Shown here piece after piece: positions 1 through 34,905 of a stretch of DNA of 34,905 bases. Numbering within the stretch: position 1 is the stretch's first letter; each line of letters begins with the position of its first letter. Both the position numbers and the translations under genes were made by a program. Source of the DNA: an uncultured Clostridia bacterium. Its GTDB lineage: Bacteria > Bacillota > Clostridia > Oscillospirales > CAG-272. The stretch is from positions 1-34,905 of the forward strand of contig CAJGDZ010000002.1 in the NCBI GenBank assembly GCA_904502055.1, in the 5' to 3' direction. The notes below the pieces were generated by a model. That model saw nothing but the letters and a program-made list of their open reading frames with translations, was not told the DNA's origin and made no database searches.

Positions 1-145
1 GCCGCCGCGGCGGCTTCCCGTCTAAAATGACGTGAAGTTTAAGCGAACCCGTGCAGTGAGAGTTTAGGTCAAGCCTTTTTAAAGGCTTGCGCGGTCGAGG
101 CGCGAAGCCTCGTCGCCCGTCGCAACGGGCGAAACTCCCCGACAA
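1..145. other. GC-rich multi-hairpin structured element of unknown class, truncated by the window edge
   Basis: Palindrome GCCGCCG/CGGCGGC at 1-14. Three adjacent hairpins: AAGCCTTT/AAAGGCTT (71-88), CGAGGC-GCGAA-GCCTCG (96-112) and GCCCGT-CGCA-ACGGGC (115-130). They are bracketed by GAGAGTTT (58-65) pairing with AAACTCCC (132-139). No credible ORF; strand undetermined. Confidence 0.3.
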
Positions 146-173
146 ACTTCAATTTATTATCGTCGATTTTCTG

Positions 174-206
174 TGAAAATACGAGATTTTCAATATTTTT
201 TGTTTT
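174..206 (+). terminator. Possible plus-strand intrinsic terminator overlapping the 3' end of the convergent regulator gene
   Basis: TGAAAAT (174-180), loop ACGAG, ATTTTCA (186-192), then T-rich tract 196-206. The stem is AT-only, so it is weak. The half-sites match the 1042-1060 palindrome. Confidence 0.3.
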
Positions 207-1029
207 GCAGGGCGAATTCGGTGTTGGCGATGGCTTGCTTGGCGGTTTTGTCCGAGTTAAGGACGATGTAGGTATAGATGCTGTCAAAGATGGCGAGCTG
301 AGCGATGCGCGAGCTCATAGCGAGGATGGAGTGCTCGGTCTCGTCGGATTTGGTGAAGAGGGAAATGTCCGAGGCCTCCACGATGGGAGCCTCTCCGTAG
401 TTGGTGATGGCGACGGTGGTCGCACCGCAGATCTTACAAAGGCGCAGCGCCTCCACGATGTCTCTCGACGCGCCTGAATGTGAGATGCCTACGGCAACGC
501 TTCCGCGCCTCAGGTGCGAGGCGACGATAGCCTGCATATGGTTGTCGCACACGCTTTGCGCGCAAAGCCCAAGGCGCAGAAATTTGTGGGCGGCGTCCTG
601 CGCAATGGCGGCGGAATTGCCAAGGCCAAAAATGACGATGCGCTCCGAGCGCATAATGGCTTTGGCCGCCTTGTCCAGCGCCTCGGGATCAAGCACCGAT
701 TCGGTGGCGGTCAGCGAGCTTTGGATCTCGCGCATGCGCTTGCGGAAGATCTCAAGACAACTGTCCTCTCTTTGGATCTCGGCGCTGAGCGTGGAGGTGG
801 CGCTGAGCTCGGCCGCCAGGCGCAGCTTCATTTCCTGATAGCCCTCAAGCCCCAGACGGCGTGCAAAGCGCACAACCGTGGCGTCTCCGCAGCCGCAGGC
901 GCTTGCCAGCGTGGAGATGGAAAGCGGCAGGATCTCGCCTGTGTGCGAAAGAATGTAATCGGCTATTTTTTTCTCGGCAGGACCCATTGAATCCTGTAAA
1001 AAACGGATTTTGTGAACGATGGATTCCAT
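190..1029 (-). CDS. RpiR/MurR-family transcriptional regulator (HTH plus SIS phosphosugar-binding domain)
   Basis: ORF 190..1059. Preferred start is ATG 1029 (MESIVHKIRF), with GGAG about 8 nt upstream. AEKKIADYILSH...VVRFARRLGLEGYQEMK fits the RpiR HTH. IVIFGLGNSAAIAQDAAHKF...GISHSGASRDIVEAL fits a SIS domain. Divergent from the sugar operon. Confidence 0.85.
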   Translation of the reverse strand: MESIVHKIRFLQDSMGPAEKKIADYILSHTGEILPLSISTLASACGCGDATVVRFARRLGLEGYQEMKLRLAAELSATSTLSAEIQREDSCLEIFRKRMREIQSSLTATESVLDPEALDKAAKAIMRSERIVIFGLGNSAAIAQDAAHKFLRLGLCAQSVCDNHMQAIVASHLRRGSVAVGISHSGASRDIVEALRLCKICGATTVAITNYGEAPIVEASDISLFTKSDETEHSILAMSSRIAQLAIFDSIYTYIVLNSDKTAKQAIANTEFALQNKKY

Positions 1030-1041
1030 TTTGACGCTCCA

Positions 1042-1060
1042 AATGAAAATTATTTTCATT
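1042..1060. promoter_or_regulatory. Perfect 19-bp palindrome, candidate operator at the regulator gene's transcription start region
   Basis: AATGAAAAT-T-ATTTTCATT, 9-bp arms, read directly. It lies between the minus-strand -10 (1062-1067) and the regulator start codon (1029). Confidence 0.4.
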
Positions 1061-1061
1061 T

Positions 1062-1090
1062 ATTGTACTCTTTTTTTGGAATTTTGTCAA
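1062..1090 (-). promoter_or_regulatory. Sigma-A-type promoter for the RpiR-family gene
   Basis: On the minus strand: TTGACA (plus 1085-1090), 17-bp spacer, TACAAT (plus 1062-1067). Confidence 0.6.
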
Positions 1091-1091
1091 G

Positions 1092-1124
1092 ATTTCAAAA
1101 AAAAATTTCAACATTGCTTGAAAT
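1092..1124. promoter_or_regulatory. Three phased ATTTCAA/TTGAAAT half-sites overlapping the operon -35
   Basis: ATTTCAA at 1092-1098 and 1105-1111, inverted TTGAAAT at 1118-1124, spaced 13 bp. The last copy coincides with the -35 of the plus-strand promoter. Confidence 0.3.
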
Positions 1125-1146
1125 GTGCAGAGAGGTATGCTAAAAT
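1118..1146 (+). promoter_or_regulatory. Sigma-A-type promoter for the nine-gene catabolic operon
   Basis: TTGAAA (1118-1123), 17-bp spacer, TGC-TAAAAT extended -10 (1138-1146), about 40 nt upstream of ATG 1185. Confidence 0.55.
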
Positions 1147-1184
1147 AAATTTGAATTATTATAAAATCTTAGGAGGATTTTTTC

Positions 1185-2621
1185 ATGCAGGTCAAAATGA
1201 ACGATTTTTTGTTTTCGATGATCCTGACCGAGCTTGAGGACGCCGTGGGCGTTGAGAATTGCTCGGTTCGCTCCATCGACAAGGTAACGCATAGCGTAGA
1301 CTATTACTGGCTGTCCCGTATGTGGGCGGACAGAGGCTGCCGTATGCCCGAGGCGGACTTTATCGTTTGCCCCAAGGATGCAAGCGAGGTGTCCAAGGTG
1401 GTCAAGATCGCCAACTACTATAAGCTTCCCGTTACCACCTGGGGTGCCGGCGGCGGCACGCAGGGCGGTGCCATTCCCGTTTGCGGCGGTATTTTGCTTG
1501 ACACCAAGCGTATGAATCAGATCTATGAGGTCAACACCAAGGGTATGTATATCGAGTGCGGTACGGGCGCCATCTACAAGCACGTGGAGTGGGCGGCCAA
1601 CGAGGTAGGCAAGGCCACCATGCACTATCCCTCGTCGCTGACCTGCTCGACGGTGGGCGGCTTCCTTGCGCACAGAGGCATCGGTGTTTGCTCGACCAAG
1701 TACGGCAAGATCGATGATATGGTGCTTCAGATGGAGGTCGTGCTTCCGAACGGTGACATCATCACCACCTCGCCCGCGCCCAAGCACGCGGCAGGACCCG
1801 ATCTCAACCAGATCTTCATTGGCTCGGAGGGCACGCTGGGTATCATCACCAAGGCTCAGATGCGTATTTATGATATGCCCGAGGAGAGACGCTTCCGCGG
1901 CTTCCTTTTCCAGGATATGCACGGCGCGTTTGAGGCCAGCCGTGAGCTTCTGCAGAAGTTCAAGCCCTCGGTCATGCGTCTGTATGACGAGGCCGAGACC
2001 GCTTCGCTGATCAAGAAGATCGTCGGCGTGGAGCGCAAGGGCGCGTTTATGAACGTGGCGTTTGAGGGTTGCAAGGAAATGGTCGAGGTTGAGGAAAAGA
2101 TCCTGCTTTCCACCTTTGCCAAGTATGGAGCAGAGGACCTTGGCTCGGAGTACGGTGAGAAGTGGTGGAAGGAAAAGATCACCTTCTTCTATCCCGGTCA
2201 TATGATGGACATTCCGCAGATGTTCGGTACGATGGACACCATCGCGCCTTACGATAAGATCGAGGAGATCTACTGGGCAATGAAGAACGCCATCGAGACC
2301 AACTTCCCGCAGGCTAAGTTTATCGCGCATTTCTCGCACTGGTACGAGTGGGGGGCTATGCTTTACGACCGCTTCATTATTGAGGGCAAGGACGTGCCCG
2401 AAGACCCGGTGGAGGCCATGCGGCTTCACCAGGCCGTTTGGAGCTGCGGCGTCCGTGCGGCGCTGGCACACGGCGGCGTGGTCAACGATCACCACGGCGT
2501 CGGCATCAAGCTCGGCCGTCTTATGAAGGAGCAGTACGGTCCCGCGATGCAGGTGTTCGAGGGTCTCAAGAAGCAGCTTGACCCCAACGGCATTATGAAT
2601 CCCTTTAAGCTGGGACTTTAA
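1185..2621 (+). CDS. FAD-linked oxidase/dehydrogenase (GlcD / D-lactate dehydrogenase / alkyl-DHAP-synthase-like family)
   Basis: AGGAGG precedes ATG 1185. The FAD-binding half carries TTWGAGGGTQGGAIP and GPDLNQIFIGSEGTLGIITKA. The C-terminal half carries SHWYEWGAMLY and DHHGVG, typical of this family. Confidence 0.85.
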   Translation: MQVKMNDFLFSMILTELEDAVGVENCSVRSIDKVTHSVDYYWLSRMWADRGCRMPEADFIVCPKDASEVSKVVKIANYYKLPVTTWGAGGGTQGGAIPVCGGILLDTKRMNQIYEVNTKGMYIECGTGAIYKHVEWAANEVGKATMHYPSSLTCSTVGGFLAHRGIGVCSTKYGKIDDMVLQMEVVLPNGDIITTSPAPKHAAGPDLNQIFIGSEGTLGIITKAQMRIYDMPEERRFRGFLFQDMHGAFEASRELLQKFKPSVMRLYDEAETASLIKKIVGVERKGAFMNVAFEGCKEMVEVEEKILLSTFAKYGAEDLGSEYGEKWWKEKITFFYPGHMMDIPQMFGTMDTIAPYDKIEEIYWAMKNAIETNFPQAKFIAHFSHWYEWGAMLYDRFIIEGKDVPEDPVEAMRLHQAVWSCGVRAALAHGGVVNDHHGVGIKLGRLMKEQYGPAMQVFEGLKKQLDPNGIMNPFKLGL

Positions 2622-2637
2622 TCTTGGGAGGTAGAGA

Positions 2638-3726
2638 ATGATGAATATGTCTGAAAAATCCAAGGCACACGTTGACGCTTGCCGTTTTTGTTGGATGTGC
2701 CACCATATTTGCCCTATCGGCAACGCAACGGGTCACGAGAGAAGCACGCCCCGCGCCAGAGCACTTGGCATTTCGATGGTCAACCGCGGCGCGATCGAGC
2801 TTGAGGAAATTATGGATAACATTTACGAGTGCGGCGGCTGCGGCGGCTGTGTTCGCGAGTGTGTGACGGGCTGGGATCCCGTGATGTTCACCAAGGAGAC
2901 GCGCCTTGAGGCGGCTCTTGAGGATAAGCTTCCTTCCTACATAAATACAATGGTCGACAACTGCCTTGAGAGCGGCAACGCCTACGGCAAGACCGCGCTT
3001 TGCGCAAGGCTCGGCGAGGCCATCGAAAAGCACGCGGCTAAGACCGACACGCTTCTGTACCTCGGTGTGGATGCCAGATATATGGCGTGCGAGCAGGCGG
3101 TAAAGGCCATTGCGGTGCTGGAAAAGGCGGGCGTGGCGTTCACGGTGCTTGCGGATGAGCTGCCCACGGGCGCGCAGATTGACTTCCTCATCGGCGCGGC
3201 CGAGGAAACGAAGGAGCAGATGAGTGCGGCTGCTAAGGTGATGGATGGCTACAAGACGGTGATCTTTTACGATCCTGCCGATGCCAAGACCGTCAAGCAG
3301 ACCTATGGCGCTTACGGTGTGGAGACCGCGGCCAAGACCGTGACCTACACCTCGGTGCTTGCAGACCTTGTAAAGGCCGACAAACTTTCGGGCAAGGCGG
3401 CAAAGACGGTGGTATATCAGGATCCCTTCCAGCTCTCGCGCGACCTTGAGGAGACCGAGGAGGCAAGAGAGGTTATCAAGGCGTTTGCGACGCTTCACGA
3501 GCTGCACCTCAATCGCGCCGAGACCGTTTGGGCAGGCAACATTCTGATGGCGCAATATATCCCCGACGTTATGAAAAAGGTGGCACAGCGCCGTCTCTTT
3601 AACGTAAAGTCGATCGGTGAGAAGGCCATTGTGACCGCGTCGGTTTCGGAGTACGTATCGCTGAAGAGCGTGGAGCAGAACGAGATTGAGGTTCTGTCTC
3701 TGGAAGACCTTATTTTGGGAGAATAA
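2638..3726 (+). CDS. Fe-S cluster-binding protein, GlcF/LutA-like architecture with a cysteine-depleted C-terminal half
   Basis: GGGAGG precedes ATG 2638. Two ferredoxin-type motifs: CRFCWMCHHICP and CGGCGGCVREC. The remaining ~270 aa resemble CCG-domain partner subunits in layout but contain no CC(G) motif. Confidence 0.7.
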   Translation: MMNMSEKSKAHVDACRFCWMCHHICPIGNATGHERSTPRARALGISMVNRGAIELEEIMDNIYECGGCGGCVRECVTGWDPVMFTKETRLEAALEDKLPSYINTMVDNCLESGNAYGKTALCARLGEAIEKHAAKTDTLLYLGVDARYMACEQAVKAIAVLEKAGVAFTVLADELPTGAQIDFLIGAAEETKEQMSAAAKVMDGYKTVIFYDPADAKTVKQTYGAYGVETAAKTVTYTSVLADLVKADKLSGKAAKTVVYQDPFQLSRDLEETEEAREVIKAFATLHELHLNRAETVWAGNILMAQYIPDVMKKVAQRRLFNVKSIGEKAIVTASVSEYVSLKSVEQNEIEVLSLEDLILGE

Positions 3727-3728
3727 AT

Positions 3729-4568
3729 ATGCTGGTAACGTTACAGGAAATTTTGGATCTGGCGGAGAAGGGCGGCTTTTGCATTCCCGCGTTTAACGTT
3801 TACAATATGGAATCGGTGATCGGCGTGCTTCACGCCGCCGAGGAGGAGCGCGCCCCCATCATTATGCAGGTGTATCCGAGACTGATGAAGGAGGAGACGG
3901 GATACTTCCTCTCGCCCACCATTCTGGCGGCGGCGCACAGGGCCACCGTTCCCGTTTGCTTCCATCTGGATCACGGTCCATCGGAGCTGGAGACCACACG
4001 CTCCCTGCGCTACGGGGCCACGGGCATTATGCTGGACGGCTCGACGCTCCCCTTTGAGGAAAACATTGCCTTGACAAGAAGAGTGGTGGAGACCTGCGCC
4101 CATCTGAACGTTCAGGTGGAGGGCGAGCTGGGTCACGTCGGCACCACAAAGGACGAAGAGACCGACGAGTTTACAACGCCCGAGGACGCGAGGGTGTTTG
4201 TTGAAAAAACGGGTGTGGCTTGTCTTGCTGTGGCGGTCGGCACGGCACACGGAAGATATAAAAAGCCGCCCAAGCTGGACATTGAGAGGATCAAGGCCAT
4301 CCGCGCCGCCACAAACGGCATAGCTCTTGTGCTTCACGGTGGCTCGGGTGTACCCGACGAGGAGATCCGAAAGGCGGTGGCCGCAGGCATTCGCAAGATG
4401 AATTTTGCGACCGACGTTTGCTATACCTTCTTAGATACCTGTCTTGCGGAGCTTCAGAAGCCCGACCGTGCCATTGCCATTGATACGTTTATGAAAAAGC
4501 CGATCGAGGCCGTAGCGGAATTCTGCAAGACGAGAATTCGCCTTGTGGGTGCCGACGGAAGGGTGTAA
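3729..4568 (+). CDS. Class II (metal-dependent) ketose-bisphosphate aldolase family protein (FbaA/GatY/KbaY/IolJ-like)
   Basis: Motifs FNVYNMESVIGVLHAAEEERAPIIMQV, CFHLDHG and ALVLHGGSG. Starts 2 nt after the preceding stop. Confidence 0.85.
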   Translation: MLVTLQEILDLAEKGGFCIPAFNVYNMESVIGVLHAAEEERAPIIMQVYPRLMKEETGYFLSPTILAAAHRATVPVCFHLDHGPSELETTRSLRYGATGIMLDGSTLPFEENIALTRRVVETCAHLNVQVEGELGHVGTTKDEETDEFTTPEDARVFVEKTGVACLAVAVGTAHGRYKKPPKLDIERIKAIRAATNGIALVLHGGSGVPDEEIRKAVAAGIRKMNFATDVCYTFLDTCLAELQKPDRAIAIDTFMKKPIEAVAEFCKTRIRLVGADGRV

Positions 4569-4569
4569 T

Positions 4570-5481
4570 ATGAGTAAGATCGTTGGAATCGGTGCCTGTG
4601 TGTTTGACACACTCTACACCATGCCCACCTATCCGATCGAGGACACCAAGATGCGCGCGCTTTCCAGCAAGAATGCGGGCGGCGGACCCGTGGCCACGGG
4701 TCTTGTGGCCGCAAGCAAGCTGGGGGCATCGGCATCGTATATCGGCGTGCTTTCGGACGATAGCGGCGGAAAGTATCTCAAGGCTGATTTTGAAAAATAC
4801 GGCGTGGACACCTCGCTTGTCTGTGTGGAATCGGGCTACCGTTCGTTTGCCTCGGTGCTTTGGCTTTGTGCCGACACGGCAACGCGTACCTGCGTGTTCG
4901 ACAAGGGCAATCTTCCGGCGCTCGTGCTGAACGCCGAGCAAAGATCCGCCGTTCGTGAGGCCGACATTCTGATGGTGGACGGCAACGAAATGGAGGCGGC
5001 GCTGGAGGCGGCGCGTATCGCGCGCGCGAGCGGCACCAAGGTGCTTTACGATTGCGGCGGACTTTACGCGGACGTGGAAAAGCTTCTGGCACTTACCGAC
5101 ATTATGATCCCCTCGGAGGAGTTTGCGCTGGCGCACACGGGTTGTTCCGATGCCGAGAGTGCCGCAAGGGCACTTTATGCACGCTATTCTCCCGACTTTG
5201 TGGTGATCACGCAGGGAAAGCGGGGCGGAATTTTGTTTGACGGCAAAGGTGTGACCGCGTATCCTATTTTTCCCGCTAACGTGGTAGACTCCAACGGCTC
5301 GGGCGACGTGTTCCACGGTGCGTTTGCCGCAGGCTTGGTGCGCGGTTTTGATCCGTCCAAATGCTGCCATTTTGCCAGTGCGGTATCGGCACTTAAATGT
5401 ATGGGCGTGGGCGCGCGTGAGAGCGTGCCGAGCTTTGATACGGCCGTGAGATTTATGAAGGAGAACGGATATGAGCTATAA
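4570..5481 (+). CDS. PfkB-family carbohydrate kinase
   Basis: ATG 4570 lies 1 nt after the aldolase stop (MSKIVGIGACVFD). GGGPVATG near the N-terminus. VVDSNGSGDVFHGAFAAG matches PfkB signature 2. Confidence 0.85.
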   Translation: MSKIVGIGACVFDTLYTMPTYPIEDTKMRALSSKNAGGGPVATGLVAASKLGASASYIGVLSDDSGGKYLKADFEKYGVDTSLVCVESGYRSFASVLWLCADTATRTCVFDKGNLPALVLNAEQRSAVREADILMVDGNEMEAALEAARIARASGTKVLYDCGGLYADVEKLLALTDIMIPSEEFALAHTGCSDAESAARALYARYSPDFVVITQGKRGGILFDGKGVTAYPIFPANVVDSNGSGDVFHGAFAAGLVRGFDPSKCCHFASAVSALKCMGVGARESVPSFDTAVRFMKENGYEL

Positions 5482-6265
5482 CTATAAAAAATCCTATAAG
5501 AGCGCAAAGGGCTATACGCCGCTTTGCAAGATCGGCGAGTGCTCCTTGAAGAAGCTGGAGTTCGGTATCATCGAGCTGGACGGCGGCGAGAGCCTGGACT
5601 TCTACACCGCCGATAAGGAAACGGCTTTTATTATGTTGAAGGGACATTGCAACGTCCTTGTGAACGGGGAAAAGTGGGAGAACGTCGGCAACCGCCAGAG
5701 CGTGTTTGAAAATCGAAGAGCCGAGAGCTTCTATATGCCCATCGAGCAAAACCTGACCGTTGAGGCCATCGACGCCATCAAGATCGCGGTCTGCGCAACG
5801 CCGATCACCGAAAAGACAGAGCCGCAGCTGCTCAGAGCCGACCGCGTGCCCCTCAAAATGCTGGGCAGAGTGCCTTTCCAGAGAGAGACCAGCTTTCTCA
5901 TTGACGGCACCACCAACGCCAAGGTGCTCACCATCGGTGAGGGCTACTGCACCGAGGGTAACTGGGCAGGCTTCCCGCCGCACAAGCACGACGAGGACAA
6001 TATGCCCACCGAGTGCATCGCGGAGGAGATATACTATTTCCTCTTTGACCCCGAGCAGGGCTTTGGCGTGCAGTGTATGTATACCGAGGACGGCTCGCTT
6101 GACGAGGCGTATCGCGTCAAGAGCGACGACCTTGTGGAGTTCCCCTACGGCTATCACACTACGGTTTCCACGCCCGGCTACCAGAGCTATTTTCTGTGGT
6201 TGATGGCCGGTGACTATCAGGGCTTTAATCGCAAGAACGATCCCGATCACGATTGGGTGAAATAA
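5471..6265 (+). CDS. iolB: 5-deoxy-glucuronate isomerase-like protein (KduI/IolB family, IolB type)
   Basis: GNWAGFPPHKHDEDNMPTECIAEEIYYFLFDPEQGFGVQCMYTEDGSLDE closely parallels the B. subtilis IolB core as I recall it (GNWSSYPPHKHDQDN...EETYYH...DPGQGF). About 264 aa, as expected. Overlaps the kinase gene by 11 nt. Confidence 0.8.
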   Translation: MSYNYKKSYKSAKGYTPLCKIGECSLKKLEFGIIELDGGESLDFYTADKETAFIMLKGHCNVLVNGEKWENVGNRQSVFENRRAESFYMPIEQNLTVEAIDAIKIAVCATPITEKTEPQLLRADRVPLKMLGRVPFQRETSFLIDGTTNAKVLTIGEGYCTEGNWAGFPPHKHDEDNMPTECIAEEIYYFLFDPEQGFGVQCMYTEDGSLDEAYRVKSDDLVEFPYGYHTTVSTPGYQSYFLWLMAGDYQGFNRKNDPDHDWVK

Positions 6266-6299
6266 GCGGGAATTTGATTTTTTGGATCAAGGAGAGAGT

Positions 6300-7772
6300 A
6301 TGAAATATTTACTCGGTATTGATTTCGGAGGCGGTTCCACCAAGGCTACCTTGCTGAGTACACAGGGGCAGATCGTCTCCGAACATACGGTGGAGTACCC
6401 CACCTACCATCCCGAAAACGGCGCGTGCGAGCAGTCGCCCGGCGACTGGCTGGCGGCGCTTTGTCAAAACGTTTCCGCTCTGCTTGCAAGGAGCGGCGCT
6501 TTGGCGTCGGACATTCTCGGCGTGGCGATCGACTCGGCCACGCACACCTTCCTTGTGTGTGATGAAAATTTCAGGCCGCTTCGCAATGCCATCCATTGGA
6601 CGGACAGCCGAAGCGTGAAGGAGTCCGCGTTTCTCAGGGAGCAGCACGGCGAGGAGATCTTTGAAAAGACCTTCCACAAGCCCGACACCATCTGGACGCT
6701 TCCGCAGCTTTTGTGGCTGAAGCGGAGCGAGTCGGACGTGTTTGATCGGGTGCGCTACATCTTCTTTGAGAAGGACTACATCCGTTATTTTCTGACGGGG
6801 GTGTACTGTACCGACTATATTGAGGCAGAGGGAAGTATGCTTTTCGACTGCCGCGAGATGAAGTGGGACGAGTCGCTCTGCGCGCTGGCTTCGATTCGCG
6901 TGGATATGCTTCCGCCGCTCAGAAAGCCGACCGACGTTATCGGCGCGGTGACAAGGGAGGCGGCCGAGAAGACCGGCCTTGCGGAGGGCACACCCGTCAT
7001 TTGCGGCACGACCGACACCGCCATGGAGGTGTTTGCCTCGGGCGCGGTGGAGAAGGGTGACATTACCGTCAAGCTGGCGACGGCGGGGCGCATCTGCATC
7101 ATTTCGGACAGGGCCTATCCCGACCGTCACATCATCAACTATTCGCATATCGTGGACGGCCTTTGGTATCCGGGCACGGCAACCAAGGCGGCGGCCTCCT
7201 CGTACCGCTACTATCGCGATACCTTCGGCGGTGACTACCGCACGCTGGACGAGGAAGCGGCGGCGGTTTCCGTCGGCGCGGGGGGACTTATTTTCCATCC
7301 GTATATCAACGGTGAGCTGACGCCGTACGCCGATCCCGCACTTTGCGGAAGCTTTACCGGTGTGCGCGCCACGCATACGCGCGGACACTTTACGCGCGCG
7401 GTGCTGGAGGGCGTTTCGCTGTCTCTTTTGGATTGCAAGACGTATTTTGACGGCTTAGGTGTTTCGCACAAGCCCGTCGCCACGCTGATCGGCGGCGGTG
7501 CCAAGGGTGAGCTTTGGCGGCAGATCACGGCGGACGTGCTGGGTATGACGCTTCGCGTGATGGAAAACTCCGATTCCTCGCTGGGCTCGGCGATGCTGGC
7601 AGGTGTGGCACTCGGCGTTTTTGAGAACCCGAAGCAGGCGGTGGCGCTTTGCACACGCGAGAAGAGCGTGACAAAGCCCAATCCCGAGAACACCAAAGCG
7701 TATCGCGAGATTTTTGAAAAGTACAAAAAGATCAAGGAGTGTCTCACTCCGATCTATCACACAGAAGTATGA
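6300..7772 (+). CDS. FGGY-family carbohydrate kinase (xylulokinase/glycerol kinase-like)
   Basis: AAGGAGAGAG precedes ATG 6300. LLGIDFGGGSTKATL is the actin-fold phosphate-1 motif. TLIGGGAKGELWRQI lies near the C-terminus. About 490 aa. Confidence 0.85.
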   Translation: MKYLLGIDFGGGSTKATLLSTQGQIVSEHTVEYPTYHPENGACEQSPGDWLAALCQNVSALLARSGALASDILGVAIDSATHTFLVCDENFRPLRNAIHWTDSRSVKESAFLREQHGEEIFEKTFHKPDTIWTLPQLLWLKRSESDVFDRVRYIFFEKDYIRYFLTGVYCTDYIEAEGSMLFDCREMKWDESLCALASIRVDMLPPLRKPTDVIGAVTREAAEKTGLAEGTPVICGTTDTAMEVFASGAVEKGDITVKLATAGRICIISDRAYPDRHIINYSHIVDGLWYPGTATKAAASSYRYYRDTFGGDYRTLDEEAAAVSVGAGGLIFHPYINGELTPYADPALCGSFTGVRATHTRGHFTRAVLEGVSLSLLDCKTYFDGLGVSHKPVATLIGGGAKGELWRQITADVLGMTLRVMENSDSSLGSAMLAGVALGVFENPKQAVALCTREKSVTKPNPENTKAYREIFEKYKKIKECLTPIYHTEV

Positions 7773-9142
7773 AGATCGTTGTGTGTATAAGACAGGGGCT
7801 TGACGGCGAGCTGGGGCCATTTGACGCATCGGCATACGAGGCGGCGCTCTCGGTGGAAAACGCCGAGGTCACGCTTTTGACCATGGCTTCCGCGGCCTCT
7901 CTGGATTTTCTGAGAGGGCTTACGCGCCTTGGTGCCGGGCGCGCCATTCTGTTGTCGGACAAGGCGTTTGCGGGGGCGGACACGCTGGCAACGGCGTATG
8001 CGCTTAGCCGTGCAATTCGGCGGCTTTCGCCCGATTATGTGTTTTGCGGCAGACAGACGCTCATTGGCGACACCGCGCAAACGCCGCCTATGCTGGCAGA
8101 AATGCTGGGCTTTGATTTTATCACCGAGGCGATGACCGTTCGCAGTACCCTCGGGGAGGGGCTGGTCTGTACGTCGCGCCGCGGCGAGAGATGTGCGGCA
8201 CCGGGAACGCTGATCGCGCTTGAGCGGAGCTACACGCTTCGTCTTCCGCGCCTTCGCTCCAAGACCGCAGAGCCCGAGATTTGGAGCGCGGCAGACGTGA
8301 CGGCCGATCCGCAAAAATGCGGGCTTGTCGGCTCACCGACGCGCGTTCTGGCCAGCTTTGAAAACCAATCGGGCAAGCGCAAATGTACCTTTGTGCGCCG
8401 CGAGGAGCTGGCGGACGTGATATCCCGTGCGCTGACGGCACAGCGGCAAAAGGCCGCGCCGACCGACGAGATGTCACGGGAAAGGCTGGGAAAGGTTCTC
8501 TCGGTCGGAGAAGCACCGCGCGGCTTTGCCGAGGCGGTGAGTGACAACGTCATAGAGGTCGCACCCACCGATGCCGATACGCTTGCCGGGTGCATTCTTG
8601 CACAGGATTCCGACGCGGTGATATGGGGGAGCGATGCGCGTTCCAAAGAGCTGGCGGCACGCGTGGCCGCGCGGCTTTCGCTTGGGCTTTGTGCCGACTG
8701 TACCCACCTTGCGGTGGAGGAGGGAGCGCTTGCGATGTACCGCCCTGCGCTGTCGGGAAGCGTGATTGCCAAGATCAAGAGCCTGACACGGCCGTCCATG
8801 GCAACCGTTCGCACCGAAAAGGGCGACGTGGGGGACGTGATCGTGGCGGCCGGCTTTGGTGTGAGGGAGCAGCTGGATCGTGTGAAGGAATTTGCCGACT
8901 CGCTCGGCGCCACGCTTTGCGCCTCGCGCAAGCTTGTGGACGGCGGCTTTGCCCCATACGAGCGGCAGGTGGGACTTACCGGCAGCCGTGTGGCACCGCC
9001 GGTCTACGTGGCCGTCGGCATTTCGGGCGCAGTTCATCACATTGTGGGAATGGAGCGCTCGGGCGTGGTCATTGCCATCAATCCCGACAAAAACGCGCCC
9101 ATTTTTGAATATGCAGATTACGGTATCGTGGATACCTTTTGA
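7769..9142 (+). CDS. Single-polypeptide electron transfer flavoprotein: EtfB-like N-terminal part fused to a shortened EtfA-like part
   Basis: ATG 7769 overlaps the kinase stop (ATGA). N-terminal MKIVVCIRQ...LSDKAFAGADTLATAYALSRAI...GRQTLIGDTAQTPPMLAEMLG...GLVGSPTRV is EtfB-like. C-terminal ARVAARLSLGLCADC...RPALSGSVIAKI...MATVR...YVAVGISGAVHHIVGM...VVIAINPDKNAPIFEYADYGIV is EtfA-like and FAD-binding. Confidence 0.8.
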   Translation: MKIVVCIRQGLDGELGPFDASAYEAALSVENAEVTLLTMASAASLDFLRGLTRLGAGRAILLSDKAFAGADTLATAYALSRAIRRLSPDYVFCGRQTLIGDTAQTPPMLAEMLGFDFITEAMTVRSTLGEGLVCTSRRGERCAAPGTLIALERSYTLRLPRLRSKTAEPEIWSAADVTADPQKCGLVGSPTRVLASFENQSGKRKCTFVRREELADVISRALTAQRQKAAPTDEMSRERLGKVLSVGEAPRGFAEAVSDNVIEVAPTDADTLAGCILAQDSDAVIWGSDARSKELAARVAARLSLGLCADCTHLAVEEGALAMYRPALSGSVIAKIKSLTRPSMATVRTEKGDVGDVIVAAGFGVREQLDRVKEFADSLGATLCASRKLVDGGFAPYERQVGLTGSRVAPPVYVAVGISGAVHHIVGMERSGVVIAINPDKNAPIFEYADYGIVDTF

Positions 9143-9156
9143 AAAGGAGAAAAGCT

Positions 9157-10557
9157 ATGCTGAATTATGAGGTTAAAATCGGACTTGTGGCTATGCGCCG
9201 CAATGCCACAGACCGCCCGCGCGGCACGTTTCTTACCTGGTACTCCGCCGAGCAGAGAGGAGAGCGCTTCGTTAAGTACATCGAGGAGAATTTTGCCACC
9301 GACAAGGTCAGCTTTGTGGACAACAAGGGCATTGGCATTCGCGACCTTGTGTTTGACGACAAGAGCGCGGCCGAGGTCATCGAGCGCTTCAAGACCGAGA
9401 AGGTCGATGCGGTGATGATCATCAACTGCAACTTCGGCAACGAGGAGGCGGCGGCAGACATTGCCAAGGCACTCGGAAAGCCCGTGCTTCTGTGGGCACC
9501 GCTTGACGATGAGTATTACGTGGACGGTATGCGCCCGACCGACTCGCAGTGCGGTCTGTTCGGCGTTTCCCGTCAGTTCCAGAGATATCACATCCCGTTC
9601 TCGCATCTGCCTTGCTGCCGCGTGGAGTCGGATGAGTTCCGTGAGGGCTTTGAGCGCTTTGTGAGGGTGGCCTGTATGGTCAAGAATTTCACGGGACTCC
9701 GCATCGGTCAGATCGGCTCGCGTCCTACGCCCTTTTTCTCGGTCATCTGGAACGAGGGAGATCTGATGGAGCAGTTCGGCATTCGCATCGTCGCGCTCAA
9801 CTTCGCGATGGTTGAGCAGAGAATGAAGGCCGCGCCCGAGCTGTATGCCGACGAGATCGCCGAGTACGAGAAGTACTTTACCTATAATTATAAATCGGAC
9901 GAGCTGACGCCCAAGTATATAAGGCCGATGGCCACGCTGGCGGCGGTGTATAAGCATCTGTTTGATGAATTTGATCTGGATGTGATCTCCGCCGAGTGCT
10001 GGACGGCAACGCCTCTTATGTTTGACGGCCTTGCGCCCTGTGCGGTCTACGGACTTCTCAATGATCTTGGGTATATGGTCTCCTGCGAGAGCGATATGCA
10101 CTGCGCGATGACCATGGCGCTTCTGAAGTGTGCTACCTTAGGCGAGGGCAAGCCGCTCTTTGGCGAGTTTACTGTCCGTCATCCCGAAAACAAGAACGCC
10201 GAGCTTCTTTGGCATTGCGGTCCGTTCCCGCTTTCTGAAAAAGCACCCGACAGCACGGCGCGTCTGGTCAACCAGCGTGAGTGGTTCCGTGCCAAGGATG
10301 GGGAGTACACGGTGGCGCGTATCGACCGCGAGACGGGCGGACGCTACGTCATTCTTCCGCTGACCTGCAAGACAACGGAAGGACCGCAGACCCACGGCAC
10401 GTATATCTGGGGTGAGTTTGAGGATCTTCAGGCGGTTGAGGACAAGCTGATCGACGGCCCGTACATTCACCATTTCGTCGAAATGGCGGGAGATTACACC
10501 GGGGAGCTCCGGGAGTTCTGCAAGTATTTCCCCAATTTGCACGTAGACATGGTCTAA
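9157..10557 (+). CDS. L-fucose/L-arabinose isomerase-family protein (FucI-like aldose-ketose isomerase)
   Basis: AAAGGAGA precedes ATG 9157. About 466 aa. KIGLVAMR...VDAVMIINCNFGNEEAAADIAKALGKPVLLWAP matches my recollection of this family (COG2407). Needs HMM confirmation. Confidence 0.6.
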   Translation: MLNYEVKIGLVAMRRNATDRPRGTFLTWYSAEQRGERFVKYIEENFATDKVSFVDNKGIGIRDLVFDDKSAAEVIERFKTEKVDAVMIINCNFGNEEAAADIAKALGKPVLLWAPLDDEYYVDGMRPTDSQCGLFGVSRQFQRYHIPFSHLPCCRVESDEFREGFERFVRVACMVKNFTGLRIGQIGSRPTPFFSVIWNEGDLMEQFGIRIVALNFAMVEQRMKAAPELYADEIAEYEKYFTYNYKSDELTPKYIRPMATLAAVYKHLFDEFDLDVISAECWTATPLMFDGLAPCAVYGLLNDLGYMVSCESDMHCAMTMALLKCATLGEGKPLFGEFTVRHPENKNAELLWHCGPFPLSEKAPDSTARLVNQREWFRAKDGEYTVARIDRETGGRYVILPLTCKTTEGPQTHGTYIWGEFEDLQAVEDKLIDGPYIHHFVEMAGDYTGELREFCKYFPNLHVDMV

Positions 10558-10591
10558 ATAAGAATGACAGGCGGTGGTTTTGGGCAAATTA

Positions 10592-10620
10592 TTGACAAAA
10601 GCCACCGCTTGTGGTACAAT
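10592..10620 (+). promoter_or_regulatory. Near-consensus sigma-A promoter for the transporter gene
   Basis: TTGACA (10592-10597), 17-bp spacer, TGG-TACAAT (10612-10620). Confidence 0.65.
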
Positions 10621-10654
10621 GGAGCCGTTATTTTTGGTATTTGGGGATATAGAA

Positions 10655-11623
10655 ATGAATTTGTTTGCACCGATCTTAAATCAAATGATCTTCCTGTTTG
10701 CCTTTATCGTGATCGGCTTTGTCCTGGCGCGCGGAAATTTTGTTCCCGAAAATTCTGCGGCAGTGCTTTCCAAGTTGGAGAGCTTTGTGTTTGTGCCGGC
10801 GCTGGTGATGGGCACCTTCATCAAAAACTGCAACGTGGACGTGCTGGATACCATGTGGAAGATCCTTGTATTGGGAGGCGGCAGCGTGCTGGTTTGCATC
10901 CTGCTTGCCATTCCGCTCTCAAAGCTTTGCTTTAAGGAAGCCTATCTTCGCAAAATGGCGACCTACGGCCTTGCCTTTTCCAACTTTGGTTTTATGGGAA
11001 ACGCCATCGTGCTCGGCGTGTTCGGCGAGGCGATGTTCTTTGAGTACACCGTGTTCACGCTGCCTTTCTGGGCGGCGATCTACGCCTGGGGCGCGCCCGT
11101 GCTTCTCATTGCCGGGGCCTCGGGTGACGAGAGAAAAATTCCGCTTGGCGAGAGGCTGAAGTCCTTTATAAATCCCATGCTGATCGGTATGGTGATCGGA
11201 CTTGTGATCGGCCTTTCGGGGCTGAAGCTTCCGGGAGCGGTCATCTCGGTGATCGACGTGGCAGGTGACTGTATGTCGCCTGTGGCCATGCTTCTGACGG
11301 GTATGACCATCGGACGCCTGGACGTTTTGGCACTGTTGCGAAAGGGAAGACTGTACCTGACAACGGCGGTAAAGCTTTTGATCTATCCGTTGGTCTTTTT
11401 CGGTATCTTCTTGCTTTTGCCCAAAAATTCCTTCTTTACCGACACCTTTTTCAAGTGCGCTATGTGTGTGGCGTCGATGCCCATGGGTCTTAACACCATC
11501 GTCATTCCGGCGGCGTACGGTAAGGATACCACCGATGCGGCGGGTCTGGCGCTGGTTTCGCACGTGCTGTCCATTCTCACCATTCCACTGGCCTTTATGC
11601 TGCTTCAGAAATTTATCCTATAA
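10655..11623 (+). CDS. AEC (auxin efflux carrier) family membrane transporter
   Basis: Preferred ATG 10655 (MNLFAPILNQMIFLF), with GGGGA 7 nt upstream. About 322 aa, hydrophobic throughout with roughly ten segments. The ORF-track N-terminal extension is rejected. Confidence 0.7.
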   Translation: MNLFAPILNQMIFLFAFIVIGFVLARGNFVPENSAAVLSKLESFVFVPALVMGTFIKNCNVDVLDTMWKILVLGGGSVLVCILLAIPLSKLCFKEAYLRKMATYGLAFSNFGFMGNAIVLGVFGEAMFFEYTVFTLPFWAAIYAWGAPVLLIAGASGDERKIPLGERLKSFINPMLIGMVIGLVIGLSGLKLPGAVISVIDVAGDCMSPVAMLLTGMTIGRLDVLALLRKGRLYLTTAVKLLIYPLVFFGIFLLLPKNSFFTDTFFKCAMCVASMPMGLNTIVIPAAYGKDTTDAAGLALVSHVLSILTIPLAFMLLQKFIL

Positions 11624-11627
11624 AGCG

Positions 11628-11660
11628 AAAAGAGCTGAGTCGTTGACTCAGCTCTTTTTG
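11628..11660. terminator. Bidirectional intrinsic terminator between convergent genes
   Basis: AAAGAGCTGAGTC-GTT-GACTCAGCTCTTT flanked by an A-run and a T-run. The 3' arm contains the stop and last codons of the minus-strand hydrolase. Confidence 0.75.
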
Positions 11661-13126
11661 ACACCACCGGTAAAGCCGTGGTAATCCTTTAAGAAGAATT
11701 GCGCGTTTTTGTGCATAGAGAGCGCAAGCGCATCCCCCTTGAAGGCAAGCGTTATTGTTAGATTTCCCACGGAATTGTCGATGATGTTGCATCGGATCGC
11801 GAATGTTGTATCTTCTACCCATGCACCGCTGTTAACGGTGCGGAATTCCCGTCCCGACGGTTCTCCGAGAACATCGCCATAAAAGTGGGTTTCGGGAAAG
11901 GTGGAGAGAAGGTTTTTGCCGATGCCGAACCGGATTTTCTTCTCGCCTCGCGCGTTTTGATAGGTGAATGTTCCTTCGTCCCCGGCAAGGGAAAGCGAGA
12001 GCTCGTCAATCCCCATCGCATTGTTCTCCATGCGGTAGATCACGCCGCTGATTCTCTCAGCAAGAGGAGAGGCGGACTTACCCACAACGCTGGGAAGCGT
12101 AAGATTTTGACAGCGGGCGAGCAGATTTGGATAGATATTCGGGTCGCTGTCCGTTTCGGTATCGAGTTTTTCGATGATCTCCGTCCAAAGCCTATGAAAG
12201 ATCAGCGCTTTGCTGTCGCTTCGCCCTTGTGTGTCGGCGGTGCAGACAAATACAAGATTCTTGTCGGGAAGACAGACTGAGATTTGACCGCCGGCTCCCA
12301 ACATACAGAACGCATTGTCACGAAGAATCCAAAATTGATAACCGTAGCCGCATCGCCAAGGCTCATTTGCCCCTTCGGGGTTGTTGTTGACCTGCTTGGC
12401 GGTGGCTTCCCTCAGGTATTTCTCGGAAATCAGCCGTTTTCCGTTCCATACGCCGCCATTCAGTAAAAACTGGGAGAATTTGGCGAAGTCACGCGTGCTC
12501 AGAAGAAGGGCGGAGCCTGCCCACGCTTCGCGGTCGGGACCGAGAAGACAACGGGATTCTTTGGAAACTTCAAGCTCGCAGAGGATCTCCTCGCGCAGAA
12601 ATTCGTAGAAATATTTTCCCGTGATTCGCCGAACGATCGCACCAAGAACATAGGTGCCACAGCTGTCATAGTTGAAGATCGTACCTGCGGGGTGGTCGGG
12701 TTGCGTGTGGAAATAGGACGCTAGCCAGTTCTTTCCCCGGATATCGGGGTCTCCGTAGGTCGATTGGCTGAAGGGAGTAGTCATTCGGAGAAGGTCGCGC
12801 ACCGTCGTTTCCTTCACATACGGGTGTGTAGCTTCGCTTACGAGATCGGGGAAAAATTTCACGATCTTATCGTGGAGTGAGAGCTGTCCTCGATCGATCA
12901 GAAGTCCGATGGCAATCGAAACAAAGGATTTGGTGGCGGAATACAGGCGATGTGTCTCATCTTGACGGTTGGGCGCCCAGTAAGCTTCAAGAGCAACCTT
13001 TCCGTATCGGAGGATCATACAGCTGTGAAACGGAAGTCCGCTTTCTTCCAAGGCGTCTAAAAGACGGTTGATGCTTTTGGCGGAAATTCCGACCTCGTTT
13101 GGATTTACGGAAATAAAGTCCTTCAT
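11648..13126 (-). CDS. Beta-lactamase-fold serine hydrolase (class C/PBP-like) with an extra C-terminal domain; no signal peptide
   Basis: SxxK nucleophile motif in RLYSATKSFVSIAIG. 492 aa. The N-terminus is hydrophilic. The start overlaps the upstream gene's stop (ATGA at 13123-13126). Confidence 0.75.
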   Translation of the reverse strand: MKDFISVNPNEVGISAKSINRLLDALEESGLPFHSCMILRYGKVALEAYWAPNRQDETHRLYSATKSFVSIAIGLLIDRGQLSLHDKIVKFFPDLVSEATHPYVKETTVRDLLRMTTPFSQSTYGDPDIRGKNWLASYFHTQPDHPAGTIFNYDSCGTYVLGAIVRRITGKYFYEFLREEILCELEVSKESRCLLGPDREAWAGSALLLSTRDFAKFSQFLLNGGVWNGKRLISEKYLREATAKQVNNNPEGANEPWRCGYGYQFWILRDNAFCMLGAGGQISVCLPDKNLVFVCTADTQGRSDSKALIFHRLWTEIIEKLDTETDSDPNIYPNLLARCQNLTLPSVVGKSASPLAERISGVIYRMENNAMGIDELSLSLAGDEGTFTYQNARGEKKIRFGIGKNLLSTFPETHFYGDVLGEPSGREFRTVNSGAWVEDTTFAIRCNIIDNSVGNLTITLAFKGDALALSMHKNAQFFLKDYHGFTGGVKKS

Positions 13127-15045
13127 ATTTTCTCCTTCAGAAAGTCCCAGGAAGGCTCAAGTCCTGCGCGGGAGGCAAGTGACGTGGGAAAGTCGACATC
13201 GCCCGGTTTTTTGTTCAGAATGTTATCCACGAAGCAAACGTCCTTATATCCGTCATCGATCTGGTTGTGGTAATGAAGCGGAATTGCCACGTCATGCAAA
13301 AGGTTGCCGCAGACATCGATGCCTCGACAGCCTTCGTCAAGATAAATACCGCCCGGTGTTCCGTGGCGCTTGGAAAACTGTGAGATGGCGGGGTCATGCA
13401 GGTTTTCCACGCCATAGCCGGCGATCGAAACACCGCCGTAGCCGTCGCCGGTGTAGCCTGAGCTTTCGTGGATATAGTTTCCCTCGATTTTTGTGCCGTT
13501 CATACAGCCAAGGGCATAGATCGCGCCGCCGTCGCTGAGGCTCATCATACAGCGACAGATGTGGTTGTACGAGATGATATTTCGCATACATACCGACGGT
13601 TCGGTCCATGGAGTAGGAAGCTTCGGCCCGGTGGAAATGTCCGATTCTCCCCAGCCCCAGCCGATGCTGATGGCGCTGTAGGGTACGTCGCAGATCTCGT
13701 TGTGCGAAATTTCCACGTCCTGCACGTAGCCGGCGATGATGGCGACCGAGCCGCGAAGCTCGCGTCCGATGTCGTGAATGTAGTTGTTGGCAATCAAGAT
13801 GGCGCGTACAATCTCGCGTGTGTCCTTCGGGTGGTGTGCACGTTCAAGGTAGAAGTCGCCCAAAATGACGGCGTTGCCGCCAATCTCATAAAAGTGATTG
13901 CCTACCGTTCGGCAATCCTCGGCACCAAACTCGAACTGAAGTCCGCCCGTGCCAAGCTGGGTAAACGTACAATTCTCAAAGTTTACGTCCTTGGCGGCAA
14001 GCACACGTATGGCGGAAATAACCTTCTGACAGTCAGCTTCAAAGGGTTTTTCCAACAAAAGTTCCTTTGGAGGTTCGGTGAATTTCATTTGATTGGCTTG
14101 AATTTCGGGTACGCCGTATTTGTGAGGGAAGAGCCAACCGGTGTGCATGAAACGAAGATTTTTGAAGGTGAGGTGGCGGACAGGCTCAGAAAGGGCACCG
14201 CAGATTTCAAAGAGCTGTTCGGTATGCGGAAGCACGATCTCGTGATTTTCGGGGGCGTCGCCGTCTTCCAGACCTACATACAGCATGCGTTCGGTACGGT
14301 CGAAGTACCATTCAAGGGGCTTCCCGAGAAGCTCAAACACGTTTTCGATATAGCTCGGGCAGCTACCGATCTGTACGCCCTCGGCAAAGCGTGCCGAGTG
14401 GAAGGCAGGCTCCTTCGGCTTGATATACAGGCGTCCGTCGGGCAAGGATTGCACGCTCTCTACGGGCACGACACGGTGTACCCAGCCCACCTCAAAAACC
14501 ATTTCCAAATCGCTTACGTTTTTGTAATTGGCAATTTCGGTATGTGTGGTGGCAATGCCGCTATAGTCAATGGCTTCGGCGTCCACGCGCCCTGTGAAGA
14601 ATTTTATAGTTTTTTCTTGCTCACCGGGGAGATAAGAAAACTCATAGTCGGGTGCCTCAAGCACGTCCCATTTGTGGGGCTTACGGTAGGGCGTGGTTGG
14701 GCGTTTTGCGGTTTTGCCGTCGATGTAAAGGTTGCGTGTATATTCGACCTCGGGTAGCTGGACGCGCCAGAGGTTGTCGTGAAAATGGGTAAAGCCCGTA
14801 AGACGCATACCGCCCGAAAAGCCGCTGTTCCCGTCTGCGCCTTCAATAAAAATCGGGTGATCGGGTGAGGGAAGCATCGAGGGATTTATTTTCATAGGCT
14901 CTCGCATGGGCAAAAGTCCTTGCACACAAAGGCGAATGGCTTCTCCCGTTTCCAACTCGTTTTCGGTGGCCTTGATGGCAAAAAGTGCATCCTCAAGTGT
15001 GCGAAAAGCCCCCGTTAAGGTTTCACTGACAATATATTCTCTCAT
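13123..15045 (-). CDS. Right-handed parallel beta-helix repeat protein (probable carbohydrate-active enzyme); no signal peptide
   Basis: 640 aa. Repeated short beta-helix-like turns (NNYIHDIG, ISHNEICDVPYSAISIGWGWG, ISYNHI, IEGNYIHES, VCGNLLHDV). Exact family not assignable by eye. Confidence 0.6.
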   Translation of the reverse strand: MREYIVSETLTGAFRTLEDALFAIKATENELETGEAIRLCVQGLLPMREPMKINPSMLPSPDHPIFIEGADGNSGFSGGMRLTGFTHFHDNLWRVQLPEVEYTRNLYIDGKTAKRPTTPYRKPHKWDVLEAPDYEFSYLPGEQEKTIKFFTGRVDAEAIDYSGIATTHTEIANYKNVSDLEMVFEVGWVHRVVPVESVQSLPDGRLYIKPKEPAFHSARFAEGVQIGSCPSYIENVFELLGKPLEWYFDRTERMLYVGLEDGDAPENHEIVLPHTEQLFEICGALSEPVRHLTFKNLRFMHTGWLFPHKYGVPEIQANQMKFTEPPKELLLEKPFEADCQKVISAIRVLAAKDVNFENCTFTQLGTGGLQFEFGAEDCRTVGNHFYEIGGNAVILGDFYLERAHHPKDTREIVRAILIANNYIHDIGRELRGSVAIIAGYVQDVEISHNEICDVPYSAISIGWGWGESDISTGPKLPTPWTEPSVCMRNIISYNHICRCMMSLSDGGAIYALGCMNGTKIEGNYIHESSGYTGDGYGGVSIAGYGVENLHDPAISQFSKRHGTPGGIYLDEGCRGIDVCGNLLHDVAIPLHYHNQIDDGYKDVCFVDNILNKKPGDVDFPTSLASRAGLEPSWDFLKEKI

Positions 15046-15194
15046 AGGTATTCCTTTCGGTTGATTTCTTCTCTTAATTGTAAAGAATTTTTCTGTGGTA
15101 AAGTTTTACGAAACCAAACAAAAATATAATAAAATCAAGATGTAAAGGCTTACATTTCTTTTCTTTCCTATGTGAAATATAAAAAATCAAATCT

Positions 15195-16148
15195 TTATTT
15201 GTGGATTTCGATTTTGATGTCACCGGTGTCGGTGGTAATCTCGCATTTGCCGCCCAAGGAGGTTTTGGGTACACTTACGCGACCCGTATCGGTGCTTGCG
15301 ATAAAGATCTTGTCGGTGAGGAGAGTTCCCGTAATGTCGCCGGTGTCGGTGGTGATCGAAAGAGCGGCGGCGTCGCAGGCGTCAAAGCTCACGTCGCCCG
15401 TGCTTCGCTCGATCGAGAAGTCTCCCGAAGCGATCACGCGCCTAAGGATCAGATCGCCGGTATTTCCGCTTGAGGTCAGGCTTTGACATGAAACGTCGGT
15501 CAAAACCGCCCTTCCCGTGCTGACGCGGGTGGTGACGCCCCCGTTGCAGGTTACGAAGTGTACCGCAATCCGTCCCGTAGTGACCGTGAGGTCAAGAAGA
15601 TCGGTATGAACCTCTTTTACGCGAATTGTGCCCGTTCCGGTTTTTAGCTTAAGCAGCTCTGCTGCCGGCGCGAGGCAGGTTATACCGCCCGTGGTGACCG
15701 AGGCATTGATGTTTTTAAAGCAAAAATTCTTGGGAATCATAACGCCGCCGGTATGCCCTGTAATTTCGAGGTTGCCGTATTCCGCATTTGGCAAATAGAC
15801 TGTGATCCCCGGCGTTTCGAAATTTACGCCGATATGCTCGTACCACTTTTTCTCGTTGTTTACACGAATCGTAAGCGTGCCGTTTTCAACCGTGATGGTA
15901 TGCTTTGCCGTGGCTTCCTCGTAGCATTCTACACGAGCCACGCCGTCCTCGGACGGCAGAAGACGAAACTGCGCGGTATCGATGTCAACGAGAATGTTTT
16001 GGAATTCTTCGTCGATCTGTGTGACGTTGGTTTCATATGTGGTGGTGCTCAGCGCCTTGAAATCCCAATGATTGGCCGCCATAACCGTGACAAAAAGGAC
16101 AAGTCCGAGAAGGACGAGAGCAATTCCTAAAATCAGCCATACATTCAT
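15195..16148 (-). CDS. DUF4097-type membrane-anchored beta-strand repeat protein (putative adhesin fold)
   Basis: N-terminal TM segment (WLILGIALVLLGLVLFVTVMA) followed by repeated T-G-x-I/V strands (TGTGTIRV, TTGRIAV, STGDVSF, DTGDITG, DTGDIKI). Overlaps the upstream gene by 4 nt. Confidence 0.7.
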   Translation of the reverse strand: MNVWLILGIALVLLGLVLFVTVMAANHWDFKALSTTTYETNVTQIDEEFQNILVDIDTAQFRLLPSEDGVARVECYEEATAKHTITVENGTLTIRVNNEKKWYEHIGVNFETPGITVYLPNAEYGNLEITGHTGGVMIPKNFCFKNINASVTTGGITCLAPAAELLKLKTGTGTIRVKEVHTDLLDLTVTTGRIAVHFVTCNGGVTTRVSTGRAVLTDVSCQSLTSSGNTGDLILRRVIASGDFSIERSTGDVSFDACDAAALSITTDTGDITGTLLTDKIFIASTDTGRVSVPKTSLGGKCEITTDTGDIKIEIHK

Positions 16149-16747
16149 TTTTTATTCTCCTTTCTGACAAATGCAAATTTTATGCCAAGCACAATCCTTT
16201 TGGCAAGAATGGCGGTGCCCCTCGTTGCCGTTTTACATCCGAAGAAGAGAAGGATGGCAAGTCCCGCGCAGGTAAGACCTGCGGCAAGGAGAGCAAGCCC
16301 CGGGAGAAGCTGTCCGCCGACGGCAAAGCCGATGCCGCCGACAAGGCCGCCAAAGCCCCCGCTGACAAGGGCGGCAAAGGTAGCCCACAGCGCAATGACC
16401 ACCGACCACAGCGCGGCATAAAGCGAAAGGATCACAGCGAGGGCGGCAATGGCAAGCGAAAGCCAGATGGGCGAGCCGACGGCGATAAGCGTGATGGTAA
16501 GCGTGCTCCGCCTCCGCTTGGGGCGCACCTTTTCCTTGATCAGTCGCGTGAGCGGGATATCCGAGAGAATCTGCGCCACGATGTCATCGGGCGAGCCGAG
16601 TGCCGCTACCGCCTGCTCCTCGGTGAGTCCGTCCTCCATACGGTCGTTTATACTTTCGGCATAAAAGTCAAGGCGTTCCTCAAGATCGGGGACGGGCAAG
16701 GTCGAAAGTCGCGCTTGTAGTATCTCTAAAAATTCCGGTTTTTTCAT
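16145..16747 (-). CDS. DUF1700-type membrane protein
   Basis: Preferred ATG 16747 (MKKPEFLEILQARLSTLPVPDLEERLDFYAESINDRMEDGLTEEQAVAALGSPDDI), then a Gly/Ala/Leu-rich TM region. ATGA overlap with the PadR stop. Confidence 0.7.
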   Translation of the reverse strand: MKKPEFLEILQARLSTLPVPDLEERLDFYAESINDRMEDGLTEEQAVAALGSPDDIVAQILSDIPLTRLIKEKVRPKRRRSTLTITLIAVGSPIWLSLAIAALAVILSLYAALWSVVIALWATFAALVSGGFGGLVGGIGFAVGGQLLPGLALLAAGLTCAGLAILLFFGCKTATRGTAILAKRIVLGIKFAFVRKENKK

Positions 16748-17061
16748 TGCTCGGTGTCCTCCTTGGTGATAAAGCGGTAGATCGAAACGACCTCGCGCCA
16801 CTCCTTTTTGAATTCCTCGATCCGCTCTCTGCCCTTGGGGGTGATGCGGTAGTATTTTCGAAGCCGTCCCTCGTGCTCAGCACTTCGTACGGTCAGCATA
16901 TCCGCGCCCTCAAGGCGCTTGAGAATGGTATATAGCGTCGATTCCGACATTTCCAGATACGGCTTGATATCCTTTAGGATCTTGTAGCCGTAGGATTCCT
17001 CGTTCCGGATGGCGGTGAGCACGCACACGTCGAGAAGTCCTCGTTTGAGTTGAATATCCAT
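16744..17061 (-). CDS. PadR-family transcriptional regulator
   Basis: 105 aa. LLDVCVLTAIRNEESYGYKILKDI...STLYTILKRLEGADML...RKYYRITPKGRE is the PadR winged-helix pattern. Confidence 0.9.
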   Translation of the reverse strand: MDIQLKRGLLDVCVLTAIRNEESYGYKILKDIKPYLEMSESTLYTILKRLEGADMLTVRSAEHEGRLRKYYRITPKGRERIEEFKKEWREVVSIYRFITKEDTEQ

Positions 17062-17085
17062 AGTATACCTCTCTTTCTGATATAC

Positions 17086-17114
17086 ATCGTATCACGAAGT
17101 ATTGGGTTTGTCAA
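17086..17114 (-). promoter_or_regulatory. Sigma-A promoter of the PadR operon
   Basis: Minus strand: TTGACA (plus 17109-17114), 17 bp, TACGAT (plus 17086-17091). A short GTATA-N13-TATAC inverted repeat (17063-17085) spans the RBS and could be the PadR site, but the evidence is weak. Confidence 0.5.
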
Positions 17115-17141
17115 GAGTTTTTGAAAAAAACGAAAAAAATA

Positions 17142-17170
17142 CGGCTTGCGGGGCAGTGCCCTGCAAGCCG
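17142..17170 (-). terminator. Intrinsic terminator downstream of the PsiE-like gene and the small ORF
   Basis: Minus strand: CGGCTTGCAGGGCAC-TGCCCCGCAAGCCG hairpin followed by T7 (plus A-run 17133-17139). Confidence 0.75.
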
Positions 17171-17176
17171 CAGAGA

Positions 17177-17242
17177 TTACGATTCCTTGAAATTCAGATT
17201 GATGGCACCGATGCCCCAGATAATGTTGTTTGTTTTTTCATA
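17177..17242 (-). CDS. Candidate 21-codon small ORF (MKKQTTLFWGIGAINLNFKES); very tentative
   Basis: ATG 17242 is preceded by GGGAG with 5-nt spacing. That SD sits in the 3' arm of a CTCCCTT-TTTG-AAGGGAG hairpin. The stop TAA lies 6 nt before the terminator hairpin. No homology recognised. Confidence 0.2.
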   Translation of the reverse strand, partial: YEKTNNIIWGIGAINLNFKES

Positions 17243-17298
17243 ATGTCTCCCTTCAAAAAGGGAGCCGAATGTGTATGTAACGAAAACGGGGCGCGGAA

Positions 17299-17739
17299 TC
17301 AGCGGTTTTCCTTGTCGGCATCCTGCCCGGCGCAGAGCGAATCGTCATCGTCTCCTTCGGCGATCTCACGCTTGAAGTCGGACTTCGAGACAAGGAATCT
17401 CCGAATGGCAAACAGGCCGCCGATACAAAGTACGCAGGCAATGTTGCTCAGGGCACTTTCGTGGTTGATGATGACCTGACGCGCGATGGCCACGATCAGC
17501 ACCTCAATGGTGTTGGCGGGTGTGAGGTTGACAAGCATTCGCACGAACTCAAGGCCGACCACGATGGTCAGAATGCTTTGCAAGTAGGTGTCCGCCGAGG
17601 AAAAATATCCGTCCACGGTGAACAGCTTATAGACCTCATAGCCCAGCATGCCGATGAGCACCGCGACGGTCAAAATGGCTATCAGAAATTCCAAAAGGTG
17701 AAGGATCTTGTAGAAAAACTTTGACATTTTTTTAGGCAT
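17299..17739 (-). CDS. PsiE-like (phosphate-starvation-inducible E family) small membrane protein
   Basis: 146 aa, four hydrophobic segments. LQSILTIVVGLEFVRMLV...EVLIVAIARQVII resembles the PsiE family core as I recall it. Confidence 0.6.
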   Translation of the reverse strand: MPKKMSKFFYKILHLLEFLIAILTVAVLIGMLGYEVYKLFTVDGYFSSADTYLQSILTIVVGLEFVRMLVNLTPANTIEVLIVAIARQVIINHESALSNIACVLCIGGLFAIRRFLVSKSDFKREIAEGDDDDSLCAGQDADKENR

Positions 17740-17781
17740 AACGCAAGGATCTCCTTTGCTGTGGAATGATTTTCTTCATTT

Positions 17782-17810
17782 ATTATAGCATATTCGGCCA
17801 AAAATGTAAA
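17782..17810 (-). promoter_or_regulatory. Sigma-A promoter of the PsiE-like gene
   Basis: Minus strand: TTTACA (plus 17805-17810), 17 bp, TGC-TATAAT (plus 17782-17790). Confidence 0.6.
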
Positions 17811-17843
17811 TACGTGCAAAGGCAAAAAAATTCAAAAAAAGAC

Positions 17844-17876
17844 AAAGCGCCCACAGAGCTTATCTGTGGACGCTTT
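17844..17876 (-). terminator. Intrinsic terminator after the EamA transporter gene
   Basis: Minus strand: AAAGCGTCCACAG-ATAAGCT-CTGTGGGCGCTTT followed by GTCTTTTTTT. Confidence 0.8.
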
Positions 17877-17880
17877 CCGA

Positions 17881-18756
17881 TCAGGTTTGTTTTTTGGGGA
17901 AAAAGAATACGGTCATACCGACAAGAATGATCAGCATGCCGAGAAGCTGTCGGGGCTCAATGCCCTCGCGGAAGATGAGACGCGCGAGAATACAGGTGCC
18001 GATCGGCTCGCCGAGAATGCTCATGGTCACCGCCGAGGCAGGGAGCCGTTTGAGTAAAAGGTTAAAGACAAACTGACCGCCGACAGTCGAGATCAGCGCA
18101 AGACCGAGGAAGGCGCCAAGGGTCTGTCCCCCGTAGCCGCCGAGAGGCGCACCGATAAGGCCAATGTAGCCGAGCAAAAGCGCGGCACTCACAAGGTAGG
18201 CCAGTGTGGAATAGGTGACGGCGGAAACCTCCCGTCGCACCGATTCTCCGACGAAATAGTAGAAGGCGATCACGCCCGCGGCCACAAAGGCAAGGATGTC
18301 GCCAATCAGCGCCTTGCCGCTGATCTGAAGGTCGCCAAGACCGATGATCAGACAACCGCCAAGGGCGATGGCGCACCCGATGAGAGCGGTGGGTCTTGCG
18401 CGTCTTTTGCGGAGCAGGCGGTCAAGCCAAAGCGAAAAGAGCGGCTGAAGCGAGACCAGAACCGTGGAGCTGGCAATCGACGTGTAGCCTAAGGATTCAA
18501 ACCAAAGCACGTAGTGAAGAGCAAGACAAAAACCGGCCAAGGCGATTTGCATCCATTGCTTTTGGGAGAAGGCACCAAGCTCGCGGCGGCAGTCCTTGCG
18601 GCCGAGAAAAAAGGGAAGCAGAGCCAGTCCTGCGAGCAAAAGCCGATAAAACGCGGTCACCGCCGCAGGAGCGCTTGCCATTCTCACGAAAATCGCGGAG
18701 GCAGACAGCGCCAGCACGCCGCCAAAAAGGATCAGATAGGTTTTGATGCTTGTCAT
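17881..18756 (-). CDS. DMT-superfamily (EamA-type) transporter
   Basis: 291 aa, about ten TM segments in two similar halves. Starts 3 nt after the upstream lipoprotein stop. Confidence 0.75.
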   Translation of the reverse strand: MTSIKTYLILFGGVLALSASAIFVRMASAPAAVTAFYRLLLAGLALLPFFLGRKDCRRELGAFSQKQWMQIALAGFCLALHYVLWFESLGYTSIASSTVLVSLQPLFSLWLDRLLRKRRARPTALIGCAIALGGCLIIGLGDLQISGKALIGDILAFVAAGVIAFYYFVGESVRREVSAVTYSTLAYLVSAALLLGYIGLIGAPLGGYGGQTLGAFLGLALISTVGGQFVFNLLLKRLPASAVTMSILGEPIGTCILARLIFREGIEPRQLLGMLIILVGMTVFFFPKKQT

Positions 18757-18759
18757 TTT

Positions 18760-19995
18760 TTAGTCCAGATAGGTGATCTCGCTTTCGGGAACGCCCTTGA
18801 TGTCACCAACGGTGGCATAAGAGCCGAGAACGCGGTCAACGTAGCCTTGTGAGATGGTGCTTTGCATCGGCGCTGTGGGAAGCTCGCCGAAGATCGCGCG
18901 GTAGATCATATGCGCGCCCACGTAGCCTGCCAGCGTTGTGCTGTGCTTGTGCGAATCGTTGATGCACATGGCCCATCGGTCAACGCCGTTTTCGATCAGC
19001 CTCTCGACCTCATTCTTCCAATGCAGACAGATAAGGGAGGGGTAGGTATCCATTGCGGTGGAAACGTGCGTGGCGTTTTCGTTGTGTGCGGGGAAGAGGA
19101 TAAGCTCGGTGAAGGACTTGTCGCAGGCCTCCTTGAGAATGCCAAGGTTTTGCACCTCGGCTGCGGCGTAAAAGCCGCAAATAAAGACCGCATCATAGGC
19201 GCCGCTCCGGATACGCTCCATCAAAGCGGAATCCTTGATGTAGGTCTCTACGCGCGCATAGCCGCGGGAGATGGCGGTAACGGTGCAGCTCCTTCCGTTG
19301 ATGCGAAGCATCTCACGCAAAACGTCACCGATGTTCGAGGTGCCGATAAAGCTGTTGCCGAGGATCAAGATCGAGGAAGAGTCGCCGAGACAGTCCGAAA
19401 GAACGCCCAGCGTATCGCTTGAGCTCTTTGGCACCGCACAGACGCTTGTAAAGAGTGCTTGCTCGCACGCCATATCGACCTCGGAGAGGGCAACGGCAAG
19501 CGTGACGGCTCGCATCTCATCCTCAAACCAGTAAACGTAATCGTATCGGTAGCGGTAATCCACGCCCTCGCCGGAGCCGATGCGCTCGATGGACTGGGCT
19601 ACCGAAACGCCATTGGCGGTGAACTCGTCAAAGGCAACGGTGGTCCACTCGTCGCCGTCGGGCGTATCGTCCGCGCCGAGATGTCCGATGATGACCTCGT
19701 CGCGAAGGATCTCATAGGCATCGCCCACACGGCTCAGCGTCCATTCGCTCGGATACGAAAAACTCAGCAAAAGGGTGTCCCCCGTGAAGCCAAAGGTTCC
19801 GGTCTTGTGGGTACCCGACGGGTGGCGCTCGACGTCGTCGTAAGAAATTTCGATCACAGGCTCGGTGGTTTCGGGCACCGTGGTCTCGGGCTGCGTGGTT
19901 TCGGGTGCGGTGCTGTCCTCGGGCGTACCCGTGCAGGCGCAGAGAAGCGCCGAAAGTATAAGCAATGCGATCAAAAGAAAATGTATTTTTTTCAC
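18760..19995 (-). CDS. Lipoprotein of unknown function with a possible SGNH/DUF4886-like C-terminal domain
   Basis: GTG start at 19995 with AAGGAGA 5 nt upstream. Lipobox LLCAC. PETTQPETTVPETTEP linker. The ILILGNSFIGTSN block recalls GDSL/SGNH block I, but the functional call is weak. Confidence 0.6.
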   Translation of the reverse strand: MKKIHFLLIALLILSALLCACTGTPEDSTAPETTQPETTVPETTEPVIEISYDDVERHPSGTHKTGTFGFTGDTLLLSFSYPSEWTLSRVGDAYEILRDEVIIGHLGADDTPDGDEWTTVAFDEFTANGVSVAQSIERIGSGEGVDYRYRYDYVYWFEDEMRAVTLAVALSEVDMACEQALFTSVCAVPKSSSDTLGVLSDCLGDSSSILILGNSFIGTSNIGDVLREMLRINGRSCTVTAISRGYARVETYIKDSALMERIRSGAYDAVFICGFYAAAEVQNLGILKEACDKSFTELILFPAHNENATHVSTAMDTYPSLICLHWKNEVERLIENGVDRWAMCINDSHKHSTTLAGYVGAHMIYRAIFGELPTAPMQSTISQGYVDRVLGSYATVGDIKGVPESEITYLD

Positions 19996-20014
19996 ACCTG
20001 TCTCCTTATGTTAA

Positions 20015-20046
20015 ATTTTCAAAAAAGTGGCCCGGAATAAGGCTTC
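20015..20046 (-). terminator. Intrinsic terminator after guaA
   Basis: Minus strand: AAGTGGCCC...GGGCCACTT 9-bp stem followed by T6 (plus A-run 20011-20016). Confidence 0.75.
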
Positions 20047-20071
20047 GGGGCCACTTAAAAACCTTATTCAA

Positions 20072-21073
20072 TTATTCCCACTCAATCGTTCCCGTGGGCT
20101 TGGGCGTGATGTCGTAGAGCACGCGGTTGATGCCCTCGACCTCGGCGGTGATGCGCGCGGTGATCTTATGGAGGATCGCGTAGGGGATCTCCTCGATGCT
20201 TGCGGTCATCGCGTCCTTGGTATTGACGGCGCGGATGATGGCGGGCCAGCCCTCATAGCGGCTGTCGTCCTTCACGCCGACCGACTTGAGGTCGGGAATG
20301 ACCACGAAATACTGCCAAACCTTCTCGGCAAGGCCGTTCTTGTCAAACTCATCCCGAAGGATCGCGTCTGCCTCGCGGAGTGCGGCAAGTCTATCGCGGG
20401 TGATGGCACCCAGGCAACGGACACCAAGGCCCGGGCCGGGGAACGGCTGACGGTATACCATCGCGTGCGGCAGGCCCAGCGCCTCACCGACCACGCGTAC
20501 CTCGTCCTTAAAGAGAAGCTGAATGGGCTCTACCAGCTCAAACTTCAGATCCTCAGGCAGACCGCCCACGTTGTGGTGCGACTTGACGGCCTTCTTGCCC
20601 TCTGCCTGCTTGATGCTCTCGAGAATGTCGGGGTAGATCGTACCCTGTGCGAGGAACTCCACGCCCTCAAGCTTTCTTGCCTCGTCGGCAAACACCTCGA
20701 TGAACTCCTTACCGATGATCTTGCGCTTGCTCTCGGGGTCGGAAACACCGGCCAGCAGATCAAGGAAGCGATCGGTGGCATCTACGTACACAAGGTTGGC
20801 ATCCAGCTGATTGCGGAACACCTCCACTACGTTTTCGGACTCGTTTTTGCGCATCAGGCCGTGGTTGACGTGCACGCAGACAAGCTGCTTTCCGATCGCC
20901 TTAATAAGCAGTGCGGCAACGACCGACGAGTCAACGCCGCCGGACAGGGCCAGCAGCACGCGCTTGTCGCCTACCTGCTTTCGGATCTCGGTGATCTGCT
21001 CGTCGATAAATGCCTTGGCGAGAGAGGGGGTTGTGATTCGTTCCATGGTTTCGGGTCTGGTTTGATAGCTCAT
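20072..21073 (-). CDS. guaA: GMP synthase ATP-pyrophosphatase plus dimerisation domains only (no glutamine amidotransferase domain)
   Basis: Preferred ATG 21073 (MSYQTRPE...) with AAAGGAGAG upstream. P-loop LALSGGVDSSV. The C-terminal ...KPTGTIEWE end is characteristic of GuaA. 333 aa, against the ~510-525 aa I recall for full-length bacterial GuaA. Confidence 0.9.
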   Translation of the reverse strand: MSYQTRPETMERITTPSLAKAFIDEQITEIRKQVGDKRVLLALSGGVDSSVVAALLIKAIGKQLVCVHVNHGLMRKNESENVVEVFRNQLDANLVYVDATDRFLDLLAGVSDPESKRKIIGKEFIEVFADEARKLEGVEFLAQGTIYPDILESIKQAEGKKAVKSHHNVGGLPEDLKFELVEPIQLLFKDEVRVVGEALGLPHAMVYRQPFPGPGLGVRCLGAITRDRLAALREADAILRDEFDKNGLAEKVWQYFVVIPDLKSVGVKDDSRYEGWPAIIRAVNTKDAMTASIEEIPYAILHKITARITAEVEGINRVLYDITPKPTGTIEWE

Positions 21074-21134
21074 ATGTTTCTCTCCTTTATGCTGTGGGCT
21101 TTTGAGTCCGCAATTGAATTCTATTATGTTGAAT

Positions 21135-21163
21135 ATTATAGCACAGAATAGGACGAATATCAA
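21135..21163 (-). promoter_or_regulatory. Sigma-A promoter of guaA
   Basis: Minus strand: TTGATA (plus 21158-21163), 17 bp, TGC-TATAAT (plus 21135-21143). The leader is about 55 nt. Confidence 0.65.
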
Positions 21164-21211
21164 GAAAAAATTTTTAAAAAATAAAAAAAATGTAAAAATA
21201 AAACTTTTCAC

Positions 21212-21240
21212 TTGACATAAAGTTAGTAACATAATATAAT
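21212..21240 (+). promoter_or_regulatory. Consensus sigma-A promoter of the P-type ATPase gene
   Basis: TTGACA (21212-21217), 17 bp, TATAAT (21235-21240). Confidence 0.7.
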
Positions 21241-21284
21241 ATTAATTGCTGTGTTTCGGCACAATTAAAAAAGGAGAAAAGAGA

Positions 21285-23951
21285 ATGATTGTACACGACA
21301 AGTCAAGTGAAGAGGTTCTCCGGGCTCTTGCGGTAAGCCCCGAGGCGGGTCTCACGGCGGAAGAGGCGGCTCTTCGCAAGGAAAAATACGGTGTTAACAA
21401 GCTGAAGGAAAAAAAGAAAAAGACCACGATGCAACGCTTTTTTGACCAGTTCAAGGATGCGATGATCATCATTTTGCTGATCGCGGCGGTCATTTCCTTT
21501 GTTCTGATCTGTGTGGAGAAAAACTGGGGCGAGCTGTTTGAGCCCGGACTCATTCTTCTCATCGTGATCCTCAACGCCATTATGGGCGTATATCAGGAGG
21601 GAAAAGCGGAAAAGGCGCTGGATGCGCTTAAAAATATGTCCGCGCCGCACGCTCGCGTCATCCGCGGCGGTGTGGAAATGGTGATCGATGCCGCCGAGCT
21701 TGTACCGGGCGACATCATCAAGCTGGAGGCGGGCGACTTCGTGCCTGCCGACGCGCGTCTGCTTCAGAGCGTCAGCCTCAAGTCCGAGGAAGCCGCCCTC
21801 ACGGGTGAATCGGTGCCCTCGGAGAAGGATGCCGCCGTCGTAGTGGACGAGAACGCGCCCATCGGTGACCGCACCAATATGGTGTTCTCGGGCTGCAGTA
21901 TCACCTACGGAACGGCGCTGGCCGTTGTCTCGGCTACGGGAATGGATACCGAGATGGGTAAGATCGCCAACCTTTTGGACAGCGAGGAGGACACGCAGAC
22001 GCCGCTTCAGCAGAAGCTGGCGCAGCTTGGTAAGTACCTTGGCTTTATGGCGCTGGCCGCGTGTGCCGTCATTTTTGTTGTGGGACTTCTTAATAAGATC
22101 CCCGTAATGCATATCTTTATGACCTCGGTGTCGCTTGCCGTTTCGGCTATCCCCGAGGGACTTCCCGCCATCGTTACCATCGTGCTTTCGATCGGCGTTC
22201 AGCGAATGGTTAAGAAGAACGCACTCATTCGCCGTCTGCCTGCCGTGGAGACGCTGGGCGGTGCGTCGGTCATTTGCTCGGATAAGACGGGTACGCTTAC
22301 GCAGAACCGTATGACACTTACCAAGGCTTACGTGGACGGCGGCGAGATCGAGCTGATCTCGGCTACCAATTCCGAGTCCGTCCGTCAGCTTCTCAATTAC
22401 GGTACGCTTTGCTGTGACGGCTCGGTCGTCTTTTCGGACGAGGGTGAGCAGCACATCGGTGACCCCACCGAGACCGCGATCGTTGTGGCCTCGCACAAGA
22501 ACGGCTTTGAGAAGGACGCGTTGAACAAGCAGTTCCCGCGTCTTGCCGGAATTCCCTTCGATTCCGACCGCAAGCTGATGTCGACGGTCAACGAGATCGA
22601 CGGCAAGAAGATCGTTATCGTTAAGGGCGCTTTTGATATGATGGCGGTGCGCTGTGTCAAGGGTGACCTTGAGACTGCCAAGCGCATCACCGAGGAGATG
22701 AGCCGTGACGCGCTTCGCGTACTGGCTGTTGCCTACAGAGAAATTGATGAAATTCCCGAGAACCTCACCTCCGAGGAACTCGAAAACGGACTTACCTTTA
22801 TGGGTCTTGTGGGTATGATCGACCCGCCCCGTCCCGAGGCAAAGGCGGCTGTTGCCGTTTGTCGCCGTGCGGGTATCAAGCCGGTTATGATCACGGGTGA
22901 CCACGTGGTCACCGCCTCAGCGATCGCCAAGGAGCTGGGCATTCTCGTGGAGGGTGACCGCGCCATTACCGGTGCCGAGCTTGATGCTATGAGCGATGAG
23001 GAGCTGGATGCGGCGGTTGAGCATATTTCGGTCTACGCCCGCGTTTCGCCCGAAAATAAGATCCGCATTGTCAAGGCTTGGCAGAGAAAGGGTCAGGTCG
23101 TTTCCATGACCGGTGACGGCGTTAATGACGCGCCCGCCCTTAAGGCCGCCGACATCGGATGTGCTATGGGTATCACGGGTACCGACGTTGCCAAGGGCGC
23201 ATCGGATATGACGCTTACCGACGACAACTTTGCTACCATCGTAGACGCGGTGGAGGAGGGAAGAGGCATTTACGCCAACATCAAGAAGGTGGTCGGCTTC
23301 CTTCTGAGCACCAACATCGGCGAGGTGTTCACCGTATTCTTTGCTATGCTGATGTGGCATACGTCACCCCTGCTTTCGATGCAGCTTCTCTGGATCAATC
23401 TTGTCACCGACTCTCTGCCCGCGATTGCGCTGGGTATGGAAGCGGTGGAAAAGGACGTAATGGATCGCAAGCCCAAGCCCAAGAACGAGGGCATTTTCGC
23501 CGGCGGACTGGGTGTCCGTGTGGCCATCCAGGGCGTGATGTTTGCCTTCCTGACGCTGGTTGCCTTCTGGGTAGGAACCGGTCTTGAGCTGGTGCATATG
23601 TTTGACGGCGTGCTTCTTGACGAGGCGCACGAGTGGAATCTTGTGGGCGGTCAGACGCTGGCGTTTATGGTGCTGGCTCTTTGCCAGATCGTTCAGGCGT
23701 ACAATATGCGCTCGGAGCACTCGCTCTTCAAGATCGGCCCGTTCGGCAACAAGAACCTCAACCTTGCCGCACTTGCGTCCACCGCACTTATGGCATTCGT
23801 TCTGTTCGTTCCCGGCGTGCAGGACATCTTCAATCTTCGTTACCTCACCTGGCAGCAGTATCTGATCGGTGTTGTTCTGATCTTCGTGCCGCTTCTGGTG
23901 ATGGAGCTTGGAAAGCTGTTTGGCTTTATCAAGGCACACAATCACAAGTAA
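21285..23951 (+). CDS. Calcium-translocating P-type ATPase (P2A, SERCA/PMCA-like)
   Basis: AAAGGAGAAAAG precedes ATG 21285. Motifs: DKTGTLT phosphorylation site, AIPEGLPA (M4 ion site), [18 protein letters not shown]. 888 aa. Confidence 0.92.
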
Positions 23952-23961
23952 TTCAAATTCA

Positions 23962-23998
23962 CAAGGCGAGGCCGTTCCGGACTCGCCTTGTTATTCTT
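23962..23998 (+). terminator. Intrinsic terminator after the ATPase gene
   Basis: CAAGGCGAG-(11 nt)-CTCGCCTTG followed by TTATTCTT. Confidence 0.6.
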
Positions 23999-24025
23999 GA
24001 CAAAAGAAGACCGGCATGATATAAT
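23997..24025 (+). promoter_or_regulatory. Consensus sigma-A promoter of the esterase gene
   Basis: TTGACA (23997-24002), 17 bp, TGA-TATAAT (24017-24025). Confidence 0.7.
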
Positions 24026-24052
24026 GGCAAAAAAAACGGAAAAGGGGTACAT

Positions 24053-24835
24053 ATGGCATTCTTTCAAATGAACTATCATTCCGATGCGCTTCGCATCGGT
24101 GTTTCGGTCAACGTGATCCTTCCCGAGAAGGCAAAGACCGTGATCGGCATGGAGGCCAATGGTGAGAGCACCTACAAAACGCTTTACCTTTACCACGGGC
24201 TTTCCGATGATCACACCATTTGGATGCGCCGCACCTCGATCGAGCGCTATGCGGCTGAGAAGAATATTGCGGTGGTGATGCCCTGTGTGGCGCGAAGCTG
24301 GTATACCGACACGGCCTACGGTGCAAAGTATCTGACCTTTGTCACAAGGGAGCTGCCCGAGGTCTGCCGTGGCTTTTTCCGCGGAATGTCCGACAAGCGT
24401 GAGGACAATTTGGTGGCCGGTCTTTCGATGGGCGGCTACGGTGCCATCAAGGCGGCGTTGACCCGTCCCGACCTTTTCGGCGGTTGTGCCTCTCTTTCGG
24501 GTGCGCTCGACGTCACCGACTTTTCGCGCCGCAATCGCATTATGGAGGAGTGGCAGGGAATTGCCGGCTTTGATATCACGGGCGGTGAGGATCTGGTGGA
24601 CGGCCCGATGGATCTGTTTGCCATGACCAAGCGCCACCGTGAGGAGGGAAAGCCCTTTCCGCGGCTGTATATGTGGTGCGGTGAGCAGGACGGTCTGGTG
24701 GAGCAGAATGCCCGCTTTGATACGCTTCTGAATGAGCTTGGGGTGGAGCACCTTTACGAAACATCCGAGGGCAATCACTCTTGGAAATGGTGGGATCTTC
24801 ATATTCAAGATGCCCTCCAATATTTGCTGGGTTAA
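24053..24835 (+). CDS. Alpha/beta-hydrolase esterase (esterase D / S-formylglutathione hydrolase-like)
   Basis: 260 aa. LYLYHGLSDD and the nucleophile elbow GLSMGGYGA (GxSxG). Confidence 0.8.
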   Translation: MAFFQMNYHSDALRIGVSVNVILPEKAKTVIGMEANGESTYKTLYLYHGLSDDHTIWMRRTSIERYAAEKNIAVVMPCVARSWYTDTAYGAKYLTFVTRELPEVCRGFFRGMSDKREDNLVAGLSMGGYGAIKAALTRPDLFGGCASLSGALDVTDFSRRNRIMEEWQGIAGFDITGGEDLVDGPMDLFAMTKRHREEGKPFPRLYMWCGEQDGLVEQNARFDTLLNELGVEHLYETSEGNHSWKWWDLHIQDALQYLLG

Positions 24836-24843
24836 AAGAAAAG

Positions 24844-24872
24844 GCGCAGAACCTTGGTTCTGCGCTCTTTTT
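24844..24872. terminator. Bidirectional terminator between convergent esterase and HAD genes
   Basis: GCGCAGAACC-TT-GGTTCTGCGC, with an A-rich tract upstream and a T-run downstream. Confidence 0.7.
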
Positions 24873-25515
24873 ATATGTGATCGATCTTGCGGAAATCCTC
24901 CAGGTATACGTCGGCGGTTTCTTTCATCTGTTCGACGAAGGCCTTGGCAGTCTCGTCGTAGATGCCGACAGTGAAAAGCCCGGCCGCTTTGGCGGCGGCA
25001 AGCGAGTGGATGCTATCGTCAAAAAAGGCGATTTGATCCGGTGCAAGCGCAAAGCGCTCGGCGGCTCTCCGATAAATTTCGGGGTTGGATTTGGGAATGC
25101 CGAAATCGTCGCAGCTCCAGACACGGTCGAACAGGTCGAGAACCCCAAGACGCTTAAAGCAGGGCTCAACGAAGCGCAGAGGGCTTGCCGTGAGAATGGC
25201 AAGCGAAGCGCCGCGCGCTTTCAGCGCGGTCAGATATTCGTATACGCCGGGCTTGAGGGGCACCTCATTTTGATAATATTGATAAATGAGGGTTTGCACG
25301 TATTCAAGATATTCCTCGCCGTTTGTGGAAAGACCGAAATGCTTGTTGTAATAGTCGGCCGAGCCGGGGTAGCCGAGTGGCGTTACGATTTCCATAATGT
25401 TTTCGGGATAATCCACGCCGCGGCTTTTGAGGAAGCTTTTGACCCCCATAGCCACGTAGGGCATGGAGTCGACAAGCGTGCCGTCGAAGTCAAAGATATA
25501 AGCGGAATGGGACAT
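24871..25515 (-). CDS. HAD-superfamily phosphatase (subfamily IA-like)
   Basis: N-terminal YIFDFDGTLVDS (DxDGT motif I). FFDDSIHSLAAAKAAG provides motifs III/IV. Starts 2 nt after the AraC-family stop. Confidence 0.85.
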   Translation of the reverse strand: MSHSAYIFDFDGTLVDSMPYVAMGVKSFLKSRGVDYPENIMEIVTPLGYPGSADYYNKHFGLSTNGEEYLEYVQTLIYQYYQNEVPLKPGVYEYLTALKARGASLAILTASPLRFVEPCFKRLGVLDLFDRVWSCDDFGIPKSNPEIYRRAAERFALAPDQIAFFDDSIHSLAAAKAAGLFTVGIYDETAKAFVEQMKETADVYLEDFRKIDHI

Positions 25516-25517
25516 AC

Positions 25518-26360
25518 TTATTCTCCCTTGCCAAGAATCTGCTTGCGATACTGCGAGGGCGAGATGCCGTAGTATGCCTTGAACTTCTTGCTGAAATACA
25601 GTGCATCCTCAAAGCCGAGCATTTCGGCGATCTCACCCATCGGGATCTCGGAAATGCTTACCAGCTCGCGTGCCTTTTGCATCAGAAGGTCGGATTTGTA
25701 CTTGGAGGGCGAGCAGCCCTTGCAGGCCGAGAACAGGTGAATGAAGTGGTATTTGCTGATGCCACACATTTTTGCATACTCCTCATTCTTGTACCAGGTG
25801 CGGTAATTCTGCTCCATGGCCTTAAGAGCCGGCAGGAGAATGTCGTAGCGCTCGCCCGCCTTGGCGGCACGGTCGGTCAGACGCGCCATCTCGGCAAACA
25901 GCATAATAAAGAGCGAGTTGCACTTGGTAATGTGACAGTATTCGCCGTATGTATATTCCTTGATGATGAGATTGAGCGCCTTGCAGATGCCGCCGTCCAC
26001 GTCGATGAAAAAGTGGTTGCCGCAATCAAAGCCGCAATCGGCGAGTACATCCTCCACGCACGTGCCCGAAAAGTGTGCCCAATAATAGGAAATGGTATCT
26101 CCGTCATAGCTTCCGTAGACCTGCGGCTCGCCCGGGCGGAAGAGGATGAGGTTGCCCGCGCCGAGGTCAACACGCTTACCGTCAAGCTCAAAATACATGG
26201 TTCCGTCTACAAGGTAGATCAGGTGATAATCCGCGCGCCCCTTTTTGTTGTCCGAGAAGATGCGCGTGGTCATATCGGTGCAAAGACCGCAGTTTCCGAT
26301 CTCAAGATATTTGCTGCTGGCAATGTCCTTTGCCGAGGAATGTGTCTGAACGATTTTCAT
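25518..26360 (-). CDS. AraC-family transcriptional regulator (cupin-like sensor plus C-terminal HTH pair)
   Basis: 280 aa. C-terminal EEYAKMCGISKYHFIHLFSACKGCSPSKY...IAEMLGFEDALYFSKKFKAYYGISPSQYR is the AraC HTH signature. Confidence 0.9.
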   Translation of the reverse strand: MKIVQTHSSAKDIASSKYLEIGNCGLCTDMTTRIFSDNKKGRADYHLIYLVDGTMYFELDGKRVDLGAGNLILFRPGEPQVYGSYDGDTISYYWAHFSGTCVEDVLADCGFDCGNHFFIDVDGGICKALNLIIKEYTYGEYCHITKCNSLFIMLFAEMARLTDRAAKAGERYDILLPALKAMEQNYRTWYKNEEYAKMCGISKYHFIHLFSACKGCSPSKYKSDLLMQKARELVSISEIPMGEIAEMLGFEDALYFSKKFKAYYGISPSQYRKQILGKGE

Positions 26361-26412
26361 GGAAAAGATGTCCTTTCACAGTTTATATTTCATATGAGAA
26401 TATCTGCTTTTA

Positions 26413-26441
26413 GAATATCACATTTTATGCGTTGTGTCAAT
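26413..26441 (-). promoter_or_regulatory. Sigma-A promoter of the AraC-HAD operon
   Basis: Minus strand: TTGACA (plus 26436-26441), 17 bp, TGA-TATTCT. The 8-mer GATATTCT occurs twice 15 bp apart (plus AGAATATC at 26398-26405 and 26413-26420); one copy is the -10. Confidence 0.55.
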
Positions 26442-26500
26442 AGAAAACAACATCATTTTCCATATTTTTATATGTTCTTCGAGGAATCCGAGACAGGGGA

Positions 26501-26529
26501 TTGACAAAGGGGGAATTTTGTTATATAAT
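26501..26529 (+). promoter_or_regulatory. Consensus sigma-A promoter of the Thr/Pro/Glu-rich lipoprotein gene
   Basis: TTGACA (26501-26506), 17 bp, TATAAT (26524-26529). Confidence 0.7.
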
Positions 26530-26560
26530 CAATATGAATCAATTTATTTTGGGGTGTTTT

Positions 26561-27304
26561 ATGAAGAAATGCTTATTGCTGTTTCTTGTGGGACTTTTGG
26601 CCGTTGTTTTGCTGACGTCCTGCAGGAAGGATCCCTCTGAGACCAATTGGTATAAGGATTGGTTTAATCGGGACGAGACTACGACGTTGCCTGTGGAAAC
26701 GACGACGGAGCCGAAGGAAACAACGACGGAGCCTGTCGATATTACGGAGCCGGAGGAAACAACATCTGTGCCCGCGGAAACGACGCTTACGCCCGAGGAG
26801 ACCACCCTCACGCCCGAGGAGACTACGACTGCTCCGCCCGAAACAACGACCGAGCCCGATTGGAATTGGGATTATGATTATGATTACGATCCGCCTGCGG
26901 TGACGACCACAAAGCCCTCCGAAACCACGGCAACGCCCGAGGAGACGACCGTGCCTGAGGAGACGACCGTGCCTGAGGAGACGACCGCGCCCGAGGGGCC
27001 TGCCGATCCCGAGGCGGTGTTTACCATTACTTACGTTTTGAACGGCGGTAGGCTTCCGGACGATGCTGTTGACCGCTTCAATGGCTACTCGCCCGTGCCG
27101 CTTCCCACGCCGACTAGAGCGGGATACTCTTTTCAGGGCTGGTATACGGTGGCCGATTTTTCGGGTCATGCCGTGGACGAGATCGCTTTCGGAACCTCCT
27201 GCGATCAGATCTTTTACGCCAAGTGGAAATCCCTTGAGCCCGAGGAGTCTATGCCCGGACTCTGGTTCCCCATTATTCCGTTGCCGTCGGACAGTGACAA
27301 ATGA
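26561..27304 (+). CDS. Lipoprotein with long Thr/Pro/Glu-rich repeat linker and a C-terminal Listeria-Bacteroides (Flg_new-type) repeat-like domain
   Basis: Preferred ATG 26561 (MKKCLLLFLVGLLAVVLLTSC lipobox). ETTTEP/PEETT repeats and the unusual DWNWDYDYDYDPP motif. C-terminal FTITYVLNGG...RAGYSFQGWY...IFYAKW matches the Flg_new repeat pattern. Confidence 0.75.
   Translation: MKKCLLLFLVGLLAVVLLTSCRKDPSETNWYKDWFNRDETTTLPVETTTEPKETTTEPVDITEPEETTSVPAETTLTPEETTLTPEETTTAPPETTTEPDWNWDYDYDYDPPAVTTTKPSETTATPEETTVPEETTVPEETTAPEGPADPEAVFTITYVLNGGRLPDDAVDRFNGYSPVPLPTPTRAGYSFQGWYTVADFSGHAVDEIAFGTSCDQIFYAKWKSLEPEESMPGLWFPIIPLPSDSDK
26789..26830 (+). repeat. Imperfect 2 x 21-bp in-frame tandem repeat (TPEETTL/TPEETTT)
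   Basis: acgcccgaggagac is shared at 26789 and 26810; the last 7 nt of each unit differ. Confidence 0.8.
26939..26992 (+). repeat. 3 x 18-bp in-frame tandem repeat (EETTVP/EETTVP/EETTAP)
   Basis: gaggagacgaccgtgcct occurs twice perfectly (26939-26956 and 26957-26974). The third unit (26975-26992) has 2 mismatches. Confidence 0.9.
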
Positions 27305-27744
27305 GTGAGCTAAGGCAAATTGAAGAATATTTGGCGGAAAACGGCATATACGTGGGATTGACGAGAGGGGTAAGCATGCGCCCGATGCTTCGTGAGGGGC
27401 GTGATACCATCCTGATCTCGCCTGTGAGCGGTCGGCTGAAGAAATATGACGTGCCGCTTTATCGCCGCGGCGAGGATTACGTGCTTCACCGTGTGGTCAA
27501 GGTGCGCGCGGAGGATTACGTGATCTGCGGAGACAACTGCCTGCGGAAGGAGTATGGAATTACCGACGGGCAGGTGGTTGGTGTGCTTTCGGGCTTTCGC
27601 CGCGGTGAGAAATACGTGGCGATCGACAGCAAGCGTTACCGTCTTTATGCAAGAGTATGGGTGGCGATCTATCCGATCCGTTTTGTTTTTATGTATTTGC
27701 GGGCAATCGCCGTCGGATGCATTCACCGTATTTTCAAAAAGTGA
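27301..27744 (+). CDS. S24/S26-family (signal-peptidase/LexA-fold) peptidase-like protein with a C-terminal hydrophobic segment
   Basis: ATGA overlap with the lipoprotein stop. GVSMRPML is a Ser-nucleophile box. VLHRVVKV sits where S26 enzymes have the KRV box. ICGDN is GDN-box-like. C-terminal VWVAIYPIRFVFMYLRAIAVGCI is hydrophobic. Confidence 0.6.
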   Translation: MSELRQIEEYLAENGIYVGLTRGVSMRPMLREGRDTILISPVSGRLKKYDVPLYRRGEDYVLHRVVKVRAEDYVICGDNCLRKEYGITDGQVVGVLSGFRRGEKYVAIDSKRYRLYARVWVAIYPIRFVFMYLRAIAVGCIHRIFKK

Positions 27745-27748
27745 AAAA

Positions 27749-27784
27749 GCCGAGGCTTTTGCTTTCGAGCGCCTCGGTTTTTTT
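27749..27784 (+). terminator. Strong intrinsic terminator directly abutting the mntP ribosome-binding site
   Basis: GCCGAGGC...GCT-TTCG-AGC-GCCTCGG followed by T7 (27778-27784). GGAGG starts at 27786 and the mntP ATG is at 27794. Confidence 0.75.
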
Positions 27785-27793
27785 GGAGGAAAA

Positions 27794-28420
27794 ATGAAGG
27801 AAGAGCTGATTTTTATTTTTAACAGTATTTTGCTGGGTCTTGGCCTTGCAATGGATGCCTTTTCGGTCTCGCTGGCCAACGGTATGGGCGAGCCGCGGAT
27901 GCGTACGCACAAGATGTGCGGCGTGGCCGGCGTTTTTGCGGTCTTTCAGGGGCTGATGCCGATGATCGGCTGGCTGTGCGTGCACACGATGGCGCAGAAA
28001 TTTACGGCGTTTGCGCCCTTCATTCCGTGGATCGCGCTTGTTTTGCTCGGTTACATCGGTATAAAAATGCTGGCGGAGGGCGTTGAGTGTCACCGCGCCA
28101 CCAAGGCCATTGAGGTGGGAAATGCCTCGGAGGCGGTGGGCAAGGCCTGCCGGCAAAGCATTGGCCTTGGCGCACTGCTTGTGCAGGGCGTGGCCACCTC
28201 GATCGATGCGCTGACCGTGGGCTTCACCATTGCCGAATACACCTGGCTTCCCGCGCTTCTTTGCGCGCTGATCATTGCGGTGATCACCTTTCTTATCTGC
28301 TTTATCGGGATCGCGATCGGTAAACGCTTTGGCGTGGCGCTTTCGGGCAAGGCGTCGATCTTTGGCGGCGTGATTCTGATTTTGATCGGGATCGAAATTT
28401 TCCTCAAGGGCATCCTTTGA
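27794..28420 (+). CDS. mntP: Manganese efflux pump MntP
   Basis: ATG 27794 with GGAGG upstream. LGLGLAMDAFSVSLANG in the N-terminal half and a repeated SIDALTVGF-type motif in the second half (the two-DUF204 architecture of MntP). 208 aa. Confidence 0.85.
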   Translation: MKEELIFIFNSILLGLGLAMDAFSVSLANGMGEPRMRTHKMCGVAGVFAVFQGLMPMIGWLCVHTMAQKFTAFAPFIPWIALVLLGYIGIKMLAEGVECHRATKAIEVGNASEAVGKACRQSIGLGALLVQGVATSIDALTVGFTIAEYTWLPALLCALIIAVITFLICFIGIAIGKRFGVALSGKASIFGGVILILIGIEIFLKGIL

Positions 28421-28454
28421 TAATTTTTTAACAGCAAAAGCAAAAAAATGTCTT

Positions 28455-28488
28455 TTTGGGGCGGCGTGGCCGCCCCAAAGTTGTTTTG
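28455..28488 (+). terminator. Intrinsic terminator after mntP
   Basis: TTTGGGGCGGC-GTG-GCCGCCCCAAA followed by GTTGTTTTG. Confidence 0.65.
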
Positions 28489-28601
28489 TGCTAAAAAAAC
28501 CAAAAGAAAAATAGGATTGTCACTTGCAAGGCGTGGGAAAAAGCGATACAATAAAGTCGGATATTTGCTAAAAAAATATCTTTGAAAGGTAAATTTTCGT
28601 C

Positions 28602-28631
28602 TTGACGCGAAACGGGGCGTCGTGATATAAT
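28602..28631 (+). promoter_or_regulatory. Sigma-A promoter of lipoprotein paralog 1
   Basis: TTGACG (28602-28607), 18 bp, TGA-TATAAT (28623-28631). The inverted repeat GATATTT-N7-AAATATC (28560-28580) lies just upstream. Confidence 0.6.
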
Positions 28632-28683
28632 TTTACCGTAAAATACGAATTTGCGCAAGGATTGTGCAGGGAAAGGAATGCGA

Positions 28684-30192
28684 ATGAAAACAGTAAAGGC
28701 TTTCTCTTTTTTGTTGACGCTTCTGATGCTGATCTCCGCCTTTGTCGCGTGCGGCAATACGCCGGCGGAAACCACGGGGAAGCCGGGAGGCTCGTCCGTA
28801 GACAAGCCCGATGACGATCAACAGGAGATCGAGGACACCGTTCCCACCGATCTGAATTACGCGGGGGAAACGGTCACCTTCCTGACGCGTGACAACAAGG
28901 AAAAATATAAGTATGAGCTGGCGTGTGACGAGCTTCTGAACGACACGCTGTACGACGCGATCCACTATCGCAACATTGATGTGGAAACGCGCCTGGGTCT
29001 CAAATTCAGGACCCTGGGACGGGACGGCTCCTACAGCAATTTCGCACAGTGGAACGAGGCGCTTTCGATCTCGGTTCTGACCAACACCGGTGACTATGAC
29101 GGTGCGGCGTTCTATCTGTCCACGGGCAGCTCGCTGGCCAAGGATGGCATCTTTTATAATCTTTTTGAGCTTAGCGACGATACAAACGGCTACCTGAATT
29201 TCGAAAAGCCCTGGTGGAACCAGAGCATGACCGAAGAGCTTGCCGCTTTTGGCTCGCTGTTTTTTGCGGGCGGCTCGCTGACCGTCAGCCAGGTAGAGGA
29301 CGGTATATGCGTCTTCTTTAACCGCGATATGTTTAACGAGCTGTACCCCGGAGAGAGAGACGCGACGCTGTATCAGCTTGTCCGTGACGGAAATTGGACG
29401 GCGGACAAGATGGCGGCTTACGTTTCGGAGGCTTGGACCGACGTCAATTCCAACGGCGTGATCGACGACGGTGACATTGTCGGCACGAGAAATCACGCGA
29501 TGGGTAATTCCGCAGGTCAGATGGATGCGTGGGTGGTCGGTATGGGGCTTCGCTATACCGAGACCAATGCATACGGTGAGCCCGAGATCGCTCTTCTGAG
29601 CGGTAACATCGTTCCCGCCTATGAAAAGGTACGTAACATCTTCGGCAATAACCCCGGTGCTCTTCTGACTACCGAGGAGGCGGTGGAAACGACCATAGAA
29701 AACGGCAACGTGCTCTTCTACACCACGGCACTCAACCAAGGCTCTGAGATGCGCAATTCTACCGTCAATTTCGGCGTGCTTCCCATTCCGAAGTACGATG
29801 CGGATCAGGAGGACTACTACACCTGCTTCGGCAACGAGTCCTCGGCGATCGCGGTATGCTCCAACCTTGGCGATGACAGAGCCGCTATGGTGAGCGCGGT
29901 GCTGGAGCTTCTCTCCGCGGAGGGCTACAAGCAGGTGCTTCCCGTATATTACGGAACGGTTCTCAAGGGTCACTATTCGCGCGAGCAGGCCGATGCCGAA
30001 ATGTACGACAAGATCCTCAGCTCCTTCGTGTTCTCCTTTGGCTTTGCCTATTCCACACACAATCTCGGTGCGATCGGAAGCATTTTCCGCGATCTGTCGC
30101 CCACCTTTGATATGCAGAATTATATCGACAGTAACAAGGTTACTTGGTCGAACAAGCTGACGGAGCTTCTTTCTGCACTTGAAGCCGTATAA
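28684..30192 (+). CDS. Paralog 1: large extracellular solute-binding-type lipoprotein (family-1 carbohydrate ABC receptor-like)
   Basis: GGGAAAGGA lies 7 nt before ATG 28684. Lipobox SAFVAC. Blocks YELACDELLNDTLYDAIHYRNIDVE, VLTNTGDYD, KPWWNQSM, FFNRDMFNEL, VRDGNWTADKM, DVNSNGVIDDGD, GVLPIPKYD and KGHYSREQADAEMYDKI match my recollection of the ~500-aa Firmicutes sugar-binding lipoproteins. Confidence 0.75.
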   Translation: MKTVKAFSFLLTLLMLISAFVACGNTPAETTGKPGGSSVDKPDDDQQEIEDTVPTDLNYAGETVTFLTRDNKEKYKYELACDELLNDTLYDAIHYRNIDVETRLGLKFRTLGRDGSYSNFAQWNEALSISVLTNTGDYDGAAFYLSTGSSLAKDGIFYNLFELSDDTNGYLNFEKPWWNQSMTEELAAFGSLFFAGGSLTVSQVEDGICVFFNRDMFNELYPGERDATLYQLVRDGNWTADKMAAYVSEAWTDVNSNGVIDDGDIVGTRNHAMGNSAGQMDAWVVGMGLRYTETNAYGEPEIALLSGNIVPAYEKVRNIFGNNPGALLTTEEAVETTIENGNVLFYTTALNQGSEMRNSTVNFGVLPIPKYDADQEDYYTCFGNESSAIAVCSNLGDDRAAMVSAVLELLSAEGYKQVLPVYYGTVLKGHYSREQADAEMYDKILSSFVFSFGFAYSTHNLGAIGSIFRDLSPTFDMQNYIDSNKVTWSNKLTELLSALEAV

Positions 30193-30214
30193 TAACCCCT
30201 TTCCTTTTTGTTAG

Positions 30215-30260
30215 GGTGCCACGGGCACCCGGGGCTGCCGCCTTGCGGCAGCCTTTTTTT
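30215..30260 (+). terminator. Tandem-hairpin intrinsic terminator after paralog 1
   Basis: GGGTGCC-ACG-GGCACCC, then GGCTGCCG-CCTTG-CGGCAGCC, then T7 (30254-30260). Confidence 0.8.
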
Positions 30261-30373
30261 GACGGAATCTCCATGTTTTATGACAGAAAATCCATTTTAA
30301 ACTCTAAAGGAGTTATTGTATAATAAAAATGAAAAATACATATTTTTACGTTTTGCTCCGATTCGAAATAAAA

Positions 30374-30408
30374 GTAAAAAATACAATAAAAAAGGTAAAA
30401 AATGCAAT
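30374..30408 (+). repeat. Two 14-bp direct repeats phased 21 bp apart just upstream of the paralog 2 promoter
   Basis: GTAAAAAATACAAT (30374-30387) and GTAAAAAATGCAAT (30395-30408), one mismatch. Confidence 0.7.
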
Positions 30409-30436
30409 TCCGTATATTTTTTTATTATGTTATAAT
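30408..30436 (+). promoter_or_regulatory. Probable promoter of paralog 2 (good extended -10, poor -35)
   Basis: TGT-TATAAT (30428-30436). The -35 position reads TTCCGT. An alternative TTTAAA-17-TATAAT lies at 30296-30324. Confidence 0.45.
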
Positions 30437-30484
30437 AAAATCAAACCAAACGGAAAGCTATTTGCATAGCAGAAAGGAAGAACC

Positions 30485-31996
30485 ATGAAATCAGCCAAAA
30501 TTTTTTCGCTTGTTCTGGCGGTTCTGATGCTTGTCACATCGCTCGTCGCGTGTGCCGACACGCCGGGCGAGACGACCGGGCAAAAGGGAAATCAGAGCAC
30601 GGTGAACGGAGACGATGACCGTCAGCAGATTGGGGATACCGTTCCGACCGACCTTGCCTATCCCGGCGAAACGGTGACCTTTTTTGTCCGTGATCAAGCC
30701 GATCGCTATAAATACGAGCTGGCCTGTGACGAGCTGCTCAACGACACGCTTTTTGATGCCATTCATTACCGCAATATTGACGTGGAGACGCGGTTGGGTC
30801 TGAAGATCCGGACTGTCGGTCAGAACGGCGCCTACGAGAACTTCAGCAAGTGGAACGAGACGCTTTCCACCTCGGTGCTTACCAATACGGGCGACTATGA
30901 CGGTACGGCTTTCTATCTCTCGACCGGAAGCGCACTGGCCAAGGACGGCATCTTCTACAACCTTCTGGAGCTGACCGATTACACGGACGGTTATTTGAAT
31001 TTTGACCAGCCCTGGTGGAATCAAAGTATGACCGAGGAGCTGGCCGCCTTTGGTGCGCTCTTCTTTGCGGGCGGCTCGCTGACCATCACGCAGGTCACTG
31101 CCGGTGGCTGTGTGTTCTTCAACCGTGATTTCTTCAACGAGCTTTTCCCCGAAGAGGGAGACGCGACGCTGTATCAGCTTGTCCGCGACGGCAAGTGGAC
31201 GGCGGATAAGATGGCCGCTTACGTTGCCGAGGGCTGGACTGACGTCAACTCCAACGGTGTGATCGACGACGGAGACGCCGTCGGCACGCGCAACCATGCC
31301 ATCGGTAAGGCGGCAGGGCATATGGACGCGTGGATCGTGGCGATGGGACTTCGCTTTACCCAGACCAACGTGTACGGCGAGCCTGAGCTTGCGCTCCTGA
31401 GCGGCAACGTTTTTCCCGCCTACGAAAAGGTGCGTAACATCTTCGGCAACAACCCCGGCGCGTACCTTACCACCAACCAGGCCAACGAGACCTGCTTTGA
31501 GAACGGAAACATGATGTTCCTTGCCGGCGTACTCGGCCACGGCTCAGAGCTTCGCAACACCACGGTAAATTACGGCGTGCTTCCCATTCCGAAATATGAT
31601 GAGGCACAGGATGATTACTATACCGGTTTTGGTAACGATGCTTCGGCGCTTGCCATCTGCTCTAACCTCGACAGCGACCGAGCCGCCATGGTGAGCGCGG
31701 TGCTTGAGGTGCTTTCGGCCGAGAGCTACAAGCAGGTGCTTCCCGCCTACTACGAAACGGTACTCAAGGGACATTATTCGCGCGAGCAGGCGGATGCCGA
31801 GATGTACGATAAGATCCTTGGATCCTTTGTGTTCTCGTTCGGCTTTGCTTATTCCACGCACAACCTCGGCGGCATTGGAAGCATCTTCCGCGATCTCTCT
31901 CCCACCTTTGATATGCAGAATCATATCGATAGCAATAAGGAGACCTGGAACGCGCAGCTCACCGAGCTTTTGGAGGCACTTGAGGCGGTTTCCTGA
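30485..31996 (+). CDS. Paralog 2: solute-binding-type lipoprotein
   Basis: GAAAGGAAG precedes ATG 30485. Lipobox SLVAC. Collinear with paralog 1 over the full length, with most aligned residues identical by eye. Confidence 0.75.
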   Translation: MKSAKIFSLVLAVLMLVTSLVACADTPGETTGQKGNQSTVNGDDDRQQIGDTVPTDLAYPGETVTFFVRDQADRYKYELACDELLNDTLFDAIHYRNIDVETRLGLKIRTVGQNGAYENFSKWNETLSTSVLTNTGDYDGTAFYLSTGSALAKDGIFYNLLELTDYTDGYLNFDQPWWNQSMTEELAAFGALFFAGGSLTITQVTAGGCVFFNRDFFNELFPEEGDATLYQLVRDGKWTADKMAAYVAEGWTDVNSNGVIDDGDAVGTRNHAIGKAAGHMDAWIVAMGLRFTQTNVYGEPELALLSGNVFPAYEKVRNIFGNNPGAYLTTNQANETCFENGNMMFLAGVLGHGSELRNTTVNYGVLPIPKYDEAQDDYYTGFGNDASALAICSNLDSDRAAMVSAVLEVLSAESYKQVLPAYYETVLKGHYSREQADAEMYDKILGSFVFSFGFAYSTHNLGGIGSIFRDLSPTFDMQNHIDSNKETWNAQLTELLEALEAVS

Positions 31997-32079
31997 TTCT
32001 GTGATCTGCCGTGGCGCGGCGAGAATGTTTTTGAGCGGAATTTTGCCGTTTTTCTAAGCCGATTATGTCCGTTTTCGTA

Positions 32080-32108
32080 TTTACTTTTATTATGGGTCTT
32101 GCTATAAT
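32080..32108 (+). promoter_or_regulatory. Promoter-like element inside the paralog 2-3 spacer, upstream of the CU-rich motif
   Basis: TTTACT (32080-32085), 17 bp, TGC-TATAAT (32100-32108). Confidence 0.4.
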
Positions 32109-32114
32109 AAATAC

Positions 32115-32209
32115 AGAACGCGCGAGATGCGTAAAAGAATTCGAAAATTGTGTTATAACCCCTTTCCCCTTTCCCTTGGCTACTGCCGTTTTGGCAGTAG
32201 CCATTTTTT
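32115..32209 (+). ncRNA. Candidate ~95-nt small RNA or 3'UTR-derived RNA carrying an unpaired CU-rich motif
   Basis: The predicted start lies just after the 32103-32108 -10 box. CCCCTTTCCCCTTTCCC at 32159-32175. Perfect 10-bp terminator stem GGCTACTGCC/GGCAGTAGCC (32178-32202) followed by T6. No ORF. Confidence 0.3.
32178..32209 (+). terminator. Strong intrinsic terminator (serves paralog 2 and/or the candidate small RNA)
   Basis: Perfect 10-bp stem, 5-nt loop, A then T6 (32204-32209). Confidence 0.85.
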
Positions 32210-32234
32210 GAAGGAAATTCTTGTTAAAATAAAC

Positions 32235-32263
32235 TTGTCAAAACGTGTATTTTGTGTTAAAAT
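32235..32263 (+). promoter_or_regulatory. Sigma-A promoter of paralog 3
   Basis: TTGTCA (32235-32240), 17 bp, TGT-TAAAAT (32255-32263). Confidence 0.6.
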
Positions 32264-32308
32264 AGGTATGGATGGAACGTTTCTTAAAAAAAGAAAGGAA
32301 GAAAAACA

Positions 32309-33811
32309 ATGAAAATGGTAAGAATTACGGCAGGGATCCTGGTGCTTTTGATGCTGCTCGGTTCGCTTGTCGCGTGTGGCGGCACCCCTGCGGAGACCGA
32401 AGAAAGGGGAAGTGCAACGAGACCTGCGGCAGATGAGGACGAGGTGCAGGACACCGTTCCCGACGACCTTCGATTTGACGGAGAGACCGTTACCTTTCTG
32501 ATCCGTGACAACAAGGATCAGTACAAGTATGAGCTTGCTTGCGAGGAGCTTCTCAACAATCCGCTTTACGATGCCATACATTATCGGAATATCGATGTGG
32601 AGACCCGACTGGGTCTTAAGTTCAAGACCGTGGGTCAGAATGGCGCGTATACCAATTTCAGCAAGTGGAATGAGGTGCTCTCGACCTCGGTGCTGACCAA
32701 CACCGGCGATTTTGACGGCGCGGCGTTTTATCTTTCCACGGGAAGCGCGCTTGCCAAGGACGGCATTTATTACAATCTGCTTTCGCTTACCGACTATGAG
32801 GGCGGTTATCTGAACCTTGAAAAGCCCTGGTGGAACCAGACGCTGGTCGATGAGCTTGCCGCGTACAGCACGCTCTTTTTTGCGGGCGGCTCGCTGACCA
32901 TCAGCGAGGTGGACGACGGCGCTTGTATTTTCTTTAACCGCGACCTCTTTAATCAGCTTTATCCCGAGGACAGAGACACGGCACTCTATCAGCTGGTACG
33001 TGACGGCAAGTGGACGGCAGACAAGATGGCGAGCTACGTTGCGGGGGCCTGGACCGATATGAATTCCAACGGTGCGATCGATGACGGCGACGTAGTCGGA
33101 ACCCGTATCCACGCCATTGGCAAGTCGGCGGGCATTATGGACGCGTGGGTGGTGGCCATGGGTCTGCGCCTGACCGAGACCAACGTGTACGGCGAGCCCG
33201 AGATCGCCCTTTTGAACAGTAACATTCTTCCTGCCTACGAAAAGGTGCGCGGCGTGTTCGGCAACAATCCCGGTGCGCTTCTCGTGGCTGAAATGGGCGG
33301 TGAGACCGACCTCAAGAACGGCAATATGCTGTTCAAGACCGCCACCTTCCACCACGGTGTGGAGATGAAGGAGTCGGTGGTGAACTACGGCGTGCTTCCC
33401 ATCCCGAAGCTTGACGAGGAGCAGACAGAATATTATACCGGATTCGGCAACGAGGCCTCTGCCGTTGCCATTTGCTCCAATCTCACGGATGACAGAGCCG
33501 CTATGGTGAGCGCGGTGCTCGAGCTTTTGTCGGCCGAGGGCTACAAGCAGGTCATTCCGGTCTACTACGGAACCGTTCTGAAGGGGCACTACTCGCGTGA
33601 GCAGGCGGATGCCGAGATGTACGATAAGATCCTTGGATCCTTTGTGTTCTCCTTCGGCTTTGCTTACTCCAGCCAGAGCCTTGGCGGCATCGGAAGCATC
33701 TTCCGCGATCTTTCGCCCACCTTTGATATGCAGAATCATATCGACAGTAACAAGGAAACGTGGAATACCAAGCTGACCGAGCTTTTGGAGGCTCTGGAGG
33801 CCATTTCGTAG
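32309..33811 (+). CDS. Paralog 3: solute-binding-type lipoprotein
   Basis: GAAAGGAAG precedes ATG 32309. Lipobox SLVAC. Collinear with paralogs 1 and 2. Confidence 0.75.
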   Translation: MKMVRITAGILVLLMLLGSLVACGGTPAETEERGSATRPAADEDEVQDTVPDDLRFDGETVTFLIRDNKDQYKYELACEELLNNPLYDAIHYRNIDVETRLGLKFKTVGQNGAYTNFSKWNEVLSTSVLTNTGDFDGAAFYLSTGSALAKDGIYYNLLSLTDYEGGYLNLEKPWWNQTLVDELAAYSTLFFAGGSLTISEVDDGACIFFNRDLFNQLYPEDRDTALYQLVRDGKWTADKMASYVAGAWTDMNSNGAIDDGDVVGTRIHAIGKSAGIMDAWVVAMGLRLTETNVYGEPEIALLNSNILPAYEKVRGVFGNNPGALLVAEMGGETDLKNGNMLFKTATFHHGVEMKESVVNYGVLPIPKLDEEQTEYYTGFGNEASAVAICSNLTDDRAAMVSAVLELLSAEGYKQVIPVYYGTVLKGHYSREQADAEMYDKILGSFVFSFGFAYSSQSLGGIGSIFRDLSPTFDMQNHIDSNKETWNTKLTELLEALEAIS

Positions 33812-33821
33812 CCTGTTTTTG

Positions 33822-33854
33822 AAGCTGTTGTCCCAAAAGGGCAACAGCTTTTTT
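33822..33854 (+). terminator. Intrinsic terminator after paralog 3
   Basis: AAGCTGTTG(T)CCC-AAAA-GGGCAACAGCTT followed by a T-run to 33854. Confidence 0.8.
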
Positions 33855-33878
33855 GTTAAAGAAAAAACGAAAAAGCCC

Positions 33879-33907
33879 TTGCCAAAATTCGGGTTTTGTG
33901 ATATAAT
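33879..33907 (+). promoter_or_regulatory. Sigma-A promoter of paralog 4
   Basis: TTGCCA (33879-33884), 17 bp, TGA-TATAAT (33899-33907). The GTGATATAAT core is the same as in the paralog 1 promoter. Confidence 0.6.
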
Positions 33908-33962
33908 ATCAAAACAATGACAATTTCAGCTTGAAATTAGTACATAAGGAAAGGGAAAAATT

Positions 33963-34905
33963 ATGAAATTTGTACGAGTTTTGGCTCTCCTTCTGGTGCT
34001 TTTGATGCTGCTGCCGGCCTATGCCGCCTGCGGTGATAAGCCCGAGGAGACGACGAAGGCTCCGCAGAGCAACGTAGACGATGACCGTGACGGCGAGCAG
34101 GATACGGTTCCCGCTGACCTCAAGTACAACGGTGAGACGATTACGTTTTTGGTGCGCGGCGGCTCCAACATGAATCAGTATGAGCTGGCTTGTGAGGATT
34201 TGATCAACGATCCGGTTTACGACGCCATCCATTACCGTAACATTGACGTAGAGAACCGTCTTGGCGTCAAGGTCAAGGCCGTTGCCCGAAACGACGAGTT
34301 CCCCTACACGGATTGGAACAACGCGCTTTAGGTATCGGTGCTTACCAACACCGGTGACTACGACGGTGCGGCCTTCTATCTGTCGGCGGGCACCTCGCTT
34401 GCCAAGGAGGGCATCTATTACAACCTTCTTTCTCTTACGAAGGAGGAGGGTGGCTACCTCAACTTTGAGAAGCCCTGGTGGAACAGCTCCATGGTGGATG
34501 AGCTCAGCGTTTACGGCGCAATGTTCTTCGCCGGAGGCTCGCTGACCATTACACAGGCGGCCAGCGGTGTATGCGTGTTCTTCAACCGCGACCTCTTCAA
34601 CCAGAAGTATCCCGATGACAGAGACTCCACGCTTTACCAGCTGGTAAGAGATGGCCAGTGGACGGCTGACAAGATGACCTACTATGTTTCCAACTGCTGG
34701 GATGACCTCAACTCCGACGGTCTTGTAGGCCCCGGTGACGTTGTAGGTATCAAGAGCCTTGGTAACGCGGCCGGTCAGATGGACGCGTGGGTTCTGGCTA
34801 TGGGTCTGGATTTCACGAGAACCGACGTGTTCGGTGAGCCCGAGCTGGTTCTCTTTAACAGCCACACCGTTCCCGCTTACGAGAAGGTGCGCGGCATCTT
34901 TAACA
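33963..34905 (+). pseudogene. Paralog 4: solute-binding-type lipoprotein interrupted by one in-frame TAG (34329-34331); runs off the window
   Basis: Lipobox AYAAC. The frame is open from 33963 to 34905 except for TAG at the codon where paralogs 1-3 encode Ser (TCG/TCC/TCG). Homology continues immediately after it (VSVLTNTGDYDGAAFYLS...). Confidence 0.7.

Follow-up and report, generated by a model that had tools for sequence, protein, structure and literature searches.

A conserved, apparently mobile operon of uncultured gut bacteria joins an FGGY kinase to a flavin/Fe-S/ETF module and fits no described pathway

Introduction

In the Iol pathway, keto-uronates are processed by a PfkB-family kinase together with a class II aldolase, and the same holds for the YdjH/YdjI pair of E. 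coli. The components of sulfo-EMP2 include a DUF4867 protein (SftX/SqvB) and a class II aldolase (PMC9594981, PMC11968277), and the sulfonate triad of the sulfofructose kinase YihV consists of K27, N109 and R138 (PMC8006165). In solventogenic clostridia, an operon composed of xylB, a DUF4867 gene and a gene for an 'L-fucose isomerase' is needed for growth on xylose (PMC6158908). The flavoenzyme alkyl-DHAP synthase (ADPS) is itself no net redox enzyme and uses as substrate a 1-O-substituted DHAP bearing a leaving group. The ygc cluster of E. coli K-12, with YgcU (29% identity to the flavoenzyme studied here, 2e-56), the FGGY kinase YgcE and the ETF YgcQR, is a distant version of the combination of flavoenzyme and FGGY kinase described below.

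The gene set studied here lies in a window of 34,905 nucleotides (the whole stretch of DNA that was analysed) from an uncultured Clostridia bacterium. An earlier note on this DNA had seen in it two pairings of an isomerase with a kinase, a single aldolase and a redox module of flavin, Fe-S and ETF proteins, combined in a way that fitted no nameable pathway. This mixed content is indeed present, and neither the literature nor the NCBIfam profiles yielded a characterised pathway or a published description matching it, every enzyme but the IolB-like isomerase missing its NCBIfam equivalog cutoff. Thus, the idea of a co-inherited gene set without a known pathway stood, but the labels of several enzymes and the pairing of the FGGY kinase had to be revised.

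Results and Discussion

Organization of the operon

All ten genes of the earlier note are found at its coordinates and in the broad families that it proposed, as judged from Pfam and NCBIfam (Table 1). It had also described nine tightly packed same-strand genes between 1185 and 10557, a regulator opposite to them and a separately promoted transporter downstream, and our analysis agrees with this on each point: consecutive genes overlap or lie at most 34 nt apart, the junctions measuring in order +16, +2, +1, -11, +16 to +34, -4 and -4 to +14 nt, the RpiR/SIS gene is divergent, and the AEC gene has its own promoter-like site. The GTG at 10574 given as AEC start in the open-reading-frame list is probably too early. 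The reported ATGA overlap was likewise recovered, with the FGGY stop codon TGA at 7770-7772 and the ETF start codon ATG at 7769-7771, and these two genes are predicted to be translationally coupled in the window.

Table 1. Features of the locus, with positions in the window
Feature	Position	Strand	Basis
RpiR/MurR-family regulator (HTH_6 + SIS phosphosugar-binding domain), divergent from operon	190-1059	-	Pfam HTH_6 5e-22, SIS 6e-20
Promoter-like site of the operon, ahead of first gene	1118-1146	+	TTGAAA-17-TAAAAT, extended TG; consensus scan, 10/12 matches
FAD subunit, alkyl-DHAP-synthase-like flavoprotein dehydrogenase (putative)	1185-2621	+	Pfam FAD_binding_4 + FAD-oxidase_C
Fe-S subunit, 2x[4Fe-4S]: two CxxCxxCxxxCP motifs and degenerate CCG-type C-terminal part	2638-3726	+	Pfam Fer4_8/Fer4_17
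Class II (metal-dependent) ketose-bisphosphate-type aldolase	3729-4568	+	PF01116 2e-86
PfkB-family sugar kinase	4570-5481	+	Closest solved relative E. coli sulfofructose kinase YihV 7ag6
IolB/KduI-family aldose-ketose isomerase	5471-6265	+	PF04962 2e-69
FGGY kinase, xylulokinase-like	6282-7772 (likely start ATG 6300)	+	Best solved relatives xylulokinases 5vm1, 2itm
Fused EtfB-EtfA electron-transfer flavoprotein, single chain, 457 aa	7769-9142	+	Pfam ETF (two stretches) + ETF_alpha
Remote FucI/AraA-superfamily aldose isomerase	9139-10557 (likely start ATG 9157)	+	NCBIfam SftI match
Promoter-like site of the AEC gene, ahead of its start	10592-10620	+	TTGACA-17-TACAAT
AEC-family (Mem_trans) transporter	10656-11623 (start ATG 10656)	+	PF03547 2e-29

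No Rfam element was found in the operon leader, and terminator-like matches within the operon show no excess over shuffled sequence (14 against 13.9 expected). Relatives of these genes are transcribed in gut metatranscriptomes, whose contigs cover the genes, none of those listed spanning a junction. The arrangement is far beyond chance: conserved synteny of the same genes extends to 119 distinct related loci. The RpiR regulator, which falls below all NCBIfam equivalog cutoffs, adjoins 59% of the related cassettes, and an AraC-type regulator stands beside 20%.

The flavoenzyme and its redox partners

The best solved relatives of the flavoenzyme are the ADPS structures 2uuu (4e-41) and 4bby, with the D-lactate dehydrogenase (D-LDH) 8jdc and LctD 7qh2 behind them. 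It conserves Arg419, Tyr578, His616 and His617 of ADPS, although not Arg447 (Dictyostelium numbering), whereas the three-ligand metal site of D-LDH is reduced to a single His, the other two positions being changed from His to Trp and from Glu to His. The protein is 82-96% identical across 110 loci of Clostridia, Bacilli and Planctomycetota, and its ADPS-type catalytic and metal-site-position residues do not vary even among relatives as distant as 35% identity. The previous "GlcD-like", lactate dehydrogenase-type label is therefore not borne out by the active site. Among the conserved residues are those with which ADPS deprotonates the carbon next to the DHAP carbonyl, and as a set they suit carbanion/N5-adduct chemistry at a ketone better than simple hydride transfer from an alcohol. 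This, the changed Arg447 and the lack of net redox in ADPS itself speak against the route proposed below, in which the enzyme would be a dehydrogenase.

The Fe-S subunit is similar to partner proteins of the GlpC/GlcF type and gives weak NCBIfam matches to TfrB, LdhH, DsrK and GlpC; in distant relatives its slot is taken by true CCG-domain proteins or by a homologue whose Cys motifs have decayed. The ETF is one fused EtfB-EtfA chain with relatives of about 455-465 aa in more than 120 protein clusters (58-78% identity). Its AlphaFold2 model (pLDDT 84, pTM 0.80) matches EtfA chains in Foldseek as well as EtfB chains (LctB, TMt 0.69).

Kinases, isomerases and aldolase

The aldolase passes the cutoff of the TIGR00167 ketose-bisphosphate aldolase subfamily (243.7 bits against 215.6) but remains under the equivalog cutoffs for FBA and GatY/KbaY; KbaY, AgaY, FBA and YdjI are among its solved relatives. 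For the PfkB kinase, YihV 7ag6 (2.7e-36) comes well before ribokinase (about 1e-22) and a putative IolC (2e-16) among solved structures. The aligned sequences share D13, K27, R106, D137, N139 and D246 without exception, and all but one of the 101 (100) carry a basic residue, K or R, at position 112. The in-trans Lys27 of YihV, together with the invariant Arg106 and the basic position 112, fits an anionic tail, and the enzyme probably phosphorylates a ketose at C1, its pocket accommodating such a tail.

Could the locus simply do what its nearest family names say? It would then join the lower inositol pathway (IolB, IolC, IolJ), working on 5-deoxy-glucuronate from an unseen upper pathway, to a fucose/arabinose entry pair and to an electron-confurcating lactate/glycolate dehydrogenase for a hydroxy-acid end product. 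The IolB-like isomerase does pass TIGR04378, the model for 5-deoxy-glucuronate isomerase, with 219.2 bits (cutoff 205). Among NCBIfam models IolC ranks second for the PfkB kinase and GlcD first for the flavoenzyme, the ETF halves are nearest to bifurcating ETFs, LctBC among them, and genes of the IolG and IolE families (GFO_IDH_MocA, xylose-isomerase-like TIM barrel) each make up 3 of 127 flank-family representatives. However, IolC scores 99.9 bits against a cutoff of 300, so that the earlier IolC-type reading of this kinase does not amount to orthology, and GlcD 184.8 against 567.9; the loss of two of the D-LDH metal ligands speaks against the same reading. Moreover, the FucI-like isomerase has no Pfam match at E<=1e-3, FucK reaches only 132 against 471, and a FucA-type aldolase and an aldehyde dehydrogenase to make the hydroxy acid are absent, while IolG, IolE, IolD and IolA are not co-inherited in the cassettes. 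We consider this reading very improbable.

The kinship with YihV suggests another possibility, namely a pathway of the sulfo-EMP type whose substrate is a gluco-sugar with a 6-sulfonate or 6-O-sulfate group (for example sulfoquinovose, 6-sulfo-GlcNAc or 6-sulfo-glucose). In it, isomerase, 1-kinase and class II aldolase would give DHAP and a sulfo-C3 aldehyde, the latter being salvaged by isomerisation, FGGY phosphorylation and an ADPS-type flavin-N5 desulfo step on a DHAP analogue. Of the family models, the FucI-like isomerase matches just one, the NCBIfam sulfoquinovose isomerase SftI, near full length, but at 95 bits against a cutoff of 700; it also resembles weakly the L-arabinose isomerase 7cwv. 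The YihV triad reads K/D/N in the window, with N109 replaced by Asp and R138 by an invariant Asn. As in sulfo-EMP2, DUF4867 and a class II aldolase occur together in related cassettes, yet DUF4867-FGGY fusions suggest a kinase acting on a ring-forming ketose rather than on a C3 fragment, and in the examined part of the published SSN table the sole DUF4867 entry with such a neighbourhood appears unclustered, outside the sulfoglycolysis cluster. Around the cassettes, a sulfatase adjoins the one on contig P0311, NagA/NagB-like genes are found in 13-14%, and the Thermoguttaceae cassette includes a DUF4838 protein, a family reportedly made up of 6-sulfo-GlcNAcases. Sulfoquinovosidase, SLA reductase or dehydrogenase and sulfonate/sulfite exporters are not associated with them, however, the one neighbouring GH31 is alpha-xylosidase-like and not YihQ-like, and a rumen sulfoquinovose study does not report such a cluster. 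The leaving group on the ADPS substrate would suit the desulfo step, but as a whole we regard this explanation as improbable.

Conservation of the cassette

Co-inheritance was counted over the 85 related loci that have the flavoenzyme together with the ETF. All of them (100%) also carry the Fe-S protein and the FGGY kinase, and 98% carry the aldolase, the PfkB kinase and the IolB-like isomerase, the last being swapped in some cassettes for a paralogue of about 38-40% identity. The FucI-like isomerase (69%, at either operon end), DUF4867 (65%), a mutarotase (35%) and an AEC transporter inside the operon (12%) are optional, as are the NagA/NagB-like and PMI-like genes. The FGGY and ETF genes are direct neighbours in 72 of the 85 loci, and reduced versions retain FGGY, FAD, Fe-S and ETF genes, one locus consisting of those four only (L180) and another (L135) lacking aldolase and PfkB. 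Besides, out-group flavoenzymes with 53% and about 40% identity are again accompanied by an Fe-S/CCG partner and an FGGY kinase, the triad standing in operons otherwise different. The FGGY kinases of these triads are only about 25% identical to that of the window, and what the kinase phosphorylates may therefore vary from operon to operon. ETF-less cassettes exist in Thermoguttaceae and on contig P0311, which identifies the ETF as an adaptable acceptor. The invariant core is the FGGY kinase with a putative three-protein dehydrogenase (ADPS-like FAD, 2x[4Fe-4S], fused EtfB-EtfA).

These counts confirm the co-inherited catabolic gene set but dissolve the former pairing of the FGGY kinase with the FucI-like isomerase, since the kinase tracks the redox module; the "FucI-type" enzyme does belong to that superfamily, but only as a remote and optional member. 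They also bear on the two converging branches of the earlier note, which can be made concrete with xylan-derived aldouronates as the feed. In a neutral branch, the FucI-like isomerase, DUF4867, mutarotase and XylB-like kinase would take xylose to xylulose-5-phosphate; in an acidic one, the IolB-like isomerase, PfkB 1-kinase and aldolase would convert glucuronate or 4-O-methyl-glucuronate to DHAP and a C3 acid semialdehyde, with the flavin/Fe-S/ETF module acting on the ether group or the C3 acid. The clostridial xylose operon offers a precedent for the first branch, and the FGGY kinase falls marginally short of the TIGR01312 XylB cutoff (379.3 bits against 380.25). For the second, the natural substrate of IolB, whose cutoff is passed here, is a gluco-configured uronate, and PfkB/class II aldolase pairs work on keto-uronates, the YdjI relationship of the aldolase included. 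The anion-type AEC transporter, the GH3 and alpha-xylosidase-like GH31 genes upstream in one relative and the mostly herbivore-gut carriers would fit as well. Nevertheless, 31% of the cassettes keep the kinase and the redox module without the FucI-like isomerase, the distant triads occur without any isomerase, alpha-glucuronidase and xylanase genes are not enriched in the flanks, the NagA/NagB-like inserts are left unexplained, and no chemically convincing role suggests itself for an ADPS-like enzyme on 4-O-methyl-glucuronate or tartronate semialdehyde. Such a convergence is thus unlikely, if less easily dismissed.

A proposed pathway

The co-inheritance of the FGGY kinase with the redox module and the distant triads argue that the flavoenzyme acts on the phosphorylated product of the kinase, in one pathway, and not, as formerly suggested, as an ETF-coupled dehydrogenase on a hydroxy-acid or aldehyde cleavage product. 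From gene content, synteny, families, catalytic residues and co-inheritance we infer a substrate, an order of steps and a direction of electron flow, and tentatively favour, at somewhat less than even confidence, a single catabolic route in which the FGGY product is oxidised and then passes through isomerase, second kinase and aldolase. As substrate, an aldose of gluco or xylo configuration, the corresponding alditol or a compound closely derived from them is most likely. Free aldoses would enter through the optional FucI-like isomerase, assisted in relatives by DUF4867 and mutarotase, and amino- or epimeric forms through the optional NagA/NagB-like and PMI-like enzymes, families that each produce a 2-ketose phosphate out of aldose phosphates differing at C2. 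The FGGY kinase would phosphorylate the distal primary hydroxyl of a ketose or polyol, and the flavoenzyme would oxidise the phosphorylated intermediate beside a carbonyl or carbinol carbon, passing electrons through the Fe-S subunit to the ETF, possibly with ferredoxin confurcation, because the couple is proposed to be too positive for direct NAD+ reduction. A comparable step would be the oxidation of glycerol-3-phosphate or lactate by anaerobes that lack quinones. The IolB-like isomerase might then turn the oxidised product into a 2-ketose bearing an anionic tail, to be phosphorylated at C1 by the YihV/IolC-like kinase and cleaved by the aldolase to DHAP and a second phosphorylated fragment. 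A plain fructose-6-phosphate or xylulose-5-phosphate intermediate leaves the flavoenzyme and the IolB-like isomerase without an obvious role, and the proposed route therefore needs an unusual one.

The operon recurs near-unchanged in considerably more than a hundred gut bacteria, all carriers found being uncultured MAGs. Its flanks are not conserved (the 367 flanking ORFs fall into 294 families, and neither CAZymes nor transporters are enriched), and MAGs of Planctomycetia and of Bacilli, one each, also carry the entire cassette. Since its surroundings are thus unrelated between genomes and it crosses such lineages, the operon behaves as a mobile unit, a conserved, horizontally spread and self-contained cassette.

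Gene organization of the cassette

The co-oriented genes found between 1185 and 10557 of the window, together with their syntenic sets in relatives (hereafter the cassette), are regarded here as a variant of sugar-catabolic operons not described before, since IolB is the only curated equivalog model whose cutoff was reached and targeted literature searches gave no description of this gene combination. The statement of an earlier note that the operon matches no nameable pathway thus stands. Part of the sulfoglycolysis literature on DUF4867 describes a large unassigned 'aldose/ketose' group beside FucI-family and FGGY genes and, among the rows listed in its supplementary table, a single unremarked entry has this neighbourhood (PMC11968277).

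Ten genes lie between 190 and 11623 of the window, and the junctions of the nine on the plus strand range from an 11-nt overlap up to a 34-nt gap, the ATGA at 7769-7772 being common to the FGGY stop and the ETF start. Terminator-like matches within the operon occur at chance level. Gene calls, junctions, promoter-like sites and these chance-level matches therefore bear out the layout set down in the earlier note, i.e. its coordinates, families, packed junctions, ATGA overlap and two promoter-like sites. No junction-spanning transcript was present among the metatranscriptome contigs listed, all of them short, with relatives appearing in only two gut metatranscriptomes, and an Rfam scan of positions 1-12000 for a riboswitch or leader RNA as a ligand clue returned nothing credible. 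GC-rich inverted repeats (e.g. aagccttttt/aaaggcttg and gcgaagcctcgtcgcccgtcgcaacgggcgaaac), which may represent a terminator or a repeat element, are found in the first 130 bases, downstream of the regulator stop codon. The window corresponds to a complete contig of 34,905 bp.

Features of the window and occurrence of cassette genes among the 85 loci in which flavoenzyme and ETF are found together
Feature	Coordinates	Strand	Loci with gene
RpiR-type regulator (HTH_6 + SIS domains)	190-1059	minus	59%
Promoter-like site, TTGAAA-17-TAAAAT with TG	1118-1146		
FAD_binding_4/FAD-oxidase_C protein (flavoenzyme)	1185-2621	plus	
Fe-S protein, two CxxCxxCxxxCP motifs	2638-3726	plus	100%
Class II aldolase (PF01116)	3729-4568	plus	98%
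PfkB kinase	4570-5481	plus	98%
KduI/IolB-family isomerase (IolB-like)	5471-6265	plus	98%
FGGY kinase	6282 or 6300 to 7772	plus	100%
Protein with ETF + ETF_alpha domains (ETF)	7769-9142	plus	
472-aa protein without Pfam match (FucI-like isomerase)	9139 or 9157 to 10557	plus	69%
Promoter-like site TTGACA-17-TACAAT, ahead of AEC start	10592-10620		
AEC/Mem_trans transporter	ATG 10656 (real start) to 11623	plus	12%
Beta-lactamase-fold serine hydrolase (492 aa)	11648-13126	minus	
Right-handed beta-helix protein (640 aa)	13123-15045	minus	
Tandem lipoprotein-like paralogues (~500-513 aa)	28651-30192, 30485-31996, 32309-33811		
DUF4867			65%
Aldose 1-epimerase			35%
AraC regulator			20%
NagA/NagB-like pair			13-14%

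The remaining genes of the window are unrelated and encode a beta-lactamase-fold hydrolase, a beta-helix protein, EamA, esterase, HAD, AraC and MntP proteins and solute-binding-like lipoproteins; DUF4867 or mutarotase genes are absent throughout. The beta-helix and serine hydrolase genes, which overlap by 4 nt and are convergent with the AEC gene, could encode a glycan-modifying pair, with no tie to the cassette among relatives. The three tandem paralogues carry N-terminal signal/lipobox-like sequences, and the single member scanned had no Pfam match; they may represent an expanded family of unusual solute-binding proteins.

Conservation and distribution

Species-representative genomes were queried with the ETF, the flavoenzyme and a planctomycete ETF orthologue, yielding 119 distinct related loci. 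The carriers found are without exception metagenome-assembled genomes, recovered from gut, rumen or manure; they represent bacteria of the gut and rumen in ruminants, pigs and humans, and none of those found is cultured. The complete cassette also occurs in one Planctomycetia MAG and one Bacilli MAG, and Thermoguttaceae carry it without an ETF nearby. The cassette is common: at least 581 contig stretches from species-representative genomes contain a relative of the flavoenzyme, and 2,944 sequences belong to a single protein cluster at 90% identity. Its flanks vary by genome (367 flanking ORFs fall into 294 families), without CAZyme or transporter enrichment in a Pfam census of 127 flank-family representatives, and PMI-like or ARMT1-like genes are occasionally added to it in relatives. 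The cassette is, in short, both conserved and mobile.

In every carrier (loci L081-L189; proteins P0001-P0120), among them MAGs of Clostridia, Bacilli and Planctomycetota, the flavoenzyme shows 82-96% identity. For the other cassette proteins the median identities are 54-78%, with values near 40-55% in the most divergent carriers; L169, a planctomycete locus, has cassette neighbours that match their window counterparts at no more than 40-55% identity. Such a high identity across phyla speaks for unusually strong constraint, for repeated lateral transfer or for both. Members of 264 aa named '5-deoxy-glucuronate isomerase' also turn up in the 90%-identity cluster of the flavoenzyme (that of P0001), probably a clustering artefact because both genes share one cassette.

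Several loci show individual additions. In Thermoguttaceae (L161/L162, 16380-18770) a GH67N+DUF4838 glycosidase-like gene lies inside the cassette, the DUF4838 family reportedly consisting of 6-sulfo-GlcNAcases; a sulfatase adjoins the cassette on the contig of P0311, a relative without ETF; and about 15 loci (e.g. L151, L085, L183, L185, L189) have NagA/NagB-like inserts by the FGGY and ETF genes, mostly between them. Taken together, these genes give a hint that some lineages use amino- or sulfated sugars. Directly upstream of the AraC regulator of the cassette in L122 (152-7495), genes are found for GH3, an alpha-xylosidase-like GH31, a GFO_IDH_MocA oxidoreductase, NAD-epimerase-like and quinone-oxidoreductase-like proteins and an EamA transporter, and an additional FAD_oxidored gene separates PfkB from IolB. 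A further candidate, L019, in which a fused ETF (41% identity) adjoins an RpiR regulator, lacks all other cassette genes and was considered uninformative because of this different context.

An ADPS-like flavoenzyme linked to a fused ETF

The element of interest is the orphan, ultra-conserved flavoenzyme resembling alkyl-DHAP synthase (ADPS) and linked to an Fe-S protein and a fused ETF, the three of which are referred to as the redox module. Its closest solved relatives are the alkyl-DHAP synthases 2uuu (4e-41) and 4bby (6e-38), with mouse D-LDH (4e-35), LctD and glycolate oxidase (1e-28) ranking lower. The VAO-type FAD domain and the cap are common to ADPS and the flavoenzyme; the N-terminal gating domain of ADPS is absent, as the alignment starts from residue 56 of the flavoenzyme, opposite residues 137 (2uuu) and 206 (4bby). 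The catalytic residues of ADPS, taken from mutant entries and a review, are Arg419/Arg352, Tyr578/Tyr508 and His616-His617 (PMC3509576). R265, Y394 and H436-H437 of the flavoenzyme align with Arg419, Tyr578 and His616-His617 (guinea-pig numbering), and these residues are invariant among its relatives down to 35% identity (35-53% relatives); His615 of the HHH loop is replaced by Asp, and Arg447 of the Dictyostelium enzyme aligns with Pro337. The conserved ADPS residues give a hint of carbanion/N5 chemistry in place of a simple hydride transfer.

The GlcD-like label given to this protein in the earlier note needs correction as regards the active site: the ADPS residues are present, the score against the GlcD equivalog is 184.8 bits for a cutoff of 567.9, and only one of the three D-LDH metal ligands is kept in the alignment to mouse LDHD (8jdc), where the first His is conserved, the second His is changed to Trp and the Glu to His. 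A role as lactate or glycolate dehydrogenase was rejected on the basis of these metal-site residues. On the other hand, ADPS is redox-neutral, has no electron partner and belongs to a lipid context, whereas the flavoenzyme gene resides in a sugar operon, never without that of an Fe-S protein and mostly with an ETF gene as well, which implies net electron transfer.

The Fe-S protein shows weak matches to the CCG-type partners TfrB, LdhH, DsrK and GlpC, and genuine CCG-domain proteins occupy the position of its gene in distant relatives. The ETF is a single fused EtfB-EtfA chain, a form common to more than 120 protein clusters of about 457 aa, and its AlphaFold2 model (pLDDT 84) matches EtfB and EtfA chains of both bifurcating and non-bifurcating ETFs. 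It has no N-terminal ferredoxin domain and, next to typical EtfA sequences, seems to be shorter both at the start of EtfA domain I and in the C-terminal helix of EtfA. The NCBI label of these fused ETFs (P0191-P0310), where given, is 'FAD-binding protein' only. As in the LctBCD (Ldh-EtfAB, 7qh2) complex, a flavoprotein of the VAO/GlcD superfamily is thus combined with EtfB, EtfA and [4Fe-4S] relay clusters, and the thermodynamic logic proposed here is also the same, namely that in an anaerobe without quinones the oxidation is too positive for NAD+. LctC, however, carries its [4Fe-4S] domain as a fusion with EtfA, in contrast to the separate 362-aa two-cluster Fe-S protein and the EtfB-EtfA fusion of the window. 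The separate 2x[4Fe-4S] protein could take the role of the LctC ferredoxin domain. The His/His/Glu metal site of LctD is retained in its first His only, and a lactate permease and racemase are absent.

The kinase travels with the redox module

The earlier note had paired the FGGY kinase with the FucI-type isomerase. This pairing is contradicted by the kinase being present in every one of the 85 loci and in L180, a reduced four-gene version made up of ETF, FAD, Fe-S and FGGY genes only, with the isomerase found in 69%. Given its occurrence in all cassettes, its adjacency to the ETF gene in 72 of the 85 loci, its retention in L180 and the same association in the out-groups, the FGGY kinase tracks the redox module and not the FucI-like isomerase.

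Out-group flavoenzymes were retrieved by an exhaustive search of representatives. The operon of a 53%-identical flavoenzyme has a LacI regulator followed by genes for FGGY, FAD, a 372-aa protein, MFS, KduI, PfkB, FucI-like and aldolase proteins and is devoid of an ETF; the 372-aa protein, without Pfam match, occupies the Fe-S gene position. The gene for a 40%-identical flavoenzyme has that of an FGGY kinase on one side and that of an Fe-S homologue whose cysteine motifs have decayed on the other, in an operon that further includes an inositol-1-phosphate-synthase-like gene, PfkB, two GFO_IDH_MocA, SIS and an ABC transporter. Two more gene orders are CCG, FAD, Fer4+CCG, FGGY, FGGY and FAD, CCG ... 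FGGY. The out-group loci with a flavoenzyme (40-53%) by an Fe-S/CCG protein and an FGGY kinase are L251/L252/L253, L255, L256/L257 and the P0311 contig, their sugar operons being different in other respects.

The E. coli K-12 ygcNOPQRSUW-yqcE-ygcE cluster (NC_000913.3, 2892657-2903374; our locus L258) likewise gathers an ADPS-like FAD dehydrogenase, an FGGY kinase and an ETF in one locus. YgcU is 29% identical to the flavoenzyme (E 2e-56), YgcE 25% to the FGGY kinase, and the ETF pair YgcR/YgcQ, made of two separate subunits instead of a fused chain, shows local identity of 33%. The partner YgcN/YgcO is FixCX-like in place of the Fe-S protein; two sugar-type transporters are also present, class II aldolase, PfkB, IolB-like and FucI-like genes are missing, and the y-genes are likewise uncharacterised. 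At such low identities the ygc cluster would be a distant analogue of the cassette, which could nonetheless serve as a tractable model for this flavoenzyme class. From the out-group operons and ygc it follows, therefore, that the recurring unit is kinase, ADPS-like flavoprotein and Fe-S partner, the ETF being one possible electron acceptor.

Relation to known sugar pathways

The lower myo-inositol pathway (IolB-IolC-IolJ) uses the same three families with the same logic, i.e. an isomerase acting on an anionic-tail aldose, a PfkB 1-kinase and a class II aldolase releasing DHAP. The IolB-like protein scores 219.2 bits against the IolB equivalog (TIGR04378, 5-deoxy-glucuronate isomerase), only just above the cutoff of 205. 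The PfkB kinase, in contrast, is no IolC orthologue (TIGR04382, 99.9 bits for a cutoff of 300), and the FGGY kinase and redox module have no counterpart in inositol catabolism. In agreement with the earlier note, homologues of IolG, IolE, IolD and IolA were found neither among the scanned ORFs of the window nor as conserved genes in the flanks of the 119 loci, GFO_IDH_MocA and AP_endonuc_2 each accounting for 3 of the 127 flank-family representatives. With the IolC cutoff missed, the upper inositol pathway missing and the flavoenzyme metal site not conserved, a literal reading of the operon as inositol catabolism plus a lactate dehydrogenase is very improbable.

The top solved relative of the PfkB kinase is the E. 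coli sulfofructose kinase YihV (2.7e-36), with the putative IolC 2qcv (2e-16) and the ribokinases well behind, and the sole family match of the last gene, a remote member of the FucI/AraA superfamily, is the sulfoquinovose isomerase SftI. The core families of sulfo-EMP/sulfo-EMP2 (YihS/SqvD, SqvB, YihV/SqiK, YihT/SqiA) are thus reproduced in the cassettes by a FucI-superfamily isomerase with a DUF4867 helper, a YihV-like PfkB and a PF01116 aldolase, although the window itself lacks DUF4867 and mutarotase. Along with the DUF4838 gene, the sulfatase and the NagA/NagB inserts of some relatives, these resemblances would favour a sulfo-EMP-like pathway for sulfo-sugars. The sulfonate triad of YihV is Lys27-Asn109-Arg138 (PMC8006165), and only the in-trans Lys is retained in the window enzyme (K27/D111/N139). 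N139 and Arg106 are invariant in 101 aligned sequences (window and orthologues) and position 112 is basic in 100 of them; Arg106 and basic residue 112 are candidate anionic-tail binders. The SftI match amounts to 95 bits for a cutoff of 700, and a sulfoquinovosidase (YihQ), an SLA reductase or dehydrogenase and an exporter are neither present in the window nor conserved in the flanks, the single GH31 neighbour (in L122) scoring 156 bits as alpha-xylosidase and 74 bits with the YihQ-type model. On the triad, the SftI score and the missing genes, membership in the sulfoquinovose pathway was rejected, and sulfo-sugar catabolism in general is improbable.

Two further entries were discarded. The tagatose/galactitol/GalNAc pathway (GatY/KbaY aldolase with a PfkB-type kinase) is at odds with the scores of the aldolase (234.8 bits against the GatY subfamily, cutoff 383; 213.5 against TIGR01858, cutoff 443.6) and of the kinase (42.9 against the hexose-kinase subfamily TIGR03168, cutoff 216). 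L-fucose/L-arabinose entry (FucI-FucK-FucA, AraA-AraB-AraD) is opposed by an FGGY kinase below the cutoffs for FucK (132.6 bits, cutoff 470.9) and ribulokinase (143, cutoff 428), by the FucI-like isomerase giving no PF02952 match at 1e-3, and by a PF01116 aldolase instead of the FucA/AraD fold.

The FGGY kinase falls just short of the cutoff for xylulokinase XylB (TIGR01312, 379.3 bits for a cutoff of 380.25), and the clostridial xylose operon, whose xylB is essential for growth of C. saccharobutylicum on xylose (PMC6158908), shares with the cassettes a FucI-superfamily isomerase, DUF4867 and an XylB-like FGGY kinase. It continues with a transketolase and a transaldolase-like enzyme, in contrast to the aldolase, PfkB, IolB and redox module of the cassette. 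Two branches could be envisaged on this basis, with xylose entering through FucI-like isomerase, DUF4867 and XylB and a uronate through IolB, PfkB and aldolase, as would suit both this operon and the herbivore-gut setting; the co-occurrence of the kinase with the redox module is nevertheless left unexplained, and we consider this arrangement unlikely.

Proposed route and its implications

In the glycerol kinase/glycerol-3-phosphate dehydrogenase and erythritol kinase/flavoprotein dehydrogenase systems a phosphate ester is made and then oxidised with an acceptor other than NAD+, and by analogy the pattern of kinase plus flavoenzyme would resemble them. An ordered pathway can be tentatively outlined, to which we give somewhat less than an even chance. 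The XylB-like kinase would phosphorylate a ketose or polyol, and the flavoenzyme would oxidise the product beside the carbonyl or carbinol carbon, passing electrons to the Fe-S subunit and then to the ETF, where ferredoxin confurcation of the kind seen in Ldh-EtfAB (PMC9232219) may be involved. The IolB-like isomerase would then yield a 2-ketose with an anionic tail, to be phosphorylated at C1 by the PfkB kinase and cleaved by the class II aldolase into DHAP and a second phosphorylated fragment, while the optional FucI-like isomerase, DUF4867, mutarotase, NagA/NagB-like and PMI-like proteins may convert free aldoses and their C2 variants to that same ketose phosphate. This ordered model has a weak point, as we can name no intermediate that would need both the flavoenzyme and the IolB-like step; that the gene set constitutes one functional cassette is much more certain.

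A bolder and rather doubtful possibility is that the flavoenzyme performs covalent flavin-N5 (carbanion) chemistry on a ketose phosphate, oxidising or removing a substituent beside the keto group, which might be an ether, sulfo, phosphate or hydroxyl, with the electrons leaving through the Fe-S protein and the single-chain ETF. If true, this would represent a new enzyme reaction and a new sugar/polyol catabolic route, occurring widely among gut anaerobes and with a distant counterpart in the orphan ygc genes of E. coli. Identification of the substrate would define a dietary or host sugar niche for abundant uncultured Oscillospirales, assign a function to a large branch of VAO/ADPS flavoenzymes that is still an orphan, provide a testable hypothesis for the long-orphan ygc cluster of E. 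coli, and extend the ETF-dependent energy metabolism of anaerobes by a new partner class and a fused architecture.

Follow-up and report, generated by a model that had tools for sequence, protein, structure and literature searches.

The 34,905-nt stretch of DNA analysed here (the window), from an uncultured gut Clostridia bacterium, covers the start of a tandem array, with its first four members, that encodes paralogous membrane-anchored solute-binding lipoproteins. With a probability of roughly 0.6, we read the array as a set of orphan receptors for glycan oligosaccharides that serve an ABC translocator whose genes lie elsewhere, the four proteins forming, on predicted structure and distant sequence similarity, a highly diverged offshoot of the ABC-importer receptors of family 1 (CUT1, sugar/oligosaccharide). 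ORF reading of the whole window placed four paralogues head to tail on one strand at 28684–34905, with pairwise amino acid identities of 61–77%, well above chance. This confirmed the four same-strand paralogous ORFs described in a sequence-only reading of the same DNA. The conserved blocks quoted there were also found, except that KPWWN does not occur in all copies, since copy 2 has QPWWN. The start of copy 1 was picked from its RBS and from the orthologue start MKTVKAF, the in-frame alternatives being TTG at 28651 and ATG at 28678. The coordinates of the array features are summarized in Table 1.

Table 1. Array genes and their control elements in the window.
Feature	Position	Strand	Description
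Copy 1 promoter	28602–28631	+	TTGACG-18-TATAAT, TG-extended; promoter scan; orthologous site kept in the relative (L007 3016–3045)
Copy 1	28684–30192	+	502-aa lipoprotein, SBP fold; orthologue of the relative's copy A (88% aa); family HMM 833 bits
Terminator 3' of copy 1	30231–30262	+	Intrinsic; 11-bp GC-rich stem and T-run; kept in the relative (L007 4645–4669)
Copy 2 promoter	30408–30436	+	Poor −35 TTCCGT (30408–30413), 17-nt spacer, TGtTATAAT (30428–30436); read from sequence
Copy 2	30485–31996	+	503-aa lipoprotein, copy used for modelling; orthologue of the relative's copy B (94% aa)
Copy 2–copy 3 hybrid spacer	31997–32308	+	Alignment with the relative, blastn co-linearity, scan
Terminator ~180 nt 3' of copy 2	32177–32203	+	Scan
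Copy 3 promoter	32235–32263	+	TTGTCA-17-TAAAAT, TG-extended; promoter scan
Copy 3	32309–33811	+	500-aa lipoprotein, stop codon TAG; orthologue of the relative's copy D (94% aa)
Terminator 3' of copy 3	33821–33858	+	Intrinsic; scan; kept in the relative (L007 9859–9888)
Copy 4 promoter	33879–33907	+	TTGCCA-17-TATAAT, TG-extended; promoter scan
Copy 4	33963–34905	+	Continues past the window edge; in-frame TAG; orthologue of the relative's copy E (96% aa)

Every array gene is predicted to be transcribed on its own: a sigma-A-type promoter with an extended −10 box and a GGAAAGG-type RBS precede each of them, and copies 1–3 are also followed by a terminator. The spacers ahead of copies 1–4 measure 263, 292, 312, and 151 bp. 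The promoter features listed in the sequence-only reading were all borne out, namely the TG-extended −10 boxes and a −35 element that is recognisable for copies 1, 3, and 4 and poor (TTCCGT) for copy 2; the terminators claimed for copies 1 and 3 and for the region about 180 nt past copy 2 were located by the scan at 30231–30255, 33821–33851, and 32177–32203, respectively. For copy 4, both promoter hexamers and their 17-nt spacing are identical in a syntenic relative (L007 9917–9945). The scan returned a second promoter candidate for copy 2 at 30296–30324. Leader RNAs and riboswitches were sought in the AT-rich spacers with an Rfam scan covering the entire window, which yielded 0 families.

The lipoboxes of copies 1–4 read FVAC, LVAC, LVAC, and YAAC and occupy residues 20–23 in all of them. 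Cys23 was invariant in 40 homologues, which upheld the Cys lipobox noted earlier for the four copies; the assignment is based on the sequence motif and on Cys conservation. The AF2 model of copy 2 had a pLDDT of 86.7 and a pTM of 0.82, with residues 22–43 below a pLDDT of 50. The predicted domain order is a signal peptide with the lipobox Cys, a disordered linker of ~20–25 residues, and a two-lobed type II binding-protein fold. Foldseek comparison of the model with the PDB gave 820 matches at E ≤ 1e-3, and all 50 matches listed of the 820 were family-1 solute-binding proteins (SBPs; UgpB, RafE, MalE, arabinobiose-BP) or MBP fusion constructs. The best matches were UgpB, a B. longum family-1 SBP, RafE, MalE, and the beta-L-arabinobiose-binding protein, with E values of 4e-12 to 5e-10 (best 3.9e-12) and target-normalised TM scores of 0.5–0.68. 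The proposed solute-binding-protein fold thus withstood a structure prediction, with family-1 SBPs matched at E~1e-11.

When the four copies were scanned against Pfam and NCBIfam, no SBP_bac_1 or SBP_bac_8 match appeared at E ≤ 1, and the best matches, DUF7297 (E = 0.11) and ExtJ (E = 0.21), were rejected, as both fell in the signal or linker region. Precomputed Pfam annotation was blank for 120 of 120 close homologues. A PDB search with the close-family profile A1 matched a signal peptide alone (E = 0.96), and hhalign of A1 against E. coli MBP reached a probability of 1.7%, the single aligned stretch being the equivalent VNYGV..P motif. The family profile search retrieved 9846 cluster representatives, and among 59 distant members weak Pfam matches were obtained to SBP_bac_1 in 12 (best 5e-8) and to SBP_bac_8 in 9 (best 3e-10). 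A distant-member profile matched the arabino-oligosaccharide-binding protein AbnE (6rjy) in the PDB with E = 4.9e-5 and MalE with 4e-3, and the AbnE alignment spans the DxNGDG loop and the YG(I/V)LPxP motif. The earlier proposal that the residue pattern is that of family-1 SBPs therefore failed in direct Pfam, NCBIfam, and PDB profile tests and was sustained via structure and distant members only. The EF-hand-like loop DVNSNGVIDDGD was considered as a novelty of the family and rejected, as AbnE aligns over the same DxNGDG loop, which many family-1 SBPs have. Some relatives carry the NCBI name 'extracellular solute-binding protein', and of the homologues that carry names, about half are annotated as 'hypothetical' only.

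Gram-positive family-1 SBPs such as AbnE, S. pneumoniae RafE, and the B. longum subsp. infantis protein 3quf, as well as E. coli UgpB and MalE, have the two-lobed type II fold in common with the array proteins. An N-terminal lipobox and glycan-utilisation neighbourhoods are also shared, and the DxNGDG loop and YG(V/I)LPxPK motif of the array proteins align with AbnE and MBP. However, the array proteins are longer (~500 aa compared with ~400–430), show 10–16% identity to solved SBPs, fall below every Pfam and NCBIfam threshold, and have no adjoining permease pair at the loci examined.

No ABC permease or other ABC importer part was present among the other genes of the window. At 24 other loci of the family, the 119 neighbouring ORFs included AraC (7), CBM96 (5), MntP (4), LRR_5 (3), and Bac_rhamnosid6H (2), and BPD_transp_1 was absent from the 25 neighbour families listed. 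The AraC association is not fully independent, since in part it reflects a single locus whose synteny is conserved between related species. The EAA-loop motif was not found in 605 kb of loci by a regex that had no positive control in these data. No CUT1 permease was detected within 4.5–10 kb on either side at these 24 loci and seven wider-family loci (~31 in total). The seven wider-family loci are surrounded either by genes for glycoside hydrolases (GH), sulfatases, GFO/IDH proteins, sugar isomerases, kinases, and AraC regulators or by unrelated housekeeping genes, again free of permeases. In place of permeases, the family loci have glycoside hydrolases (among them GH78, GH28-like, and GH127), CBM96 proteins, AraC regulators, and enzymes of sugar catabolism as neighbours. 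Signal peptides were present in the CBM96 giants and absent from the GH78-like and GH28-like neighbours, which implies import of the substrate.

The complete array could be followed in the syntenic relative, which shares the genes upstream of the array and carries one-to-one orthologues of its copies with 88–96% amino acid identity at only ~80–90% DNA identity. Its array comprises eight copies, five ahead of a cytoplasmic GH78-like rhamnosidase gene and three behind it, and is bounded at its end by genes for an IS30-type transposase, an amidase, and a reverse transcriptase (phage-like). No permease was found within this array or in the 10 kb past its last copy. The orphan status proposed from the sequence was thus borne out by the window and by the relative's full array, and the search for permeases to the right of the array, run on the relative, was negative.

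Comparison of copy number with the relative gave a one-copy difference on a background of one-to-one orthology. The difference maps to the spacer between copies 2 and 3, whose left part, including a promoter-like site at 32080–32108, resembles the relative's B-to-C spacer and whose right part resembles its C-to-D spacer. The junction is a shared 38-bp terminator hairpin (32177–32203). The spacer is a hybrid and records that one whole copy has been lost or gained; copy number shifts through recombination between repeated terminator sequences.

Copy 4 contains an in-frame TAG at 34329–34331 (NAL*VSVLTNTGD), which the sequence-only reading had overlooked. The codon at this position encodes Ser in copies 1–3 and in a contig that is 99.94% identical (L001), and with the latter as reference the TAG is a single C-to-A change at 34330. 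Because copy 3 terminates with TAG, this codon is a true stop in the organism. Copy 4 is here either a pseudogene of very recent origin or a polymorphism of the strain, unless the TAG is an error of sequencing.

If the lipoproteins are orphan importer receptors, each paralogue would bind a distinct glycan fragment of plant or host origin. The best-guess ligands are rhamnose-containing or pectic oligosaccharides, because of the GH78-like gene within the array of the relative and, at other loci, the GH78, GH28-like, GH127, and CBM96 neighbours, the ligand class being read from gene neighbourhood alone. The loaded receptor would dock on a CUT1-type translocator (two membrane subunits and an ATPase) that is encoded elsewhere and common to many receptors, and cytoplasmic hydrolases would then break down the imported sugar. 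A shared remote permease is the best reading of the absence of linked genes at the examined loci. Its wider form, hub-and-spoke import with dozens of unlinked receptors in each genome serving one or a few translocators, is a tentative proposal to which we give slightly less than even odds.

Receptors without linked membrane components have precedents. Orphan SBPs with remotely encoded membrane components are documented in PMC8110962, which cites the Pseudomonas Cbc system (CbcX/BetX/CaiX with CbcWV). Further cases of orphan or multiple SBPs on a common translocator include E. coli MppA with OppBCDF, HisJ/ArgT with HisQMP, and Bifidobacterium LT-SBP paralogues (PMC8110962, PMC3173086). As in the array, the receptor genes of Cbc/MppA/HisJ-type systems lack membrane components of their own, and paralogues at one locus presumably broaden the substrate range. 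Such orphans are a few extras for a transporter with its own linked SBP, whereas members of the array family were unlinked at all ~30 loci examined (of a family with thousands of clusters) and form arrays of at least eight copies. The Bordetella Bug family of tripartite tricarboxylate transporter (TTT) receptors has undergone a large lineage-specific expansion and is mostly orphan, far outnumbering its known membrane partners (PMC11452294). The array family resembles it in these respects. Unlike the array proteins, Bug proteins belong to another SBP family, serve TTT secondary transporters, and are periplasmic proteins of Proteobacteria, being neither Firmicutes lipoproteins nor ABC-type.

Other explanations were weighed against the orphan-receptor reading. 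It is unlikely that these SBP-fold lipoproteins feed no transporter, the fold having been recruited for stand-alone glycan capture or retention or for extracellular sensing on behalf of a membrane signalling partner. The missing cognate permease within 4.5–10 kb on either side at ~31 loci, the secreted CBM96 and LRR giants that often adjoin, and a divergence too great for SBP profiles all favour such a role. However, several members are arranged, operon-like, alongside genes for catabolic enzymes of the cytoplasm (GH78-like, GH_cat with a kinase, GFO/IDH oxidoreductases), which require the substrate inside the cell; histidine kinases or chemoreceptors do not recur among the neighbours, and the neighbouring regulators are cytoplasmic AraC types. 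The broader version, in which a ~500-aa SBP-fold lipoprotein clade, comprising thousands of clusters at 50% identity in uncultured Clostridia of the gut, was freed from ABC transporters altogether for stand-alone surface glycan capture or signalling, its arrays being the Gram-positive counterpart of surface glycan-binding batteries, seems quite improbable, and hub-and-spoke import is rated more probable than this. An ordinary multi-SBP ABC locus with its permease genes just past the right edge could be envisaged, as the window stops within copy 4 and its own right flank lies outside it; yet the syntenic relative continues with the GH78-like gene and three further copies to its permease-free IS30-type/phage-like end, and permeases are absent at other family loci too, making this a very remote prospect.

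The sequence-only reading had also suggested a surface-lipoprotein family kept for its variability, for instance under pressure from phages or the host. Surface exposure, tandem multi-copy organization, copy-number differences between strains, the nonsense codon in one copy, and lineage-specific tandem expansions in other genomes would all suit retention for antigenic or phage-receptor variation. Against this, dN/dS was 0.06–0.10 for orthologues and 0.09–0.18 for paralogues, similar to the housekeeping flanks (0.03–0.07 for the MntP and AraC genes), which shows strong purifying selection on the array orthologues. Orthology is stable and one-to-one with no homogenisation seen, the paralogues are old, and the promoters of all copies look constitutive. 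No repeat tracts were found in promoters or 5' ends that could serve phase variation, and there were no invertible-promoter features or convincing promoter-flanking inverted repeats. Weak AT-rich inverted repeats (e.g., 17 nt, 82%, 30313–30329/30419–30435) were rejected as chance occurrences. Mycoplasma Vsp/Vlp-type variable lipoproteins are recognised by diversifying selection or hypervariability together with switching devices, which the array does not display. With low dN/dS, stable orthology, and no switching devices, the suggestion was left unsupported, and we regard it as highly improbable.

Few gut Clostridia of the Oscillospiraceae/Eubacteriales type have been cultured, although they are major degraders of fibre, and their glycan-uptake systems are usually inferred from operons of the 'SBP plus two permeases' form. 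The family described here is a very large group of SBP-fold lipoproteins that standard profiles miss and that is uncoupled from permease genes at every locus examined. If a hub translocator exists, operon-based predictions of substrate range for these organisms would be systematically incomplete, and specificity would be gained or lost one monocistronic gene at a time, as in the one-copy difference between two close strains. If the lipoproteins are not transport receptors, they would represent a new use of the SBP fold on the Gram-positive cell surface.

Analysis of the array region revealed four ORFs, all on the plus strand, whose products (copies 1–4) share 61–77% protein identity and carry a signal peptide with a lipobox Cys at its end; this Cys is invariant across 40 homologues. 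The start of copy 1 was placed to match the RBS GGAAAGG and the orthologue start MKTVKAF; the mechanical ORF begins at TTG 28651. The conserved blocks described in the sequence-only reading were present, except that KPWWN reads QPWWN in copy 2. The promoters and terminators described there were likewise located, and matching sites are kept in a relative with 80–90% DNA identity, a syntenic 91-kb contig from another metagenome (L003/L007/L040) whose array copies we call A–H.

Coordinates of array genes and their predicted transcription signals in the window
Feature	Position	Strand	Remark
Extended −10 promoter	28602–28631		
Copy 1	28684–30192	+	start ATG 28684
Hairpin terminator	30231–30255		
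Copy 2 promoter			TGtTATAAT box, poor −35
Copy 2	30485–31996	+	
Hairpin terminator	32177–32203		~180 nt 3' of copy 2
Extended −10 promoter	32235–32263		
Copy 3	32309–33811	+	stop TAG
Hairpin terminator	33821–33851		
Extended −10 promoter	33879–33907		
Copy 4	33963 to window edge	+	

The spacer at 31997–32308 also contains a promoter-like TTTACT-17-TATAAT (32080–32108), with the terminator about 70 nt later; together these may form a short transcription unit or be left over from the end of a gene. TAACCCCTTTCC follows the copy 1 stop codon and recurs in this spacer as TATAACCCCTTTCCCCTTTCCC, and the spacer arrangement is conserved between B and C of the relative. A 17-nt AT-rich inverted repeat (30313–30329 and 30419–30435; 82% complementary) flanks the interval separating the two promoter-like sites that precede copy 2 and probably reflects chance in AT-rich DNA. 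An Rfam scan of the window returned no families.

Pfam and NCBIfam searches gave no match for any of copies 1–4, none of the 120 close homologues listed had a precomputed Pfam domain, and those named were mostly "hypothetical protein" from Clostridia or Oscillospiraceae MAGs. A PDB sequence search with a close-family profile gave no real match. An AlphaFold2 model of copy 2 (40-sequence alignment) reached a mean pLDDT of 86.7 and a pTM of 0.82, its sole disordered segment being residues 22–43, immediately past the lipobox. Foldseek returned 820 PDB matches to this model at E ≤ 1e-3. All 50 listed (E 4e-12 to 5e-10, identity 10–16%) were family-1 solute-binding proteins (SBPs) or MBP fusion constructs, including UgpB, a B. 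longum subsp. infantis family-1 SBP, RafE, MalE, a dinucleotide-binding SBP, and cyclodextrin- and beta-L-arabinobiose-binding proteins. For the predicted model, these matches settle the fold as that of an SBP, against the non-SBP fold that would have refuted the receptor reading.

An exhaustive HMM search with the family profile recovered 9846 cluster representatives (4400 at E ≤ 1e-30), nearly all about 500 aa long. Among 59 distant members, weak matches to SBP_bac_1 (12) and SBP_bac_8 (9) were observed, and the distant-member profile matched the arabino-oligosaccharide-binding protein AbnE (E = 4.9e-5) in an alignment spanning the DxNGDG loop and the YG(I/V)LPxP motif. The family-1 residue pattern proposed earlier found no direct Pfam or NCBIfam match; the link to family 1 emerged through the fold and the distant members. 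Fold match and sequence intermediates together indicate that the array proteins represent a strongly divergent ~500-aa branch of CUT1-type sugar-binding lipoproteins.

The window and the relative share upstream genes for a P-type ATPase, an esterase, a HAD hydrolase, an AraC regulator, a Flg_new lipoprotein, a 147-aa ORF and MntP. The relative's array comprises copies A–E, a gene for a 656-aa GH78-like alpha-L-rhamnosidase without signal peptide, and copies F–H. It stops at genes for an IS30-type transposase, an amidase/SPOR protein, a CBM_5_12 protein and a reverse transcriptase. Neither a permease nor an ABC ATPase was found anywhere in this stretch, nor any ABC importer component in the rest of the window, extending the reported absence of transporter genes to the relative's full eight-copy array. 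Copies 1, 2, 3 and 4 are orthologous to A (88% aa identity), B (94%), D (94%) and E (96%), whereas C lacks an equivalent in the window. Copies 2 and 3 are separated by a 312-bp spacer that matches the B-to-C spacer on its left and C-to-D on its right, the two parts meeting at a terminator hairpin of 38 bp that occurs in the relative after B and again after C. Recombination between these repeats therefore removed or added one whole gene.

Past the transposase, L040 14456–17828 (Amidase_2/SPOR, CBM_5_12, a 369-aa RVT_1 and small ORFs) resembles part of a prophage that may include a diversity-generating retroelement. The relative has an extra 1220-aa gene without Pfam match (L003 1543–5205) between the P-type ATPase and esterase genes, a 3.9-kb indel between close strains relative to window 23951–24053. 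The lipoprotein at 26501–27304 combines Thr/Pro/Glu-rich 18–21-nt tandem repeats (PEETT-type) with a C-terminal Flg_new (Listeria-Bacteroides repeat) domain; alignment with the orthologue in the relative is confined to the C-terminal 100 residues (55%), and the repeat region is therefore fast-evolving. Window 190–11623 holds an RpiR-regulated catabolic cluster encoding an FAD-linked oxidase, a 4Fe-4S protein, class II aldolase, PfkB kinase, KduI/IolB, FGGY kinase, a 467-aa protein with ETF and ETF_alpha domains, an AEC-family (Mem_trans) transporter and a 472-aa protein without Pfam match (9139–10557). A 640-aa protein with a right-handed beta-helix match (13126–15045, minus strand), adjoining a 492-aa beta-lactamase-family protein (11651–13126), is a possible carbohydrate-active enzyme, fitting the glycan theme of the family's neighbours.

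Copy 4 contains an in-frame TAG (34329–34331) overlooked in the sequence-only reading. A second, 99.94%-identical contig (L001), differing from window 30200–34905 at three of 4706 nt, has the Ser codon TCG there, and the other copies also encode Ser. Copy 3 ends in TAG, so this codon does act as a stop in this organism. Apart from the TAG, copy 4 has stayed conserved (dN/dS 0.06 relative to its orthologue), pointing to a very recent nonsense mutation and pseudogenisation, a polymorphism, or a sequence or assembly error.

When one genome per species was scanned, the family turned up at 32 loci, several per genome, in about ten MAGs of uncultured Eubacteriales, Clostridia or Oscillospiraceae recovered from faecal samples (deer, Hadza humans and others). 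Tandem arrays comprised five copies at L030, three each at L021, L022 and L023, and two each at L010 and L029; copies often have their nearest relatives within their own array or genome, which makes the expansions lineage-specific. Among 119 ORFs within 4.5 kb of family genes at 24 non-redundant loci, the commonest families were AraC (7), CBM96 (5), MntP, ABC_tran and DUF218 (4 each), and MatE and BspA-type LRR (3 each), with Bac_rhamnosid6H occurring twice. By our reading of the sequences, the ABC_tran neighbours are ABC-2 or zinc-type transporters or a soluble ATPase, and BPD_transp_1 was absent from the 25 neighbour families listed. A regular expression for the EAA loop found in ABC-importer membrane subunits, which had no positive control in the data, gave no match across the 605 kb of loci fetched. 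At L027 a complete GH78 gene immediately precedes a family member, at L024 another member adjoins an AraC regulator and a cytoplasmic GH28-like/beta-helix protein, L005 carries GH127, and five loci encode large secreted CBM96 or LRR proteins. None of seven wider-family loci (23–40% identity to the window proteins) had a permease. Five had GH123, GH4, melibiase, a GH_cat protein, sulfatases, GFO/IDH oxidoreductases, sugar isomerases, kinases and AraC regulators as neighbours, two were surrounded by unrelated housekeeping genes, and a second family member was often close by.

Well-documented orphan SBPs with borrowed membrane components are MppA with Opp (PMC3173086), Cbc with three SBPs, and Bifidobacterium LT-SBP paralogues (the last two from PMC8110962). 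A large orphan expansion is known in the Bug/TTT family, unrelated to the array proteins (PMC11452294). Unlike these, the array family escapes standard SBP profiles, is very large, lacks permease linkage at ~31 of ~31 loci examined, and occurs as tandem arrays of as many as eight monocistronic genes. To our knowledge, based on a limited literature search, family-wide permease uncoupling of CUT1-type sugar receptors is undescribed.

Nei-Gojobori dN/dS was 0.06–0.10 for the four orthologue pairs and 0.09–0.18 for paralogue pairs, with 0.07 for MntP and 0.03 for AraC in the flanks; the array genes are under ordinary purifying selection. No switching devices (repeat tracts, invertible promoters or others) were found. 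The earlier suggestion of a surface family maintained for variation is contradicted by these data, and a variable-antigen family is very improbable. An ordinary ABC locus with permeases just off the window edge is contradicted by the relative, which carries the full array without one, and is likewise very improbable. The lack of a visible partner at any locus fits a role outside transport, for example in capturing glycans at the surface or in sensing; we consider such a role unlikely.

The best-supported reading (probability about 0.6) is a battery of orphan oligosaccharide receptors serving a shared ABC translocator encoded elsewhere. The receptor genes are transcribed separately and their products lipid-anchored through a flexible linker; each product presumably has its own ligand, and all would deliver to the common translocator. 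We infer both this partner and the ligands; because cytoplasmic hydrolases are embedded in or adjoin the arrays, the ligands would be imported, and the rhamnosidase, GH28 and GH127 associations suggest that they are pectic or other plant-wall fragments.
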